Virus record (IMG/VR): IMGVR_UViG_3300020578_000006
Span: 1-64,000 of that record
Length of the DNA stretch: 64,000 nucleotides
Strand: one strand, 5' to 3'
The notes under the pieces were generated by a model. That model worked only from the letters and a program-made list of their open reading frames with translations, was not told the DNA's origin and did no database searches. The translations under genes were made by a program, and so were the position numbers. Shown piece after piece: positions 1-64,000 of this stretch. How positions within the stretch are numbered: position 1 is the stretch's first letter; every line of letters begins with the position of its first letter.

Positions 1-54
1 AAATCTGTGTACAGCTTATTCTCTTGTTCTGTTGTCATGATCTTAAAGCTTGTT

Positions 55-174
55 TCATTTGTTCTTTTTTATTATGTATGTTAAAAAACCAATAACTCCA
101 AACACCATAAATAAAAGAAATAATATGCTTGGATTGAATTCAGTTCCAATTAATAATTTACAGTTGGGACACAT
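55..174 (-). CDS. small membrane protein (39 aa, MCPNCKLLIG...)
   Basis: Hand translation, below ORF-track cutoff; hydrophobic C-half; overlaps neighbours on the dominant minus strand. Confidence 0.4.
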   Translation of the reverse strand: MCPNCKLLIGTEFNPSILFLLFMVFGVIGFLTYIIKKNK

Positions 175-334
175 TTTTATCTTTAAGAATATAATTTATA
201 TGATCAACAATAATATTTATTTCTTCTTTTTCAATGTATCCACAACTATGCTTGTAGCTATTAAGAGCAAAACGAATGCTTCTTAATTGATCTTCTGTAA
301 ACCAAATGTCAATTAAACTGTTTAATTTGCTCAA
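158..334 (-). CDS. hypothetical protein (58 aa, TTG start)
   Basis: Hand translation; start overlaps the stop of 331..792. Confidence 0.4.
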   Translation of the reverse strand: MSKLNSLIDIWFTEDQLRSIRFALNSYKHSCGYIEKEEINIIVDHINYILKDKNVSQL

Positions 335-792
335 TGTTCCATTCCTTGCTTATCATTTTCATACCAGCTTCTAGTATGCTGCAGGGCAAACTTTAAATCT
401 TTTTCTGGGTATCCTTTGCTACGTAAAAACTCTTCTAAGTTACCATCTTTGGTTTTATCATATACAGCAGGAAACCCATACTGCCAACCGCTAGGAGGGT
501 CAACATAAAACTTACCTTTAACTTCTAGATTGGCAGGAGCAGGAATATCTTTAGTATCTGTATCTGTTAAAGGCCATTCTTCCTTGTCTTCAACATCTTT
601 ATCAATTGGGTAATTGTCTACAAGATCTATATGACCATCAAAGTGAAACCCTGCACCTCTAAGAAAGTCTTCAAACTGCGTACAAACTTCTTCTATAGTA
701 TCAGCTTCAAATTCATGAGTAACCTTAATACCTTTATTGCTCCTATCAAGCTGATCAGGAACAAAGTCAGATGTAAATGTATACTTGCTCAC
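331..792 (-). CDS. hypothetical phage protein
   Basis: 153 aa ORF, tight operon packing. Confidence 0.8.
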   Translation of the reverse strand: MSKYTFTSDFVPDQLDRSNKGIKVTHEFEADTIEEVCTQFEDFLRGAGFHFDGHIDLVDNYPIDKDVEDKEEWPLTDTDTKDIPAPANLEVKGKFYVDPPSGWQYGFPAVYDKTKDGNLEEFLRSKGYPEKDLKFALQHTRSWYENDKQGMEH

Positions 793-1040
793 TTCTTTTT
801 CTTATTCTTCTTCAATGACTCAAGCTTAAATTCATTCTTTACTGCATTCTCAAGAACATGATTAACACCAATGTTACGGTATTGATCTTCCGTAATTACC
901 TCACGGCCGATATCTGCAAATGTTTGTAGCCAGCTATCTGGGCCTTCAATTTGAGCTTCATAATACTTGACAGCTTTAAAAGGACCAACATGAATGGTGT
1001 CGATATCTAGTTTTACATCTAATTTCTTACTTTTACTCAT
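789..1040 (-). CDS. hypothetical protein (start revised to MSKSKKLD)
   Basis: TTGATT..TATAAT promoter with ATG 6 nt after the -10; the longer ORF start lies in structured non-coding sequence. Confidence 0.75.
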   Translation of the reverse strand: MSKSKKLDVKLDIDTIHVGPFKAVKYYEAQIEGPDSWLQTFADIGREVITEDQYRNIGVNHVLENAVKNEFKLESLKKNKKKK

Positions 1041-1073
1041 ATTATTATTATACAGAAACTCAAAATAAATCAA

Positions 1074-1177
1074 GAGCGGAGGAACGATTAGAAACTTAGT
1101 CTCGCTTTCCAAGCTATGTGCTTGGTGCGCTGAGGTCTAACCTATTCAGCCACAGCTATAGTATCTGCCTCCTACTC
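1074..1177 (-). ncRNA. candidate structured RNA (multi-stem junction)
   Basis: GC-rich intergenic stretch; closing helix GAGUAGGAGG/CCUCCGCUC; inner hairpins CCAAGC/GCUUGG, GCUGA/UCAGC, GCAG/CUGU. Confidence 0.45.
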
Positions 1178-1402
1178 TCGAAGTCTTTTATAGTCTAAAT
1201 TCCATAGACTCATTTTGCGTTGAAAATCTCTTTCCTCATAATCTGCTCGAGCTTTGTAATAATTAGTCAACGCATTCTCTCCTTCAATATCTCGAAATGT
1301 ATCTACCCATCCTAAATCTTCTCCCATCCATGTAGAATATTCATACCTACATTTATTAAGTTTTTTGCCTTTGAACTTCTTCTTTTGATACATTTTAGGC
1401 AT
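1172..1402 (-). CDS. hypothetical protein
   Basis: 76 aa ORF in operon. Confidence 0.7.
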   Translation of the reverse strand: MPKMYQKKKFKGKKLNKCRYEYSTWMGEDLGWVDTFRDIEGENALTNYYKARADYEERDFQRKMSLWNLDYKRLRE

Positions 1403-1403
1403 A

Positions 1404-1889
1404 TTAAATAGGAACTCCTAGCTCTAGCAATCTAATAGCCTGCTCGTCTTTCTTCATATGTCTAATTTGAGCATTACTTAAAGGAAATGCTTTATGATAT
1501 TTTAAATTAAAATTCTCATCATTAATTGAAATTATATTTTCTAAGCTATTAACAGATAATCTCTCGCTTTTCATATCTACAACTTGATACACACCAAAGT
1601 ATTCCCCAGGAAGTGCATTAGGAGTACCGATACCTTTATCCCTATCTGATACAATAATACCATAATTAACCTTAATACCCTTAAAATCGTTACGTGTCTT
1701 AAGCTCTTGCTTAGTTAAAGCATCATAAACTTTACGGTATTCTTTAGAATCATAATCAGGAAGTGCTCTAGGTTTATACCAATATTTAAGATGAAATACT
1801 TTACTACAAATTGATTGTGTAGGGGAAATCTGAATATCCATCCAAGCAAACTTCTTGGGGCTAACTAATTTGTAAATGTATGCGCTCAT
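1404..1889 (-). CDS. hypothetical protein
   Basis: 161 aa ORF, ATGA overlap with upstream gene. Confidence 0.75.
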   Translation of the reverse strand: MSAYIYKLVSPKKFAWMDIQISPTQSICSKVFHLKYWYKPRALPDYDSKEYRKVYDALTKQELKTRNDFKGIKVNYGIIVSDRDKGIGTPNALPGEYFGVYQVVDMKSERLSVNSLENIISINDENFNLKYHKAFPLSNAQIRHMKKDEQAIRLLELGVPI

Positions 1890-2098
1890 CTGTTCCTTTC
1901 TAATGCTTTCTCTACCATTTTAACAAAATATAAATAGTCTTCTTTATCTTTTTTCTCTACATACCCGAGTAACTCGTTAATAATATTAGAGAACTCTGCA
2001 CCAATTTGGATATGCTTGTCAAGATTCTTACGAAGTTGGTCATTGCTTTCTCTAAGGTCCTTTAAAGCCTCTTCAAACATTTTCGTTGCTTCAGACAT
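1886..2098 (-). CDS. hypothetical coiled-coil protein
   Basis: 70 aa ORF in operon. Confidence 0.7.
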   Translation of the reverse strand: MSEATKMFEEALKDLRESNDQLRKNLDKHIQIGAEFSNIINELLGYVEKKDKEDYLYFVKMVEKALERNR

Positions 2099-2363
2099 TT
2101 TCTAGCTCCGTTAAACTATAATCTTTAAGAATACTTTCCCTTACAGTTGAGTAAGAAAGAAAAGTCTTAGCATCTTGCTTACTATTGAAGATAAATTGCT
2201 GATCTCGCTTACCGCTAGACAAATCTGTGCCCCCTCCAATATTTCGTCCTCCTAATTTATTAGCAAGAACTTCTAGTTTAGTCTCTTGATCGGAATACTT
2301 GTATTTGTTCTTGATAAAAACAAGTAGACTAACCTGTTGTTTAATTTTCGTAACTTTCATCAT
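2091..2363 (-). CDS. hypothetical protein
   Basis: 90 aa ORF directly behind a sigma70-like promoter. Confidence 0.75.
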   Translation of the reverse strand: MMKVTKIKQQVSLLVFIKNKYKYSDQETKLEVLANKLGGRNIGGGTDLSSGKRDQQFIFNSKQDAKTFLSYSTVRESILKDYSLTELENV

Positions 2364-2369
2364 ATCAAT

Positions 2370-2397
2370 ATTATGAATGAACCTAAGGTTTAGTCAA
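2370..2397 (-). promoter_or_regulatory. sigma70-like early promoter TTGACT-N16-CATAAT
   Basis: Consensus match; ATG 6 nt downstream of the -10. Confidence 0.7.
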
Positions 2398-2599
2398 GAT
2401 AAATTACATCAGCCTTGCAACTTCTTATGTCTAAACCAGTTACCTCTTTAATAGCTTTAGCTATCTTGGTATTTAGATTAAACGGACCAACCGGAATATC
2501 TTTACTCCATTCATAATCATCAAAATTTACAATAACTTCTGAAGGCCCGCTTTTGCTTCCCTCATAAACAATACTATAGATCTTCCAATACTTCTTCAT
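2390..2599 (-). CDS. hypothetical protein
   Basis: 69 aa ORF, ATGA overlap. Confidence 0.65.
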   Translation of the reverse strand: MKKYWKIYSIVYEGSKSGPSEVIVNFDDYEWSKDIPVGPFNLNTKIAKAIKEVTGLDIRSCKADVIYLD

Positions 2600-3291
2600 T
2601 TAAAAATACTTTTTGTTTCTGCTTCTTCTCTCCAGTGTATCTCATTCATGTGAAGAGCTCTATCAATTTCTGAAACTTTCCATGTACAAAAATCTTCGTA
2701 ATCATAGCCAAAAAACCGTACGCTGTTTTTACCTTTAATATTTGTTATTTTATTAACATCTTCATCTCTATCAAGATAGATATCTACGTCAGCAAAATGT
2801 TTTTTTAACACATTACTAAAAACAACAGGACCTGTTAACTCAACAACGCTGCTAGATGTTTGAAGATAAACATTTTCCAATGCTTTTTTAATTACTGCTT
2901 CTAAAATAGGGTGGTTTGCCTCAAACATTAAGCACCACTGAACAAACAAACCAGGATTTTTTTCTCTAGTTACTATTGCCCTATCTGAATCAACAATAAG
3001 TTCTCTTAATGAACGGTTAATAGATGAATCTATATCTAAATATATACCTCCATTTTTGTATAAAAACATATAACGCCATAAATCAGCTCTTGCTACTCTT
3101 AGTTGAAGGGAATCATATATATCAAATACCTGTTTGCTGTAGTTTTCTTTAACAAAAGAATCTATTTCTTCATCATTAAAAATGATATGCTTGTATTCGG
3201 GGTTTAGCTCTTTCATTTTATCGGTAAAAACTTTAGCAGCTAAAGGAAGCTCTTTAGTTTTCCATGTCTGATATATAAATTTGGGGATCAT
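2596..3291 (-). CDS. glycosyltransferase, DXD sugar-binding (GT32/OCH1-like)
   Basis: IPKFIYQTWK N-terminus, RADLWRYMFLYKNGGIYLDID motif. Confidence 0.9.
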   Translation of the reverse strand: MIPKFIYQTWKTKELPLAAKVFTDKMKELNPEYKHIIFNDEEIDSFVKENYSKQVFDIYDSLQLRVARADLWRYMFLYKNGGIYLDIDSSINRSLRELIVDSDRAIVTREKNPGLFVQWCLMFEANHPILEAVIKKALENVYLQTSSSVVELTGPVVFSNVLKKHFADVDIYLDRDEDVNKITNIKGKNSVRFFGYDYEDFCTWKVSEIDRALHMNEIHWREEAETKSIFK

Positions 3292-3313
3292 GTAAATATA
3301 TTACTTAATATGT

Positions 3314-3667
3314 TTAATATCTCAACAAGTAACTTTTTTGTTTTTCTTGACAAAGCTTAGCATTAGATAAAATATAAGAACTAATATTTTGACTGACACG
3401 ACTAATATAAGTAAGAATCAACAGCAATATAATATGAATATAATACTGCCAATGAAGAAGTGTATAGATTGTTTCATTTTTGGTAGGAAGAGAATTTCTT
3501 ATAAAAATGTACATGGTTATAATAGCCTCATATATTTTAGGAAATTTAAAAAATAAGAATTGAAGAGGGTGAAGAACAAATCGTAGGAATGTATATATTA
3601 TATCATAAAAAAATGACACCACAAAGTTTAGATAATTATTAAAGATCAGCTTTAGTTGATGGTTCAT
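3314..3667 (-). CDS. hypothetical membrane protein
   Basis: 117 aa hydrophobic ORF; start uncertain. Confidence 0.45.
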   Translation of the reverse strand: MNHQLKLIFNNYLNFVVSFFYDIIYTFLRFVLHPLQFLFFKFPKIYEAIITMYIFIRNSLPTKNETIYTLLHWQYYIHIILLLILTYISRVSQNISSYILSNAKLCQEKQKSYLLRY

Positions 3668-3914
3668 AATTAATATACCTATAAGGCTCTACTTCTTTTG
3701 TAGAATAAGAAAAGTTTACCCCTGGATAATATTTCATATATTTTGTACAATAGTTAGCAGCCGCACGAATAGCAGCGTGTGGGTTAGATGCTTTAAAAAC
3801 TCTTCTATATGACATTTCTGGTTTTATAGAAAAGCTACAATCTGGGTCATTAACCGTAATTTCAACCTTCCAATGCTGAATAGGCTGTCTACGTACAATA
3901 TTAATTTTTGCCAT
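3639..3914 (-). CDS. hypothetical protein (start likely MAKINIVR)
   Basis: ORF track 3639..3965; internal ATG fits operon packing better. Confidence 0.65.
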   Translation of the reverse strand: MAKINIVRRQPIQHWKVEITVNDPDCSFSIKPEMSYRRVFKASNPHAAIRAAANYCTKYMKYYPGVNFSYSTKEVEPYRYINYEPSTKADL

Positions 3915-4236
3915 ATGAACAATATATAATCTCAGGTCTAACAACACAAGGAACCCAATCGACAAATTTGTTCCCGTAATTATCTAACCAGATTTGAACC
4001 CCTTTAAATACCCTTGCAGGATCCATTTTTAACATATCTACCTCTAAAGCTGCTAATGTTTCTTTTACTTGATAGTCTCTAATTACATCAGCCTGTGTTT
4101 TAATCTTTACAGGAAGATCAAATTGAGTGAGCAATTCTTCAAATGTATTAGGACCAGAGAATATTTTATTTTCTTGATAAGGAACAGACGTCCAGGCTTT
4201 AAGTGTAGTTTTTAAAAAATTGTAAATGCTTTGCAT
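3901..4236 (-). CDS. hypothetical protein (start likely MQSIYNF)
   Basis: ORF track 3901..4311; the upstream part overlaps a separate 43 aa hydrophobic ORF (4212..4343). Confidence 0.6.
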   Translation of the reverse strand: MQSIYNFLKTTLKAWTSVPYQENKIFSGPNTFEELLTQFDLPVKIKTQADVIRDYQVKETLAALEVDMLKMDPARVFKGVQIWLDNYGNKFVDWVPCVVRPEIIYCSYGKN

Positions 4237-4339
4237 AAGATAGAAAATAACACACCCACAACAAAAGCAAAAATAAATAAAGCACCACAAAAGATTATTA
4301 AATCTAGACAAGAATTAAAAGCAGATATAAACCATTGCT

Positions 4340-4513
4340 TCATTCTTCAAAGTTAAAATATAATTGACAAAGTTGAATATTTTCTTTATCTTCTTCTTTT
4401 TCTAAAATAATTGACCGAGCTTCCTCTGGAGATGTGGCGGCAACAGTCTTAAACCCTTTAAATATTCTACCTCTAGAACTTACATTATAAATCTCAAACA
4501 AGTACCGGCTCAT
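4340..4513 (-). CDS. hypothetical protein (57 aa, MSRYLFEIY...)
   Basis: Hand translation; fills the gap between annotated ORFs. Confidence 0.55.
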   Translation of the reverse strand: MSRYLFEIYNVSSRGRIFKGFKTVAATSPEEARSIILEKEEDKENIQLCQLYFNFEE

Positions 4514-4679
4514 CTTTAACCTCCACTTCTACAACATTTAACATGGCGTGTAATTTTTGTTTATTAATTTTAGTTTTAAATCTACTTTCAACATCTTCCA
4601 CAACGCTATCAAATAAACTTTGATTATTGACTAAAGAGGTCAAAATCATATTTAACGTTAATTTCTGATTTTGCTTCAT
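4494..4679 (-). CDS. hypothetical protein
   Basis: 61 aa ORF; TTGCAA-N16-TATACT promoter at 4686..4713 with ATG 6 nt after the -10. Confidence 0.7.
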   Translation of the reverse strand: MKQNQKLTLNMILTSLVNNQSLFDSVVEDVESRFKTKINKQKLHAMLNVVEVEVKDEPVLV

Positions 4680-4703
4680 ATTATGAGTATAAAGGAATGT
4701 AGT

Positions 4704-4946
4704 TTAATTGCAAGGGTTTTCTTCACCACAAGATGTTGACTTATTATTAATATGTTCTGTTAAAAATCTTTCTGCTTCCTCATAAGAATCAAACCTCTTT
4801 AAAACTTCTTTATTCTTTGTCACATTAAAAATTGGTAATCTTCCATCATATTCTTCAATAATTTCATAATTATTCATTAATACCGGTCCTAAGATCTGTA
4901 GAATCAATAATGGCTTGATTAATGATGGTCTGCTCCTTTGCATCAA
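4704..4946 (-). CDS. hypothetical protein
   Basis: 80 aa ORF; true start possibly MNNYEII. Confidence 0.55.
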   Translation of the reverse strand: MMQRSRPSLIKPLLILQILGPVLMNNYEIIEEYDGRLPIFNVTKNKEVLKRFDSYEEAERFLTEHINNKSTSCGEENPCN

Positions 4947-5014
4947 TAACCTCTAAAGCTTTAAGGCGTCCATCTGGAAGACCTATGTTTAGAACCCAAA
5001 TACAAAAGAATATA

Positions 5015-5254
5015 CTAATAGGATCCCACATCTTTTTCTTTTTTCTTAGCTTCAGTATAATCTAAATGCTGTGATGAGTCAATAATAAAATCCAAAAATA
5101 GATCATACAAATTATTAAGCTGTTTATTATTACGAATAATATGTTTGGTTGAATCATCCAATCCGGCTAAATACCGATTAAATAATTCGCTATATCTGGA
5201 TATAAAAAGTCTACTTGAAGTGTTTTTTAATTCTTTTGCTAAATCTGAAGTCAT
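5015..5254 (-). CDS. hypothetical protein
   Basis: 79 aa ORF. Confidence 0.65.
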   Translation of the reverse strand: MTSDLAKELKNTSSRLFISRYSELFNRYLAGLDDSTKHIIRNNKQLNNLYDLFLDFIIDSSQHLDYTEAKKKEKDVGSY

Positions 5255-5343
5255 GATACTTGTTGTATATCTTTAACAAAACCACTAATGGGAGTAATAG
5301 AAATATTGATACTATTATCTCCGCTATCTTCCTCACATATTAT

Positions 5344-5724
5344 TTAGAAATTATAATCGTAGAAATAGGTAGCTTGTTCACCTTTCTGATGAAGGCCGAA
5401 CTTACTATAACGGGTCTGCTGCCCTACTTCACACCAGCGCTGGGCTTTACTTCTCCAGCTTAAGATCTTAATCTTGTTACTAGGGTTACTGGAGAGCTTA
5501 TATTCTTGATCATGATTATCTGCAAAATGCCCAGAGAAGCCGCCTGGATGAAAGTCCTTAGGCTTCTTGATACATTCTGCATCAAGCTCACGAATTTTAA
5601 TACGACGGGGGCTGATAATTTCAATGACTTCCCAAGCATCCCTATCAGTGTAATGAAATTCCGTTACATGTTGACCGACAAATGGTTTCACATCTGGTTT
5701 GTTATCTGTCTTTGTTTTCATCAT
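5344..5724 (-). CDS. hypothetical phage protein
   Basis: 126 aa ORF; TATAAT 6 nt upstream of ATG. Confidence 0.75.
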   Translation of the reverse strand: MMKTKTDNKPDVKPFVGQHVTEFHYTDRDAWEVIEIISPRRIKIRELDAECIKKPKDFHPGGFSGHFADNHDQEYKLSSNPSNKIKILSWRSKAQRWCEVGQQTRYSKFGLHQKGEQATYFYDYNF

Positions 5725-5750
5725 ACCTATATTATAAAAGAAATATTGAA

Positions 5751-6398
5751 TCAGGCAACACTATTTTCTAATTTCTTATCGTTATAAAGGTTTCTATAAT
5801 TCCTAAAACTATCTATCCATTCATCTCTATGGGCAAAAAATATCTGATTTTCACCAGTTTCACAACTAATAAGAATAGTAATATCTTGAATAGGAATACC
5901 TGTTCTATCCTCAAACATATAACTGTAAGCACTAGCTTGCATAAAATAATCCCAAATGTATTCTTTCTTCTTCGGCTTTGAGCTGGTCTTAAAGTCTATA
6001 ATTGATATACATCTATCAAACTCTGCAATACAATCAACCTGTCCGGCTACCTTTAATTCATCTGAATAAAGATGTTGCTCCATACATCTAATGTTCTTAA
6101 TTCTATCTAGGATGGGTTTAAATTGATTAAACATACCACCAACATTGTCTTCTGTATGCTCTTTATTTAGATATGATTCGCAAAGTGTATGGAATTGAGT
6201 ACCTCTTCTAGCTGCAAATTGTTTTATTCTATCCGCCTCTTCATCCCCTACCCGAGCTCTCCACTTAGCTAACTCTTTCTTCTTCCATTCAGATAGTACT
6301 GTTGTAACTGAAGGATATTTGTTTCCCTCAGGAGTAACATAGTGTCTTTCACCAGATTCCTTAGTTACTCTTTGTAACTTAGGCAATTCTATTTTCAT
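5751..6398 (-). CDS. PD-(D/E)XK exonuclease (Cas4/lambda-exo-like, T4-like phage exonuclease)
   Basis: YPSVTTVLS, RGTQFHTLCE, EQHLYS, AGQVDCI, IIDFKTS, QASAY motifs. Confidence 0.9.
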   Translation of the reverse strand: MKIELPKLQRVTKESGERHYVTPEGNKYPSVTTVLSEWKKKELAKWRARVGDEEADRIKQFAARRGTQFHTLCESYLNKEHTEDNVGGMFNQFKPILDRIKNIRCMEQHLYSDELKVAGQVDCIAEFDRCISIIDFKTSSKPKKKEYIWDYFMQASAYSYMFEDRTGIPIQDITILISCETGENQIFFAHRDEWIDSFRNYRNLYNDKKLENSVA

Positions 6399-6404
6399 GC
6401 CTAT

Positions 6405-6432
6405 ATTATGAATGGATTTGGAAGAATGTCAA
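6405..6432 (-). promoter_or_regulatory. sigma70-like promoter TTGACA-N16-CATAAT
   Basis: Consensus match; ATG 6 nt downstream. Confidence 0.75.
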
Positions 6433-6454
6433 GAAAAATATACAAAAAAGAAAA

Positions 6455-6792
6455 CATTCTATCTGCCGCATCAATTACACCGGATTCGAATTTTAATGCT
6501 GTAACTACCAGCTAAGTTAAGTGTAATTAGCGTACGTAACTTTGTCCTTCTCAGGACTATGCTCTAAGATGCGTAATACTAGCCTGGAGCTTCGTTCAGT
6601 GAATGAACTTTATATTTTAATATGACTTCTAGTGAATATTATTCACAGTAGACTTATATCTCTTACCGAATGCTACCAATCATATACTCCTTCATATGTA
6701 AATGTATCCATCTACACTCGCCTGTGGGGCACGGCGTTGGACTATTCAGACTGCCTTCAGGGTCCCAACCCTTACTTGCTACAGATAAAATG
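6455..6792 (-). ncRNA. candidate large structured ncRNA (~340 nt)
   Basis: No ORF >=60 aa; own promoter; 15-bp closing helix CAUUUUAUCUGUAGC/GCGGCAGAUAGAAUG followed by a U-rich tract; inner helices AAUUACAC/GUGUAAUU, GUCCU-GAGA-AGGAC, GUUCA/UGAAC, GUGAA/UUCAC, CAUAU/AUAUG. Confidence 0.7.
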
Positions 6793-6808
6793 TCAATGAA
6801 CTGTTATT

Positions 6809-6836
6809 ATTATATGTACTTCTTAAGAAGATGCAA
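6809..6836 (-). promoter_or_regulatory. promoter TTGCAT-N16-TATAAT for the candidate ncRNA
   Basis: Perfect -10 and same 16-nt spacing as other promoters; spacer contains palindrome CTTCTTAAGAAG. Confidence 0.6.
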
Positions 6837-7163
6837 CTAGTTTTTTTTATTTTTTTTTAACCAATCATAACCTATTGATGCTCCAGTTTTTAGAGATTCA
6901 ACTTCCGGACTATTTTTGCCTTCCAGTAACATATATTCTGCACTTAAGGACTTTCGTATCGATATAAGCTCATCTCCCTTTATTCCTTTAAGCATTGTAA
7001 TATATCCGCCGGGCCATTTACCATAAAGCTCCTCTAAAGATTCACAGCTAGGTTCACTCCAAACTTCTATAAATTCATTGTAATATCCTGTTGATTCTAA
7101 ATATTTTTCAGTAGGAGTTTTTGCCCACTTAGACCACGATAATTCATTTTGTGAGTTGAACAT
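6837..7163 (-). CDS. hypothetical protein
   Basis: 108 aa ORF; TAAATA upstream of ATG. Confidence 0.7.
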   Translation of the reverse strand: MFNSQNELSWSKWAKTPTEKYLESTGYYNEFIEVWSEPSCESLEELYGKWPGGYITMLKGIKGDELISIRKSLSAEYMLLEGKNSPEVESLKTGASIGYDWLKKNKKN

Positions 7164-7194
7164 AATATATTTAAATTAATAATATCTAAATCAA

Positions 7195-7267
7195 TAGCGA
7201 GTATGGGATTCGAACCCATGTATCGGGAATGAAAGTCCCGAGTCCTAGACCCCTAGACGAACTCGCC
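7195..7267 (-). tRNA. trnE: tRNA-Glu(UUC)
   Basis: Cloverleaf; anticodon stem CGGGA/UCCCG, loop CUUUCAU; GGUUCGAAUCC T-arm. Confidence 0.92.
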
Positions 7268-7271
7268 GTAT

Positions 7272-7347
7272 TGGTGGGCGTACAAGGATTTGAACCTTGG
7301 ACCAAGGCATTATGAGTGCCCTGCTCTGACCGCTGAGCTATACGCCC
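7272..7347 (-). tRNA. tRNA with CAU anticodon (Ile2 or elongator Met), encoded CCA
   Basis: GGGCGUA acceptor; loop CUCAUAA; 3' ACCA. Confidence 0.9.
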
Positions 7348-7352
7348 ATCTT

Positions 7353-7425
7353 TGGCTCAGGAGGGACTTGAACCCACACTTGAGCGATTTTAAGTCGCTT
7401 GCCTCTGCCGTTGGGCTACTAAGCC
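7353..7425 (-). tRNA. trnL: tRNA-Leu(UAA) with short variable loop
   Basis: AGCGA-CUUAAAA-UCGCU anticodon arm; only 5-nt variable region; U.U mismatch in T-stem. Confidence 0.85.
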
Positions 7426-7469
7426 AACTTGAAATAATAGTATATTGGAATTTAGAATTTAGGCAACTT

Positions 7470-7841
7470 TTAAAAGAATCGTTTTGCTGCCCCGGGCATC
7501 TGGCCGGCCCGTCTCATATGTTCGATATCTTTTTCAGCTAAAATTAATGCTTCAAGAAAAGCTTTTAAAACACCGAACCGCTCGTACATTCTTTTGTAAA
7601 CGAATTCAGGTTCGTTTTGTTTTATTCTTTTAGCCAAATCCTCAAACTTACCTGCTAAATTTTCTTTGATTTGGGCAAGAGTAAAAATACCAACACCCTG
7701 AACCATTACGTGGGAATTTTCTATATTCTCTTTATCCCATTTTGCTATAACTTTAATCTTACTCTTAGGTGCTGGAAGCCCTTGAGTGTTCTTTATAACA
7801 TCTTCATATTGTTCAAAGATTGTATGTGTATCTTTGTTCAT
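7470..7841 (-). CDS. late protein with MNKDTHTIFEQY N-terminal motif (putative internal head protein)
   Basis: TAAATA 5 nt upstream; N-terminus shared with 8086, 17031 and 17430 ORFs. Confidence 0.7.
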   Translation of the reverse strand: MNKDTHTIFEQYEDVIKNTQGLPAPKSKIKVIAKWDKENIENSHVMVQGVGIFTLAQIKENLAGKFEDLAKRIKQNEPEFVYKRMYERFGVLKAFLEALILAEKDIEHMRRAGQMPGAAKRFF

Positions 7842-7849
7842 ATTATTAT

Positions 7850-8089
7850 TTAGTTACTATGAATATACATATCTGTCCTTATTGCATATTCTTTATAATC
7901 AGCATAGTAAAATCCTCTATCCCCCCCATCTAGTATAATTGTTGGTCTATTCTTTATAAAAAAACACCATTGATCGGTAAACTCTTTACCGTGAAAATTT
8001 AATACATCTTCCTGTAAAACATAATCAGATGTTGTTTCAACTCCACCAATTCCTTTATAGTTTAATGTTCTTTTAGGACAAAATTTCAC
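7850..8089 (-). CDS. hypothetical protein
   Basis: 79 aa ORF, GTGA overlap. Confidence 0.7.
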   Translation of the reverse strand: MKFCPKRTLNYKGIGGVETTSDYVLQEDVLNFHGKEFTDQWCFFIKNRPTIILDGGDRGFYYADYKEYAIRTDMYIHSN

Positions 8090-8949
8090 GAGTTTTTAAC
8101 ACAATTATTAACTCTTTTTCCACCCTTAATTTTAGTTCCTTGTTTATGATATCCCTTCCAACATTTAGGGTCTAATCGTCTCTCTTCACTTTCAGCTGAA
8201 GCACGTCTTTGTTCATTATCTGCATCTTTTTTATTCTTTAATTCATTTTTTACGCTAAGAAGATGATTGATATCAATCTTATCTTCAGGCTTTGATGCCC
8301 ATGTCTGATTGTACATTTCGGCAAATTTCTTTAAAACCCAATCTTCATAAAAAGGAGAATGTGTCTCAAAAAACTTTATATAAGGGTCGGAACCTTCTCG
8401 TTTATATTCACTTCTAAAAAACTTGCCCAATATACTCATCCATCTTGATTCATTTTCTTTTCTTCTCTTCACATCACCTGGACTCTCTTCACCTTCGCCT
8501 TTTAACTCCATTTCATGTGCATAGTCTTGTGCAGAATATTCCTCTTTACTATCAGGCATTTGTTCTCTAAATTCATCTTCAACATCAGGGAATCCATGCT
8601 CTTGGTACCAACCATATTGAGACACCACATCCATAGGAAAGTCTTCATCATACATAAATAGATTCATAGCGCGTTTTTCTGGATTTTTATCGTGTTTAAA
8701 GATCCTCTTTACAACTTCATCAAACGCCAATTCCAGCACTTTCCTTTGACCTTCTTTTGTATTTGTATCAATATCTCTAGGAAGAAAAGCGGCTGCTATC
8801 TCGTGAGTATATTTTAATTTCTCTTTTGGCTTATCTTCAGGAAGCTTGGAGGCTGCATGTTTTGAAAGCTTTGCAAATTCTGGATATGGCATACTTTCGG
8901 TTACTACGGTTTTATATGCTTCAAATATAAGATGACTGTCTTTATTCAT
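8086..8949 (-). CDS. late acidic protein with MNKDSHLIFEAY motif and C-terminal CWKGY...NCVK module (putative internal head protein)
   Basis: Late promoter 5 nt upstream; small C-terminal module recalled from T4-like aquatic phages. Confidence 0.75.
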   Translation of the reverse strand: MNKDSHLIFEAYKTVVTESMPYPEFAKLSKHAASKLPEDKPKEKLKYTHEIAAAFLPRDIDTNTKEGQRKVLELAFDEVVKRIFKHDKNPEKRAMNLFMYDEDFPMDVVSQYGWYQEHGFPDVEDEFREQMPDSKEEYSAQDYAHEMELKGEGEESPGDVKRRKENESRWMSILGKFFRSEYKREGSDPYIKFFETHSPFYEDWVLKKFAEMYNQTWASKPEDKIDINHLLSVKNELKNKKDADNEQRRASAESEERRLDPKCWKGYHKQGTKIKGGKRVNNCVKNS

Positions 8950-8963
8950 CTTATTATTTAGTC

Positions 8964-9533
8964 TTACAAATCAATAGGTTCGTATTTGTCCAATACGTTA
9001 GAAAGGTCCTTTTTAGGCGGAGTAAAGTTTTTAAGTTTAAATTTTCTAAAGTATTCAATATTATTGCCAAGATTATCTCTAGAAACATTAAACGAAACAT
9101 ATTTCTTACCATTTTTATCTATTTTATATTCGGGCGATATTCTATTAATAAAATCAATCATGCTTGCTCTATCATATTCAACCACTACTCCTTCGTCCAT
9201 ATCTACATGCATCATTCTATGATTCTTTTTTCGAGATATTTCATCAGGGTAAACAAATATAAAACCGTTCTTTAAATTGGCTTTCACATCTACACTATAA
9301 TAATTGGCCCAGGTATTCTTTTTAAATTCAAAATCTATGCCGGCAATCTGCTTCTCCTTATCATTCTCATACCATATTACGTCATGGTAAGTACTTTCTA
9401 AATATTCTAGAATTAACTTTTCTGCCCGTAATCCTTTATCAGTATATTCATTATCCCCGTATGCCTCTTTTGTGGTGTTTGTCCATTTCCTTGTAATTCT
9501 CTTACTCACGGTCAAATACCTCAAAACCTTCAT
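8964..9533 (-). CDS. PD-(D/E)XK endonuclease-like protein
   Basis: GLRAEKLI helix, GIDF...VDVK active-site-like pattern. Confidence 0.6.
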   Translation of the reverse strand: MKVLRYLTVSKRITRKWTNTTKEAYGDNEYTDKGLRAEKLILEYLESTYHDVIWYENDKEKQIAGIDFEFKKNTWANYYSVDVKANLKNGFIFVYPDEISRKKNHRMMHVDMDEGVVVEYDRASMIDFINRISPEYKIDKNGKKYVSFNVSRDNLGNNIEYFRKFKLKNFTPPKKDLSNVLDKYEPIDL

Positions 9534-9783
9534 CTTCTAGCATATCAGCTGCTGTATCGCTTGCAATATTATAAGCTGTTTCAAATTCACCCTCACGGAG
9601 AAAATCTTGAATTTCATCTACCCCACTTCCGAACGTAGCAGTATCAGGTAAATCAGAACTTGTAAAATAAGATCTAGTATACTTTTTTAAGTAACTATCA
9701 ATTAGTTTTATAGCCACAACTTGTTCCCCGGATTGGTTTATAAGTCTCTTAAGTTTATCTTTTTGTTTTTCGGTTAAATTCAT
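9502..9783 (-). CDS. hypothetical acidic protein (start likely MNLTEKQ)
   Basis: ORF track 9502..9801; ATG at 9783 overlaps the upstream stop. Confidence 0.65.
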   Translation of the reverse strand: MNLTEKQKDKLKRLINQSGEQVVAIKLIDSYLKKYTRSYFTSSDLPDTATFGSGVDEIQDFLREGEFETAYNIASDTAADMLEDEGFEVFDRE

Positions 9784-9977
9784 TAATATTTTGCTCCCCA
9801 AATTTTTATTCTAGCATTAGGATCGTTGCTTCCATCAGGAGTGTCAAGCATATTATATTTGTTATAATCCCAATCTATACTGTCTTCGGCCATGTTATTC
9901 CTAGTATATGGTCCTTGTTTAACGCTAGTACAAGAACACAAAACAATTCCTGCTAGTAGTAACAATATTAAATTCAT
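9783..9977 (-). CDS. small putative lipoprotein
   Basis: Signal-like LILLLLAGIVLCSC; TTGACA-N16-TATAAT promoter (9984..10011) with ATG 6 nt after the -10. Confidence 0.65.
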   Translation of the reverse strand: MNLILLLLAGIVLCSCTSVKQGPYTRNNMAEDSIDWDYNKYNMLDTPDGSNDPNARIKIWGAKY

Positions 9978-10012
9978 ACTATTATTATAAAGGTTATTAA
10001 AGTTATGTCAAG

Positions 10013-10039
10013 AAAAAAAAGCGGTTTCAACGATACCGC
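10013..10039 (-). terminator. rho-independent terminator
   Basis: GCGGU-AUCGUUGAA-ACCGC hairpin followed by U8. Confidence 0.8.
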
Positions 10040-10114
10040 AAAACGTGGATTAGGATTGGTATGGGCTAATCCTACTTTCCTCCATACATCCACCTAATCA
10101 TTTACGTAGGAACT
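10013..10114 (-). ncRNA. candidate ~100 nt small RNA
   Basis: Bounded by TTGATT-N16-TATACT promoter (10121..10148) and a terminator; only a 9-codon ORF; alternative helices; multiple GGA motifs. Confidence 0.55.
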
Positions 10115-10148
10115 ATTATTAGTATAAGATAGAAGAAATAATAATCAA

Positions 10149-10352
10149 CTACCAATGTCGAATTACATTAGCTATAATAAACCCGCATGTAATAAAATTA
10201 ATTAGAACTATGAGAGTACGAATAATTAAGCTAATATTTGCATCTCTTACTTTAAGTGTGGGGATCTCGGGTTTATCGCCATCTGTTAGGCCAATTCTAT
10301 GATCAATAGTTCTAGACCATATTAGCCAGATTTTAGTAAAAGCTTTTTTCAT
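10149..10352 (-). CDS. small membrane protein
   Basis: 67 aa with C-terminal TM-like segment. Confidence 0.7.
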   Translation of the reverse strand: MKKAFTKIWLIWSRTIDHRIGLTDGDKPEIPTLKVRDANISLIIRTLIVLINFITCGFIIANVIRHW

Positions 10353-10573
10353 TTTACAGTTTTGTTCAGTCTCTCAACTTCGTCCAAAAATGCTACTAAT
10401 GATTCCGATATTCTATATCTGTCTTGGTTCACAATGCCTTCAATTTTCACATAATCACCATTAACATACCTGTATGCTTGATCTCTACATATTCTACGAA
10501 ACTCTCCAACACATTGTTTAAGCTCAAAAAATTCTTCTTGAGTTAATTTTACATCTCTGAATGTGTACTTCAC
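10349..10573 (-). CDS. hypothetical protein
   Basis: 74 aa ORF, GTG start. Confidence 0.65.
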   Translation of the reverse strand: MKYTFRDVKLTQEEFFELKQCVGEFRRICRDQAYRYVNGDYVKIEGIVNQDRYRISESLVAFLDEVERLNKTVK

Positions 10574-10584
10574 TAAGTAATTAT

Positions 10585-10854
10585 ATGCTCGATAAAATTA
10601 AAAGCCATTTTAACAAAAGCTATAATTTAGTTTTTTGGGTATTGTTTGCCCCTGCTATGATTTGGACATTTTACAGTATACACGAATTATATACGGTATA
10701 TTTTGATCTGCTGACCAAACAAGATCACATGCAATTTTTTCTTAGAATTTTCTTTCCATTATCTGTAGCGTTATATGTTACATCATTAGAACGGGCAGCA
10801 CGAAAGAGACGAGAAAGGCTTAAACAGAATATTGAAAATTATCTAGATACTTAA
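10585..10854 (+). CDS. two-TM membrane protein with basic C-tail (holin-like candidate)
   Basis: Start revised to MLDKIK, 5 nt after TAAGTA late-like motif; two hydrophobic helices then RKRRERLK. Confidence 0.55.
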   Translation: MLDKIKSHFNKSYNLVFWVLFAPAMIWTFYSIHELYTVYFDLLTKQDHMQFFLRIFFPLSVALYVTSLERAARKRRERLKQNIENYLDT

Positions 10855-10924
10855 TCTTTAAATCTCTCCCGTAGGTAGAATACATATAACAATACGGCCA
10901 CACATATTAATAAAGATCCAATGC

Positions 10925-11179
10925 TCATATCTTAAATGATTTATTCCACATAATCTCAAATGTCCATCCAGCGTAATCAATTGACAGCTCCCAAAAAGTA
11001 GAGTGAAACACACCATAAAATTTTGGAAACCATCTAAATCTATAAGAGTTTAAAATATAAAAACCTAGACCGTCTTCAAATACTATTTTGTAGTGAGGTT
11101 GGCTCACAAATACGTTTTCACCGAAGTTATGCGGCTTTATATCCTTAGGAGTACCAAATATAATTTTCATTAATCCCAA
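10925..11179 (-). CDS. hypothetical protein
   Basis: 84 aa ORF. Confidence 0.6.
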   Translation of the reverse strand: MGLMKIIFGTPKDIKPHNFGENVFVSQPHYKIVFEDGLGFYILNSYRFRWFPKFYGVFHSTFWELSIDYAGWTFEIMWNKSFKI

Positions 11180-11709
11180 AGGTTCATATAATAAATGGAA
11201 AATAGCTTTAATCCACGTCTGTGTCTTTTATAATAATTATTATATTTCTCTTCATTAAACTCTGTTCTTTTATCTTCATCTAATGTAAATTGAAATGCAA
11301 AAATAATATCATCAAGTACGGCGCGCCACTCATCCTCTGTAAGCGATGTAGGTGGGTCTTGTGCAAATGCCTCATCACGAGTAAGTTCAATTATTTCTCC
11401 AAATCTATCCTCTATATGCCACCTGACACTGGTACCGTGAAATTGATTTCTCATTGCTTTTAAAACTGGAATAGATTTTCTAGCAATGTACCAAGCTGCA
11501 TTCCATTTATCTAAATCATCATACCCGCGAATATGGCGTTGAATAAAATATTTTATTTTAAAGTAAAGCCCAGAGGTTAGAGTATATTTCCATCTTGAAA
11601 CCCATATACAAAACTCTTCTATTAATCTATGTCTTGAGTATACTGGCTCTCCATCACCCCACAAAGATTTTATCTCAGCCAATCTTTTATTAATTTCGTT
11701 ATTTGACAC
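11170..11709 (-). CDS. conserved hypothetical phage protein
   Basis: 179 aa ORF; W..VLDDIIFAF and G..LF..YYMNLWD C-terminus. Confidence 0.75.
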   Translation of the reverse strand: MSNNEINKRLAEIKSLWGDGEPVYSRHRLIEEFCIWVSRWKYTLTSGLYFKIKYFIQRHIRGYDDLDKWNAAWYIARKSIPVLKAMRNQFHGTSVRWHIEDRFGEIIELTRDEAFAQDPPTSLTEDEWRAVLDDIIFAFQFTLDEDKRTEFNEEKYNNYYKRHRRGLKLFSIYYMNLWD

Positions 11710-11710
11710 A

Positions 11711-11860
11711 CTAAACCTTCTTTAAAGTCCAGCTGTTATCTTTGTTGTCTTGCCATTCAATTTTATCACCAACAGACCACCCTAGATTAGCCAACAAATC
11801 ATCAGGAAGCTCAATATACAACTCGTCTGTTTTAAGGTCTTTTTTAATTTCTATTTTCAC
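11711..11860 (-). CDS. AbrB/MazE/SpoVT-like small DNA-binding protein (49 aa)
   Basis: Hand translation VKIEIKKDLKTDELYIELPDDLLANLGWSVGDKIEW; typical swapped-hairpin pattern. Confidence 0.65.
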   Translation of the reverse strand: MKIEIKKDLKTDELYIELPDDLLANLGWSVGDKIEWQDNKDNSWTLKKV

Positions 11861-12546
11861 ACACCTGTCCAACGATAAGTCAGATTAGAAATTTTATGGC
11901 AAATCTTTTGAATTAGTTTAGAAGAGAAGAATACAAAAGGATTATAAATTTCCTTTACAATTGGATAATACCATTTTGCTCTAAAAACATTTCGCTTTGC
12001 AATTGATGTAGAGAGCTTTTGTTCAAATTCTTCGTTTTGCTTCTTTCTTGCTTTAGCAGTTTTCTCTGATTCAATCTCGGCTTTAATAAGATTTATCTTT
12101 TTTACCTTACCCTCAACAGCAATAACATTAAACTCAATATCTAGATATCTACCTCCTACTTCCTCATAGGTGTAAATACCAAAAGTACTAGTAGTCTTTA
12201 CTTTAACCTTAACTGGCTTCCTTTCATCTACAGTCTTTAGAGTAGGATGCTTTTTATTAATTTGTCTTTGAATAAATTTAAAATACAAACGCTCTAAAAA
12301 AGACCTATTATCTGTCCAACCGGAAAAAGGAGGGGTATAGGGTATCTTCTTACCGGTCGGTCTATACTCTGTAACAGATATTTGACCGGAAGAATCAATT
12401 GTAAAGGAAGATAATGTATTATCTAAATCTTTTGTCTGGAACTCGGAGGGTACTTGCTTATTATTATTCTTCAAAAAAGAAGATACTTCTTTTGGAAGAG
12501 AAGGAAGCTTTAAGTTTTCTATAACTACTGTGTCGAACATACCCAT
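11857..12546 (-). CDS. conserved hypothetical phage protein (MGMFD family)
   Basis: MGMFDTV...FQTKDLD; start revised from 12585. Confidence 0.75.
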   Translation of the reverse strand: MGMFDTVVIENLKLPSLPKEVSSFLKNNNKQVPSEFQTKDLDNTLSSFTIDSSGQISVTEYRPTGKKIPYTPPFSGWTDNRSFLERLYFKFIQRQINKKHPTLKTVDERKPVKVKVKTTSTFGIYTYEEVGGRYLDIEFNVIAVEGKVKKINLIKAEIESEKTAKARKKQNEEFEQKLSTSIAKRNVFRAKWYYPIVKEIYNPFVFFSSKLIQKICHKISNLTYRWTGV

Positions 12547-12601
12547 AATATATATTATAAGAAATATGTGGAATATCAATAACATTTTATAAATTATTGA
12601 T

Positions 12602-12883
12602 ATGAAAGTGACCTTTACTCAGCCTGACAAAAGAGATAATAAAATACCTTTTTCCGAATTAAAGGTAGGAGATGTTTTCACCATAGCTGACCCAAAAATG
12701 TCTAAGGTCACATGCTATATGAAGACGAAGGTTAGCAAATATTATACAGCTTCTAATCTAGATTGTATTAACCTAGAAACTGGAGAGATATCTATATTTT
12801 CAGATACTAAAAAAGAAGTTATATCTGTAGATCAGTTATTTGTTTACAAAGTAAATGCTGAGATTAATGTAAAGGTTGATTAA
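12602..12883 (+). CDS. hypothetical protein
   Basis: 93 aa ORF, divergent from 12546 gene. Confidence 0.7.
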   Translation: MKVTFTQPDKRDNKIPFSELKVGDVFTIADPKMSKVTCYMKTKVSKYYTASNLDCINLETGEISIFSDTKKEVISVDQLFVYKVNAEINVKVD

Positions 12884-13614
12884 GGTTCTAAGGGATACCA
12901 TTTCTTAGAATCGGTTAGTTCGTGATATTCTAGAATACTAACACTACCGTTTAAGAACGCAACAATAGCATTATCGTTATATCTGGCTGAAATATAGCCC
13001 GTACTCTTTGGGTTACTTCTTGGATCATATTTGGATTTACTTTTAGGTATATCAACATAATAAAACCCTTCAAACCTCTCCCCCACGGCCATACTTCTTG
13101 ATGAAACAAACGCTATCGTTTGAGAAGGCTTTGTAACCTGGACTAATGATGAAGCAATTCTATTCTGATATTGCTTACCTTCATAATCATTTCCACCTAG
13201 ATAGATATTAAGACCAAAAGAAGGAAGCACACTTACAAGGTATGTCTGTGTTAAGCCTCCTTGTTTTTTGATATATCTGGCCGCCTCATTCACTAAAGTA
13301 CATCCATAAAAATCGTAGTTAAAGTAAGGAGCAAGTCTCCAAGGCCATCGGTGTGATTCATGACTCTCTTCACCGCCAATTTGCTTACCATTTATATCAA
13401 ACGCGGTACCATTAAGATCATAACTCTTCATTAGTAAATTATTATTATCACTACTATAAAGATTGTATGCGGTTATTAAATTTTTTATAGCACTAACCTC
13501 TTTTGCCTTTTTACCGGTATCATGCGCTTTACTCAAAACTGGAAGCCCAACACCTAGTAATATACCTATTACGCAAACTACTACCAAGCTCTCAACAAGC
13601 GTGAAAGCTTTCAT
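12880..13614 (-). CDS. prepilin-type N-terminal cleavage/methylation domain protein (PVC-type, H-X9-DG-like C-terminus)
   Basis: MKAFTLVESLVVVCVIGILLGVGLPVLSKA; HRWPW..APY; ARYNDNAIVAFLNGSV. Confidence 0.85.
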   Translation of the reverse strand: MKAFTLVESLVVVCVIGILLGVGLPVLSKAHDTGKKAKEVSAIKNLITAYNLYSSDNNNLLMKSYDLNGTAFDINGKQIGGEESHESHRWPWRLAPYFNYDFYGCTLVNEAARYIKKQGGLTQTYLVSVLPSFGLNIYLGGNDYEGKQYQNRIASSLVQVTKPSQTIAFVSSRSMAVGERFEGFYYVDIPKSKSKYDPRSNPKSTGYISARYNDNAIVAFLNGSVSILEYHELTDSKKWYPLEP

Positions 13615-14327
13615 TTTCTATTTAAAAACCATGTAATAAAAACAACCCCCATAGCGGCTATTAAAAATTCAAATGTAGATGGCTCAGGTATAATTGATAC
13701 ATTAGGGTGAAGAATTGGATCAGAATATTCTAATGAATAAAATTGTGCCGTTGTACCTTCAACGCTAGAATATGTTCCAATAAGCCCTATACCAAAATTA
13801 GTAAGAGGATCTATTTTCCATTGATTAAGAGCCTGGGTAATATTAAAGGATATCTCTCCAGATTGAATAAAAGTTACACTATCTAGAGTAGGTCTGTTTA
13901 AGAGATTAGTATTATACCAACTAAGAGGATCAGAAGCAAATTCTATATTTGAAAAACTATCTCCTAAGGCCACAGCCTTAATTGTAAAGGTCACTCCCGA
14001 AGTCAAATAAGAATATGTTGGGGGGCCTTGATAACCTGGTACCACAGTTCCAGGTACTCTGAATCTTTGAAGATTGAGTTTAAGTAGACCGGTACTGCCT
14101 AGCTCATAATTTGTAATATCATTAACCTCAACACCTCCCACATTGAAATGATATTGATAAGGGCTGCCAGCCTGTTGATTGTTAACACCTACAAAGAGAG
14201 GGGTTCTGGTTGAATTAAATGTTCCGTAATAAAGATAGTAATCAGCATCAGTAGATACGGCCAAGTTAACAGCATGACAGGCTGCACTAAGAAGCAGTGA
14301 TAATATAATTGTAATTAGTTTGTTCAT
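13611..14327 (-). CDS. PEP-CTERM sorting-domain secreted protein
   Basis: N-terminal signal peptide; C-terminal IPEPSTFEFLIAAMGVVFITWFLNRK. Confidence 0.9.
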   Translation of the reverse strand: MNKLITIILSLLLSAACHAVNLAVSTDADYYLYYGTFNSTRTPLFVGVNNQQAGSPYQYHFNVGGVEVNDITNYELGSTGLLKLNLQRFRVPGTVVPGYQGPPTYSYLTSGVTFTIKAVALGDSFSNIEFASDPLSWYNTNLLNRPTLDSVTFIQSGEISFNITQALNQWKIDPLTNFGIGLIGTYSSVEGTTAQFYSLEYSDPILHPNVSIIPEPSTFEFLIAAMGVVFITWFLNRK

Positions 14328-14333
14328 AAGATT

Positions 14334-14405
14334 TCGCGGGGGTCGGATTTGAACCGACGATCTCCTGGTTATGAGCCAGACGAGTTACCACTTCTCCACC
14401 CCACA
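14334..14405 (-). tRNA. trnfM: initiator tRNA-fMet(CAU)
   Basis: Near-identical to bacterial fMet tRNA (GGGGUGGAG...CUCAUAA...GUCGGUUCAAAUCCG); U1.G72; anticodon stem UCUGG/CCAGG. Confidence 0.9.
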
Positions 14406-14436
14406 ATATATATATTAATATATATTAAATAATACA

Positions 14437-14904
14437 ATGAAAAGAATAGAAGATGTTATTTTGGAAGCATCTACAGAGACAAAAGCTAAGTTGTATGTAC
14501 CGGCAAAGAAAGCTTTCGAAGCCCCAGATACAGGAGTAACAATCAATAAGCCAGCCGCATATAGAGTAATTAAAGATTGTGCTGAAACAACATTGCTCTT
14601 TTTACCTATAGAAATCTTTCTTAAATTTAAATCTCCAACTCAAGCGTTAAAGGGAAAATTTTCTAGAGAGCAAGTAATTGATCTCTATAACAGAACAACA
14701 ACAGATTCTGTTGCTAAGATTCTCTTTCAAACAATACTAGATACTTGCCCTAAAGCTCCCCCGCAATTAACCCCTACAAAAGCTGCTATAATAACAGATG
14801 TTGATATAGATGATCCTTACGACACATATGGAGACAATACACCCGCTCAAAGTGCTGAGACATCTAAATCGTTAGTTGATATAATTGTTTCGGCTTACTC
14901 TTAA
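14437..14904 (+). CDS. late hypothetical protein (MKRIEDVILE)
   Basis: TAAATA 5 nt upstream; I-L-E motif near the N-terminus. Confidence 0.75.
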   Translation: MKRIEDVILEASTETKAKLYVPAKKAFEAPDTGVTINKPAAYRVIKDCAETTLLFLPIEIFLKFKSPTQALKGKFSREQVIDLYNRTTTDSVAKILFQTILDTCPKAPPQLTPTKAAIITDVDIDDPYDTYGDNTPAQSAETSKSLVDIIVSAYS

Positions 14905-15590
14905 AGAGTAAAAGATGCTATCTGTGTATTAGTAGAGGAATTCACTGAAGGCCATCCAGCGGCTTTTCTTTCGTTAAATAATTTTCCATCTTCTTTCTCT
15001 GTTCTTCTACCTTCCTTATAAACGTTATCATCTCTTTCTTGCCCATAAAAGTAGGCGTGATTATGAAATAAGATTGCCCAAGCATCTTTATAATAAACCT
15101 TATCTTCTATTGCTCTAGTACATAGCTCAGCATCACCAAAATTATGTTTATACCAAACTGGCCATCCCCCATATTTTGCTAATAAGTTTCTATGTATTAA
15201 TGAATGGCAGGAGTTTTCAAAACCATGACTATCACCGTTAAAACCAACCATACCAAAATTATTTCTTCCTATTTGTTTATCATATGCAATAAGACCTCTT
15301 CTCAACCAATCCTTTCCTGCAAGAATATCATTAGATAAATTTGCCAATATAGGAATATCCGTAAATGTATCTGTTGCATATTGTAATGCTTCCCAATAGG
15401 AGAGCTTAGGCTTATTACTTACAAGAGGGGTAGCTCCTAATTTTTCTGTAGAAAGTACTATATCTCTATCTTCTTGTCCTGAAACTGTTACCAATTTATA
15501 AGGAACGCTAGCTGTATAGTTTAGCCTTTTTACACATTCTAAAGTAATTTCCTTTCGTCCTCTACAAGGCATTATAGCTAATACTAACAT
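14901..15590 (-). CDS. glycosyltransferase family 2-like
   Basis: IMPCRGRKE, LSNDILAG, HNFGDAELC, FHNH motifs. Confidence 0.75.
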   Translation of the reverse strand: MLVLAIMPCRGRKEITLECVKRLNYTASVPYKLVTVSGQEDRDIVLSTEKLGATPLVSNKPKLSYWEALQYATDTFTDIPILANLSNDILAGKDWLRRGLIAYDKQIGRNNFGMVGFNGDSHGFENSCHSLIHRNLLAKYGGWPVWYKHNFGDAELCTRAIEDKVYYKDAWAILFHNHAYFYGQERDDNVYKEGRRTEKEDGKLFNERKAAGWPSVNSSTNTQIASFTL

Positions 15591-15635
15591 ATTGATTATG
15601 TTATAATATTAATAATAAAAAGCAATAAATAATTA

Positions 15636-16286
15636 ATGGTTTCTTACAGACAGTTTATTAAAGAGGCTAATTTCAATGTTAATACAGGACGGGGAATTGT
15701 AGGGCCTGGAACAAAGAGAGGTACAAATCAGCAGCAACCGTATTACCCAGTACAAACATCATCACAAATACAAAGAACACAGCAACCACGTGCTTACTCA
15801 CCTACACAACAAGTTGCTCCGTCAGTGACTCAGCGTAATATAGCAACGACATCTTATCCTGTTCAAACTACCGCACCAACACAGCCTCAACAAACCGCTA
15901 CTGGGAAGAATGGACAGCTAACACAAAAGGAATTAAAACTTGTAGGCAAGTATAACGCTGGTCCATCTGGTAAGAGGCAATGGTATACTAATAATGCATT
16001 TTTAAGTCCGAGAGCTGCAGATGCTTTTCTTGCCGCGCAACAAGCCTACGGAAGACCGTTTCCAATTAATAGTGCTTATAGAAATTTAGAACATCAAAGA
16101 GGTCTATCTGGTGAGGGGCATAAAGTAGTAGGAAGAGCTGGAACCTCTAGACATGGTTTAGGAATGGCAATAGATATTCAGCCTAATACACCTCATTATA
16201 ACTGGTTCAAACAGAATGGGCCGCAATTTGGATGGCATTTTGCCTCTATACCTGGTGATCCTTATCATTTTGAGTTTAGAGGTTGA
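15636..16286 (+). CDS. peptidase M15 (VanY-like) with capsid-targeting-like N-terminus
   Basis: SAYR, SRHGLGMAIDI, DPYHFEF zinc motifs; MVSYRQFIKEA start; Q/T/P-rich linker; late promoter. Confidence 0.85.
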   Translation: MVSYRQFIKEANFNVNTGRGIVGPGTKRGTNQQQPYYPVQTSSQIQRTQQPRAYSPTQQVAPSVTQRNIATTSYPVQTTAPTQPQQTATGKNGQLTQKELKLVGKYNAGPSGKRQWYTNNAFLSPRAADAFLAAQQAYGRPFPINSAYRNLEHQRGLSGEGHKVVGRAGTSRHGLGMAIDIQPNTPHYNWFKQNGPQFGWHFASIPGDPYHFEFRG

Positions 16287-16316
16287 TTTTTTTATAGCTT
16301 CCTGTATAAATAGTGA

Positions 16317-16622
16317 ATGAATAAACTACTTGCCTCACTTGTAGTTGGCCTTGCGCTAACTACTATCGCGTTGGCCGATTCTGGTACCTGTACTCCCTGT
16401 GATGACAGTGATTGGACAGTCGCGCGTGGCTTTGCCGCAGTGGGCGACCTTCTGGTAGTTAGACCTCTGGGAACCGCCGCGACAATAGGTGGTTTTGGTC
16501 TATTTGCAGTTGCGTCCCCATTTGCTGCTATGGCTGATGCAACAGATGAAGTATTTGATACGCTCGTTCAAGAGCCTGGCGAATATACGTTTGTTCGCGA
16601 TCTTGGCGATTTCAGTCGCTAA
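16317..16622 (+). CDS. secreted/membrane protein of bacterial type
   Basis: Signal peptide; DLLVVRPLG...P.EYTFVR.LG pattern; higher GC; TATAAATA 4 nt upstream. Confidence 0.75.
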   Translation: MNKLLASLVVGLALTTIALADSGTCTPCDDSDWTVARGFAAVGDLLVVRPLGTAATIGGFGLFAVASPFAAMADATDEVFDTLVQEPGEYTFVRDLGDFSR

Positions 16623-16649
16623 TAATAATAGACTAAGGGTTCTATTCCT

Positions 16650-16850
16650 TTAGTCTATTTTACCATATACTGTTTTATTAATCGCTTTATCGGTTCTTTT
16701 TACTAAGCGAAACGTACATTGATCACAAGTTTTTTCACTAACTGCAAGCGTTTCAATTGCTTCATCTAATGTATGTGATTCGCCTAGCACTACCCAATCT
16801 TCCCATTGTTCGTTGATTAATTTTTCCACAACGTAATAGGTTATACTCAT
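16650..16850 (-). CDS. hypothetical protein
   Basis: 66 aa; TAAATA 5 nt upstream. Confidence 0.7.
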   Translation of the reverse strand: MSITYYVVEKLINEQWEDWVVLGESHTLDEAIETLAVSEKTCDQCTFRLVKRTDKAINKTVYGKID

Positions 16851-17030
16851 ACTATTATTTAGTCTGATTTTGTAAAGATAATAATTCTTTTAAAGCATCT
16901 TCCAAGCTAACTTCTTTTAAATTATCCTTAATTTCTGGTTTAGGAGGTTCCACTATTTGACATAACTGCTGAAGCACTGAAGCTTCTAGGTTTTTAATTG
17001 TATTATCTTTTGTTATTGTAACGCCGGCTA

Positions 17031-17426
17031 TCACACACCGGCTACTGAAGGTACAATAGATTCAGCATTTTCATTACGACCGCGAGCGGAAAGATGGGTA
17101 TCTAATGCTTTACGGAGAATTTGTTCACACTCTTCAGTAGAATAAGATCTGTTTAAATCTCCTAGAAGCTTATTTGAAGCAACATCAATTCTTGTACCGC
17201 GAGCTTTTGATTCTTCTTGCTCGCTTTGCTGCTTCTTAGCAATTGCATCTGTTACTTTTCTATTTAAATTGGCTAGATATCTATCAGATGGTGTTCCTTT
17301 TTTACCATCGCGATCGATATCTTCTTTAGGGTTAGTAGACCTAGATCTCTTCTTCTCTTCTACTACTTCTGAGGAAGGTCTGCTCTTAACAAAATTTTCA
17401 AATATTAAGCGGCTATCGTTGTCCAT
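17031..17426 (-). CDS. late protein with MDNDSRLIFENF motif (putative internal head protein)
   Basis: Shared N-terminal motif; late promoter 6 nt upstream. Confidence 0.7.
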   Translation of the reverse strand: MDNDSRLIFENFVKSRPSSEVVEEKKRSRSTNPKEDIDRDGKKGTPSDRYLANLNRKVTDAIAKKQQSEQEESKARGTRIDVASNKLLGDLNRSYSTEECEQILRKALDTHLSARGRNENAESIVPSVAGV

Positions 17427-17429
17427 ATA

Positions 17430-18284
17430 TTATTTATTTGCCGATGGCTTATTTATTTGATAAGCCCCGGGGGTTCCTTTTGTGGTCAATCTAGGGCCTT
17501 TTGTTGTCATAACATAGTATGGGCCTTCGGATGGAGCCGGTGTTCCATCTGGTAGTGTTGCTTTTCTTACTGGCTCTTCTTTTGTTGGATCAACTCCCGG
17601 CGCAACAGTCTCGTCACCTGTAGCTGGGGCTGCTGGTGCAACAGTATCATCTTGAACTGGAGCACCCTTAATTGTAGCTCCATCCCCTGTATCAGATACC
17701 GCGCCTGTAACTGATGCCCCAGCAGGCGCAGCATCTGAGGTTTTGGGTATTGCTAATCTAGCTGGGGTATTGGGTATTGCTATTCTAGAATTGGTATCTG
17801 CAACCCCTCCTATAATACTAGCCGGGGTTTGTTCACCTCCACCAGAGGGGCCTAGATTTTTAATTACATTATTAACCATAGAAGCAATTTGTGGTGCTAA
17901 AGATAATGATTTAGATAGCATACTCAATTGTTGTGTTGTTGGTGATGCTAGTGAAATAATATTCAAAATGTAAGAAGGAAGGTTTTGTATTCCTGACTGT
18001 AAGGCTTGCAGCGAACCAGGTACATTATTTTTTTGTAAAATATCAGCTGTATCTTTAGCTTTAGTAAATGAATCGGAAATATTTTTTAATATTTTTTTTA
18101 CATCATCAATAGACAGACTCACGTTTTGTGGTGTTGTGACACCCGCAGCACCAGGCACTGCTTGAGGTAGAGGGGTACTAGATGTTGTAACGCTCTTATT
18201 AGGGCTTACAACAGCACCTGTCTCGTTAGCTTCTTTACAAACCTTTCTGTAGGCTTCAAATATTAAGCCAATATCATTTCTCAC
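17430..18284 (-). CDS. late Ala/Pro/Thr-rich protein with MRNDIGLIFEAY motif (putative internal/ejection protein)
   Basis: TATAAATA 4 nt upstream of GTG; shared N-terminal motif; low complexity. Confidence 0.75.
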   Translation of the reverse strand: MRNDIGLIFEAYRKVCKEANETGAVVSPNKSVTTSSTPLPQAVPGAAGVTTPQNVSLSIDDVKKILKNISDSFTKAKDTADILQKNNVPGSLQALQSGIQNLPSYILNIISLASPTTQQLSMLSKSLSLAPQIASMVNNVIKNLGPSGGGEQTPASIIGGVADTNSRIAIPNTPARLAIPKTSDAAPAGASVTGAVSDTGDGATIKGAPVQDDTVAPAAPATGDETVAPGVDPTKEEPVRKATLPDGTPAPSEGPYYVMTTKGPRLTTKGTPGAYQINKPSANK

Positions 18285-18306
18285 CTATTATTTATAGGCA
18301 AAAAAG

Positions 18307-18471
18307 TTATTTTTGAATTACAGCATCCTTTGGAAGATAAGCATTTAACTCTAGTTTAGAACCAATATACCCTGTTTGTACAAGGTTCTTAGACTTAATA
18401 TCAATAGTATAAACAGCATATCCACCACACGGGAGAGGCTTAACAATAGGTTTGTCTTTAGATTCGCTCAT
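18307..18471 (-). CDS. hypothetical protein (54 aa, MSESKDKPIV...)
   Basis: Hand translation. Confidence 0.55.
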   Translation of the reverse strand: MSESKDKPIVKPLPCGGYAVYTIDIKSKNLVQTGYIGSKLELNAYLPKDAVIQK

Positions 18472-18523
18472 TGATCTATTATATTGTTGACAACAAATAA
18501 TCTACAGAAGACTAAATAATAAT

Positions 18524-18847
18524 ATGAAGTCATTGAAACTAAGAGTTTCATCGTCTGACATCAAAAACGGAGAGAGATCTAACCCACAAAACTGCGCCAT
18601 TGCTCGTACACTTAAGAGAAATAATAGTATAAAAAAGCTTAAGAGTGTGAGTGTATTCCATAACGTTTGCATTATTAAAAAAGAAGAAAAAGGTAAAATT
18701 CAAAACTATCGTGCTGAAGTACCTTATGAAGCACAAAACTTCATAAGAAATTTCGATCATGGTGTTGCGGTTGTTCCTTTTAATCTATCTCTTAATTTTG
18801 AGAAGGTCAGCAACAGAACCGCCTTCCATAATCTCTACAACAGCTAA
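18524..18847 (+). CDS. conserved hypothetical phage protein
   Basis: DIKNGERSNPQNCAIAR motif; TAAATA 5 nt upstream. Confidence 0.75.
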   Translation: MKSLKLRVSSSDIKNGERSNPQNCAIARTLKRNNSIKKLKSVSVFHNVCIIKKEEKGKIQNYRAEVPYEAQNFIRNFDHGVAVVPFNLSLNFEKVSNRTAFHNLYNS

Positions 18848-18900
18848 ATGTTGTAGGGGGGTTGTTTTGTTATATTAAAGACCCTAGCCGTATGTAAACA

Positions 18901-18935
18901 CAAAAATAGGGCAAGGTTTTACCCTTACCCTATTT
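18901..18935 (-). terminator. rho-independent terminator (possibly bidirectional)
   Basis: AAATAGGG(C)AAGG...CCTT(A)CCCTATTT hairpin between convergent genes. Confidence 0.7.
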
Positions 18936-18953
18936 AAGGTACAGCAAGCAATA

Positions 18954-19259
18954 TTACTCAGAACGATGCTTGCCGTTCAAAGCGATGGCTCGCTTCAGCA
19001 CATCAGCGTTAATGGGCTTGTTATAGTCCGTAACGTTGAGGGCTTTGCGGGTCTCTTCCACCGACTGACCAGCACGCAGGAGCTTGAGAGCGCCGCGGCT
19101 GATGTAGTGGCTGAGATAAGCCTCGACGGAACCAGCGTTGATGGACTTACGTTCCAAATACGCACGATTCGTCAGACGGCTCTTGCCTGTGATCAAGCAA
19201 GTCAACCGAGGGGTCACCTCGCGCTCGCTCGACGTCCTAACCGTAGTAGCAGTAGTCAT
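18954..19259 (-). CDS. GC-rich early hypothetical protein (start MTTATT)
   Basis: Strong SD AAAGGAGGT before ATG; TTGACT-N16-TAGAAT promoter at 19289..19316; own terminator. Confidence 0.8.
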   Translation of the reverse strand: MTTATTVRTSSEREVTPRLTCLITGKSRLTNRAYLERKSINAGSVEAYLSHYISRGALKLLRAGQSVEETRKALNVTDYNKPINADVLKRAIALNGKHRSE

Positions 19260-19332
19260 TATATTACCTCCTTTCATCTTATTCATATATTCTATAGGAA
19301 GCTCAGTTCTAGTCAAGTAAAAATTAGTCAAT

Positions 19333-20169
19333 TTATTTAGTTGATTCTGAAGCGGTCAGCGACTCCATCTGTTTAAACTTGGAAAGGAGGTCCAGATCTT
19401 TATTAGAATTCTTCGGAGGAATAACTTTAATAAGATCGGTAATATGTGTTACTTCTTGAACCTCAGGCTTTTCCTCCTTAGTCCATTCATACCCCTTTTT
19501 ACCAATACTAATAATCATCTCCTTATCAGCTGGTCCGAACCTATTCTTACTCCAAGTAAATACCCTTAATGTATTATCTTCTTCATCTACATTAAGATTA
19601 ATACAAGCATCTACCCCGTGCAATACGGCCGTAGAGCCTTTGTACACACCTGCTTTAGTAAGATGACATAAAGCAATAACAGTACACTTTGTATCCTTAG
19701 CCCGAGCACAAAGACGTGCAATACAATGTTGTTCTTTTTTTCTCGGGGTCATCTGCTTTTTGGTAGATAGAGTTTGAAAGCTGTCAATTACGATAAATTC
19801 AAACTCTGACATCTTCTCACAAATAGCATCAATATCGGATTGAACTGCAATAGGAACATCTTTAACATTAAGACGCTTACAAGCAAATGCGAGTTGCTCG
19901 ATAGATTCCTCTCCAGAAGCATGAGCAACCTTTACACCTTTATCGTGAAGAGCCTGCGCAAGCTGAAGACAGAAAGTACTTTTACCAGTACCTGCACCTG
20001 CGGCTAATAGATAAACGCCCCCTCTAAGAAATCCACCAGTCTCGCTTTCAGCACCACCGAGAAACTCATCTACCTCAACAAGACCCGTCTTAAGCCTGTT
20101 AAAATAAATATCTGGAATTTTGACCTTATTTGCAGGTACAAAGTCCGTACTCTTTAATATCATTTTCAT
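19333..20169 (-). CDS. radA: RadA/Sms-like RecA-fold ATPase (core only)
   Basis: Walker A AGAGTGKST, SGEES, IVIDSFQ, KNRFG motif; no N-terminal Zn finger or Lon-like domain; TTGACT-N16-CATAAT promoter at 20177..20204. Confidence 0.85.
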   Translation of the reverse strand: MKMILKSTDFVPANKVKIPDIYFNRLKTGLVEVDEFLGGAESETGGFLRGGVYLLAAGAGTGKSTFCLQLAQALHDKGVKVAHASGEESIEQLAFACKRLNVKDVPIAVQSDIDAICEKMSEFEFIVIDSFQTLSTKKQMTPRKKEQHCIARLCARAKDTKCTVIALCHLTKAGVYKGSTAVLHGVDACINLNVDEEDNTLRVFTWSKNRFGPADKEMIISIGKKGYEWTKEEKPEVQEVTHITDLIKVIPPKNSNKDLDLLSKFKQMESLTASESTK

Positions 20170-20253
20170 TACCTATATTATGTATGAAATCGAGACTTAG
20201 TCAAGATAAAAAATAATATTGACATTCATAATCAGATATATTAAAATTGTATA

Positions 20254-20475
20254 ATGAACATTAAAAATAGTCCACCTTTTCCTATTAGTATGGTTAAACC
20301 TAAATTAAACCTGCCTCCAGAAAAAATGCGTAACCGTTATGGACGAATGGTTTATGGGCACAAAACCGCTGGTGCGATTGAGGTTATGACTAAAGAATGT
20401 TGGGATAGTAATAAGAAGTACTTCATTCCCAACGGTGCACGAAGTTGTGTTAAGAACTTTTCTAAAGTTACTTAG
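20254..20475 (+). CDS. hypothetical protein
   Basis: TTGACA-N17-TAAAAT promoter (20219..20247), ATG 6 nt after the -10. Confidence 0.65.
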   Translation: MNIKNSPPFPISMVKPKLNLPPEKMRNRYGRMVYGHKTAGAIEVMTKECWDSNKKYFIPNGARSCVKNFSKVT

Positions 20476-20487
20476 AATAAATAATAG

Positions 20488-20772
20488 ATGTTCGAACAAG
20501 TTTATGTTCAATTATTAACTGAAGAAATCTTGGAAGAAAAAAAAGGTTCTCGCTGTACTAAAGTTACAGGTCAACAATCTTCTACAAGATCAGATAAAAA
20601 GTATATGAGATGTACCCGCGTTGGGGGGAAGTTAAAACGTGTTCATTATGGAGATCCCAAAAGAAGAATTAAAAAATCTAATCCAAAAAAGCGCGCCTCG
20701 TTTAGGGCTAGACATAAATGTTCATCGGCAAAGCCTGGTACTGCTAAATACTTTAGCTGTAAGAACTGGTAA
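20488..20772 (+). CDS. conserved T4-like late basic protein
   Basis: RASFRARHKC...KYFSCKNW motif; TAAATA 4 nt upstream; acidic LTEEILEE N-terminus. Confidence 0.8.
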   Translation: MFEQVYVQLLTEEILEEKKGSRCTKVTGQQSSTRSDKKYMRCTRVGGKLKRVHYGDPKRRIKKSNPKKRASFRARHKCSSAKPGTAKYFSCKNW

Positions 20773-20816
20773 TAATAAATCTTGATATATATTAAAAATA
20801 CATCTATAATAGATGT

Positions 20817-21098
20817 ATGACTAAGAGAAAAGAGTATGATGCTGTTCTCAATAAAATTGTTAATACCTCTAAAGTGGTGTCTAGAGGACAAAGGGTACCA
20901 GTTATAGAACTTACTTTTAAGCCAGATGGTTATAGAAAAGATGGACACTTGGTTTATGTAGATTATAGGTGTGCTAAAGAGCTTATTGAGAAATTAAACG
21001 ATCAAGTAAGAGAGATAGAAACAACCTATTATCCCTATGAGCTGTTTAATAGAATAAATAATAGAGTCCATGAAGGACTCAAAGATCAAGAAGGGTAG
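20817..21098 (+). CDS. hypothetical protein
   Basis: TTGATA-N17-TATAAT promoter, ATG 6 nt after the -10. Confidence 0.7.
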   Translation: MTKRKEYDAVLNKIVNTSKVVSRGQRVPVIELTFKPDGYRKDGHLVYVDYRCAKELIEKLNDQVREIETTYYPYELFNRINNRVHEGLKDQEG

Positions 21099-21288
21099 CC
21101 TTGAAGAGCTATTCTATTTAATCTACGATAAAGAACCAGAACTATCGTCTGAGAGTAGTATTGCTTGTGAGAAGTTTAAGTCTACTATGGAGTTGGTTAA
21201 TTTTAATACTGATCTGTATGATGCACTTCATGGAAAGGATGGTTGGCATTATAACCTTTTGACTGGTAAATTAGAAAGAAGAGTTTAA
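21070..21288 (+). CDS. hypothetical protein
   Basis: 72 aa ORF. Confidence 0.6.
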   Translation: MKDSKIKKGSLEELFYLIYDKEPELSSESSIACEKFKSTMELVNFNTDLYDALHGKDGWHYNLLTGKLERRV

Positions 21289-21300
21289 CCTTAATCTGTT

Positions 21301-21374
21301 GCACCTGTAGCTCAGTTGGATAGAGCAGCAGATTTCTAATCTGCGGGTCACAGGTTCGAACCCTGTCAGGTGCG
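21301..21374 (+). tRNA. trnR: tRNA-Arg(UCU)
   Basis: GCACCUG/CAGGUGC acceptor; GCAGA-UUUCUAA-UCUGC. Confidence 0.93.
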
Positions 21375-21382
21375 AATAATTT

Positions 21383-21661
21383 ATGAAAGTAAAATATAAC
21401 AACAAAGATGTTGAATTTACCCCGCTATTACAAGTGTTGCAGGTAAAAAAAGATTTATTATTTGCAGTAGAACCTTTAAAGAAAAAGATTAGCGTCGACC
21501 CAACTACTACTGCTGCAATAATGTTTAATGTATTAGGGTTTTATGTTCAGTTATTACAAGATAATGAACAAATAGAATTTGTTGCAGATGTACAGAGGGA
21601 ATTAAAAGAAATGATTGAAACAGGTTTTGATAGATTTGATAGAGGTGAGAAGATAAAATAA
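21383..21661 (+). CDS. hypothetical protein
   Basis: 92 aa ORF inside the tRNA cluster. Confidence 0.7.
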   Translation: MKVKYNNKDVEFTPLLQVLQVKKDLLFAVEPLKKKISVDPTTTAAIMFNVLGFYVQLLQDNEQIEFVADVQRELKEMIETGFDRFDRGEKIK

Positions 21662-21662
21662 C

Positions 21663-21740
21663 ATGCTGGGTAGACCTTTTAGTGCTTTCGAGTCTTTGGG
21701 ATAATTAAAGGAAAAGTACGTCAAATTATCCACCAGCATT
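21663..21740 (+). ncRNA. candidate small structured RNA in tRNA cluster
   Basis: AUGCUGG/CCAGCAU closing stem, inner AGAC/GUCU and GGAUAAUU/AAUUAUCC arms; ends 2 nt before tRNA-Tyr. Confidence 0.45.
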
Positions 21741-21742
21741 AT

Positions 21743-21825
21743 GCCGGGGTGCCAGAGTGGTCAAATGGACCTGATTTGTAATCAGGCGCGAAAGCTACGC
21801 AGGTTCAAATCCTGTCCCCGGCCCA
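21743..21825 (+). tRNA. trnY: tRNA-Tyr(GUA)
   Basis: CUGA-UUGUAA-UCAG anticodon arm; long variable arm GC-GAAA-GC. Confidence 0.9.
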
Positions 21826-21827
21826 TT

Positions 21828-21900
21828 TGCCAGGTGGTGCAATTGGTAGCACAGCAGACTTTGGATCTGCATGTTCTAGGTTCGAGTCCTAGCCTGGCAG
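21828..21900 (+). tRNA. trnQ: tRNA-Gln(UUG)
   Basis: UGCCAGG/CCUGGCA acceptor; GCAGA-CUUUGGA-UCUGC. Confidence 0.93.
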
Positions 21901-21976
21901 TGCTATATGGCTCATTTATTATTTTTAGCAATAAATTACTTTAGAATTATTATATACTATTGACATAAATAATATT

Positions 21977-22195
21977 ATGCCCGTAACAGTCACAAAAGTA
22001 GACACATTTCAAGCAAAATTAAATAGTGCTTTATTCAATCTAACTCAAGCAGATCCAACAACATATCCTGCAGTAACGTCTATGAGAATTGATGGTCCAG
22101 ATACTTCTAATGCATTTACAGGTACAACATTTGAATCGATCACGGCTTACTATATCTTTGATCAGTACGCATTAAGAACTAGAAATTCTCCGTAA
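21977..22195 (+). CDS. late small protein (possible virion component)
   Basis: TAAATA 5 nt upstream; T/S-rich. Confidence 0.7.
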   Translation: MPVTVTKVDTFQAKLNSALFNLTQADPTTYPAVTSMRIDGPDTSNAFTGTTFESITAYYIFDQYALRTRNSP

Positions 22196-22223
22196 CGCCA
22201 TTTAAAAACGACTAAATATTCTT

Positions 22224-22895
22224 ATGTTTTCAATAGCCGACTTATGGGCTAATACAGAGACTACAAACCATATTGTAGCGTTAGCAATTGCTTTTATTAC
22301 GGGTGTATTAAGCCCGATTATAGCCTCCTGGGCTAAGGCAAGATTTTCTTTTAAGAAGGTAGAAATAGAAGAAGAAGAAACAGATGAGATTTTAAAAATG
22401 TTAAACGCAAATGAATTAGTAGATGAAAGAATAGAAAATATAAGAGCAGATTATGATTTCGATAGAGTGTGGATTGCACAATTTCACAACGGTGGTTCTT
22501 TTTATCCTTCAGATAAAGTTTTAAATAAATTTCAAAAGTTTAGCTTAACTTATGAGGCATGTAAAAATAATATTTCAAGTGAGTTAAGTACAGTGCAAAA
22601 TGTACCGGTAACTGTCTTTACCTCTATATTAAGAAAAGTTAAAGAAGATGGCTATTTTGGAATTGATAATGTATCTGATGCAGTAGATACGAGTATGTCA
22701 TTAAAGCCGTTTTGGTGTGAACGGGGTGTGAAGAGTTTTGTGATAGTTGCAATAAAAAGTTTAGATAAGAAGTTTTTAGGAATTATGGTCGTAGATATGG
22801 TAACACAGGTTAGACCGTTTTCTGAAGAAATTATTAAAAATCTTATTGTCGAATCCAAAATACTTGGAGGATACTTGGTACGAGAAAATACGTAG
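22224..22895 (+). CDS. single-TM protein with GAF-like domain (T4 holin T-like candidate)
   Basis: N-terminal TM, then DRVWIAQFHNGG...FSLTYE...LGIMVVD; late promoter 5 nt upstream. Confidence 0.55.
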   Translation: MFSIADLWANTETTNHIVALAIAFITGVLSPIIASWAKARFSFKKVEIEEEETDEILKMLNANELVDERIENIRADYDFDRVWIAQFHNGGSFYPSDKVLNKFQKFSLTYEACKNNISSELSTVQNVPVTVFTSILRKVKEDGYFGIDNVSDAVDTSMSLKPFWCERGVKSFVIVAIKSLDKKFLGIMVVDMVTQVRPFSEEIIKNLIVESKILGGYLVRENT

Positions 22896-22915
22896 ATATA
22901 GTTTATAATAAAAGA

Positions 22916-23104
22916 ATGAGGCGTCGTAATTATTTTTACCGAACGCATGAAGAGGATTATAATTCATTGGCCCGGGATGCAGCCGAGCTTTATGTTTTTA
23001 GAAAAAGTTTACTTGAAGCACAATTATGTTCTAAGAGATTAATTTTATTTCTTGTAACCAGTGGGCTAATTAGTATCTCACTTCTACTTACATTAATGTT
23101 TTAA
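22916..23104 (+). CDS. small membrane-anchored protein
   Basis: TATAAT 6 nt upstream; C-terminal hydrophobic stretch. Confidence 0.6.
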   Translation: MRRRNYFYRTHEEDYNSLARDAAELYVFRKSLLEAQLCSKRLILFLVTSGLISISLLLTLMF

Positions 23105-23373
23105 TGCATGTTTTACTTCGTCTAAAAATTGAGGAGAAAAGTAACAATTGCCCCTATACTCCTCAATCGGTGAGTGATATCACTGAATCTATTAAAGAGG
23201 CCGTATTAAGACTTAAGATTAAAAACCCTCTTTTTGAGACGCTAGTCAAATTAGAAAAAAATAAAGTCACATATTGTCAGTTTAAAATGTCACCGACTGT
23301 GTGGAGATTTTTTCTCGCAGCCTTCGGTTCAGTTGAGACTATTGAAAGAGACTACGAAATATATTTAGTTTAA
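23104..23373 (+). CDS. hypothetical protein
   Basis: 89 aa, TAATG overlap. Confidence 0.6.
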   Translation: MHVLLRLKIEEKSNNCPYTPQSVSDITESIKEAVLRLKIKNPLFETLVKLEKNKVTYCQFKMSPTVWRFFLAAFGSVETIERDYEIYLV

Positions 23374-23410
23374 CCTTGCTTTTTCGTTTCATAACTTATA
23401 ATATAACCAG

Positions 23411-23569
23411 ATGAGAGAGCTAATTGTACAAATCTTTTTTCTTGGAATTGCGATTGGTTTTTCTTTATATTTTTATTATGCTTGGCAAATTTCTAAAAAA
23501 GACGATCTTTCTTCTACCCGTAGTAGGAAAAGTGGTGGAGGCGCTAAAAAGCGTTCCAACAAAAAGTGA
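23411..23569 (+). CDS. small membrane protein (52 aa, MRELIVQIFF...KKRSNKK)
   Basis: Hand translation: TM followed by a basic tail; replaces the spurious 23424..23732 ORF. Confidence 0.65.
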   Translation: MRELIVQIFFLGIAIGFSLYFYYAWQISKKDDLSSTRSRKSGGGAKKRSNKK

Positions 23570-23640
23570 GGTTTGGGGTTATCCTTTTTTCTTTTATGAA
23601 AGAAAACCCCGCTTATTTTCGAATATGATACCGGGCATTT

Positions 23641-23731
23641 GGCCCGGTAGTTTAATGGTAAAACAGCAGACTTATACTCTGTATTATCGCCAGATTAGCG
23701 TAAAATGTAGGTTCGACTCCTACCCGGGCTA
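23641..23731 (+). tRNA. trnI: tRNA-Ile(UAU) with long variable arm
   Basis: GGCCCGG/CCGGGCU acceptor, GCAGA-CUUAUAC-UCUGU, 24-nt variable region with CGC/GCG stem, GUAGG-UUCGACU-CCUAC T-arm. Confidence 0.85.
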
Positions 23732-23735
23732 GTGT

Positions 23736-24530
23736 ATGATTATAGATTGCTTTACATACAATAATGAAGAGGAGATGCTCAATTTTAGACTTCATGAATT
23801 AAATCACGTAGTAGACAAATTTGTTTTATTGGAAAGCCCTTACTACCATCAAGGCGGTTTAAAACAGAATACCTTTGAAAAGCATAAAGTGAAGTTTATA
23901 CAATTTAAAAATAAGATTGTACATATCGTTCATACTGCCAAGCCTCATCCCAATCCCTGGATTAATGAAAAGAATTTAAGAAATGTTGCTACAACCGGTT
24001 TAAAGTATATTAAACCGAGTTCTACTGATTATGTAGGTATATCAGATATTGATGAGATACCTGACCCTCTTGCTCTTGAAAAGTTAAAAGAGATAAAGCC
24101 TAAGATTTTACTTGGTTTTATGCATAATTTTTATTACTATAATATTAATTGTAGGAAGAGAAATAAGTGGTTTGGTTCTGTATTTGGAGATTTAGATAGT
24201 ATATATTACCATTTTAATAATGATTTTAATGAGCTAAGACATGCATTAAAACGGGGAGATTCAAATTTAAAAGTGGCGGGGCTCAAAACATTTTCTGCAG
24301 GGGGTTGGCATTTTTCTTATTTTGGTACTTTAGATAAAATAATAGAGAAATTAGAAAGCTTTACTCATTCTGAATATAATAAATCTGAGTATAAGAACAA
24401 AGACAATATTATAAAGGCTATTAGAGAAGGTAAAGATTTGTTTAACCGGGGTGGAAATGAAGATTTGAATATAATAACAGAAACTTACCTTCCAAAGTAC
24501 ACTAATTTGTTGCCAAATATATTTGTATAA
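23736..24530 (+). CDS. glycosyltransferase family 17 (beta-1,4-GlcNAc-transferase III-like)
   Basis: MIIDCFTYNNE...LNHVVDKFVLLES, ISDIDEIP, GGWHFSY motifs. Confidence 0.88.
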   Translation: MIIDCFTYNNEEEMLNFRLHELNHVVDKFVLLESPYYHQGGLKQNTFEKHKVKFIQFKNKIVHIVHTAKPHPNPWINEKNLRNVATTGLKYIKPSSTDYVGISDIDEIPDPLALEKLKEIKPKILLGFMHNFYYYNINCRKRNKWFGSVFGDLDSIYYHFNNDFNELRHALKRGDSNLKVAGLKTFSAGGWHFSYFGTLDKIIEKLESFTHSEYNKSEYKNKDNIIKAIREGKDLFNRGGNEDLNIITETYLPKYTNLLPNIFV

Positions 24531-24567
24531 ACAGTTGATAACTGAATTTTTATTATAAAATTAAACT

Positions 24568-24714
24568 ATGGCCGGTAAAGGAAGTAAGCCAAGAAATTGT
24601 TTTAGCAAGGAGTTTAAAAGAAACTTCGACGATATAAACTGGGTAACTAAAGAAGGTAAAGAGATTAGAAACTATAAAGAAAAGAAAGGGAAGAAAATTT
24701 ACAAATACCCATGA
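24568..24714 (+). CDS. small basic protein (48 aa, MAGKGSKPR...)
   Basis: Hand translation; ATGA overlap with the next gene. Confidence 0.65.
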   Translation: MAGKGSKPRNCFSKEFKRNFDDINWVTKEGKEIRNYKEKKGKKIYKYP

Positions 24715-25001
24715 AATTTGACGTTGAAGAGCTTATTGGAAAATTGGAGGTGTTAAATAATACCTACCTTTGGTCAATTCAAGAGGCTAAAAAAATTGTT
24801 GAGGAGACGGAGAAGCTTATTAGCTCTAAAGACCCTAACAGATTTTCTAAAATAGATAAGCTTAGAAATAAATTTTTAGAGCTTCAAACCCGTCATATTA
24901 ACGATAAAACATATTACAATAAGCTTATAGCACAATCTCGGTCTTACTTCCTGAAGAAGTATAATACTGACATAATTAAACTACTAGGAGATGAGGAATG
25001 A
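24711..25001 (+). CDS. hypothetical coiled-coil protein
   Basis: 96 aa in operon. Confidence 0.7.
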   Translation: MKFDVEELIGKLEVLNNTYLWSIQEAKKIVEETEKLISSKDPNRFSKIDKLRNKFLELQTRHINDKTYYNKLIAQSRSYFLKKYNTDIIKLLGDEE

Positions 25002-25180
25002 GAAAGCTGAGTAAAAAAGAAATTAGAAGATTAGAAGAAGAAGGTAGATTGCGTGATTTAGTAGAGATTTGGGTTGACCGTCACAATCATAAACTCGAAC
25101 TTCTTCGTACTTTTACCAGTCTTGTTGCAGCTATAGCATCTTCTGTTGTCCTATTAAAATTACTTCATATTATAAATTGA
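24998..25180 (+). CDS. small membrane protein
   Basis: 60 aa with C-terminal TM. Confidence 0.65.
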   Translation: MRKLSKKEIRRLEEEGRLRDLVEIWVDRHNHKLELLRTFTSLVAAIASSVVLLKLLHIIN

Positions 25181-25578
25181 AAGTCTTCAATAAGATTAAA
25201 GAAGTAAGTTATGCTCTTTTAAATGAGCATCCTAGTTCTCATAGATGTCGTCATTTTAGTTTTATATTGGATGGTAATAAGATACTAAAAATAGGGTTTA
25301 ATAGAAGCAAAACCCATCCTAGGAACCTTCTTTATAATTATAAAAATAGACGAGGTGAATTTATGGCCGATCAAATTGGTATACATAGTGAGATGGATGC
25401 GGTTATTAAGTTAGGGGCGACTGATTGTTCTGGATTATCAATTGTTAATACTAGAATTAATAGAAATAATGAGCTAGATATGAGCAAACCTTGTAGCGGT
25501 TGTTTACATATGTTAAGAAGTTTAAATTTTAACAATATCTATTATTTTGATTATAGTAAGCTTTTCAAAAAACTTTAA
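25177..25578 (+). CDS. zinc-dependent cytidine/dCMP deaminase-superfamily protein
   Basis: HSE and PCSGC zinc motifs. Confidence 0.8.
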   Translation: MKVFNKIKEVSYALLNEHPSSHRCRHFSFILDGNKILKIGFNRSKTHPRNLLYNYKNRRGEFMADQIGIHSEMDAVIKLGATDCSGLSIVNTRINRNNELDMSKPCSGCLHMLRSLNFNNIYYFDYSKLFKKL

Positions 25579-25581
25579 TAG

Positions 25582-26052
25582 TTAATCTTCGCCAGTAATT
25601 AAAGGTGCCGGCTTTACATTTGGATCTATGGGTGCGGCTGTTTTATGTGATAATGATTCGTCACTGTTTTCTTGTGCTCCTGTTACTGATGTTTCTTGCA
25701 AGTCCCATTTAAGTGTATTAGAGTTCCATGAATAATGACTAACGTCATCTGGTATAGGTAATATATGTTCCCACTTACATGTTTCTTTATTTAAAACTAA
25801 ATCTCGATGAGGTTTAGGAGGTATAAATGCATCCAAAGATTCATCATATGAATCTCCAATAGCAGCAAATTTTTTTCTAATAATATTATTATAGCTAGTT
25901 TTAATCCATTTTTCCCCGCCAAAATTATCTCTACAGAATTTTTTACCTATTTCTTCATTTTCTTTATTTGTATTATCTATAGTATCTTTATCGGCTATAG
26001 CCAAAACTCTAACTACAATATTTTCTTTATTAATTTCTGCGTAGTGTGCCAT
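25582..26052 (-). CDS. tail-fibre-associated hypothetical protein
   Basis: MAHYAEIN...WIKTSYN...DAFIPPKP pattern; follows the Gly-rich fibre gene. Confidence 0.7.
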   Translation of the reverse strand: MAHYAEINKENIVVRVLAIADKDTIDNTNKENEEIGKKFCRDNFGGEKWIKTSYNNIIRKKFAAIGDSYDESLDAFIPPKPHRDLVLNKETCKWEHILPIPDDVSHYSWNSNTLKWDLQETSVTGAQENSDESLSHKTAAPIDPNVKPAPLITGED

Positions 26053-26053
26053 A

Positions 26054-29000
26054 TTATCTCACAAATATATTTACAAATTGTATAGCATGACATTCAGTGC
26101 CTGCCTGAAACCCGGGGCCACATATAGATGCACCAGTACTAAACCCTGTCCAACCTTGATGACCACTCCAATTCCACGTAAACATTCTGTTTGAGTCATT
26201 ACTTAATCCGTTAGTTTGGGTATCTGGCCAAAGTGCATTATTATAGGTATAGATTGGCGATCCACCTGCCCATAAATTTGGGTATCTAGAATATGTTAGT
26301 GGTAAGATAGCTATTGTTGTTGAGTCTGGAGCACGACCAACTGGATTATTAAAACTAAATCCACAGTTATTTGGATTGTTTAGTACAGATTGATCTTTTT
26401 CCGATAAAATTGGACAAAAATCAGCCCATCCAAATACGTATCTACTCCCCGGACTTCTTAGATAAAAACTATCATTAAGCTGTACTCGGTTAATAATCAT
26501 TTCCATATTATTCCAAGTATCTTCACCTTTAATACCGTGAATTACACCCGAAGGTAAATAACGAGGAACAAAATTACTAGTTACAGCAGCAAGGTTGGCT
26601 TGTCTCAAGCCTTCTTTATAGTTTCCGCCCCCAGCATTTGCAAACCATTGTGTGTGCCATTTTACTGTAACGCTGCTCCCGGCGCCCTCTCTTCCAACAG
26701 CAACTAACACCCATCCACCTCCAAAACTTGTCATGTCACAATAAATTGACGTGGGCTCTCCGTCAACCCATAAGAAATAATCTCCACTTGGAGCCCCTGG
26801 TCTAGCTGCTAAAATTTCCCTTGCATTATTTGCAGGATTTTCAATAGTACCAAGAAGTCCTCTGCTCTTATTATTAGTATACTTATACCTTACAATCACT
26901 ATACCCTTTCCACCGTTTCCACCCGTACTATAAGCGTGCGTCCCTCCACCGCCACCACCGCCTGTATTTGCTGCACCATTTCCCCCCCGTATACTAGATC
27001 CACTGTACCCGGCCTCACCAGAACTATCCCACATCCACCTCCAGTTAGAGTTAGGGCTTGAGTAATTTATCTGACTGCTTCCGCTTTGTCCACCTGCTCC
27101 ACCCTGGCTACCATAACTATCATCATACCTACTCCCTCCACCGCCTCCGCCCATTCCTGCAGGCCCAGATCCCGGTCCAGTATAGTTTGCCGCTCCTCCT
27201 CCACCTCCAAAACATTTCTCAATTCCTAGAATATAAGAATAATACCCATCCCCCCCTATACCAGACTGAATACTCGCTCGACCATTTGCAAGTGAATTTC
27301 CATCAGTGGTAGGAGAATTAAAAGATGCTCCCCCACCAGAACCTCCATAATAATCTACTGTACCTGCAGAAGCCCCTCCAGAAGTACCCTGACCGGCAAT
27401 ATTTTTACCCCCATATCTTATACCCACTACATTATGGGTGGCAGAGGCCCCTCCCCCGGAACCACCTCTAGTTGGATTTGGACCAATATATCTTTCCCCG
27501 CTTGTCCCGGTAGATCTATAATGCCCGCTTTGAGCGCCGCCACCCCCTCTTGCCTGTATAATTTGTTGATTAGAATTTATAAATTGCCATGTACCAGGGG
27601 TTAGAAACTCGTGAATTGTATATTGAACACCCCCTATAACTCTTTGATATATCCTATCACCACCGTGTGCACGCTGTACACCCTGATATCTCACTACAAC
27701 AATACCAGAACCACCAAATCCTCCTCTATTATTTGAGTTATAATGTGCACTTCCTCCACCACCACCTCCGGTGTTTTCCCCTGCATCACCTCCGGGTGTA
27801 TTACCACCATCTCCCCCACCTGGACTACCAACATTATATGCAGAGCCACCACCCTGGCCGCGCAAACCGCCCCCAGAGCCCCCACCTCCTCCGCCTATAC
27901 CACCGTTTCCTGATTCTCTTGAATGTCCAGCGCCGCCTCCTCCTCCGGCCCAATAATAATTATCACCTGTTATGTTATTTAAGATGCCAGGGCCCCCATC
28001 TGATCTAGCTGTGGAATCAACGCCTTGACCGCCTGCACCTCCTCCTCCACCAGAATAATACTGAGGTCCACCACGACCACCTCTAAATCCTTGACCTGCG
28101 GTCCCAGCGCCTCCATCTCTAAAAGAAGCACTACCATCACTGTACCCAGAAGCCCCTCCACCAGATCCTCCGGCACATCCTGCTGGGCCAGGATTATACT
28201 GGTAATATGAACTACCTCCCCGGCCACCCCCTATAGCAGTAAAAGTAGCAAATTGTGAGTTGCCCCCGTTACCAGCGGCAATATTAAACTGATGGGTAGA
28301 ACTTTGTTGGAATGTACCGCCTGCAGGTGCACCAGCACCCCCTGCTCCTACTACAACAGTATACGATTGACCAGCTATAATCGGTAATGTACCAGATAAT
28401 ACTCCACCGCCTCCGCCTCCACCACCCATATCCATACCTCCACCGCCACCACCTGCTACAACCAGATAGTCTACGCTAGTTACATTAGTTTGACCAGCAG
28501 ACAGAGGGGTTGTAAGATAGAGAAAAGAATCACCCCCAACACTACCTGTAGGAGGAGGGCCGTTATAAGGGCCAGGTGAACCGGCTCCACCGGCTCCTAC
28601 AACTACTGTACAATTACCTGTTAAAACAGTAGCACATTGATTTTCAATAACTCCACCGCCTCCGCCTCCACCACCCATATCCATACCTCCACCACCTCCA
28701 CCTGCTACCACTGTATACCAAATTTTATTTCCTCTAGAAGGATCAGTACCTAATTGTGTGATATTAAAAGTACCTGAATTTTCAAATACATGTACTCTAT
28801 TATCTCCAATATCATATATAACATCACCCCCGGTGGCAATCATTCCTTGAGGGAAAGTAATTCCTGATGTTATTGTCAATCTACTTCTATTAGGTAGTTC
28901 TTCTACTGTACACTCCCCTTGAATGGTTCTATTTCTAGCTGTTGCTCCATCTAAATTATCTCCATAACCATTTACCCACCAATTAGTTGTCATAAATTGA

Positions 29001-29566
29001 TGTTGATTACTACCACCATACCTTCTCGCCTGAAGACCTATTCTACCATTTGTAGTTCCCCAGCTTGGTACTATTCTTTCAAAATGCCAGGTTTTTTCAT
29101 CATACAAATCAGAGTTTGAAAACTTACAAATTTCAGTATTATTAGCATAAAATATCCAATGAGAGATAGTATGGGAGTTATAATAACCGTGTCCTATTTT
29201 TGCAGTAAATCTTAAATAACTATTCACAGAGGTAGGTGTAAAATCTACATACGCACCTGCAAACCAATCAAAACTATTTGTTAGATAGTAAGCACCGCCT
29301 GTATAATAAGAAATGACTCTATTATTACAGAAATTTAAATCTTCAGAGATGGCCAAGCTTCCAGTACTATCATAAATTAAAGGTCTGATATTGCCTTGTG
29401 TATCTAAATTTTGTACTGATTGTGGGTTAATACTTAAATTTGCAAATTTACTATTTGTTAGCGCTTTGTCCGCAATTTTTAACCCAGTAACAGATAGATT
29501 AGTAAATGCATTATTTGCAATAGCATTCACATCAACATTAGAATTTACTATTTTTGTTAATGGCAT
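26054..29566 (-). CDS. glycine-rich tail fibre/adhesin with C-terminal fibrinogen-like domain
   Basis: 1170 aa; repeated VVAGGGGGG...G.GG.GIVVVRY modules; SGDYFL...IYCDMTSFGGGWVLVA. Confidence 0.85.
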   Translation of the reverse strand: MPLTKIVNSNVDVNAIANNAFTNLSVTGLKIADKALTNSKFANLSINPQSVQNLDTQGNIRPLIYDSTGSLAISEDLNFCNNRVISYYTGGAYYLTNSFDWFAGAYVDFTPTSVNSYLRFTAKIGHGYYNSHTISHWIFYANNTEICKFSNSDLYDEKTWHFERIVPSWGTTNGRIGLQARRYGGSNQHQFMTTNWWVNGYGDNLDGATARNRTIQGECTVEELPNRSRLTITSGITFPQGMIATGGDVIYDIGDNRVHVFENSGTFNITQLGTDPSRGNKIWYTVVAGGGGGGMDMGGGGGGGGVIENQCATVLTGNCTVVVGAGGAGSPGPYNGPPPTGSVGGDSFLYLTTPLSAGQTNVTSVDYLVVAGGGGGGMDMGGGGGGGGVLSGTLPIIAGQSYTVVVGAGGAGAPAGGTFQQSSTHQFNIAAGNGGNSQFATFTAIGGGRGGSSYYQYNPGPAGCAGGSGGGASGYSDGSASFRDGGAGTAGQGFRGGRGGPQYYSGGGGGAGGQGVDSTARSDGGPGILNNITGDNYYWAGGGGGAGHSRESGNGGIGGGGGGSGGGLRGQGGGSAYNVGSPGGGDGGNTPGGDAGENTGGGGGGSAHYNSNNRGGFGGSGIVVVRYQGVQRAHGGDRIYQRVIGGVQYTIHEFLTPGTWQFINSNQQIIQARGGGGAQSGHYRSTGTSGERYIGPNPTRGGSGGGASATHNVVGIRYGGKNIAGQGTSGGASAGTVDYYGGSGGGASFNSPTTDGNSLANGRASIQSGIGGDGYYSYILGIEKCFGGGGGAANYTGPGSGPAGMGGGGGGSRYDDSYGSQGGAGGQSGSSQINYSSPNSNWRWMWDSSGEAGYSGSSIRGGNGAANTGGGGGGGTHAYSTGGNGGKGIVIVRYKYTNNKSRGLLGTIENPANNAREILAARPGAPSGDYFLWVDGEPTSIYCDMTSFGGGWVLVAVGREGAGSSVTVKWHTQWFANAGGGNYKEGLRQANLAAVTSNFVPRYLPSGVIHGIKGEDTWNNMEMIINRVQLNDSFYLRSPGSRYVFGWADFCPILSEKDQSVLNNPNNCGFSFNNPVGRAPDSTTIAILPLTYSRYPNLWAGGSPIYTYNNALWPDTQTNGLSNDSNRMFTWNWSGHQGWTGFSTGASICGPGFQAGTECHAIQFVNIFVR
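28401..28693. repeat. 44-nt exact direct repeat (28401..28444 and 28650..28693)
   Basis: ACTCCACCGCCTCCGCCTCCACCACCCATATCCATACCTCCACC occurs twice; encodes GGGMDMGGGGGGGGV. Confidence 0.9.
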
Positions 29567-29567
29567 A

Positions 29568-30224
29568 TTAGTTATTTAGAAACTCCTCTAACACTAATTG
29601 TGTTACAGTGTTTCCTGAAGTCCCTCCATCGCCATTCCAATATCTAGTCCCGTGAAACGCTCCATAATAATTTCCAGAATAATATCTGCACTGAATACCT
29701 ATTCTTCCTGATGTAGTTCCCCAGCTCGGATACATACGTTCATAATGAAGTCTTTTTTCTCCATATTGCGCCCCAAGTGTCCATTGATCTCTTAATTGAT
29801 TATTCCAATAAAATAGTTGATGTTGAATTCCGTAACTACCATCATTCCAATACCAACTATAATTTGCTGCCCACCTAATTATACTATCCGCTCTAAGGGG
29901 GGTATAATCAATAAATAAACCAGGTACCCAGGTAAAAGAAGCAGGGGCCCCAAACGGTATATTATAGGTTTGTATGACTCTATTAATACAGTAGGCCTTA
30001 TTATTGCTATACTGAAGAGTTCCTGTAGAACTAAATACTAATTGCTGAAAAGAAGATGTAGAGGATAATATCTTTCCTAATGTTAGAGTATTATCTGCGA
30101 TTAAATTACCAGTAATACTATTAAGAGATAGCTTACTTGTAGTTATCGATAAATTATTAACCTGACTATCGTTAAAAGTATTTGCAGTTATTAACGAGGG
30201 GGATGATATTCTAGTTAATGCCAT
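29568..30224 (-). CDS. short tail-fibre paralog (shares N-terminal ~220 aa layout with 26054 gene)
   Basis: MALTRI; INRVI..WVPGLFIDYTP..PSWGTTSGRIGIQ. Confidence 0.8.
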   Translation of the reverse strand: MALTRISSPSLITANTFNDSQVNNLSITTSKLSLNSITGNLIADNTLTLGKILSSTSSFQQLVFSSTGTLQYSNNKAYCINRVIQTYNIPFGAPASFTWVPGLFIDYTPLRADSIIRWAANYSWYWNDGSYGIQHQLFYWNNQLRDQWTLGAQYGEKRLHYERMYPSWGTTSGRIGIQCRYYSGNYYGAFHGTRYWNGDGGTSGNTVTQLVLEEFLNN

Positions 30225-30907
30225 TAGCTTGATAACTCCTCTATTACTAATTGAGGTCTAACAAAGTAATTTCCGCCCCCTCCATTCCAATAATAAGTAC
30301 TATGGACTGCAAGGCGATATCTATTAGAAGAATAATCTCTATATTGCATACCTATTCTTGAGCGAAATCTTCCCCAAGAATTTACAAAAAATTGAAAGTA
30401 ATTCATGGATTCTGGATAATAACCAGAGTCATTATACCTGCAAGTATCTACATTATTTGCAAAGAAAATGTAGTGACTAATTTGATGGGCATTTCCGGTC
30501 CACCCTGTACCCCAACTACAAGAAAATTTTAATTTGCTACTTGATGATAAAGGGGTATAATCGTAATACAAACCTGGTACCCAATTATAGGTACTATTAG
30601 ATGTTGCAATATATCTACCTGCTTGAGAATTAACATCGGAATTACCTCCTAGGTAGTTATATACAACTCTATTAATACAGTGATTAAAATTAACTGCAGT
30701 AGTAGGAGTACCATTAATATCTGTATATATACTTCTATTTGGTGTACTAGTTGCAAACGTACAAAGCGGTATTGTATTAGATGTTATTTGACCGGTACCA
30801 ATACTAAGGTCACTTATCTTATTAGTAGAAACTGTTTTATTAGTTATAAATGACGAAGTTACGGTAGAATCATTAAACAACCCAGATTTAATACGAGTTA
30901 AAGGCAT
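30224..30907 (-). CDS. short tail-fibre paralog
   Basis: MPLTRI; INRVV..WVPGLYYDYTP..SWG..RIGMQYR. Confidence 0.8.
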   Translation of the reverse strand: MPLTRIKSGLFNDSTVTSSFITNKTVSTNKISDLSIGTGQITSNTIPLCTFATSTPNRSIYTDINGTPTTAVNFNHCINRVVYNYLGGNSDVNSQAGRYIATSNSTYNWVPGLYYDYTPLSSSSKLKFSCSWGTGWTGNAHQISHYIFFANNVDTCRYNDSGYYPESMNYFQFFVNSWGRFRSRIGMQYRDYSSNRYRLAVHSTYYWNGGGGNYFVRPQLVIEELSS

Positions 30908-30913
30908 ACATAT

Positions 30914-30934
30914 TATTTAATGTTTTTATAAATA
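30914..30934. promoter_or_regulatory. back-to-back T4-type late promoters
   Basis: TAAATA on minus (30914..30919, 6 nt to ATG) and TATAAATA on plus (30927..30934, 5 nt to ATG). Confidence 0.75.
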
Positions 30935-30939
30935 ATAGT

Positions 30940-31458
30940 ATGCCTATTTTCGGTATTAATAACAATAATATATATGCAGACAATACATCTCAAGAGTTTA
31001 GAATATCTGTAAACAATGTAGATGCATGGCGTTATAATATTAATAACAGTACTATACGGCAAATTTATCGTCCGATTTTACAGATAAATAGTACACTTGC
31101 AGGCGATACAAACCCTGGTCAGAATTATTTACACACTTGGACGCCACAAAGTTATCAAGGACCTGCTTCAACTGTAGCAACAGCTAATTACTTTACTGCA
31201 CCTCAAACCGGGATATATAAAGCAAATATTACAGCATTATGTCGGCACAATCATCATCATTGGATTATGAGAAATGGATCTGCACCAGCTAGTTTTTCAC
31301 ATTATGTCTATCAAGGGACCGGTAACTATATGTCTATTGGCGCAAGTATGATTTTTTCTTTAAATGCAGGAGATACAATATCGTTTGGTGGTAATAGAAA
31401 TGATGGTAATATTTGGGGAGGTGGATGGACAATAGGCTCAATAGAAAGGATGGGATAA
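30940..31458 (+). CDS. C1q/TNF-like jelly-roll fibre-tip protein
   Basis: FTAPQTGIYKAN...FSLNAGDTI pattern. Confidence 0.65.
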   Translation: MPIFGINNNNIYADNTSQEFRISVNNVDAWRYNINNSTIRQIYRPILQINSTLAGDTNPGQNYLHTWTPQSYQGPASTVATANYFTAPQTGIYKANITALCRHNHHHWIMRNGSAPASFSHYVYQGTGNYMSIGASMIFSLNAGDTISFGGNRNDGNIWGGGWTIGSIERMG

Positions 31459-31459
31459 T

Positions 31460-32122
31460 ATGGGGGTAAATTTTAGATTTGGTACTACCGGTAACACAAT
31501 AGAATTGGCTTCTGGTGTAGATGACTGTTTTATTGGAAGAGATTTTGCTAATTTTACTACTTTACCGGATGGTCTAGACGCCGTACAAAGACAACCTGTA
31601 TTAAGACTTAATAATACAACTACTGGTCAAGAATTATATAGATGGTCTAATAATTCCTTAGTAGCAGGACCGGGAGTTAACAGGATAACACCAAGCCTAT
31701 TTGTTGGTAAAAACGCAAATGAAGCCAACGGAAATCAAAACCCTGTTCCTTTTGGCTTAGTACTTAGAGATACAGCTGGGGGGTGGGTAGCAGCTAGCAA
31801 TCGGTATGTAATTCCTGTTGCTGGATGGTATAGGGTGAGTGTCACAGGATTAATTAGAAACAATGCGGTTTTAAATCCAAGGGTAAACGGGAGTCGTTGG
31901 TTTAACGGTGTACATACAGTACAGAGCTGCTACACAACATGCACTGTAGAATTTGTAAGAAACTGTGTGGCGGGAGACTTTATAGATGTCGAATCATGGA
32001 ATGGAGGAAATGTAGATGGAGGTACAGATTTAGGCCCTTCAGATAGAAATGAAGCACAATATTCCCCTTTAGGGGTAACCGGTATACCATGGACTTACAT
32101 GTGTATTGATTATATTTCATAA
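31460..32122 (+). CDS. C1q/TNF-like jelly-roll fibre-tip protein
   Basis: YVIPVAGWYRVS...CVAGDFIDV pattern. Confidence 0.65.
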   Translation: MGVNFRFGTTGNTIELASGVDDCFIGRDFANFTTLPDGLDAVQRQPVLRLNNTTTGQELYRWSNNSLVAGPGVNRITPSLFVGKNANEANGNQNPVPFGLVLRDTAGGWVAASNRYVIPVAGWYRVSVTGLIRNNAVLNPRVNGSRWFNGVHTVQSCYTTCTVEFVRNCVAGDFIDVESWNGGNVDGGTDLGPSDRNEAQYSPLGVTGIPWTYMCIDYIS

Positions 32123-32126
32123 TTTT

Positions 32127-32696
32127 ATGGCTATTTCATTTTCTAACGGTATGTCAATAAATACTTCTTTATCGGAAGTATTTTTTAATAATAATGCAAA
32201 TCAAGAGATTTCAAGAATTGGAATAACAGGTACTTCACAACCTCAATTGCCTTTTGCTTCTGTTCGCTATAACGCATCAACTACTTCAATGTCATATTAT
32301 CCACAAAATAACTATCCCAACTCTCCTTTTGGTCAATCCTATTTTCCAGTACAGGTACCTGCTAATGAACCTTACTATTGGAATCCGAGATATTTTAATA
32401 GAAGAACCAGTGAATTTGTGTGCCCGGTATATGGAAAATATAGAATGACAATGAATGTTTTGACTACAGGTAATAGCTATAATAGAGATGGGATGCAGTG
32501 TTACCCGGTAAGGAACGGTATCTCTATCGGGGTAAATGGTGCAATAGTACTTGGTGGTGCAAGCTACGCCACCGTACAAAGTGTGGTTGTAGTGGTTGCA
32601 AATGGAGGGGATAGACTGTGTTGGTATGCAAATGAAGGAATGAGAAGAGGTTATAGTGATACTTGGTCAACATTTACATATTGTTTATTAGCATAA
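32127..32696 (+). CDS. C1q/TNF-like jelly-roll fibre-tip protein (start MAISF)
   Basis: FVCPVYGKYRMT...ANGGDRL pattern. Confidence 0.65.
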   Translation: MAISFSNGMSINTSLSEVFFNNNANQEISRIGITGTSQPQLPFASVRYNASTTSMSYYPQNNYPNSPFGQSYFPVQVPANEPYYWNPRYFNRRTSEFVCPVYGKYRMTMNVLTTGNSYNRDGMQCYPVRNGISIGVNGAIVLGGASYATVQSVVVVVANGGDRLCWYANEGMRRGYSDTWSTFTYCLLA

Positions 32697-32712
32697 TTAA
32701 AATAAATATATT

Positions 32713-32985
32713 ATGGCAAAAACATTTAAAGTCGAAATTTCTGATTTAAGCGATAAAATTCTAAGATGGGGAGAATGTGATCCACAGAAATGGTTTGAAA
32801 TTGTAGTAAAAAATAGGGCTAATGCTGCTATTGAGGAGCTTTACGCATTAGAGTTAAGAAAAGCAATAAAAAATAAAACTAATATAAGCGGGGATAAGAA
32901 AAAAGTAGTTTTAGAAAGTACAGAATTAAACGCAAAAGAAAGACATTTAAAGGTAAGCAATGAGCTTCCATCAACTAGTATATAA
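32713..32985 (+). CDS. tail-fibre-associated small protein
   Basis: Late promoter 4 nt upstream; paralog of the next gene. Confidence 0.7.
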   Translation: MAKTFKVEISDLSDKILRWGECDPQKWFEIVVKNRANAAIEELYALELRKAIKNKTNISGDKKKVVLESTELNAKERHLKVSNELPSTSI

Positions 32986-32996
32986 AGGGTAACCAC

Positions 32997-33287
32997 ATGG
33001 CTGAATATTATGTAACTTTAGACGACGCTGAAATAAAAGCAATGGAATATGTTGCTGCTGATGTTCAAGACTGGATAGATAATTTAATTAATTTTAAGAT
33101 TCAGACATGTACAGATGAGTTTCTCAAGAGATATATAGAAATTCAGCAAGCTAAAAACGAAGAAATTATAACTAACACTGATTTATTAATTCAAGAAAGT
33201 ACAGAATTGCCTGCGTCACAGAGAATGGAAGAAAAAAATTATAAGATATTTCCTGACGATCCGTTTAATCCTTCTCTGATACCTTAG
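32997..33287 (+). CDS. tail-fibre-associated small protein
   Basis: EIKAMEYVAADVQDWIDN motif. Confidence 0.7.
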   Translation: MAEYYVTLDDAEIKAMEYVAADVQDWIDNLINFKIQTCTDEFLKRYIEIQQAKNEEIITNTDLLIQESTELPASQRMEEKNYKIFPDDPFNPSLIP

Positions 33288-35964
33288 GAACTTCTGCCGG
33301 GTCTACTTCTATTAACGCAAACTTGTATGTTTTCTTTCTTTTATTATTTATAATATATAGATTATCTTCACCTTCAACAATAGTATAATCACCTATTGAA
33401 TTGCTCAGATGTAAATCTTGTGTAAAGATATTTCTCCATCTTAACGCAGGGCTTCCTAGATCCCACGTATTATTAGCCCGAGGAAAGATGTTATTACTGC
33501 TTATATTGCCGGCTATTGTAACATTTGAAGCTATATCCCAAGAAGGAGCCCCTGTAGAAAGCTTTATTGGAGTAACATTACCATCAGCAATTTTTACTGT
33601 TGTTACAGAATTACTGGTTAGCTTATTAGCCCCTATAGTATTATCATCAACCGATACAATTGTATTTCTAATGGGTAAAGGTGAAGCGTTCACATATTGC
33701 ACTTCTAAAACATCAGTCCCTGCTGGTACCGCTTCCGACATTAATAATGTAAATGGAGAAGGGAGAGAATAAGCAGATTTATTTTGATAGACACCGGAAA
33801 CAAATACCATTATTTCATTGGGTGAGTACGCGGCACTTACCAACGTAAATGTTGTTGTTGTTCCTGTTGAATTGAACGATTGACTATGATAAACATATCG
33901 TACCCCTTCAATACCATCGTACGCGGTAATAGGTTTTGTAGCGAGTAATCTATCTACAAAAATATTATTAGCAGTAAGAGAGGGAACTGATAGAGATTTA
34001 GTAATAGTAACATCACCGAAGAATAAAGTTCCTGCTGCTGTAGTTATATTTCCAATAGTAAGATTACCTATAATATTAACATCCTTAATAAAAGTAGCAT
34101 TTTCTCTAAATAAACTAGAATTTACAGCTGTAAACGCTGCTACTCTCGTATCGCTTGCACTAAGTGTACCATCAATTTTTATGTCTCCAAAAAATACACT
34201 TTCTAAATATCTATAATTTGGAGACCCCAATATAAATTGTTGATTTCTTGTTGCTTGAGCTTCTCGACCTACTAATATAGTATTATCAAGTGTTGTTAAT
34301 GAACCTAAAGTATTATTTACACTGGTACCGATATGAATATTATAGCTTCCTGCTTGTACAAGTCCGCCTGCATCAGTTCCAATAGAAATATTAAAACTAC
34401 CAAAATTATAATTATCACCTGCACTATGACCTACAGCTACATTACCAACTCCATCACCTTGTAGAGTTAATGCTCTAAAACCAACTACAACGTTGGAATT
34501 AGCATTACTAAAATTTGTACCAGCATTAGAACCAATAAAAACATTTTCGCTTCCGTCAACAATATCTCTACCTGCCCTATAACCTATTTGCACAGAATCT
34601 ATACTAAAACCTATATTTGTTGCAACTTCTTCCCCAATAAGTACATTGCTAAATCCACCAATTTTGCCTAATGTAGGTACATTTCTACCTATAACAACAC
34701 TGCTTCTTTCACCAAATATAATTAAATCATTATAGGTGCTAGTTGTACTAAGTGTACCAGCAATAGTTAAAGTTCTATTTGGTATCCCGGTTCTAATTCC
34801 AATAACCCCTTGGGGTTGGGTACCATCAGTATTTTGAGCATTACCTATTAGAAGAACAGGATTATCGAACTCTGCATCATAAAATTCAGCTAATACTTGA
34901 CCGGTACCTCCCTGTCTTAAGTAAAGTGCAGGTCCTTTATCTTCATTAATAACGCTAAGTGCACTAGTAGTTGTAATAATAGTATTTGCTAGGAATGAAC
35001 TACCTGAGGCAAATAAATTACCAAAAATTCGAACATCCCCTCTAAAAGTTGCACCTGATAAGATAAAATTAGAACTAGATAAATCTGCTTTGGTTGCATA
35101 TTGACTGCTTGTAGAGAACCATGAACTGTACACTGACTCCCAGCTGGCACTATTAGCAGTCATTGTTGCATATGTTGACTGAAGAATAGGGGGTATAGCT
35201 TCGTAAATAACGTAATCTAGCGTTTTATTACCACTAAAATATTGTGTAGTTACATATAAATTTCCTGTAGCGCTAATAGAGCCTGCTACTGTTAATTCAT
35301 GGTTAGGGTATTCTGTATTAATACCAATAATACCGGTGTTCATTCCTGGAACCCAAGGTGTAATGTTTCCTATATGTAAAGCAACGCCTCCTTCAGTATC
35401 AACAAATTGTGCTATATCGTCAAAACCGGTTTGCTCTACATAGAGAGCAGGTCCTTGACCTATATTAACAATTCTTAATGCAGTTGTTTCAACAACCTTT
35501 GTATCTGTAGTAGCTATACCTCCAAGAGCTGAAAGTACTCCGACAACTACAAGATCGCCTTCAACGCGTACATCACCAAAAATAGAGCCACCGGTTAACT
35601 TAAAGAACAATGCGCTAGCAGAAGGTTCTGTTAGCCAGGTTGCACTATTAAGTCTTAATGTTGTATAAGTAGAATTCCAATTACCGCTATTTGCCCTTAC
35701 CCCGACATAAGTATTTTGCCAAAATGCACTATTAGCAACAAATTGATTTCTAACTGCATCATAATTTACAGTAGAAGCAAAACTCCTTACCCCGGCTGGT
35801 GTTGATACTAAGACGAATGCTGCACTAAGAGCTGGCGATAAACCGATAGGTGCACCTAAATTGGGCTCTGCATCTTTAAGAGTAAAAAATTCGTAACGTT
35901 CAGGATTAGGGTTAGTTGGTGGTGTTGGATGTTCTTTACCACTTATTAAAAAAGGTGTGTTCAT
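33265..35964 (-). CDS. large tail fibre/structural protein
   Basis: 899 aa; duplicated GPALYV..Q..A.F.D module; trimeric-adhesin-like G.N(V/I)..G repeats; WDLGSPALRWRNIFTQDL C-terminus. Confidence 0.8.
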   Translation of the reverse strand: MNTPFLISGKEHPTPPTNPNPERYEFFTLKDAEPNLGAPIGLSPALSAAFVLVSTPAGVRSFASTVNYDAVRNQFVANSAFWQNTYVGVRANSGNWNSTYTTLRLNSATWLTEPSASALFFKLTGGSIFGDVRVEGDLVVVGVLSALGGIATTDTKVVETTALRIVNIGQGPALYVEQTGFDDIAQFVDTEGGVALHIGNITPWVPGMNTGIIGINTEYPNHELTVAGSISATGNLYVTTQYFSGNKTLDYVIYEAIPPILQSTYATMTANSASWESVYSSWFSTSSQYATKADLSSSNFILSGATFRGDVRIFGNLFASGSSFLANTIITTTSALSVINEDKGPALYLRQGGTGQVLAEFYDAEFDNPVLLIGNAQNTDGTQPQGVIGIRTGIPNRTLTIAGTLSTTSTYNDLIIFGERSSVVIGRNVPTLGKIGGFSNVLIGEEVATNIGFSIDSVQIGYRAGRDIVDGSENVFIGSNAGTNFSNANSNVVVGFRALTLQGDGVGNVAVGHSAGDNYNFGSFNISIGTDAGGLVQAGSYNIHIGTSVNNTLGSLTTLDNTILVGREAQATRNQQFILGSPNYRYLESVFFGDIKIDGTLSASDTRVAAFTAVNSSLFRENATFIKDVNIIGNLTIGNITTAAGTLFFGDVTITKSLSVPSLTANNIFVDRLLATKPITAYDGIEGVRYVYHSQSFNSTGTTTTFTLVSAAYSPNEIMVFVSGVYQNKSAYSLPSPFTLLMSEAVPAGTDVLEVQYVNASPLPIRNTIVSVDDNTIGANKLTSNSVTTVKIADGNVTPIKLSTGAPSWDIASNVTIAGNISSNNIFPRANNTWDLGSPALRWRNIFTQDLHLSNSIGDYTIVEGEDNLYIINNKRKKTYKFALIEVDPAEVPKVSEKD

Positions 35965-36323
35965 TATGTATCATTGAATGCTTCTAGAAGTGAAAATGAG
36001 ACGTGTACACCGCTTGCTGTATCTGTATCAGTATAAGCGAGAATTGCGTCTCCGTCTATTATTAATACTTTACCTAAAATTACATTTGCTGAATCGTTTC
36101 TTGGTACCGTAAATCCAGATACTAGGTAATATAAAGTTTTATCGGCTGCGCTAGATATACCTACAGATACCGTAGCTGTTTTGTTAGTCATGTTTGCTGC
36201 TTGAACTGTAAGAATAATTGTAGCTCGTTGAGAGGGACAGATATAGAAAGGAGTAAAATCAGTATTTATATCGGTTAGCAATCTAAACCGTCTAACAAAT
36301 TTATTTAAAGGAATCTGAGCCAT
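35964..36323 (-). CDS. virion structural protein (beta-sandwich-like)
   Basis: Late promoter 6 nt upstream; between structural genes. Confidence 0.7.
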   Translation of the reverse strand: MAQIPLNKFVRRFRLLTDINTDFTPFYICPSQRATIILTVQAANMTNKTATVSVGISSAADKTLYYLVSGFTVPRNDSANVILGKVLIIDGDAILAYTDTDTASGVHVSFSLLEAFNDT

Positions 36324-36332
36324 ATATTTTAT

Positions 36333-37820
36333 TTATTCCAAAGATAGTACAAATGGAGTTATAAGTGAGAATATTGATCTATTAAAGGTTCTTCCTTCAA
36401 TAGTACCTGTGGCTTGTCTAATAGTAAAGTCAGACCCTACTTTAAAATCACCTTTCTCATTGGTTAAAGTTACAAATATTCTTGCACCGTCGGTTGCTCT
36501 GACCTCGTTTTCCGGCTTGGCTACACCACCTAAAACAGGCAAAGCAGTCGCCAAAGTAGACCCAGCACCAACATATTCCATAGTATATGCACTAGCTAAA
36601 ATTTGACTTCTGAAGTACAAGTACACAGCATTCTCCGTTCCATCTTCATTTGGATCAGGAATAAGTGGGCCGCTAGAAATATAGGACTGAACTGTATCTT
36701 CAGCAATTAATTCATATGTATAAGCAGGGTACCCATTACCACCGACACTAAGAGCAGATACTAATGTATGTAATGTTTTTTGTTGCTCCCCTGCGCAGTC
36801 AAATACCATTAATTCTGCAGGATATCTTGCCAATAATGTGGGAAATATATCTTTAACTAAAAAGCTACCTTCACCTGCAGAAACGTCTCTTATTAAAGTA
36901 CCAGTCAACATTGGTGCGTTAGATTTTCCAAAAGCAACAAGACCAGATAAACCAAATGATGCATTAGAGGTATTAATATCGCATTGACCCCCTGCACTCA
37001 CCATAACAGCCGTTGTACCGCCAATAGTGAAGATACTAACAAGCTGCGCATAACCATTGTTCAGTATTATAATACCATCTCCACCCTCATTAAACTGGGT
37101 ATAGGAATCAAGAACCATACTTCTCAAGAATCCTCCTACTCTGTCCCCGTCGATTCTCATACCGGCTCCGGCATCATCTCTACCCGGGGCAGTTGATTGT
37201 GTAATAGAACTACACCCCTGTACATAAGGACTAGTAAAGATATAAAGGGGATGTCCAGGAACGTGTTTGTTACCGGTAGGTGGAGACACAATATAGCCTG
37301 GAGTTTGAAAGGCTACTTGGTAGTCTTGTTCAGCAGTGTTTAAGTGAGGAAACGCTATAGCTGCCCCCGGGCGTTTATGACCTCTGAATGTAAATCCCCA
37401 GATATAATCTGCATTAGTAACCCAAAATAAATCTAATGCAGAGTTTCTAGGAAATACACTTGTACGTCTTAAATTATCACCAATAATGGAAGTGCGTTGT
37501 GGTACAAACACTGGGTTTAATTCATGATATTCACCGGTCTTTACAAAAATAGTCCATTGCCTTTGGGGGTTTTGTGCCGCAAACTGACAAGCTCTTTTAA
37601 TAGTTTTAAAAGGATAATTTTCTGCTGTACCTACATTACCATCAGATCCACTTACTGTTACATACAAAACATTTGGTGTGCTCCATAACCCACCACTAAG
37701 AAGATTAGATATAGCGTAAAAATCTACTTGAAACTCACCTTGAAACGGTCTGTAACCTACTAGATAATCTGAAGGAAGCGGACTAGTCCGTGAAAAATCG
37801 GCAAATGAACGGTAGGCCAT
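36333..37820 (-). CDS. virion structural protein with pectin-lyase-like beta-helix
   Basis: LYVTVSGSD..G.....PFKTIKRA, IFVKTGEY.E, SPYVQGCS, DSYTQFN.GG motifs. Confidence 0.75.
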   Translation of the reverse strand: MAYRSFADFSRTSPLPSDYLVGYRPFQGEFQVDFYAISNLLSGGLWSTPNVLYVTVSGSDGNVGTAENYPFKTIKRACQFAAQNPQRQWTIFVKTGEYHELNPVFVPQRTSIIGDNLRRTSVFPRNSALDLFWVTNADYIWGFTFRGHKRPGAAIAFPHLNTAEQDYQVAFQTPGYIVSPPTGNKHVPGHPLYIFTSPYVQGCSSITQSTAPGRDDAGAGMRIDGDRVGGFLRSMVLDSYTQFNEGGDGIIILNNGYAQLVSIFTIGGTTAVMVSAGGQCDINTSNASFGLSGLVAFGKSNAPMLTGTLIRDVSAGEGSFLVKDIFPTLLARYPAELMVFDCAGEQQKTLHTLVSALSVGGNGYPAYTYELIAEDTVQSYISSGPLIPDPNEDGTENAVYLYFRSQILASAYTMEYVGAGSTLATALPVLGGVAKPENEVRATDGARIFVTLTNEKGDFKVGSDFTIRQATGTIEGRTFNRSIFSLITPFVLSLE

Positions 37821-37877
37821 AGAATTATTTAGTTTATTTTACCGTAAAAGAAGGTATTAAACTAAATAATTCTTTAA

Positions 37878-38069
37878 TTACGACTCTGAAGAATTATTTT
37901 CAACCGCTTCATTAGGAACAATATCAACACGGCTGAGAATACGTGTACCACTAATTAATGTTACAGGTACTAAGGCGGCCTTGTATTGATTAAGAAGCTC
38001 TTCAATTTTGCTCTTAGCTTCTACTAGTTCCTTTTCACGCGGAGTCAAATTTTTGTTAGTATCTGTCAT
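37878..38069 (-). CDS. hypothetical protein
   Basis: TAAGTA 5 nt upstream. Confidence 0.65.
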   Translation of the reverse strand: MTDTNKNLTPREKELVEAKSKIEELLNQYKAALVPVTLISGTRILSRVDIVPNEAVENNSSES

Positions 38070-38107
38070 ACTACTACTTATATATCTACAAGTTTATTTC
38101 CACTATT

Positions 38108-38455
38108 TTATTCTACTATTTCTATATAGTCAAATCTTTTTGCCTCAGATGCTTTTTGGTAACCTGCATCATTTGCAAAGATAATTTCTAATTTCTGCGG
38201 TGTATAAAAAGTAGGAAGCGTAAAAGACATAGCATTATTAGTATGTGTTACATAATCAAAAATAGGATAAGCACTAAAAGGCGGATTACCTGCACTTGTA
38301 CTTTTTACCCCGGTATAAAAATTATATGATTTTTGCTTACCATCAAATTTATTAGAACTTAAATATAAGCCAGCATCAGTTTTGTAGCTAAACATATCAC
38401 CATAAAGATAGATTTGTTTTCCAGAGGTACCTACTTTTACTGTAATATTAGGCAT
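38108..38455 (-). CDS. hypothetical structural protein
   Basis: TAATG overlap with gp15-like gene. Confidence 0.7.
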   Translation of the reverse strand: MPNITVKVGTSGKQIYLYGDMFSYKTDAGLYLSSNKFDGKQKSYNFYTGVKSTSAGNPPFSAYPIFDYVTHTNNAMSFTLPTFYTPQKLEIIFANDAGYQKASEAKRFDYIEIVE

Positions 38456-39282
38456 TATGGTTCTCCCAGAGGGGTATATAACTTTACTTCTGATATTTGA
38501 GGTCGCCCTGAAACTGTAACAGTTTCTGTATTAGAAAATGCAGAAAGTGCAGGGTCAGTATTGGATATAACTTGTGTCCTAAGAAATGTGTAGCTACCAT
38601 AATCAAGAGATACCCCAGTGCTAACAGCTGTAAGCTGGGTATCAATTTTAAATATATTTTTGACCGGGGCCTGAGGATCAGGAAACATCCAGCCTTTAAT
38701 AGTAAATGCAGTATCTGCAATTATTTGAGCTTTTTGATTACCATTAATATCAGTAGGGTAATTTAAGTTTATAGATCCATTCCATAAAACTTCGCTGCGA
38801 ATTTCTTGAGTATATGGAAGATTAAATTCTTTTGGAACTGTCCAGCTTAATATAATATAAGGATTATTAAAAGGAACAAAATTACTTAAAATTTGATCCA
38901 TGTCTGATTGATATCTAGTAATAATACTCATCTTTACATCAATGTTAATTGGGACAGGGGCCTTATAGAAAAACGTTACATTCCCCGGACTATCTTCAAC
39001 TGGATTGCTTGGAGCAAAGAACCCGGCATTTTTGTTAAAAACTCTATTATTATCTCGGGAAATACTACCTATTGTTACACTAACGACAGGTAGAGATAAA
39101 TTTTGACCAGGGTTAATTAAATCGTGAAGTACTCTCTGTTTTGGTGCATAAATGTATCTTACCTGTTGAGAGGCCTCAGCCACTCTATTCTTATTATATC
39201 TTTTAATAACAACATCATCAAATGCTGCTAAAAACTGAATTAATAGATCCTTGATCTCAAAATAATGAGTAGGAAGCTTCAT
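38455..39282 (-). CDS. gp15: T4 gp15-like tail sheath stabiliser/tail completion protein
   Basis: QFLAAFDDVVIKR...YAPKQR...LPVVSV...RDNNR...P.NI...MSI; late promoter. Confidence 0.75.
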   Translation of the reverse strand: MKLPTHYFEIKDLLIQFLAAFDDVVIKRYNKNRVAEASQQVRYIYAPKQRVLHDLINPGQNLSLPVVSVTIGSISRDNNRVFNKNAGFFAPSNPVEDSPGNVTFFYKAPVPINIDVKMSIITRYQSDMDQILSNFVPFNNPYIILSWTVPKEFNLPYTQEIRSEVLWNGSINLNYPTDINGNQKAQIIADTAFTIKGWMFPDPQAPVKNIFKIDTQLTAVSTGVSLDYGSYTFLRTQVISNTDPALSAFSNTETVTVSGRPQISEVKLYTPLGEP

Positions 39283-39316
39283 ATATCTTATTTAGTAGTG
39301 AATCCGACCAACTACT

Positions 39317-39520
39317 TCAATAATACTTCCACTTATTATGACTAATCTTTGATGCTAACTTTCTTTTGGCTGATGGTTTTAAATAAGATCTTAAAAGCTT
39401 TACTTCTTCAAGAATACCACATCTTTTTACGGCATTACTAAACTGTTTTAGTTTTTTGTCAAAATATAACTTATTGGAAGACTTCTTCTTATCGAGAACG
39501 ACTTCACAGTTAATGATCAT
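39317..39520 (-). CDS. rpsU: ribosomal protein bS21 homologue
   Basis: KLKQFSNAVKRCGILEEVKLLRSYLKPSAKRK matches the bS21 core; TAAATA 4 nt upstream. Confidence 0.8.
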   Translation of the reverse strand: MIINCEVVLDKKKSSNKLYFDKKLKQFSNAVKRCGILEEVKLLRSYLKPSAKRKLASKISHNKWKYY

Positions 39521-39534
39521 AATCTATTTACTTA

Positions 39535-39903
39535 TTAAATCTGATCTTCAACTACTACTATCTCTGCTTTAGTATTAAAGTATTTTCCAGGCTTTTTGGG
39601 TATAAGAAACTTTGCATACTCTAAAATTTTTCTATCTTCATTACACAAGCTGTCAACAGAATAATCAAAAATTATTTTTTTTGTACCTATACAAAAATTG
39701 TATGGATAAGGAACTTCAAAAACTTTCTTAGTTTGATTAACCATTATGGTAAAAATTAAGTAAAAGTCTTTTATACAAAAAAGTATAAGTCTACCAGTCT
39801 TTATAGATTTACCGTTTACAGAAAAAGATATCTTCTGTTGTAACAAAGTGTTGATGCTTTTCTCTAATTTCTCTACGTACATATTAAGAATCCATATAAG
39901 CAA
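39535..39903 (-). CDS. hypothetical protein
   Basis: 122 aa; start may be MYVEK. Confidence 0.7.
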   Translation of the reverse strand: MLIWILNMYVEKLEKSINTLLQQKISFSVNGKSIKTGRLILFCIKDFYLIFTIMVNQTKKVFEVPYPYNFCIGTKKIIFDYSVDSLCNEDRKILEYAKFLIPKKPGKYFNTKAEIVVVEDQI

Positions 39904-40303
39904 TCTTTTGAGGAGTTGTCATTCTTGCTAAATTTTCTCTAAAGTATTTCCAAAATGCTGGACCTGCAGGTATACTGGTAATTAAATCACAACTATCGCA
40001 ATTTACACACCTATAATCCTGCATAAAAAGATCCCACACAATGACAAGATTTTTCTGATCTGGACTATATCTTGTACCTTTAACTGCAGGTTTATAATTA
40101 AGAGTTACTCTTCCATCTACACTGTTAAGAACAGCCTGTGCATTAGTACATAACATTCTTCTTGTCATAGGTTTACCAGGCCGGGGGCGCCTGCGGGCAA
40201 ACTTTATCTCACAGACGTTGTTTTGAAGTACGCTTTTCAGGCTTGCTAGAGATACTAACATCTTCTTTTCTGGGTTGTACGACACCGAATATTCTTTGTT
40301 CAT
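39884..40303 (-). CDS. SH3-fold/WYL-like phage protein (DUF2693-like)
   Basis: CEIKF.R....TRRMLCT...VWDL...YR pattern. Confidence 0.6.
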   Translation of the reverse strand: MNKEYSVSYNPEKKMLVSLASLKSVLQNNVCEIKFARRRPRPGKPMTRRMLCTNAQAVLNSVDGRVTLNYKPAVKGTRYSPDQKNLVIVWDLFMQDYRCVNCDSCDLITSIPAGPAFWKYFRENLARMTTPQKIAYMDS

Positions 40304-40664
40304 TAAGAAATATCCCGTGGCTTAGTTTTCCATAATTTACTACTTCAATATTAGCAATAGGAACTCCCATATTATTGGGAAAACATACATAATCACCTTC
40401 CTTTACTAACTTACAACTATCACCCCTCAATATAACCTTACCAATGCGCCAGGCATTTGTATCTGCATTAACAGGAACAACTATACCATTTCTTACAATA
40501 GTGTTCGATGTACCGCCTTCATCAACAAATTCTACTAGTAAAATATCATCTAGTAGTTTTGAAAGATTATAACCTACGAAAACACTATTAAGTGAATTTC
40601 TTGAATGTGAGCTAAGATCTATTAAACTTTTCTGTACTGGTCCAAGTTGATCTACGTTTGCCAT
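40209..40664 (-). CDS. groES: GroES-like co-chaperonin
   Basis: LLDDILLVE...GIVVP...GKVILRG...VKEGDYVCF...FLNEQRIFG. Confidence 0.8.
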   Translation of the reverse strand: MANVDQLGPVQKSLIDLSSHSRNSLNSVFVGYNLSKLLDDILLVEFVDEGGTSNTIVRNGIVVPVNADTNAWRIGKVILRGDSCKLVKEGDYVCFPNNMGVPIANIEVVNYGKLSHGIFLNEQRIFGVVQPRKEDVSISSKPEKRTSKQRL

Positions 40665-40696
40665 ATATAGTCACTTATGTACAAACTACCTTAAAA

Positions 40697-40978
40697 TCAA
40701 GAGTCTTTAATTGTTTTTGGCTTTTTTATATAGTTAATTCTCTGCCTTTTAAATCTCGGCAAAACATTAACCAAGAGTTTGTATTGATCTTGTACCGTTG
40801 TAAACTGTCTTAAATTTCTATTGGATGTTAAATTTACTACTTTAGCCGCAAGCGGGTCAAGCATAGATAACCACCGATTGACAAGATATAGTGAAAACTC
40901 TTTTTCTGATTCTGGAGAATCTATTAAATTATTTTTTTTACTAAAAGCGATGCCATCAATAATATCAAATATATTCAT
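40697..40978 (-). CDS. gp62: T4 gp62-like clamp loader small subunit
   Basis: EFSLYLVNRWLSM...QYKLLVNVLPR.KR..I.YIK. Confidence 0.7.
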   Translation of the reverse strand: MNIFDIIDGIAFSKKNNLIDSPESEKEFSLYLVNRWLSMLDPLAAKVVNLTSNRNLRQFTTVQDQYKLLVNVLPRFKRQRINYIKKPKTIKDS

Positions 40979-41583
40979 GCGTTATTATGCTTATACAGTA
41001 AATGGGAATCAGTAAATTTATGAAATAAAGTATAATTCCGTATTGTAAAAAAATTAATATAGTTTTCACTGTAATACTTACCGGTACCATCATGATTATT
41101 GCCCCAGTGTTCTTCAAATAAAATATATTTTGGACTATAACGATTAAAGTCTAAACCTTTAAGAACTTCTATTTCAAACCCTTCTACATCAAGAGAGAAA
41201 AAATCGATTTCATTAATATTATGTTTTTTCAAAAGAGAAGTCAAAGTCTTTGCTGGTACCTCAATAGTTGTGTTGTGTGATTCTGTACAACCACCGGATG
41301 GGTCATCATTAAAAAAACTACCTTTAATTGTGGCTTCCTTATAATCAAAAGAAACTAAGGCGCACTCTTCAATAATAGAACCCGGTCTTGTTAATTTAAG
41401 ATTATCTCTAAAAATAGGATTTGGTTCAACTAATAACCCTTTCCATCCTTTTTGTTCTAGGGGGTAGGTATTACTTTGAAATACACCGTTATGGGCACCG
41501 GCCTCAATAAAAAAACCTACTCTATCTTTATAGATATCTAAGATAAATCTATCTTGACCATATTGTGACGTATGGTCAGACAT
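40975..41583 (-). CDS. FkbM family methyltransferase
   Basis: SQYGQD, FIEAGAHNG, LLVEPNP, FSLDVEGFE motifs. Confidence 0.9.
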   Translation of the reverse strand: MSDHTSQYGQDRFILDIYKDRVGFFIEAGAHNGVFQSNTYPLEQKGWKGLLVEPNPIFRDNLKLTRPGSIIEECALVSFDYKEATIKGSFFNDDPSGGCTESHNTTIEVPAKTLTSLLKKHNINEIDFFSLDVEGFEIEVLKGLDFNRYSPKYILFEEHWGNNHDGTGKYYSENYINFFTIRNYTLFHKFTDSHLLYKHNNA

Positions 41584-41584
41584 A

Positions 41585-42175
41585 TTAATGTGAAATAATC
41601 TTTGTAGATGCTATAAAAATATCGTCGTTGGTTTGGTAAAAGAAATTAACTACATCCTTCATAAAGGATACAGCCTGGTCATTATCAAGATTAGTACTAA
41701 ACGCAAATGCAGGTGCGCGTTTACCAGCAACCACATTGATACCAGTATGACCGAGCGCGGCCCCATCTTTTACGTGTACAATACTAACACTACATTTACC
41801 CTTTTGTTGAGTGACACCACCCTGGGTAAACTCCTTCGTGACCATAAGATCATCCCCATCTACTTCAATTGGTGCTTGAATATACTTGTAGAGTATATTT
41901 GCAATATTTGCATTAAACATTCTCTGATAACAAATGGCACCAAAACTTTCTGTAATTAGAGGTATCTCATACAAAAAATGAATCATGTCTTCGCTGTAGA
42001 TAAAGTCTTTATTTAAGGAATCTTCTTGATCTATTAATCCTTCTGTCTCCACATTGGCAGGAGCTCTAAAAGCAATTATATTACCAATTGGAAGGCACTT
42101 ATCTCTAAAATACCGGTAAGCAAATCTCTTATGTAATAACACCCCATCGTAAACTTTAATATCATTTAAAATCAT
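41585..42175 (-). CDS. DUF366-like protein (BPL/LplA/LipB fold)
   Basis: YDGVLLH..FAY...GNIIAFRAP...DQED...IYSEDMIHF...GDDL...KCSVSI...HTGINV; TATAAT 6 nt upstream. Confidence 0.75.
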   Translation of the reverse strand: MILNDIKVYDGVLLHKRFAYRYFRDKCLPIGNIIAFRAPANVETEGLIDQEDSLNKDFIYSEDMIHFLYEIPLITESFGAICYQRMFNANIANILYKYIQAPIEVDGDDLMVTKEFTQGGVTQQKGKCSVSIVHVKDGAALGHTGINVVAGKRAPAFAFSTNLDNDQAVSFMKDVVNFFYQTNDDIFIASTKIISH

Positions 42176-42194
42176 AGAACAATTATAATATGTA

Positions 42195-42410
42195 TTATAG
42201 ATTAGTCCACACTATGTTCACACCAAAGCCAAGAATAGAAATTTGAAAGATATAACCGTAATCGTATCTGCTATAAAAAATACCGGTATCTAATTTGGTA
42301 ATAAAAGGACCGCACTCTATACCATCATCAGTTTTGCGATGAAATAGTATATGAGGATATATAAATCTAATTATTGGTATCATAATATTGTAACGTTTGC
42401 GCGCGCGCAA
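42195..42410 (-). CDS. hypothetical protein (start likely MIPII at 42383)
   Basis: 71 aa ORF whose GTG start falls inside the (GC)5 palindrome. Confidence 0.5.
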   Translation of the reverse strand: MRARKRYNIMIPIIRFIYPHILFHRKTDDGIECGPFITKLDTGIFYSRYDYGYIFQISILGFGVNIVWTNL

Positions 42411-42411
42411 A
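42396..42411. repeat. perfect 16-bp palindrome TTTGCGCGCGCGCAAA
   Basis: Read directly; (GC)5 run in an AT-rich genome near the coding-strand switch. Confidence 0.9.
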
Positions 42412-42651
42412 AAGATAAGGTACTAGTAAATTGATGATTCTCATATCCTATATAAAAGACAAAGTCATTAGATGGGGATAAACAATTTTCAAAACGCGTG
42501 AGCAAAAAAAGCTTTTTCCCGGAATTTTTTTCTTTCATATTAAAGGGTTTGTCTTAATAACCCACAATACATTTTATAGCGTATAAACACAAAAATCAAC
42601 TGGTAAATTTCATTTGAATATATTTTTTAACGTATAAATAAGATATCTATT

Positions 42652-44466
42652 ATGCCTGAGTACGGAAATTCTGATTCTGGACGTGAATCGACATTTGGTC
42701 GTTCGTTAATGAGTTATATTAACTCTAAGCTTCCTTATCAGAGCTATACATCTATTGATACTATAAGTAAACTAAATCCCAAATTTAAAGTATTTCAAGA
42801 TACAGGCAGTAAGAGAACAGAAGCACTAGCCAGACAAAGCATTAGCAGTAATACTGAATATAATAGCTTAGACCCATCCGGCATTATTGGTCTAGATAAC
42901 AATTTCACCCAATACATGTATGCAAATGTGCAACATGACAAAGTATCTAGATTAAGAGACTACAGAACAATGGCATCTTTTTCTGAAGTAGCCGATGCGC
43001 TAGATGAAATATGTGATGATGCAATAAACAAAGATTCAAAAGGCAAAGTAGTTCATGCTAAGTTTCTAGATCTAGATTTAAATGACAAAGACACTACAGT
43101 TCTAGAAGAAGAGTTTCAAAAATATATTCAACATTTTGATTTGTCCCATAAAGGGTGGGAATATTTTAGAACACTACTAGTTGATGGTGAGTTATACTTT
43201 GAACATATTATCCACAAGCAATACGAGGATGAAGGAATATTAGGAGTTATAACTGTACCTAACGAATTTGTTGATCCTATTTTTGGCAATGTACAGAATA
43301 TGATGATTAAGGGCTTCTTGTTAAGAAAGCCAGTTTTTGACAAAAACAACCCTACCAAGATATTGGAATATAAGCTTGTTCCAATGGACAAAAATCAAAT
43401 AACTTATATTAACTCTGGTATATGGAATGAGAACAAGACAATAAGACTTCCGTTCATAGAGAACGCAAGAAGAGCATATAGGCAGATTAGTCTATTAGAA
43501 GATGCGGTCGTAATTTATAGGTTGGCACGAGCACCTGCGCGTTTAATCTTCAATGTAGATGTTGGCAATATGCCTGCACCAAAAGCAGAAGCGTATATGC
43601 GTAAATTAATGAACCAATATTGGTCATCTAAGAGTTTTGATGCGCAGCAAGGCGGAGGGGCTCTTAAAAAATATAACCCACAAAGTATTTTAGATAATTT
43701 CTGGTTTGCAAAGCGCGCTGGTTCTGAAGGTACAGATGTAAGACAATTAGAAGGTGCAAATCAAGCTTGGGGGCTAGAGGAAATGAACTATTTCTTAAAG
43801 AAACTTTATAAGAGCTTAAAGGTACCAGTATCCAGACTTAATGCTGAAACTGGCTACAAAGATGATATGAACATTCTTCGTGAGGAATTAAAATTTGCTA
43901 AATTTATTGTTAGAATGCAGCAGCAATTTGCTGAAGGCTTAAAGAATGGTTTTGTAACGCATTTAAAGCTTAGAAAGCTTTGGGAAAAATTTGATCTTAA
44001 GGAAACTAACATTGATATTGAGTTTAATGTACCAATTAACTTCTTTGAGATGAGAGAGGCACAAAAACAGGAGATCAAATCAAAGACATTCGGTGACATA
44101 ATTCAATCAGCTGATAATATTAGTAAGACATATGCATTAAAGAAATACATGGATTGGACAGATGTAGAAATTCTTGCAAATAGAGAATTTATGAGAAAAG
44201 ATATGGCATTTAGCTGGGAATTAGAGCAAATTAAAGCTGGAGGCCCTAATTGGAAAGAAAATGCTTTAGCGGGTGTTGCTCCAGCAGAAGGTGGTGAAGT
44301 TGGTGGTGCAAGTGTTGGTGGTGGAGCCGCAAGTACATTACCGCCTGCTTTTGGACCTACCCCGGCTGGTGGACCAGAAGGTGGAGTTCCTGCTGAAGGC
44401 GGGCCTGCTCCAGCAGAGGGTGCACCGGGCCCTGCGGCCGGTGGGGCACCACCCCCTACCGGTTAA
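42652..44466 (+). CDS. gp20: T4-like portal vertex protein
   Basis: YRTMA...EVADALDEIC, FRTLLVDGELYF, LLEDAVVIYRLARAPARLIFNVDVGNMP, SILDNFWFAKR, EELKFAKFI; TATAAATA upstream. Confidence 0.97.
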   Translation: MPEYGNSDSGRESTFGRSLMSYINSKLPYQSYTSIDTISKLNPKFKVFQDTGSKRTEALARQSISSNTEYNSLDPSGIIGLDNNFTQYMYANVQHDKVSRLRDYRTMASFSEVADALDEICDDAINKDSKGKVVHAKFLDLDLNDKDTTVLEEEFQKYIQHFDLSHKGWEYFRTLLVDGELYFEHIIHKQYEDEGILGVITVPNEFVDPIFGNVQNMMIKGFLLRKPVFDKNNPTKILEYKLVPMDKNQITYINSGIWNENKTIRLPFIENARRAYRQISLLEDAVVIYRLARAPARLIFNVDVGNMPAPKAEAYMRKLMNQYWSSKSFDAQQGGGALKKYNPQSILDNFWFAKRAGSEGTDVRQLEGANQAWGLEEMNYFLKKLYKSLKVPVSRLNAETGYKDDMNILREELKFAKFIVRMQQQFAEGLKNGFVTHLKLRKLWEKFDLKETNIDIEFNVPINFFEMREAQKQEIKSKTFGDIIQSADNISKTYALKKYMDWTDVEILANREFMRKDMAFSWELEQIKAGGPNWKENALAGVAPAEGGEVGGASVGGGAASTLPPAFGPTPAGGPEGGVPAEGGPAPAEGAPGPAAGGAPPPTG

Positions 44467-44902
44467 GTTTTTTTAACCGTTTAACAACAAAATCTAATTT
44501 TTGAATTTCGTATCTACGAGCATCTATTTCTTCTGGCGCATACCAATATTTGTCTGATACATTGATCATATCTTTATATGAATATTCAAAACTAACTGGC
44601 TTGTGTTGAATTTTATATTGGATAAAATGTCTTAATTCATGCAGTAAGTTTCTTATCATTCTTCTAACTCTTAGTTTTTTATTAAAAGACTTACAGTCTA
44701 TTCCAATGTTAATTTCGTTCCTGCTTATATCAAAATCACTGTACCCTTTACTTCTAATATGAATGTGAAGGGTCTTGTTAGAGGGATAGCCTTCCTTGTA
44801 GCATAGATAGGAAACTACATCTTTAAGTGATCTGTAACAAATATTAAAACGCTTTAACCACTTATGGGAATTTCTTGAAAAAATAATTTTCATTTCAACC
44901 AA
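44456..44902 (-). CDS. HExxH zinc metalloprotease-like protein
   Basis: LLHELRHFIQ...PEEIDAR. Confidence 0.65.
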   Translation of the reverse strand: MVEMKIIFSRNSHKWLKRFNICYRSLKDVVSYLCYKEGYPSNKTLHIHIRSKGYSDFDISRNEINIGIDCKSFNKKLRVRRMIRNLLHELRHFIQYKIQHKPVSFEYSYKDMINVSDKYWYAPEEIDARRYEIQKLDFVVKRLKKLNR

Positions 44903-45492
44903 ACAGTTGTCGGGTCGAATGCGGTTGTATTCAAGAAATCCCAGACTTCATAATCTGGTTTTATTTCTATTGTTGCAGCTTTTAATAGGTTTGCTAACAA
45001 CGATTCTAAATCTTGAATATGCCACACATCATCTAAAAGTCTTCTACCGGATGTACGTGTTTTATGGGCAACGTGATCGGCATAGGAATATGCAAAACCT
45101 GCAAAAGGGGGAATCATACAACCCAAACTAACTAAATTTCCTAGAATTCTTGAACAAACTTCTTTACCACCAACGGAGTGCATTGTAACTATTGCACAAG
45201 CCGGTTTACCGACAAGATATTTAGATCCTTCTAATACAGTCATCTTTTCAAATAATTGCTGCATACTTGACCCCCAACTATCCCAATATGTACCTGTTGA
45301 AAAAATTAATGCGTCTGCTTTTTTAATAGCACGTTTAACGCTATTCCAACAAAATGAAGGAGATAAATGAATAATTCTAACACGAACAGAATCATTTTTT
45401 TTGAGAAGCATTCGCTTAATTTTTCTTAACAACATTGAAGTATTGCCAGTTCGCCCACCTATGGCACCATTGATTATTAGGACGTTCTTCAT
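44890..45492 (-). CDS. NAD(P)H-dependent FMN reductase/flavodoxin-like protein
   Basis: LIINGA....GNT, ADALIFSTGTYW, GKPACAI. Confidence 0.8.
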   Translation of the reverse strand: MKNVLIINGAIGGRTGNTSMLLRKIKRMLLKKNDSVRVRIIHLSPSFCWNSVKRAIKKADALIFSTGTYWDSWGSSMQQLFEKMTVLEGSKYLVGKPACAIVTMHSVGGKEVCSRILGNLVSLGCMIPPFAGFAYSYADHVAHKTRTSGRRLLDDVWHIQDLESLLANLLKAATIEIKPDYEVWDFLNTTAFDPTTVWLK

Positions 45493-45571
45493 TTATAGAG
45501 TATAAAAGAAAATATATGTAAAATCAAATTATTTATATTGATTTTTTTAGAATACCTCTTATTATATGGAT

Positions 45572-45775
45572 ATGGAAAAGTTTACAGTAGTTATTAAAAA
45601 CGTATATAGTTCAGATAAAAGCAGATCTGTAACTATTAAAGCGGAAGACAGTTGGTTGGCCCATAAAGAGGCAAATAACTATTATAATCAGCTTAGGGAA
45701 GATGTTGTCTCCATTAAAGACAGCAAAAACAATGAAGTCTACAATCTAGAAAAAGGCTTTATTTTTGAATCCTAA
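45572..45775 (+). CDS. hypothetical protein (start likely second ATG)
   Basis: TTGATT-N16-TATTAT at 45538..45565; ATG 6 nt downstream is at 45572. Confidence 0.65.
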   Translation: MEKFTVVIKNVYSSDKSRSVTIKAEDSWLAHKEANNYYNQLREDVVSIKDSKNNEVYNLEKGFIFES

Positions 45776-46094
45776 TTTAGAAACTTTTAAGAAATATAAC
45801 CAGCTTGGGGTTAGACGCAGCTACAAGCCCACTAAAAACCGGATAGAAAAATTTAAATATAATAGCGAATGGGAATCTGATCCTGACCAAAATGTATTTA
45901 CACTTAGAGACTATAAATGTTGTTATATAACAATAATGAAAAATAAGCAAGGCAAATACCGCCCAACAGTTAATGGTGCCTTCCTCTGTGACCATTTAGA
46001 TGTCATTGAATTACCAAAAGAATATGATACTTTAGAAGATGCCCAAAATAATGCATTTCTATTTGTAGACACAGTAACTGGAAAGAATAAATAA
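45765..46094 (+). CDS. hypothetical protein
   Basis: 109 aa ORF. Confidence 0.6.
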   Translation: MNPNLETFKKYNQLGVRRSYKPTKNRIEKFKYNSEWESDPDQNVFTLRDYKCCYITIMKNKQGKYRPTVNGAFLCDHLDVIELPKEYDTLEDAQNNAFLFVDTVTGKNK

Positions 46095-46114
46095 TAAATA
46101 CATGAGCGTGATTA

Positions 46115-46348
46115 ATGAATAGTTTTCATCTACAAGTTGTAGATCAAAGCGCCAGCGGATCACTTCATGTAAAGTTGATTATAGACTCTAAAGAGTCTGG
46201 CATTCTTTATTTGTCTCAAGAACAGTTAGATGCTATCAGTAGCGGTCTCAAATCATATTGCTATGAAAATGACCTTTCTTTTTCTACAGAAAATCCTTTC
46301 GATATTTCTTCCCTCGACGATCTTGAGGACGACGACGAACTAGAATAA
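46115..46348 (+). CDS. hypothetical acidic protein
   Basis: 77 aa ORF. Confidence 0.65.
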   Translation: MNSFHLQVVDQSASGSLHVKLIIDSKESGILYLSQEQLDAISSGLKSYCYENDLSFSTENPFDISSLDDLEDDDELE

Positions 46349-46356
46349 ATATATGT

Positions 46357-46563
46357 GTGAAAAAAACACATTCATCTGTTCGAGGATTCTGTGAAGAATT
46401 TTCTTCACACGTATACGAAGACACGGCCCATCATAGCATTCTTGTGAATGTAGAGCATGATTGGTTTAGTATTATGGATGGTGGGTTAAAAAAGCTCGGA
46501 TATAAATTAGTTCACATGACGGAAATGCCAAAAACACTTACCTGTGTGTATTATAAGGCTTGA
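46357..46563 (+). CDS. hypothetical protein
   Basis: 68 aa, TAAATA upstream. Confidence 0.6.
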   Translation: MKKTHSSVRGFCEEFSSHVYEDTAHHSILVNVEHDWFSIMDGGLKKLGYKLVHMTEMPKTLTCVYYKA

Positions 46564-46591
46564 TATTTCTTTTTTTTGTTTATAATTAGTT

Positions 46592-47335
46592 GTGCCTAAA
46601 ATACTGCTAGCGGACAAACCTGTTTTTGATGCAAAAGAACATACATATACTGACCCTAAGGATAAATTTCAGTATACTAGTGTAACAAGATGGGTAGAAA
46701 AATTCAAATATCCTTTTGATGAAATGGATATTGCTTATAGGGTAGCCAGAAGTCAAGATGTAACAGTTCAAACCGTTTTAGATCTATGGAAGAGGAAGAG
46801 GGATGATAGTGCAAATTTTGGAACAAAAGTACATAAAGTTTTAGAGGTATTTCTTAGTAAAAACAAAATTATTGACTCTCATTACAAGGAAATAATTAAC
46901 GGTTTTAAAGCGTTAAATATTTCCCTTGATACAAAGAGAAGTATGTTTGAAAACTTGGTATATAACAGGAAGTATGGTATTGCTGGAACCTCTGATATTA
47001 TTGTTCAAAACAAAGATAAAAAAACGTTTAATGTCTATGATTTTAAAACCAACAAGCAATTTAGATATACTTCTCCGTTTGGGCATCGAATGTTAAAGCC
47101 GCTAGAGCATTTTCCGTGCTCAGAGTACCATACATACTCCTTACAGCTAAGCATGTACGCATTTCTCTATAAGCTAATGTCTGGTCTAGAACCGTTAAGA
47201 TTAAAGATTTTTTGGTATGAACGCAAGGAGCCAGAAAATTATGAAAAAGTAGCCGGAAAATGGCATATTATCAATATTCCTTACATGGAAGAAGAAATAT
47301 TAAAATGCTTACACCATGAAGATGCTGAAGAATAG
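46592..47335 (+). CDS. PD-(D/E)XK exonuclease (Cas4-like)
   Basis: YTSVTR, FGTKVHKVLE, AGTSDII, VYDFKTN, QLSMYA. Confidence 0.88.
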   Translation: MPKILLADKPVFDAKEHTYTDPKDKFQYTSVTRWVEKFKYPFDEMDIAYRVARSQDVTVQTVLDLWKRKRDDSANFGTKVHKVLEVFLSKNKIIDSHYKEIINGFKALNISLDTKRSMFENLVYNRKYGIAGTSDIIVQNKDKKTFNVYDFKTNKQFRYTSPFGHRMLKPLEHFPCSEYHTYSLQLSMYAFLYKLMSGLEPLRLKIFWYERKEPENYEKVAGKWHIINIPYMEEEILKCLHHEDAEE

Positions 47336-47750
47336 AATTTCGTGGGAAGAGTATGCATTATTGTTAGCTCGTGAGGCTTCTAAGAGAAGTGAAGATCCTT
47401 TTAAAAAAGTTGGTGCATGTGCCCTTGGCTATAATAATAGGGTTTTAGGTATTGCTTATAATGGTCTTGTATCCGGTAAAAAAGTAAGCAATTCCTTTTG
47501 GCGCAATAGAGATAAAAGGCTACCTTATATTATTCATGCTGAACAGAATCTATTGAGTTTATTTAAAAGAGGCGAGGCAAGAATGATAGCTTGTACATTA
47601 TTACCGTGCTCTGATTGTGCACGACTAATATGTAGTTGGGAAATACCATTAGTATGTTATTTGGACGATTATAATAGAGATAGTGGTGCTATTGAAATAT
47701 TTAAATTTTACAATACGAGACTAAAAAAACTTAGTTTAACTGGAAAATAG
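47316..47750 (+). CDS. dCMP deaminase
   Basis: W..Y...LA.EASKRS.DP..KVGAC, HAEQN, PCSDC. Confidence 0.9.
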   Translation: MKMLKNRISWEEYALLLAREASKRSEDPFKKVGACALGYNNRVLGIAYNGLVSGKKVSNSFWRNRDKRLPYIIHAEQNLLSLFKRGEARMIACTLLPCSDCARLICSWEIPLVCYLDDYNRDSGAIEIFKFYNTRLKKLSLTGK

Positions 47751-47773
47751 TTTTCTAGACATAAATATGGTAT

Positions 47774-48517
47774 ATGGCCGTAGCAACAATTTCTGTTAAT
47801 TTCGCAACTTTATCTGACGCACGCGCTGGTACTAGTACAGTAACAAGTATCAATCCCAAGCAGTTAAAAGATTTATTTAATAGCGCCAATAACATGTACG
47901 ATATTAGCGTTAAGAGCATTACAACAAACGGTAACGTTACAATTAATGGCACGGTAAATGCCTCTGCAGGATATGCAGGTAATTTTGTTGCTTCTGGAAC
48001 AATATCAGGCACAGGCTGGGCTGGTAATCTTGGAGTTACCGGTAATATTTCTGCTACTCAAGGGTGGAACGGTAATTTAACGGTCACAGGTAGTATTTTT
48101 GCTTCTAACGGATATGCTGGTACCCTCTCGGTAACAGGTAATATTCAAGCCACCCAAGATATCATTGCATATTATTCTGATAAAAGATTAAAAAACATTA
48201 GCGGTAATATTTCTGGTGCTCTAGAAAAAGTAAACAAGCTAAACGGCATATATTATACTAATAATGATGTGGCAAACTCTTTTGGCTATAATGATACAGA
48301 AAACAAAGTCGGTTTAATAGCTCAAGAGGTGAAAGAAGTTTTACCAGAATCCGTAAAACTAGCTCCGTTTGATTCAGACGGAAATAGTAAGAGTATTTCC
48401 GGTCAAAATTATTTAACTGTTCAGTATGATAAGATTGTTCCTTTACTTGTTGAAGCAATAAAAGAGCTTACAGCAAAAGTTAAAGATTTAGAAGCATCTA
48501 AGACGTTGGAGAAGTAA
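47774..48517 (+). CDS. tail fibre with C-terminal intramolecular chaperone (peptidase S74-like)
   Basis: G.L.VTG.I.A repeats; SDKRLKNI...GLIAQEVKEVLPE...V.YDKIVPLLVEAIKEL; late promoter. Confidence 0.88.
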   Translation: MAVATISVNFATLSDARAGTSTVTSINPKQLKDLFNSANNMYDISVKSITTNGNVTINGTVNASAGYAGNFVASGTISGTGWAGNLGVTGNISATQGWNGNLTVTGSIFASNGYAGTLSVTGNIQATQDIIAYYSDKRLKNISGNISGALEKVNKLNGIYYTNNDVANSFGYNDTENKVGLIAQEVKEVLPESVKLAPFDSDGNSKSISGQNYLTVQYDKIVPLLVEAIKELTAKVKDLEASKTLEK

Positions 48518-48518
48518 C

Positions 48519-49280
48519 ATGCCGACAACCGGCAATAATCTGTCATTAAATCAGCTAGCAGCTGCTACAGGGCAAGCGGTTAAAGGTCTTTCTAATGCCG
48601 CTGGTGGAACAGGCCCAAATATAAATATATCACATTTTACGATCACCGGTGTTACAACCCCTACCTGGAATGTAGCTACTGTAGCTTATGGCGGCAATTT
48701 TACCGCGTCCGGTAATTTTTCAGGAGCAGGATCAAGATTTGGTAGAATAAGTTCAAGAGATGCAAATTTTACCTGGGGAACTACACCTGCAGGATCATCA
48801 GTGGTTTCAACAGCAGGCTTTCAAAGAACGTTTAACAACGCTTATAACCCAGGCGGCACATCATGTTCTTCCTCAGCGGTAAGAACTGTTACATTAAGAT
48901 TTAATGATGGGTTTAATGATGATGCAACAAATTATAATGCTACATTAGTAACCGGTAACATAACACTTTATTCGCCCCCAGCACCTTCTTTCTCTGTTAC
49001 AGGGAAAACACAACCCCCTCGACCTTGTAACACAGGCGGCGGTTGTGGAGGCTTATGTCGAGGAGCATCTATTTCTGTTAGTAGTACAGCAGGTAATTGG
49101 CAAGGTGTTGCCGGTGGTTCTGTAAACTACTATATTAATGGTGGGTTTGCCGGGTCTAACGGAGGAGGTGGGTTCACCTATACCAATCTTTGCGGTAACA
49201 CGTTATATTCGCTGTACGTGCAAAACTCTTATAGCTGTAATAGCAGTACACAAAACGTCACCACCCCAGCATACATTTAA
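48519..49280 (+). CDS. Gly/Ser/Thr/Cys-rich virion protein (fibre tip/adhesin candidate)
   Basis: MPTTGNNLSLNQL start typical of fibre-adjacent proteins; CNTGGGCGGLC cluster; almost no acidic residues. Confidence 0.65.
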   Translation: MPTTGNNLSLNQLAAATGQAVKGLSNAAGGTGPNINISHFTITGVTTPTWNVATVAYGGNFTASGNFSGAGSRFGRISSRDANFTWGTTPAGSSVVSTAGFQRTFNNAYNPGGTSCSSSAVRTVTLRFNDGFNDDATNYNATLVTGNITLYSPPAPSFSVTGKTQPPRPCNTGGGCGGLCRGASISVSSTAGNWQGVAGGSVNYYINGGFAGSNGGGGFTYTNLCGNTLYSLYVQNSYSCNSSTQNVTTPAYI

Positions 49281-49314
49281 TCTGGATTATTTTGTTATTA
49301 AGCTAATATAATAT

Positions 49315-50253
49315 ATGAGCGTAGACTTAACCTTTTTTAAGTCAAATCCAAACAATATCTTAAGAGTCAAAAGAACAGGTTCATCAAGATCGCATGTAAT
49401 TATTGACTTTGTTAAGAATAACAAAAGCCTTCTTTCCGGAAAAGAATACAACGTTAAAGATTATGAAAGTATAATGTGTTATAGTGTAAGCCCTAATATA
49501 GATGAATTAAAATATTATTTAAAAAATAAAAAAAAGAACGACTATCTCGAACTTAATGATAAGCTCGATCACTTTTATATTGCACGTGCATTAAAACTAC
49601 CAATAGCAAAAATCTTGGAAAAAGATAAGGATAAAATAGTAAAAAGCTTTTATAAAATATACATTTCGTTTTTGAAGCAGTATTATGTAGAAGAGCAAGA
49701 TTTAAAGAGAATTAAAAAGACTGTTAGTAATATTAGTGATTTTTCCATATTACTTCAATATCTTCCGTATGACAGTGAATATAAGAATGGTAAGAAAAGA
49801 GTTATTGTATTAGACAGAATTCGCAAATGGCTTTATTCCTATTTTTACCCCGGTTGTCTTCCTTTTATTGAATTATATGATAAAGAGCTTATATGGGCGC
49901 AAAATATTATGCAAACACTTTTACCTTTAAATTTAGAGTATGCCTATCTTAATATAGGTAGTGGTATTAAATTTGATGAGGCTAAAGATATATGGAGAGG
50001 TCTTATTAGAAGCAAATACGAAACAGCTATTAAGCTTTTATCTGAAGAGGAAGCAGAAGCCAAGGAAATTGACGACCAGGAAACGATTTTAGAAATAAAT
50101 TTATTAAGAGAGAAGCTTAAGACTGTTGTTGAGGCTTTAAGGTTTGATTCAGTAAAAAGTATTCAAGAATTAATTATGTTTTGGCCAGAAGAGCTTTCAC
50201 CCGGGCCTCAAATTACTATTGACCCAGTTGGCCGGTCTTTAGTCTTTAGATAA
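49315..50253 (+). CDS. hypothetical helical protein, paralog of 61444..62313
   Basis: Shared C-terminus W..LI......L...E...I.E.I..WP..L.P. Confidence 0.75.
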   Translation: MSVDLTFFKSNPNNILRVKRTGSSRSHVIIDFVKNNKSLLSGKEYNVKDYESIMCYSVSPNIDELKYYLKNKKKNDYLELNDKLDHFYIARALKLPIAKILEKDKDKIVKSFYKIYISFLKQYYVEEQDLKRIKKTVSNISDFSILLQYLPYDSEYKNGKKRVIVLDRIRKWLYSYFYPGCLPFIELYDKELIWAQNIMQTLLPLNLEYAYLNIGSGIKFDEAKDIWRGLIRSKYETAIKLLSEEEAEAKEIDDQETILEINLLREKLKTVVEALRFDSVKSIQELIMFWPEELSPGPQITIDPVGRSLVFR

Positions 50254-51618
50254 ATAGCCCTTAATTATATTAATTAATCCTTCCAGCATAGTTTTATAAG
50301 GCTCAGGGTAAAACAATAAACACTTTAAATATTCGATAATTTTCTTTAATTCTTGCTTTGATAATGTTTCTATACAAAACTCAGGTATGAGTACATCATT
50401 AGTATGATTAATTTTTTCCATTGATAGACCATTCCATACATATTCTTCTTTACCGTTTTCATGAATCCCTTTAATTCGACTCCCCAGGGGGCCATGTACA
50501 GTATTAATATATAAACGTAATTTGTTTTTAACACAAAAATCGACTATTCTATGGGTTTCATAAATATTTTGAATTAGCGGGCAAAACAGAAGCGAATATA
50601 ATCTATTAAGCGAAAGCAATTTTTCTATATTTTTTTGTACCATGTTAAAATTACCATTTTTTCTAATAAAATTATAATTAGATTCTGTTAAAGAATCTAT
50701 AGATAGCAATATACCCATATTGGGAAGTTTTGCAAATAAATCTTCTATTCTTTTGTTTAAAATAGAACCATTTGTAGTTACAAGAACAGATATATTTGGA
50801 TTAATTTCTGCTATACTATCCCATATTTTATAATATAAAGGTGTTAAAAACGGCTCACCGCCTAGAAAATTTGTCGTTGTTAAATGAGGTATAAATTCTT
50901 TAAGTTGATTGACAAAAGCATCATCATAGGGTGATATTAGTTGTGGTAGTTTTTCCCTATTTTTTCTTATAGAAGATGACCACTTTCCACCACACATAAT
51001 GCATTCGTAATTACAAACTGTTCCAAATTCAAAATCCATATTTACCGGCATATCATTGTATATACTAGAACGCCATGAATTAAACTTCTTAATTAATATA
51101 TTTTTGTTTAATGCAAGAATGCCTTTATAACACAAATCACAGCCTTTTGTAAAATCTAACTTAGATAATGCAGCTATTAAATCTTTTCTCTCTGTGCTAT
51201 TCCACATTTCTTTTATAGTTTTGTTGGGGTAGCTACCTAAGACATGCTGTCTATTATAACAGCATACATTGACATTTCCTGTAGAATCAAAATTAAGCGA
51301 TGTATATGGTGCACAGCAAATAGGAGGCTCTCTATGTATAATGTTTTCTTCTTTTAACACTTGTATGTTGGTTAGTAGTTTTTCCCTTTCAGATTCTCTA
51401 TAGAGATTATCTATTGCTGTATCTACAAACTCCTTATAGCCATAAGTGTCACACAACCACACAACAGTCTCAATAGGATTATCCACCTCATCAAGACTAC
51501 CGTCGTGCGGGTTAATTCTTACCGACATTGCTTTAAATTGCTCTGTAGAAAAAGGTGCTTGTCTTTCTTGTTTTATTGCTAAAAACAAATCAATTATTTT
51601 TTCTGGAAATTTAGACAT
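50239..51618 (-). CDS. radical SAM protein with N-terminal SPASM/twitch-like domain
   Basis: CCAPY...GNVNVCC; CNYECIMC; GGEPFL; TTNG; SIDS. Confidence 0.9.
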   Translation of the reverse strand: MSKFPEKIIDLFLAIKQERQAPFSTEQFKAMSVRINPHDGSLDEVDNPIETVVWLCDTYGYKEFVDTAIDNLYRESEREKLLTNIQVLKEENIIHREPPICCAPYTSLNFDSTGNVNVCCYNRQHVLGSYPNKTIKEMWNSTERKDLIAALSKLDFTKGCDLCYKGILALNKNILIKKFNSWRSSIYNDMPVNMDFEFGTVCNYECIMCGGKWSSSIRKNREKLPQLISPYDDAFVNQLKEFIPHLTTTNFLGGEPFLTPLYYKIWDSIAEINPNISVLVTTNGSILNKRIEDLFAKLPNMGILLSIDSLTESNYNFIRKNGNFNMVQKNIEKLLSLNRLYSLLFCPLIQNIYETHRIVDFCVKNKLRLYINTVHGPLGSRIKGIHENGKEEYVWNGLSMEKINHTNDVLIPEFCIETLSKQELKKIIEYLKCLLFYPEPYKTMLEGLINIIKGYLSKD

Positions 51619-52432
51619 ATATCTTACTTTTTTCTACGTAACTATCAAAAATGTATTTTAGCTTGTTAATTATTAGTTTACTAGATGTTGCATTTTTTGT
51701 TATTTCATCCTTTACAAATTCTTCAAAACACTCTTCTGCTTTATCTGAATGCCACGGCTTAACAAAACCATGATATTGAATAATATGTGCATCTTTTAAG
51801 GATTGTACAGAGGCTATAGATGAAACCACATTATATTTTTGCGGAAGGTAGAATACATCACCGGCGAAACACACATTAAATACAGGCTGATCACTCGACC
51901 ATGATTTTTCGGATGCTAATTTTATTAAAGATTGCTTGTACTTAGGCTTTAAGAATTTTTTAGAAAATGACATTAAACCACAATTAAATCTTTTGCGATT
52001 TTGTTCTATTGGGCTGTTTGGCTCAATCTCAGGAATGCCTAAATATTTTTCACACGCAGAAAACAAATGTTTATCTTCCCATAGCTCCTTAATATCATTA
52101 AGAAATACCATATCACTATCAAATATAATAATACGATCATACCCTAAATTCCCCATCTCAAATACATCAAATCTGTAGTATAAATTATATCCCCATTTTT
52201 GGGTAGTAGGTAGGCACCCACTATAATCATTATTCTTAGCATTAATAACAATAATGTTTTTATAAATTTTTTTAAGTGTTAAAATATTTTTTTCTGATAA
52301 ACTACCATCTGATAACAATATTATATCACCATCGAACCATGGATTACTTTCTTTTAAACTAATCAAAAAAACTTTCATACTAAGCACAAAACTATCGTTA
52401 AGAGCCAATAACATAGCAATCTTTTTATTCAT
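51611..52432 (-). CDS. glycosyltransferase family 8
   Basis: YYRFDVF, DRIIIFDSDM, FNCGLM, DQPVFN, YNV, IIQYHG.VKPW. Confidence 0.9.
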   Translation of the reverse strand: MNKKIAMLLALNDSFVLSMKVFLISLKESNPWFDGDIILLSDGSLSEKNILTLKKIYKNIIVINAKNNDYSGCLPTTQKWGYNLYYRFDVFEMGNLGYDRIIIFDSDMVFLNDIKELWEDKHLFSACEKYLGIPEIEPNSPIEQNRKRFNCGLMSFSKKFLKPKYKQSLIKLASEKSWSSDQPVFNVCFAGDVFYLPQKYNVVSSIASVQSLKDAHIIQYHGFVKPWHSDKAEECFEEFVKDEITKNATSSKLIINKLKYIFDSYVEKSKIYV

Positions 52433-52471
52433 TAATAAATAATTTAGTCAAAAACAATTTTATTTCAATGT

Positions 52472-53356
52472 ATGCCTAAAATATCTATAGTAATGCCAGT
52501 TCGCAATAACGAACAGTATTTAGATGAATCAATACAGAGTATTCTAAATCAGACAGAAAAGGACTATGAATTTTTAATATTTGCCGATAGATGTAATGAA
52601 GTAACACTATTTAAACTCTCTCAATACAAAGACAGTAGAGTTAAAATCATTTCTAACCCTAGCATAAAGGGCATTACAGACTCGTTAAACTTTCTTATAT
52701 CTAATGCATCGTCTAATATAATAGCCAGACAGGATGCAGATGACATTTCTTCTTTAGATAGACTAAAAATATTTTTTGACGAAAATCAAAAAACTCATCT
52801 TACTACTAGTAATTTTTTTATTAAAGTAGACAATCAATTAACTTTACAAAAAAAATCTAATCTTCACGTTGTAAATTTGTTTAATTTTTTATTTTTCTAT
52901 AATTTTGGAGCCCATGGGCAGTTATTCTTTAATAAACAGTTTTATAATTCACAATTTAAATATTGTCAAGATTATGAACTCTGTAGTAGTATTTTAAGAG
53001 AGAATTTTAAAGATTTTTATTTGATTGAAAAACCGATCTATACGTATAGAAAGCATAACAATTCTATTTTTAATAATCACCGGTCAAAACAAGTTTATTT
53101 CTCTCTTTTAACATCTCAAGAAAATATTAGGCATTTTTTAGGCCTTAATCCACCTCTCTGTAAAGTAAAAGATATGCGTAACTTTTTCTTAGAACATAAG
53201 AAGCCTGTACATACTAGCGAGACACTCTTTTTATCGATGACAAAGACTATACTTGAAAGATTTAAAAGTCTTTTTTGTTCTTCTGATATAGAGAAAAATG
53301 CAGTAGACGAAACATATTACAAAGCCTATAATTCTACTTTTATTAAATCACAATAA
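52472..53356 (+). CDS. glycosyltransferase family 2
   Basis: ISIVMPVRN.EQYL.ESIQSIL.Q, IARQDADDIS, QDYEL. Confidence 0.9.
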   Translation: MPKISIVMPVRNNEQYLDESIQSILNQTEKDYEFLIFADRCNEVTLFKLSQYKDSRVKIISNPSIKGITDSLNFLISNASSNIIARQDADDISSLDRLKIFFDENQKTHLTTSNFFIKVDNQLTLQKKSNLHVVNLFNFLFFYNFGAHGQLFFNKQFYNSQFKYCQDYELCSSILRENFKDFYLIEKPIYTYRKHNNSIFNNHRSKQVYFSLLTSQENIRHFLGLNPPLCKVKDMRNFFLEHKKPVHTSETLFLSMTKTILERFKSLFCSSDIEKNAVDETYYKAYNSTFIKSQ

Positions 53357-54015
53357 ATCTTTTGCAATTTTGAAAATATAAATTCTTTATCTCTTTCGGA
53401 AAAAACTACAGTCTTATGTTTTAAATTGATGCTAACTAACCATTTTCTAACCGTAGACTGAATATTTAGATCTGCAGGAAGATCGACCTCAAATACATTC
53501 TTCTGTCTGGTTTTTGTAATTATTTTATATTTTGCTATAGCAAGCAGTTTACCCTCTTCATTTAATATTGTTAACTCTTTATCAAATATAAGATTATAAT
53601 GGGAATAAAAATTATAATGATTGTTATTAAATTTATAATTTCTTATAATTTTATTTGCATATATGGAGGGAATATAATCTAGATTATTAGTTAGAAAACC
53701 TCTTTCGTAACTTCTTATTATCTTAAAGAACTTTCCACTATTTTCCAAGCAGTCTTTGTGTGACTTACCGCACGTTATATAAATTTTATTATTTTTATTA
53801 AATCTTATAGCAGCACACTTGATGTAAATTTTTTCATTATTCATTTTTTCATAATCTGGATCTGAAAAGTTTGGCATTAGAATAATGCCGTGCTTGGTTT
53901 TATAGGGTTCGTCCCATATTTTGGTCGAACGTAAAGGCTTAGGGTCTATACTATTGAGTAATTCATAGTAATCACCACTCTTTATTGCGTTTTGTCTTTT
54001 AATTAATAAATTCAT
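53326..54015 (-). CDS. hypothetical phage protein
   Basis: CAAI...GKSHKDC...GFLTN motif. Confidence 0.6.
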   Translation of the reverse strand: MNLLIKRQNAIKSGDYYELLNSIDPKPLRSTKIWDEPYKTKHGIILMPNFSDPDYEKMNNEKIYIKCAAIRFNKNNKIYITCGKSHKDCLENSGKFFKIIRSYERGFLTNNLDYIPSIYANKIIRNYKFNNNHYNFYSHYNLIFDKELTILNEEGKLLAIAKYKIITKTRQKNVFEVDLPADLNIQSTVRKWLVSINLKHKTVVFSERDKEFIFSKLQKIYCDLIKVEL

Positions 54016-54016
54016 T

Positions 54017-54772
54017 ATGAGACCGCTAGTATTGATATTTACCTGTAAAAAATATATTTATAGGTGTAAAGATATACAAGAAACTTGGGGCCATGACCTT
54101 AAAAAAAATAATATAGATTACTTTTTTGTTAGTGGTGACAATCTCGATATAGAGCCATATCTAAATATAGATTTTAAAGAAAGCTATGAACAACTTCCAC
54201 AAAAAACATATATTACTTTTAATAGAGTAAAAGATTTAAATTATACCCACTTTATTAAGACAGATGACGATACATTTTTTAACGTTATTTCGTTTTTAAA
54301 AGAGCTAAACAGCTTATCAAATTTTGACTACATAGGTAAGTTTAACAAGCAAACTTCAGCTTCTTCAAAAATTCATTATTTTAAATGTAATGATTCTTTT
54401 AAAATTCCCAAACGTATATCTAAATTTTCTTATGCAGAGGGGGGTTTTTATATTTTAAGCAAAAAAGCACTAAACTATATTTGTGCTCAAAAAGAAAGTA
54501 CATTCGTCAATAAACCTACATCCTATAAGGGGGAGGATGTTTTAGTGGGTAGCATACTAAAGAATAAAGTAAAATCATTAGACATTAAAAATAACAACTC
54601 AGAAAAATTTAATATGGATCTAACTTTGTTCTCTCTTCACCCTGTAGATACTAGCATATTCAAACAGCTATACAAAAAAACCTTTAATTCTCAATTAAAA
54701 ATCTTACAACAAAATCAACTTCTAAACGAATATAATATTAGAGATAAATTCTTGGCAAATCTTAAACCTTGA
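54017..54772 (+). CDS. galactosyltransferase/fringe-like glycosyltransferase (GT31-like)
   Basis: ESYEQLPQKT, FIKTDDDTF, YAEGGFYILS, EDVLVG. Confidence 0.85.
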   Translation: MRPLVLIFTCKKYIYRCKDIQETWGHDLKKNNIDYFFVSGDNLDIEPYLNIDFKESYEQLPQKTYITFNRVKDLNYTHFIKTDDDTFFNVISFLKELNSLSNFDYIGKFNKQTSASSKIHYFKCNDSFKIPKRISKFSYAEGGFYILSKKALNYICAQKESTFVNKPTSYKGEDVLVGSILKNKVKSLDIKNNNSEKFNMDLTLFSLHPVDTSIFKQLYKKTFNSQLKILQQNQLLNEYNIRDKFLANLKP

Positions 54773-56150
54773 AAAAATCTTCCGGTAGCTTCTTACAAAA
54801 GCCTACTTTTTCATAAATTTCTTTACCCGCCGTATCCACGTCCACAAAAGGAAATTGCCGCTCTAACATATATTGTCTTTGAGGCTCTTTAAAATTATTG
54901 TATTTTGATTTATCTAGCCAAAGCGTTTCCTGCCATAACTTTTTATCGAGATAGGGATATCTTACCTCTATACCATGGACTCCACAGCAATACTCACAAG
55001 AATAAGGATTATTATCATCATAATCTATAACACCATTAATATCCTTAAGCCTTTTAAATAGCTTATTAATACCCTTAAAGCCAATGGCATCTCCACCTAA
55101 GCCGGATAAACAAATCTTATATCCTTCTTTTTTTGCTTTTAAAAAAATAAGACCGGCCCCTATAAACCCATAAGTCTCTCTACATACATATCCTACAAAT
55201 TTATTTTTATAAAAATCAAAGTGAGTATAGGCATAGTCCTCGACATTTTTAAAAATTTCATCTCGAGTAATCTCATGCATACTATCTGTAGGGTCGATAA
55301 GCTCTTTATTGACAATATTAGGTATTAAAATCTGTTTTCCTTCTATGATAGGTGGATTTTTAGTACTCAATCCATGGCGCCATAATAAAACATTAGACGG
55401 CTTTTCTAATACATTGACGGAATAAGCTTTAAAAGGAAGGTTATACTTTAACAGGGCGCTGCAAATAGCTCCGCTATCATACCCCTCACTAACACCCATA
55501 AAAATTTTTTTAGAAGCAGCAACAGTTCTTTTCAATATACTTTCATCAAACGCCATTTTCCAATCATCTAAATTAACTTTGTGTTCATTATCTAAATCAA
55601 AAGCTGTTATTTTATTTAATTTTATATTATCATTGCTTATATCGTATGTGTAATAATAATTTCCATATACGTGAAAAATTTCTTTATACCCTAATACAGA
55701 CAGTGCGCTCTTATATGAAGCTATACCTATTGTATTATTATGAATACTAAAAAATATAGGCTTAGTACCGAAAGTGTCAGAGCCAAAAATTAATTTCTTT
55801 TTTTTCTTATCTAACAAAACGATAGTAAATTCACCATCAAGATATTTAAAAAATTCTGCTCCATACTCTTCATATGCTTTGATTATACTTTCTCCATCTG
55901 ATAGACTATCAGGGGTAATGTCTTTATAATTATATATTTCACCATTGAAAACCATTATGATGTCACCACATTTAGAAATAAGTGGTTGAGGGGTCAAGTC
56001 TCCGGTAATACTTAGTAAATTATGTATAAAGTGAAAGCCGCTTTCGTTTTTATAAGAAGTTAAATCTGGTCCTCTAAATTTTTGATAGAAATTGGCGGCA
56101 TTTAAAACTTCTTCGGATGTATCTTTATTTGTGACCAAAAAACTACACAT
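54762..56150 (-). CDS. asparagine synthetase (glutamine-hydrolysing)-like amidotransferase
   Basis: N-terminal Cys2, RGPD, FNGEIYN, degenerate PP-loop SEGYDS, SGLGGD, EVRYPYLD; TATAAATA 4 nt upstream. Confidence 0.88.
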   Translation of the reverse strand: MCSFLVTNKDTSEEVLNAANFYQKFRGPDLTSYKNESGFHFIHNLLSITGDLTPQPLISKCGDIIMVFNGEIYNYKDITPDSLSDGESIIKAYEEYGAEFFKYLDGEFTIVLLDKKKKKLIFGSDTFGTKPIFFSIHNNTIGIASYKSALSVLGYKEIFHVYGNYYYTYDISNDNIKLNKITAFDLDNEHKVNLDDWKMAFDESILKRTVAASKKIFMGVSEGYDSGAICSALLKYNLPFKAYSVNVLEKPSNVLLWRHGLSTKNPPIIEGKQILIPNIVNKELIDPTDSMHEITRDEIFKNVEDYAYTHFDFYKNKFVGYVCRETYGFIGAGLIFLKAKKEGYKICLSGLGGDAIGFKGINKLFKRLKDINGVIDYDDNNPYSCEYCCGVHGIEVRYPYLDKKLWQETLWLDKSKYNNFKEPQRQYMLERQFPFVDVDTAGKEIYEKVGFCKKLPEDFFKV

Positions 56151-56200
56151 AAAATATTTATACAGTAGTATAAAAAATAAAAACTACAGGTAAATAAAGC

Positions 56201-57355
56201 ATGCTTGATAAAAATTTATGTATTTTGCCATGGATTTCGCTTTATATAAGAGCGGACGGCAATATTTATCCCTGTGAAAGTGTAGCCTGGCAAGGAGACG
56301 ACTACTTACTTGGTAATCTAAACACAACAACACTAGAGGAAGCTTGGAACCACGATATGATGAAGAAGCTTCGGCTTAAAGTTATTACCAATTCTACATG
56401 CGAACTGTCTAATGAAGAGAAAAATTCTTGCATGTACCTTATAAATCATTCTCTTTATGAAGACGTATATAAAAATTACAAAAACGAAACAAAGTCAGAC
56501 GGAAGTTATAAAGTTGATATAAAAGCATTATTTTTAGAAAGATCCAATCTTTGTAATCTTCAATGTTTATATTGTTGTGATGTTAGTAGCTCTAGCTGGG
56601 AGCGAAAAAATAAAACCAATATAATGAAAATTAGTGATACTGTTTATGATTTAAAAGTGCTACCTATAACAAACAATCTTAGAGAATTATTTTTATCTGG
56701 CGGTGAACCGGTTATTAACAAATACAATAAAAAACTCTTACAACATTTAATTAACCATAATCCAAATATAGAATTAGGAATGGCAACGAATTTAACTTAT
56801 AATTTTGAACTATATGAAGAGTTTTTTAGTTTATTAGAAAAATTTAATAATACTAAAGTTTTTTGTAGTGTAGACAGCTCAGAAACTCGACACGATTTTA
56901 TTAGAATCAACTCAAATTGGAATACCGTAAAAACCAATTTAAATAAACTTAAAAACTATAAAGTAAGAATATATTTTAATAGTGTTATATCTTTATTAAG
57001 TGCTTTCTACTTAAAAGAATTTCACGAAACTTTAATTAATATGAAGATAATAGGCATTGACGGTATTCGATATATTAATTTGACTGGTCCAGAAGAACTT
57101 TGTATACAGTCGCTTTCGTTTAATAAGAAAAAAGAACTTAAAGAGTATCTTATTAGCTACATTAATTTTTTAAAAGAAAATGAAAATTTATCTAATAATA
57201 TAGATTTATATCCAAACAATAACAAGCCTTCTCAGGCTGCAGACAATATAATAAAATTTTTATTTAAAAAACTAGGTAATAATAATTATATAGACAATTT
57301 GTCTAAATTTGTATCTATAGATACTATTAAAAAACACTTTGACAGATTACTCTAA
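56201..57355 (+). CDS. radical SAM protein with N-terminal SPASM/twitch-like domain
   Basis: CILPW...GNIYPC; CNLQCLYC; GGEP; late promoter. Confidence 0.9.
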   Translation: MLDKNLCILPWISLYIRADGNIYPCESVAWQGDDYLLGNLNTTTLEEAWNHDMMKKLRLKVITNSTCELSNEEKNSCMYLINHSLYEDVYKNYKNETKSDGSYKVDIKALFLERSNLCNLQCLYCCDVSSSSWERKNKTNIMKISDTVYDLKVLPITNNLRELFLSGGEPVINKYNKKLLQHLINHNPNIELGMATNLTYNFELYEEFFSLLEKFNNTKVFCSVDSSETRHDFIRINSNWNTVKTNLNKLKNYKVRIYFNSVISLLSAFYLKEFHETLINMKIIGIDGIRYINLTGPEELCIQSLSFNKKKELKEYLISYINFLKENENLSNNIDLYPNNNKPSQAADNIIKFLFKKLGNNNYIDNLSKFVSIDTIKKHFDRLL

Positions 57356-57592
57356 AATATCGCCATAATTTTTGGAATAAGAAAAAATACTTCCAAAAAA
57401 CTTTTTTTGATTAAAATTATAATAGGCTATAAATTCTTTATCTTCAGTGGTGTAATTAATTGCAAAGATATTTTTACCTAGAACACTTTTGTAGAAATTG
57501 CCGCTAATTTTTTGTTTTGTGCTTATTTGTTCGGCTAAAAAAGTACCATTATCATTTAAATTTATTATCTCATCTCTTGTCTTAAATACCAT
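57347..57592 (-). CDS. hypothetical protein
   Basis: 81 aa ORF. Confidence 0.5.
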   Translation of the reverse strand: MVFKTRDEIINLNDNGTFLAEQISTKQKISGNFYKSVLGKNIFAINYTTEDKEFIAYYNFNQKKFFGSIFSYSKNYGDILE

Positions 57593-57648
57593 AAACGTAT
57601 TTAGATGTATATCATTGATTACAACTAGGTTTATATTATAATTAATTT

Positions 57649-58317
57649 ATGGTCAAAACTATGGTTATAGTTCCTCATGGAGATGATGAAATATTAGGCT
57701 TTTATGGGGCTATAAAAAGAAATTTAGAGCAGAACAATCATGTTAGTGTTGCGTTTATTATGGGGCCTAAGAACCTAACTAACGAAAGGAACACTCATCA
57801 ATTTCACACTATAGAAAAAGTTAAAGATAAGTTAGGTTATAACGAGGTGTTTTATCTAGATATTTTTAACGAACACAATATTCATTCAAATAAGCTCGAG
57901 CTCATCACAAGAATAGAAGAACTTGTATCTAATAATCATATAGATATCGTTTACACCACCCACTGGGGTGACAACCATCAAACACATAAATTATGCTATG
58001 AAGCGGTTGTTGCAGCCATAAGACCTATAGGGCCATGTAAAGCATCGAGACTAATTACAGGGGAGATTATATCCTCTACAGATCAAGCCCCGCAAACAGA
58101 AGCACATAGCTTTATCCCTAATATATTTTTGGAATTGTCCGAACAAGAAATAGAGGAAAAGATTAATCTTTTGAAAATGTATGAATATGAATATATGCAA
58201 ACCCCTCACCCTAGATCTGAGTGGGGGCTAAAAGCGGTAGCTAGCTTTAGAGGTATACAAGCAGGTGTTAAATACGCTGAAGGATATTTTTGTGCAAGAG
58301 AAATCATTAAAAAATAA
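57649..58317 (+). CDS. PIG-L/LmbE family N-acetyl-sugar deacetylase
   Basis: PHGDDEILG, DNHQTH, KINLLKMY..E...PHPRS...LA.FRG...G..YAE.F. Confidence 0.9.
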   Translation: MVKTMVIVPHGDDEILGFYGAIKRNLEQNNHVSVAFIMGPKNLTNERNTHQFHTIEKVKDKLGYNEVFYLDIFNEHNIHSNKLELITRIEELVSNNHIDIVYTTHWGDNHQTHKLCYEAVVAAIRPIGPCKASRLITGEIISSTDQAPQTEAHSFIPNIFLELSEQEIEEKINLLKMYEYEYMQTPHPRSEWGLKAVASFRGIQAGVKYAEGYFCAREIIKK

Positions 58318-59527
58318 CATAGAACAAATTGTAAATCAAAAGCATTTTTGTATTTTACCGTGGGTACATTTATATCATTTTACTGATAAAAAAGTATATC
58401 CATGCCCTGTTATGGGTGCATGGGGAGTCAACTCATTAGGCAACACTTCTGATGATATAGAAAAATTATGGAATAGTGAGCATCTTAAAGAGATAAGACG
58501 CAAGATGCTTAACAACGAAGCAATACCTTTTTGTAATAGAAACTGTAATGATTCTATAAACTCGTGCAAAAGACATTTTGGATTAGAGCTCATAGACAAG
58601 GCATCCTCAGCCATTCTAAATACCAAGCCTGATGGAAGTGTCGACCCTATAAACTTTATTGCGTGGAATATTATAGAATCAAACAAATGCAATTTTAAAT
58701 GTAGTTATTGCAATGTAAAATACTCTAATCGATTTGGTGAAAAATTAGAGACGTTCTCAGATACAGAGGCCATGAAGGATAAGATATTTCCATATCTTGA
58801 TAATATAGAAGAACTTTGGCTAGCATCTGGGGAGTCAGCCATACAAGACAGCTATTATGATATTCTAGAAGAACTTATTACAAGAAACCGTACAGATATA
58901 AGATTGTTTTTTATCACTAATATGAGTGTTGTAAATTATAAAGGTAGAAATATTTTTGAAATACTGAGCAAATTTAAAAATGCAGTAATATTTGGAAGTA
59001 TAGATGATAGGGAATCTAGACTTGAATACATAAGGTTTGGAAGTTCTTACAGTAAGATATTAGAAAATAGAATAGAGCTTTTAAAATATCCTAGTATTAA
59101 GTTTTACTTGCAACCTGTAATTAGTATATTTAATATTTTCTCTTTTCCAGATTTTCATAGAGATTGGTATAATCGAGGTCTTATAGGGGCTGACGAAGTA
59201 AGATATTATGTATTAGATTCTCCTTCATATCTTCAAGCCAACATTTTGCCTTTAAAATATAAAAACAAACTTTTAGAAAAATGGCGCGGCTATCAACAAT
59301 GGATAAAGGACAACTTAACTGATAAGGTAGATACATACCCTAACAGATGTAACCCCGTTAACTTTATTGACACACTTATAAACCATATAAGCGTACCAAA
59401 AGATAATTTAGAGCTACAGCATTTTTTTACTTTTATAGATGAAAATGATAAAAAGACCGGGCTTGCTTTTAATAATGTTTTTAATGAATATGGAGATATC
59501 AAATGCATTTCAAAGAAATATTTTTAA
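58265..59527 (+). CDS. radical SAM protein with N-terminal SPASM/twitch-like domain
   Basis: FCILPWVH...VYPC; CNFKCSYC; start uncertain. Confidence 0.88.
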   Translation: MLNTLKDIFVQEKSLKNNIEQIVNQKHFCILPWVHLYHFTDKKVYPCPVMGAWGVNSLGNTSDDIEKLWNSEHLKEIRRKMLNNEAIPFCNRNCNDSINSCKRHFGLELIDKASSAILNTKPDGSVDPINFIAWNIIESNKCNFKCSYCNVKYSNRFGEKLETFSDTEAMKDKIFPYLDNIEELWLASGESAIQDSYYDILEELITRNRTDIRLFFITNMSVVNYKGRNIFEILSKFKNAVIFGSIDDRESRLEYIRFGSSYSKILENRIELLKYPSIKFYLQPVISIFNIFSFPDFHRDWYNRGLIGADEVRYYVLDSPSYLQANILPLKYKNKLLEKWRGYQQWIKDNLTDKVDTYPNRCNPVNFIDTLINHISVPKDNLELQHFFTFIDENDKKTGLAFNNVFNEYGDIKCISKKYF

Positions 59528-60345
59528 ATTTTTATAATTCTTTACCCATACAAAAGTTTATTAAGAATATTAATAATATTGGTAGGGGGGTTAAAGATAT
59601 TAATCAAACAGGGTTTCCCTCTAAGCTTTCTACACTAATATCTTTTAACTTTAAAGAAAATAAATTACTAAATTTTAAGATCTATTGTGAAATATTTAGA
59701 AAATTTAAAAAGTACGAAATCTTAAAGTTCTTACCAACAGACAAAGACTTTAACTACTATTTTAGTTATTGGGACAACACCCTTTCATCTAGCCTTTGCT
59801 TTGGTATAAAAGTAGACAAAGACCATCTACCCACTCAATATTTTCATATTAAATTAAACCGTGTAATAAAAGAATTTACAGAGTGTAAAATTTATAAGGA
59901 AAGGCCAACTTTTAAGAGAACGGGCATTTCATTTGAGTATACTGGTTCTTCTGTTAAAAAGAAATACTATTTTTACTTTACGGAAAGTGATGACATAGAG
60001 TATTTTAAGCAAAAATATAATCTAACATTAGACGGGGGGTGTATTGATCATATAGAATTTACAGAATTTGATAACGGTGATCAAAAAATAATAGTAGTAT
60101 ATTCATATAAAAACGAGGCTGCTTACTCTAATATTCAAAAAACTTTTTTTCATCATACTTTAATTAAAGACTGTGTAGAATACTTTACCCAAGACCACGA
60201 CCTCTTACCTTGTTACTTCGGTGTCTATAAAAACAATACAATTGCACTGTATTGGAGCGTTACAGAAAAAGAATTAAAAAATGTAGTAAATATAGATCCG
60301 CTAGCCTTTAAAAATAAATTAGAAAAATTACTCGATAAAGTATGA
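59503..60345 (+). CDS. hypothetical protein in the rSAM-amidinotransferase operon
   Basis: 280 aa, aromatic beta-strand-rich, translationally coupled to both neighbours. Confidence 0.75.
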   Translation: MHFKEIFLNFYNSLPIQKFIKNINNIGRGVKDINQTGFPSKLSTLISFNFKENKLLNFKIYCEIFRKFKKYEILKFLPTDKDFNYYFSYWDNTLSSSLCFGIKVDKDHLPTQYFHIKLNRVIKEFTECKIYKERPTFKRTGISFEYTGSSVKKKYYFYFTESDDIEYFKQKYNLTLDGGCIDHIEFTEFDNGDQKIIVVYSYKNEAAYSNIQKTFFHHTLIKDCVEYFTQDHDLLPCYFGVYKNNTIALYWSVTEKELKNVVNIDPLAFKNKLEKLLDKV

Positions 60346-61436
60346 AATGTGTTAATAGCTATAATGAATGGGATCCTTTAGAGGAGATTATTGTTGGTAA
60401 TGGATTTCCAGCAGATCTTCCTTCAGATGATCTGGGGTTTAAATTCTTTTTTCATGATAATCTTTTAGGACCAGATGGCGCATTATATGCAGGAAGATGG
60501 TATTTAGAAAAGAGATATATTGAAGAATTAAGAGAGGATTTAGAGTCATTTGTCAATATTTTAAAACAAAGAAATATTACTGTAAGAAGGCCTAAGGAAC
60601 CTGCAGGACCTCATGAAGTGAAAACGCTTTGTTGGTCATCAAGCAACTATCCTGCTCTCAATGTTCGAGATCTTACACTAGTAGTAGGTAATGAAATAAT
60701 AGAAACATCTGTATTGGCACGGTGGCGTCAATTTGAAAACGATTATCTTAAGCATTTATTCTTAGACTACTTTAAGAGAGGGGCTAAATGGACGGCTGCC
60801 CCAAGGCCCTTAAGTACTGATAAGTCTATAGATTATTCTAGAGTAGAGCAAACACCAGAAATAAAAAAGTATTATGATACTCTTAAACAACAAGAACATA
60901 GTAATCTAGATTGTGGGGTAGAGATAATGTTTGATGCAGCAAATTGTATTAGAATGGGCAACACAATAATGTTTAACGCGCCAACTGAACATGAGAGATT
61001 GGGCGCAGAGTGGCTACAGAGACATCTAGGTAAAAAATATAAAGTATGGACCGTTAATATATTTGATAACCATATAGATTCTTTATTTCTTCCTATTCGC
61101 CCGGGGTTAGCAATCTTAACCCTCCCCATAAAGCACAAATTGCCTGAGCCACTAAGAAAATGGGATATTGTCTATGTTCCTTCTTTACTAGAGCCGCACA
61201 AAACCCCTGATTATATGCCTATTGCATCAGAGAAAATATTTTGTAACCTGCTCTCTCTTTCACCGAACGAAGTCATATGTCAGCCAGAATATTATGATAT
61301 TTTATCTAAAAGGCTAAAACCATTTAAAGTAGAGGTAACACCAAACAGATTAAGACATAGTCGATTATTTGGTGGAGGACATCATTGTCTCACACTGGAT
61401 ATAAGAAGAAAGGGCAAATTAGAAAATTATTTCTAA
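60342..61436 (+). CDS. L-arginine-dependent amidinotransferase (AGAT/StrB1 family)
   Basis: NSYNEWDPLEEIIVG, NVRDL, MFDAAN (Asp), NHIDS (His), GGGHHCLTLDIRR (Cys) catalytic triad. Confidence 0.92.
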   Translation: MKCVNSYNEWDPLEEIIVGNGFPADLPSDDLGFKFFFHDNLLGPDGALYAGRWYLEKRYIEELREDLESFVNILKQRNITVRRPKEPAGPHEVKTLCWSSSNYPALNVRDLTLVVGNEIIETSVLARWRQFENDYLKHLFLDYFKRGAKWTAAPRPLSTDKSIDYSRVEQTPEIKKYYDTLKQQEHSNLDCGVEIMFDAANCIRMGNTIMFNAPTEHERLGAEWLQRHLGKKYKVWTVNIFDNHIDSLFLPIRPGLAILTLPIKHKLPEPLRKWDIVYVPSLLEPHKTPDYMPIASEKIFCNLLSLSPNEVICQPEYYDILSKRLKPFKVEVTPNRLRHSRLFGGGHHCLTLDIRRKGKLENYF

Positions 61437-61443
61437 TTAATAT

Positions 61444-62313
61444 ATGCTCTACAAGTTGGCACAAAAACTATCCTTAAGGGGAATTATTATAAAAATTAGT
61501 TTTATTAATAATGGTATTGCTATCTTTAGAACTGTTTGTAATAGTAAGCATGCAGACTTATTTGGGTTGAAAGGTTCAGATTCTGAATTTACAGATATTA
61601 TTACAGAGCAGCCCGTAGAGTTCGATGAAAACTCTGTTACATGTCTAGAGTATCTTTATGTTCCTAAGCATATTTTTTTAGATGATTTTGAAAAAAATAC
61701 CGAATATACAAATTTATTTGGGGAAGATTTTCTTATAAAGAGTAAACATTATATCGAAACTACAACTAAAAAAATTCAAGAAGAGCGGGCCAGATTTATA
61801 ATGTACTCTTCCGAACAACTAGAACCTTGCAACCGATTTTCTAATGATTTGCTAGATGATTATTATTATATGAAGTTTTACCCTGAAAAGCGAGATAATA
61901 TTTCAAGAGAAATTGTTTATGATAAAATTAAAGAAGATATTATTAAAAAGTACTTTCTTATTAAGGATTCTGATAATAGAAAAATAAAAGGAGCTTTTAG
62001 AAGGCTTGGTATTACAAACGCTGCAGAGCAAATAAACGATCCAGATTATATTAATGCGTTTAAGAATATATGGTATAGCCTTATAGAAGAACAAAAAGAA
62101 GAGCAACTCTTACAGTTGGATACGGCCAAACAAAATATTCTAAAAGCCGAGGGTGTTGATAAAGAGGATTTTTTACAGCAATGTGATATACTTGAATTAA
62201 TGATCAAACAAATAGATAAAACTGTTCTATTAGGTTGTAATTCTATCAGTGAAATTATTAAAACCTGGCCCAGCTATCTTCAACCTGAACCATATTACAT
62301 AGACAATGAGTGA
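61444..62313 (+). CDS. hypothetical helical protein, paralog of 49315..50253
   Basis: Shared C-terminal WP..L.P region. Confidence 0.75.
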   Translation: MLYKLAQKLSLRGIIIKISFINNGIAIFRTVCNSKHADLFGLKGSDSEFTDIITEQPVEFDENSVTCLEYLYVPKHIFLDDFEKNTEYTNLFGEDFLIKSKHYIETTTKKIQEERARFIMYSSEQLEPCNRFSNDLLDDYYYMKFYPEKRDNISREIVYDKIKEDIIKKYFLIKDSDNRKIKGAFRRLGITNAAEQINDPDYINAFKNIWYSLIEEQKEEQLLQLDTAKQNILKAEGVDKEDFLQQCDILELMIKQIDKTVLLGCNSISEIIKTWPSYLQPEPYYIDNE

Positions 62314-63052
62314 AACAATTAACTTCTTCTGGTTAGGAGACAAGCTTGGATTATTAGAGCAGCTATCATTGAAGTCATTTTTAGACCATGGACATAAAAC
62401 AATTCTATGGGCTTACAATATCAAATGCCACGGGGTGCCTTCAGGTGTCATTGTTAATAATGCTAATGAAATACTTTCCGAAGATCGAATATTTAAATAT
62501 ACCGGTAACGGCGATTGTCGTGTAAATAGTATCGGTGGGTTTTCTGACTTATTTAGATATTATCTTTTGAATAAAGTTGGCGGGTGGTATTGTGATATGG
62601 ATGTTACCTGTCTAGCCCCTTTCAATAATATTAATCAGGAGTATGTTATAAGACCTCATAAAAATACTAAAATTGTTGGTAATATCCTTAAGACCCCTAA
62701 CAATAATAGTTTTCTAGAAGATTGTATAGCTGAAACCGAAAGACTTGTCGATAAGGATAACGATAGATGGATTAAACCATTAGAGATATTAAGAGATTGC
62801 GTATACAAGCACGGTATTGATAAGTTTATTGTTCAAAAAGATTGGTTTGGTAATGATGATATTGAGGAGATAAGAAAAATGTTAAACATAGGAGTATTCA
62901 CCAAATATATTAATTTACCTAAGTATGCTATTCATTGGTGTAATGAGGCAATTTCTACTGGTCGCTGGGACTATTCTATAAAGCGAGATTTTAATAAACC
63001 ATTGCCTACTACTCTATTTTATAACCTATTAAAAAAACATGAACTCTTGTAA
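62306..63052 (+). CDS. glycosyltransferase, GT32 alpha-1,4-transferase-like
   Basis: FFWLG..L..LEQLSLKSF, FSDLFRY, GGWYCDMDV. Confidence 0.88.
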   Translation: MSETINFFWLGDKLGLLEQLSLKSFLDHGHKTILWAYNIKCHGVPSGVIVNNANEILSEDRIFKYTGNGDCRVNSIGGFSDLFRYYLLNKVGGWYCDMDVTCLAPFNNINQEYVIRPHKNTKIVGNILKTPNNNSFLEDCIAETERLVDKDNDRWIKPLEILRDCVYKHGIDKFIVQKDWFGNDDIEEIRKMLNIGVFTKYINLPKYAIHWCNEAISTGRWDYSIKRDFNKPLPTTLFYNLLKKHELL

Positions 63053-63839
63053 TATAGCGTTTGTAACTACGTTAAGCGATGATTTTTTGCCTGGAGCGGT
63101 TGCAGCAATTAAAAGCCTCATTAAAAATACCCCTACATTTAGCTACCCTATAATAATCTTAGAGTGGGGAGGCTTATCTGATTATAATAAAAGCTTACTT
63201 AAGAAAATATATAAAAATATTTCTTTTAAACATGTAGACTCTAATAACTACCCTGAGTATCAATCCGGTGAAAATAGAGTTTGGAATTATAATTTTAACT
63301 ATAGATATGATATATTTTTACTCGATAAATTTGATAGGATAATTTTCTTTGATTCTGATATAATTTTTAATATAGATATATCCAAATTGGCTAAGATAAA
63401 ATGTAATTTTGGTGCTGTTCCAAGGTCTAGAGGGACTAATGTTCAGATAGGAAAAAGACCGGGGTTTAATGCCGGCTTAATGATTATTGGGAAGAAGTTT
63501 TTAAATAAAGAAACCCGGGATAGTTTAATAAAGCTTTCTAAGCAGCCAGCTATTTTGGATATCCGTGTAAAAAAACAATTATGGATAGGAAATGAGCCCA
63601 TTCTAAACAATTTCTTTAAAACATTTACCAAATTACCAAAAAAATATAACTTGTGTATAGATGATATAAAGCCAAAAATTAATTTACTAGACTATAATAT
63701 ACATTATATTGGTAAACGTAAGCCGTGGAATAATTCTATAGATAGTTACGCCACTAACAAATTAGCATCAAAATACGGACAGTTCTTTGCAGTTCTTACG
63801 TCTAAAAAGCTTGTTAATTTATATAAAAAGTATACTTAA
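63039..63839 (+). CDS. glycosyltransferase family 8
   Basis: YRYDIF, DRIIFFDSDI, FNAGLM, YNL, IHYIGKRKPW. Confidence 0.88.
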   Translation: MNSCNIAFVTTLSDDFLPGAVAAIKSLIKNTPTFSYPIIILEWGGLSDYNKSLLKKIYKNISFKHVDSNNYPEYQSGENRVWNYNFNYRYDIFLLDKFDRIIFFDSDIIFNIDISKLAKIKCNFGAVPRSRGTNVQIGKRPGFNAGLMIIGKKFLNKETRDSLIKLSKQPAILDIRVKKQLWIGNEPILNNFFKTFTKLPKKYNLCIDDIKPKINLLDYNIHYIGKRKPWNNSIDSYATNKLASKYGQFFAVLTSKKLVNLYKKYT

Positions 63840-63842
63840 TAT

Positions 63843-64000
63843 ATGGAACTAGATGATATATTAGCGTTTTTTAATGAAGATGCTTTATGCCCAGAAAACA
63901 TTAAAAATTGTAGATCTCTTAGAGATGCTTACTTTAAAGAGTACAATGGCCTTTTAAACAAAAAATGTGAACATTGTACTTTAGTATCCTTGAGAGACAA
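63843..64000 (+). CDS. hypothetical protein, truncated by window edge (MELDDILAFF...CEHC)
   Basis: Hand translation; open to the end of the window. Confidence 0.6.
   Translation, partial: MELDDILAFFNEDALCPENIKNCRSLRDAYFKEYNGLLNKKCEHCTLVSLRD

What the first reader, a model, noticed from the sequence alone, without database searches (positions are those of the whole stretch)
60342..61436. Intact amidinotransferase in a phage genome
Seen: full-length, with Asp/His/Cys triad motifs. Known: the family transfers the amidino group of arginine to glycine (AGAT, CyrA), inosamine phosphate (StrB1), lysine (AmtA) or peptide N-termini, mostly in secondary metabolism. Inference: a rarely noted viral function whose acceptor defines the whole cluster.
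Basis: partly seen in the sequence, partly recalled or inferred. Interest (0 to 1): 0.75.

Follow-up and report, generated by a model that had tools for sequence, protein, structure and literature searches.

The report
Phage amidinotransferase in a glycan island
A large freshwater T4-like phage carries an intact, selectively maintained arginine-type amidinotransferase from a virus-dominated, uncharacterised branch of the family, sitting in a sugar-building gene island, where it most likely converts a de-acetylated amino sugar into a guanidino sugar.

Summary
ORF 60342-61436 (+, 364 aa) is a full-length amidinotransferase: E 1e-42 to 1e-47 to StrB1, AGAT, SxtG and HsvA, with every catalytic residue present. 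It lies in a complete 229.7-kb T4-like phage genome found in at least 22 lake metagenomes. Its GC and GC3 match the genome, and it is under strong purifying selection (25 synonymous and 4 non-synonymous SNPs).

It belongs to none of the four subfamilies represented by a solved structure (StrB1, AGAT, SxtG, HsvA). It falls in a well-supported clade made of viral contigs and close metagenome sequences. The best named cellular genome is only 44% identical. The loop that gives AGAT and CyrA their glycine specificity is deleted.

Across 32 viral loci, 29 also carry a PIG-L deacetylase. Most also carry an SDR dehydratase, a DegT-like protein, an RmlD-like reductase, GT8 glycosyltransferases and radical SAM enzymes. 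Only 27 of 80 viral PIG-L loci carry the amidinotransferase.

The best reading is a decorating enzyme that amidinates an amino sugar in a phage-made glycan. This is inferred, not shown. In this phage's sublineage the gene is translationally coupled to an ABBA prenyltransferase-fold protein.

Phage amidinotransferases were noted in 2010 and 2025, but none has been characterised.

The parts
60342..61436 (+). Amidinotransferase (364 aa), the finding itself. Catalytic triad C349/H244/D198, guanidino-binding D110/D246, and S296.
   Evidence: Purifying selection is shown.
59503..60345 (+). ABBA (PT-barrel) prenyltransferase-fold protein, 280 aa. Its stop overlaps the amidinotransferase start (ATGA).
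   Evidence: No Pfam hit. Atlas features score 0.93 to PTase_Orf2/DUF5838/Trp_DMAT clusters. The AF2 model has pLDDT 78.5 and five alpha-alpha-beta-beta repeats. All top-50 Foldseek PDB hits are ABBA prenyltransferases, including PirF, PagF, LimF, DciF and KgpF, with E 2e-7 to 2e-4. Invariant K/Y/H/E residues lie on the strands.
57649..58317 (+). PIG-L/LmbE-type de-N-acetylase (222 aa), the most constant partner of the amidinotransferase.
   Evidence: Pfam PF02585 at 9.8e-14. The H10-x-D12-D13 motif and H113 are invariant. Present in 29 of 32 viral amidinotransferase loci.
58265..59527 (+). N-terminal-twitch radical SAM protein. The exact start is uncertain: GTG at 58265 or a later ATG at 58412.
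   Evidence: NCBIfam NF033640 at 2.2e-71; Pfam Radical_SAM plus SPASM.
56201..57355 (+). N-terminal-twitch radical SAM protein (second paralogue).
   Evidence: NF033640 at 3.2e-58.
50239..51618 (-). N-terminal-twitch radical SAM protein (third paralogue).
   Evidence: NF033640 at 7.4e-45, just below its cut-off. Pfam Radical_SAM plus SPASM.
54762..56150 (-). Asparagine-synthase-like glutamine amidotransferase (462 aa).
   Evidence: Pfam GATase_7 at 4e-20 and a weak Asn_synthase match. TIGR01536 at 6e-35, below its cut-off.
54017..54772 (+). GT31 (Galactosyl_T/Fringe-like) glycosyltransferase.
52472..53356 (+). GT2 glycosyltransferase (EpsE/TuaG-like).
51611..52432 (-). GT8 glycosyltransferase.
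61444..62313 (+). Orphan ORF (289 aa) with no detectable relatives, evolving fast.
   Evidence: No family hit. Atlas model pLDDT 0.48. 7 of 11 listed SNPs are non-synonymous.
62306..63052 (+). GT32-like (Gly_transf_sug, DXD) glycosyltransferase.
63039..63839 (+). GT8 glycosyltransferase. The island continues past the window end with an NDP-sugar-dehydrogenase-like gene at genome 64024-64797.
47774..48517 (+). Tail-fibre piece with an S74 intramolecular chaperone domain, marking the upstream border of the island.
   Evidence: Pfam PF13884 at 6.6e-12. Relatives show the same arrangement.

Best explanation
The ORF encodes an active amidinotransferase.

Mechanism, by homology to AGAT and StrB1 (inferred from conserved residues, not shown): the amidino group of a guanidino donor is taken onto Cys349. 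The donor is presumably L-arginine, which would release ornithine. His244 and Asp198 assist, and Asp110 and Asp246 hold the guanidinium. The group is then passed to a primary amine on the acceptor.

Family placement (shown): the enzyme belongs to a deep, uncharacterised branch of the family carried mainly by aquatic T4-like myoviruses.

Location (shown): it sits in a roughly 15-17 kb hypervariable island between tail-fibre genes. The island holds five glycosyltransferases in the window, a PIG-L de-N-acetylase, three radical SAM enzymes, an AsnB-like amidotransferase and, just past the window end, an NDP-sugar-dehydrogenase-like gene.

Acceptor (inferred): an amino sugar. In this phage it would be a hexosamine whose amine is unmasked from HexNAc by the PIG-L enzyme. 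In most relatives it would be a 6-deoxy or 4-amino sugar made by the adjacent SDR, DegT-like and RmlD-like enzymes. The product would be a cationic guanidino sugar in a phage-made glycan.

Destination (the most speculative step): either virion proteins such as the neighbouring fibres, or the infected cell's envelope.
For: Enzyme competence:
- Full-length matches to four solved amidinotransferases.
- All six catalytic or binding residues are invariant across 28 relatives.
- Atlas structural TM is 0.87-0.91.
- Of 29 listed strain SNPs, 25 are synonymous and 4 are not, giving pN/pS of about 0.04.

Not a glycine enzyme:
- The segment before the catalytic His is 3-4 residues shorter than in the AGAT/SxtG-type clade.
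- It reads D-x-H-I-D-S instead of P-M-H-I-D, so the positions of AGAT N300 and M302 are absent.

Separate clade:
- All 29 viral-contig enzymes plus close metagenome hits form one clade (FastTree support 99; IQ-TREE SH-aLRT 98). No named cellular genome lies inside it.
- The AGAT-like and SxtG-like representatives lie across the deepest split.
- The best of 185,579 species genomes is 44% identical.

Sugar context in 32 viral loci:
- PIG-L in 29, GT8-like in 29, SDR 4,6-dehydratase/epimerase in 24, rSAM-SPASM in 24, DegT-like in 23, RmlD-like in 20.
- The typical gene order is SDR, PIG-L, DegT, RmlD, amidinotransferase, GT8, GT32.
- The same picture appears on TARA, ENA and NCBI contigs.

Direction of the dependence:
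- 29 of 32 amidinotransferase loci have PIG-L, but only 27 of 80 viral PIG-L loci have the amidinotransferase. This is what is expected if PIG-L makes the amine and the transferase is an optional downstream step.

Recurrence beyond this clade:
- This phage keeps the amidinotransferase and PIG-L while lacking SDR, DegT and RmlD.
- A Myxococcales MAG has amidinotransferase, PIG-L and radical SAM in a row.
- Campylobacter phage CP220 and cyanophage S-SCSM2R also place an amidinotransferase among radical SAM and glycosyltransferase genes.
Against: - No biochemical data exist for any member of this branch.
- No guanidino sugar turned up in a full-text literature search, and I know of none in a natural glycan.
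- AGAT Arg322 binds the amino-acid carboxylate of the donor (from memory of Humm et al. 1997). It aligns with a variable position (K264), so even the donor is not secure.
- PIG-L is absent near the amidinotransferases of CP220 and S-SCSM2R.
- The radical SAM/SPASM enzymes and the ABBA-fold neighbour are typical of peptide maturation, not sugar chemistry.
- A distant amidinotransferase (ORF266) was found in the S-SCSM2R virion proteome. This fits a protein substrate as well as a glycan on a protein.
- The 32 loci are related phages, so the co-occurrence counts are not independent events.
Confidence: 0.5

Rival explanations
1. Protein- or peptide-directed amidination. The enzyme would convert lysine or ornithine side chains, or an N-terminus, of a virion protein or a small peptide into guanidino groups. 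It would act within a RiPP-like toolkit of radical SAM/SPASM enzymes and an ABBA prenyltransferase, with the glycosyltransferases acting on the same protein.
For: - The gene is translationally coupled to an ABBA-fold protein. The best structural matches of that protein are peptide prenyltransferases, including the arginine bis-prenyltransferase DciF.
- There are three twitch/SPASM radical SAM genes.
- Asp/Arg hydroxylase genes occur in relatives.
- The island lies between tail-fibre genes.
- A distant amidinotransferase and a 2OG oxygenase were detected in S-SCSM2R virions.
Against: - In at least 19 of 29 viral loci the enzyme sits inside an SDR, PIG-L, DegT, RmlD nucleotide-sugar block.
- The ABBA-like gene is confined to one sublineage (7 loci) and also occurs without the amidinotransferase.
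- No precursor-peptide-like gene was identified.
- N-twitch radical SAM proteins have no demonstrated peptide substrate.
Confidence: 0.2
2. Small-molecule pathway. The island would make an aminoglycoside- or aminocyclitol-like metabolite (StrB1 logic), or the enzyme would amidinate polyamines as HsvA does, for example putrescine to agmatine. The product would serve DNA packaging or competition with other microbes.
For: - The gene set (glycosyltransferase, PIG-L deacetylase, twitch radical SAM, DegT, amidinotransferase) mirrors the aminoglycoside enzyme repertoire (own knowledge). One review is the only paper holding all four terms.
- StrB1 is the top PDB hit, narrowly.
- The S-SCSM2R authors call their genes 'antibiotic synthesis genes'.
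- An alphaproteobacterial relative lies in a PPTase/FAD-oxidase secondary-metabolism context.
Against: - No inositol-phosphate or 2-deoxy-scyllo-inosose synthase, and no sugar or inosamine kinase, was detected among the ORFs scanned in this island.
- Five glycosyltransferases in the window argue for an oligo- or polysaccharide.
- Bit scores to StrB1, AGAT, SxtG and HsvA are nearly equal (148-165), so there is no specific affinity to StrB1 or HsvA.
- No polyamine genes are adjacent.
Confidence: 0.15
3. A true L-arginine:glycine amidinotransferase that makes guanidinoacetate as an auxiliary metabolic gene, as the automatic JGI label and the 'creatine pathway' reading of ocean viral genes would suggest.
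For: JGI names many relatives 'glycine amidinotransferase'. A viral guanidinoacetate methyltransferase enrichment has been reported in ocean viromes (PMC11360552).
Against: - The specificity flap is deleted (AGAT N300/M302; CyrA F245/S247 as I recall them from Muenchhoff et al. 2012, which the review read cites by title only).
- Arg322 is not conserved.
- The enzyme lies across the deepest split of the tree from the AGAT/SxtG clade.
- No methyltransferase partner is adjacent. The context is wholly glycan-related.
Confidence: 0.05
4. DNA hypermodification. The glycosyltransferases and the amidinotransferase would decorate a modified base in phage DNA.
For: Virus-encoded glycosyltransferases are known to hypermodify DNA (Pyle et al. 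2024, cited in PMC12619734). A dCMP deaminase gene lies nearby at 47316-47750.
Against: - The complete genome has no thymidylate-synthase/dCMP-hydroxymethylase family gene.
- No Tet/JBP hit was found, although that search's positive control did not ring.
- The glycosyltransferase families present (GT8, GT2, GT31, GT32) are those of LPS, capsule and protein glycosylation.
Confidence: 0.05

Closest known systems
StrB1, L-arginine:inosamine-phosphate amidinotransferase of Streptomyces griseus (PDB 1BWD)
   Same: Best PDB match (3.6e-47, residues 4-363 against 4-346). Same Cys-His-Asp triad and Asp pair. A shortened loop before the catalytic His, which in StrB1 gives an open site for a bulky cyclitol phosphate (the last point is from memory of Fritsche et al. 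1998).
   Different: Matches over about 88% of aligned positions, with a score no better than to AGAT or SxtG. StrB1 lacks the roughly 17-residue segment that the phage enzyme shares with AGAT (residues about 165-190). No streptidine-pathway genes are nearby. An SxtG-like representative scores 256 bits to StrB1, against 165 for the phage enzyme.
AGAT (PDB 1JDW) and cyanobacterial CyrA, L-arginine:glycine amidinotransferases
   Same: Full-length homology (2e-45). Identical catalytic residues D170, D254, H303, D305, S355 and C407.
   Different: The 300-flap (N300, M302) is deleted. Arg322 is not conserved. The motif is HHC instead of FHC at the catalytic Cys. The two lie on opposite sides of the deepest split in the tree.
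SxtG (PDB 6U1R) and HsvA (PDB 5WPI), amidinotransferases acting on an amino-ketone and on polyamines
   Same: Comparable similarity (3.8e-45 and 5e-42). They show that the fold accepts diverse cationic primary amines (review PMC12371840).
   Different: They belong to the classical clade: representative P0149 scores 453 bits to SxtG against 158 for the query. Their gene context is toxin or virulence biosynthesis, not glycan biosynthesis.
Radical-SAM plus amidinotransferase module of Campylobacter phages CP220 and CPt10 (Timms et al. 2010, PMC2853527)
   Same: A T4-like myovirus with an amidinotransferase (30% identity, 9e-41) flanked by several radical SAM genes and two nucleotide-sugar transferases. 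It shares the D-x-H-x-D motif and belongs to the same half of the tree. Its function is likewise unknown.
   Different: A different subclade, sister to Bacteriovoracaceae sequences. No PIG-L, SDR or DegT genes are nearby. It carries more radical SAM genes (five in the module).
Synechococcus phage S-SCSM2R ORF309 'inosamine amidinotransferase' and ORF266 'glycine amidinotransferase' (PMC12801897)
   Same: A cultured T4-like cyanophage. ORF309 (29% identity) lies among glycosyltransferases, a radical SAM gene and a short DegT-like gene that is 45% identical to the one in this clade's islands. ORF266 sits beside KdsA and KdsB, as the enzyme does on a TARA contig.
   Different: ORF309 falls in a third clade of the tree. 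ORF266 is a 297-aa distant relative alignable only over its C-terminal half. The authors interpret the genes as antibiotic synthesis genes.
Acetamidino sugars such as FucNAm or Pse5Am, made by WbpG/LfnA/PseA-type amidotransferases (own knowledge)
   Same: An analogous outcome: a permanently cationic amidine-type group on N-2 or N-5 of a surface sugar.
   Different: Different chemistry and enzymes. Acetamidino groups come from amidation of an N-acetyl carbonyl. Here the N-acetyl group would be removed by PIG-L and a guanidino group built by amidino transfer.

Membership tests
Amidinotransferase family (pentein superfamily; AGAT/StrB1 type) | Full-length sequence homology to characterised members | tested here: met
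   E 3.6e-47 to 5e-42 over residues 4-363 against StrB1, AGAT, SxtG and HsvA. phrog_25854 at 6.5e-33. Pfam and NCBIfam models give no hit.
Amidinotransferase family (pentein superfamily; AGAT/StrB1 type) | Catalytic Cys-His-Asp triad (AGAT C407, H303, D254) | tested here: met
   C349, H244 and D198 are aligned and invariant in 28 relatives.
Amidinotransferase family (pentein superfamily; AGAT/StrB1 type) | Guanidinium-binding Asp pair and substrate Ser (AGAT D170, D305, S355) | tested here: met
   D110, D246 and S296 are invariant.
Amidinotransferase family (pentein superfamily; AGAT/StrB1 type) | Pentein fold | tested here: met
   Atlas structure comparison gives TM 0.87-0.91 to inosamine-phosphate and AGAT-type clusters. 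The AF2 model has pLDDT 79 and pTM 0.83. A Foldseek PDB search of my own model could not be run.
Amidinotransferase family (pentein superfamily; AGAT/StrB1 type) | Arginine-dependent amidino transfer with ornithine release | not testable with these tools
   Needs an enzyme assay.
Amidinotransferase family (pentein superfamily; AGAT/StrB1 type) | Donor carboxylate-binding Arg (AGAT R322) | tested here: inconclusive
   It aligns with K264 in a variable, gap-rich loop and is not conserved in the viral clade. The alignment there is unreliable.
L-arginine:glycine amidinotransferase (AGAT/CyrA) | Specificity flap before the catalytic His (AGAT N300/M302; P-M-H-I-D motif) | tested here: not met
   The segment is 3-4 residues shorter and reads D-x-H-I-D-S.
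L-arginine:glycine amidinotransferase (AGAT/CyrA) | Clusters with AGAT/CyrA/SxtG sequences in a family tree | tested here: not met
   The AGAT-like (P0267) and SxtG-like (P0149) anchors lie across the deepest, 99-supported split from the viral clade.
Inosamine-phosphate amidinotransferase (StrB1) | Specific sequence affinity to StrB1 and a streptidine or aminocyclitol gene context | tested here: not met
   The score to StrB1 (165 bits) is about the same as to AGAT (159) and SxtG (158). No cyclitol synthase or kinase was detected among the neighbours scanned.
ABBA (PT-barrel) prenyltransferases, for the neighbour ORF 59503-60345 | Ten-stranded antiparallel barrel of five alpha-alpha-beta-beta repeats | tested here: met
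   AF2 secondary-structure order. All 50 best Foldseek PDB hits are ABBA prenyltransferases, probability 1.00, TM about 0.45-0.56. Atlas features score 0.93.
ABBA (PT-barrel) prenyltransferases, for the neighbour ORF 59503-60345 | Sequence-level homology and prenyl-diphosphate binding or prenyl transfer | tested here: inconclusive
   No Pfam hit. A profile search against PDB gave only a spurious VPS34 hit. Invariant K59, Y61, K103, H115, K117, Y156, Y158, K195, Y242 and Y250 lie on strands with i/i+2 spacing, as expected for a diphosphate-binding barrel lining. Activity is untested.

The most novel reading that the evidence does not exclude
The phage builds a glycan, or modifies a virion protein, bearing a guanidino group that is made de novo. 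PIG-L de-acetylation followed by amidino transfer would give a guanidino sugar, a residue I know of in no natural glycan. It would be almost isobaric with HexNAc (amidino +42.022 Da against acetyl +42.011 Da), so it could easily be overlooked. In this sublineage the translationally coupled ABBA-fold enzyme would then N-prenylate that guanidine, as cyanobactin arginine prenyltransferases do. The result would be a lipidated cationic decoration on tail fibres that affects adsorption or evasion of host defences.
Probability: 0.1. Interest if true: 0.85.

Novelty: new variant of a known kind. Interest (0 to 1): 0.55.

Why it matters
The branch of the amidinotransferase family that includes this viral clade has no characterised member. 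It is widespread in aquatic T4-like phages from lakes and oceans.

If the acceptor is an amino sugar, this would add a new cationic sugar modification to glycobiology. It would also give a function to the radical-SAM, amidinotransferase and glycosyltransferase modules that have stood unexplained in Campylobacter phages since 2010 and were recently read as 'antibiotic genes' in a cyanophage.

It would also correct the automatic label 'glycine amidinotransferase', which feeds 'creatine pathway' readings of viral auxiliary metabolic genes.

In practical terms, phage-made surface glycans bear on adsorption, host range and immune recognition of virions.

Tried and rejected
- Pfam and NCBIfam scans of the ORF, even at E 10, gave nothing. 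The family models do not reach this branch.
- A megablast of the 9-kb island against 50,697 phage records found no match.
- psbA, ThyA/gp42-family and Tet/JBP searches of the whole genome were negative. The Tet/JBP control did not ring, so that negative is weak.
- The promoter and terminator scan was no better than shuffled sequence.
- No RNA sequencing run was listed, so there is no expression evidence.
The Atlas structure comparison was used instead.
- I tried to obtain a background set of amidinotransferase-less islands using GT8 or rSAM-SPASM alignments. Both failed for lack of conserved stretches. I therefore could not measure the base rate of PIG-L in comparable islands without the enzyme. 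I have only the reverse count (27 of 80).
- A profile of the ABBA-like family against PDB sequences gave only a spurious VPS34 hit.
- Named anchor sequences (StrB1, AGAT and others) could not be put into the tree directly. Anchoring was done indirectly, by scoring tree representatives against PDB. StrB1 and HsvA themselves are therefore not placed.
- Host-derived contamination was considered and rejected, on GC/GC3, flanking phage genes and recurrence.
- A pseudogene or inactive enzyme was considered and rejected, on invariant catalytic residues and pN/pS of about 0.04.
Full report
**Observation.** The window holds an ATG-initiated ORF at 60342-61436 on the + strand, 364 aa. Its start overlaps the stop of the upstream ORF in an ATGA junction.

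phmmer against all PDB chains gives seven end-to-end matches and nothing else below E 0.2:
- StrB1 (1bwd): 3.6e-47
- AGAT (1jdw family): about 1e-45
- SxtG (6u1r): 3.8e-45
- HsvA (5wpi): 5e-42

I mapped the printed alignments onto human AGAT numbering, using the chain offset of +37. This was checked on H303 and D305. The mapping gives D110 = D170, D198 = D254, H244 = H303, D246 = D305, S296 = S355 and C349 = C407. All six residues are invariant in an alignment of 28 relatives of 46-74% identity.

The Atlas model of this exact sequence superposes on inosamine-phosphate and AGAT-type clusters with TM 0.87-0.91. My own AF2 model has pLDDT 79.

Pfam and NCBIfam have no model that reaches it. PHROGs has one family of unknown function.

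**Is it really viral and maintained?** The evidence is as follows.
- The window is the first 64 kb of a 229,717-bp IMG/VR record that CheckV rates complete.
- A T4-type portal, tail-sheath stabiliser and tail fibres lie upstream. A tail-collar fibre, class I RNR and baseplate hub lie downstream. There are 8 tRNA genes.
- The portal is at most 32% identical to that of any cultured phage, and there is no psbA. This is a distant T4-like lineage with an unknown host.
- The gene's GC (0.357) and GC3 (0.25) equal the genome's GC (0.353) and the GC3 of RNR (0.25).
- The same locus is present at 100% identity on three other IMG/VR contigs. It is also present in at least 22 lake-water metagenome runs from 2018 and two freshwater runs from 2025.
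- Contigs of a roughly 97% identical strain, from the 2025 runs, give 29 listed SNPs in the gene: 25 synonymous and 4 non-synonymous. With 229 synonymous and 863 non-synonymous sites, pN/pS is about 0.04. Only the best-supported SNPs were listed.
- By contrast, the downstream orphan ORF has 7 of 11 SNPs non-synonymous.

**Place in the family.** The large protein collection holds 1,677 relatives at E <= 1e-10 among word-sharing candidates. The closest are 89% and 74% identical, followed by a continuum from 65% down to 46% among the 120 best hits listed.

Two peptide patterns recovered 32 IMG/VR loci of 43-100% identity. One genome from each of 185,579 prokaryote species gave only 21 loci, at 33-44% identity. 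These were Myxococcales and 'delta' MAGs, Bacteriovoracaceae, an alphaproteobacterial MAG, Eremiobacterota, and Streptomyces and relatives.

In a 180-row FastTree, all viral-contig sequences and their close metagenome relatives form one clade with support 99. An 84-row IQ-TREE gives the clade SH-aLRT 98. No named cellular genome lies inside it.

The metagenome members I inspected all sit in phage contexts, with S74 fibres, Gp10-like baseplate or PhoH nearby. One of these is filed at NCBI as 'bacterium'.

To anchor the tree, I scored representatives against PDB:
- P0149 is SxtG-like (453 bits) and P0267 is AGAT-like (296 bits). Both lie on the other side of the deepest, 99-supported split.
- The Streptomyces group and the CP220 group, like the query, score only 130-165 bits to their best PDB amidinotransferases, StrB1 and HsvA, and less to the rest.

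The phage enzyme thus belongs to a large branch with no characterised member. That branch is marked by D-x-H-[ILV]-D-[SG] before the catalytic His. The classical clade has P-M-H-[IL]-D there, and the phage segment is 3-4 residues shorter. The shortened segment removes the positions of AGAT N300 and M302. As I recall from Muenchhoff et al. 2012, the equivalent positions in CyrA control glycine specificity; the review read cites that paper only by its title.

AGAT Arg322 aligns with a variable Lys in a poorly alignable loop, so the donor-binding mode is not secured.

**Gene context.** I called ORFs in 32 viral loci (10 kb either side), clustered them by all-against-all BLASTP, and named the common clusters with Pfam. 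The number of loci with each partner was:

| Partner | Loci (of 32) |
|---|---|
| PIG-L de-N-acetylase | 29 |
| GT8-like transferase | 29 |
| SDR 4,6-dehydratase/epimerase | 24 |
| 300-aa rSAM-SPASM | 24 |
| Short (about 207 aa) DegT-like protein | 23 |
| RmlD-like reductase | 20 |
| A second GT8 | 19 |
| GT32-like transferase | 13 |
| Class I/II aminotransferase | 12 |

The common gene order is unknown-180 aa, SDR, PIG-L, DegT, RmlD, amidinotransferase, GT8, GT32. It is usually placed just after tail-fibre genes that carry an S74 chaperone.

The reverse search, with a PIG-L alignment, returned 80 viral loci, of which only 27 hold an amidinotransferase. The dependence is therefore one-directional. 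The amidinotransferase almost always has PIG-L, but PIG-L often lacks the amidinotransferase. That pattern is expected if PIG-L produces the amine and the transferase is an optional later step.

The PIG-L proteins keep the H-x-D-D and downstream His metal-binding motifs.

Outside this clade, similar combinations recur:
- A Myxococcales MAG has amidinotransferase, PIG-L and radical SAM in a row beside a transposase.
- Bacteriovoracaceae contigs flank the gene with N-twitch radical SAM genes.
- Campylobacter phage CP220 has four radical SAM genes, then the amidinotransferase, another radical SAM gene, and two glycosyltransferases.
- Cyanophage S-SCSM2R has glycosyltransferases, a short DegT-like gene (45% identical to the one in these islands), a radical SAM gene, a 2OG oxygenase, the amidinotransferase and a GT2.

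**This phage's own version of the island** differs from the common layout. From about 49.3 kb to the window end, and on to about 64.8 kb of the genome, it holds:
- three N-terminal-twitch radical SAM paralogues (NF033640);
- GT8, GT2, GT31, GT32-like and GT8 transferases;
- an AsnB-like glutamine amidotransferase;
- PIG-L;
- the amidinotransferase;
- a truncated NDP-sugar-dehydrogenase-like gene.

It lacks the SDR, DegT and RmlD genes. With its six closest relatives (58-74% identity) it instead has a 240-280-aa gene beside the amidinotransferase, immediately upstream of it in four of the seven loci and a few genes away in the rest.

That protein has no Pfam hit. Its Atlas features match aromatic prenyltransferase clusters (score 0.93). 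The AF2 model (pLDDT 78.5) shows five alpha-alpha-beta-beta repeats. All 50 best Foldseek PDB hits are ABBA prenyltransferases. They are led by the cyanobactin enzymes PirF, PagF, LimF and KgpF and the arginine bis-prenyltransferase DciF.

Its invariant Lys, Tyr, His and Glu residues sit on the strands with i/i+2 spacing. The family is tiny, with 21 proteins in 5.8 billion. It also occurs in islands without the amidinotransferase.

The amidinotransferases of this sublineage differ from the main viral group at motifs next to active-site residues. After S296 they read AS-EKI[FY]CN, against AS-PRIELN. At the catalytic Cys they read RLFGGGHHCL, against E[IL]FxGAHHCT. These differences track the change of neighbours. 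This suggests a change of acceptor, but it is a single evolutionary event, not independent evidence.

**Interpretation.**
- Shown: the enzyme is intact and conserved, belongs to a virus-dominated clade, is embedded in a glycan island, and is linked to PIG-L.
- Inferred by homology: a ping-pong amidino transfer through Cys349 from a guanidino donor, presumably arginine.
- Inferred from context: the acceptor is an amino sugar whose amine is unmasked by PIG-L. In relatives the amine may be made on a 6-deoxy or 4-amino sugar. The product would be a guanidino sugar in a phage-made glycan.
- Speculative: that the glycan ends up on fibres or other virion proteins, or on the host envelope.

A guanidino-hexose residue would differ from HexNAc by only 0.011 Da (amidino CH2N2 42.0218 against acetyl C2H2O 42.0106, my own arithmetic). 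It could therefore have been missed in routine glycan mass spectrometry. A full-text search found no natural 'guanidino sugar'.

**Rivals.**
- A protein- or peptide-directed reading is kept alive by the SPASM/twitch radical SAM genes, the peptide-prenyltransferase-like neighbour, Asp/Arg hydroxylases in relatives, and the finding of a distant amidinotransferase and a 2OG oxygenase in S-SCSM2R virions.
- A small-molecule reading (aminoglycoside-like, or polyamine as for HsvA) fits the enzyme repertoire. However, no cyclitol synthase or kinase was detected, and the number of glycosyltransferases argues against it.
- A glycine enzyme is contradicted by the missing flap and by the tree.
- DNA hypermodification is disfavoured because the complete genome has no ThyA/gp42-family gene. 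The Tet/JBP negative is weak.

**Novelty.** The fold and chemistry are known. Phage copies were remarked on in 2010 (PMC2853527) and 2025 (PMC12801897), and are auto-annotated by JGI.

The new findings here are:
- this clade is virus-dominated and sits in a branch with no characterised member;
- it lacks the glycine-specificity flap;
- it shows a consistent, one-directional linkage to a de-N-acetylase and nucleotide-sugar genes;
- in this sublineage it is coupled to an ABBA-fold protein.

I rate it a new variant of a known kind, of moderate interest.

Noticed in passing
window 59503-60345 (+): An ABBA/PT-barrel prenyltransferase-fold protein in a phage, with no Pfam hit. It belongs to a family of only 21 proteins in the 5.8-billion-protein collection, all in similar phage glycan islands. 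The strain variant carries an in-frame 3-nt insertion after 59830.
   Followed up: yes
window 50239-51618 (-), 56201-57355 (+), 58265-59527 (+): Three paralogous N-terminal-twitch radical SAM genes (NF033640) lie in one island. The same family flanks amidinotransferases on Bacteriovoracaceae MAG contigs (L042, L043). No substrate is known for it.
   Followed up: partly
window 26054-29566 (-): A 1170-aa protein with 22% glycine and repeated GGGGGGMDMGGGGGGGG blocks. It accounts for the local GC peak (0.45 against 0.35) and matches phrog_2295. It is probably a polyglycine-rich fibre or adhesin protein.
   Followed up: partly
window 61444-62313 (+): An orphan 289-aa ORF directly after the amidinotransferase. 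It has no relatives in any library and a low-confidence fold. 7 of 11 listed strain SNPs are non-synonymous, against 4 of 29 in the amidinotransferase.
   Followed up: partly
window 7195-7426, 14333-14406, 21300-21901, 23640-23732: Eight tRNA genes: Glu, Met x2, Leu, Arg, Thr, Gln, and Ile with anticodon TAT. The Ile gene is unusually long at 93 nt.
   Followed up: no
L005 2024-2797 (genome 64024-64797); relatives L029 8573-9196: Two truncated enzymes recur in these islands. One is an NDP-sugar dehydrogenase of 257 aa covering only profile positions 75-298 of 413. The other is a DegT-like protein of about 207 aa where about 360 aa would be expected. Either they work as fragments or partners, or they have new roles.
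   Followed up: no
L015 (IMGVR_UViG_GVMAG-M-3300009149-7_000001) and L065 (GCA_002687235.1, NYZN01000034.1): An 11-kb contig binned as a giant-virus MAG, and an 11.7-kb contig of a MAG filed as 'bacterium', both carry the phage-type island. The second also carries PhoH. Both are probably mis-binned phage contigs.
   Followed up: partly
L063 17354-18247 (S-SCSM2R ORF266): A second, much more distant and shorter (297 aa) pentein labelled 'glycine amidinotransferase'. It sits beside KdsA and KdsB and 2OG oxygenases, and was reported in the virion proteome. Only its C-terminal half aligns with the query.
   Followed up: partly
L064 3836-4993: An IS605 OrfB/TnpB (Cas12f-like) gene sits among the tail-fibre genes of a related 150-kb phage contig, next to the glycan island.
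   Followed up: no
window 47316-47750 (+) and 44890-45492 (-): A dCMP deaminase and an NADPH-dependent FMN reductase-like gene lie just upstream of the island. The genome has no ThyA-family gene.
   Followed up: no
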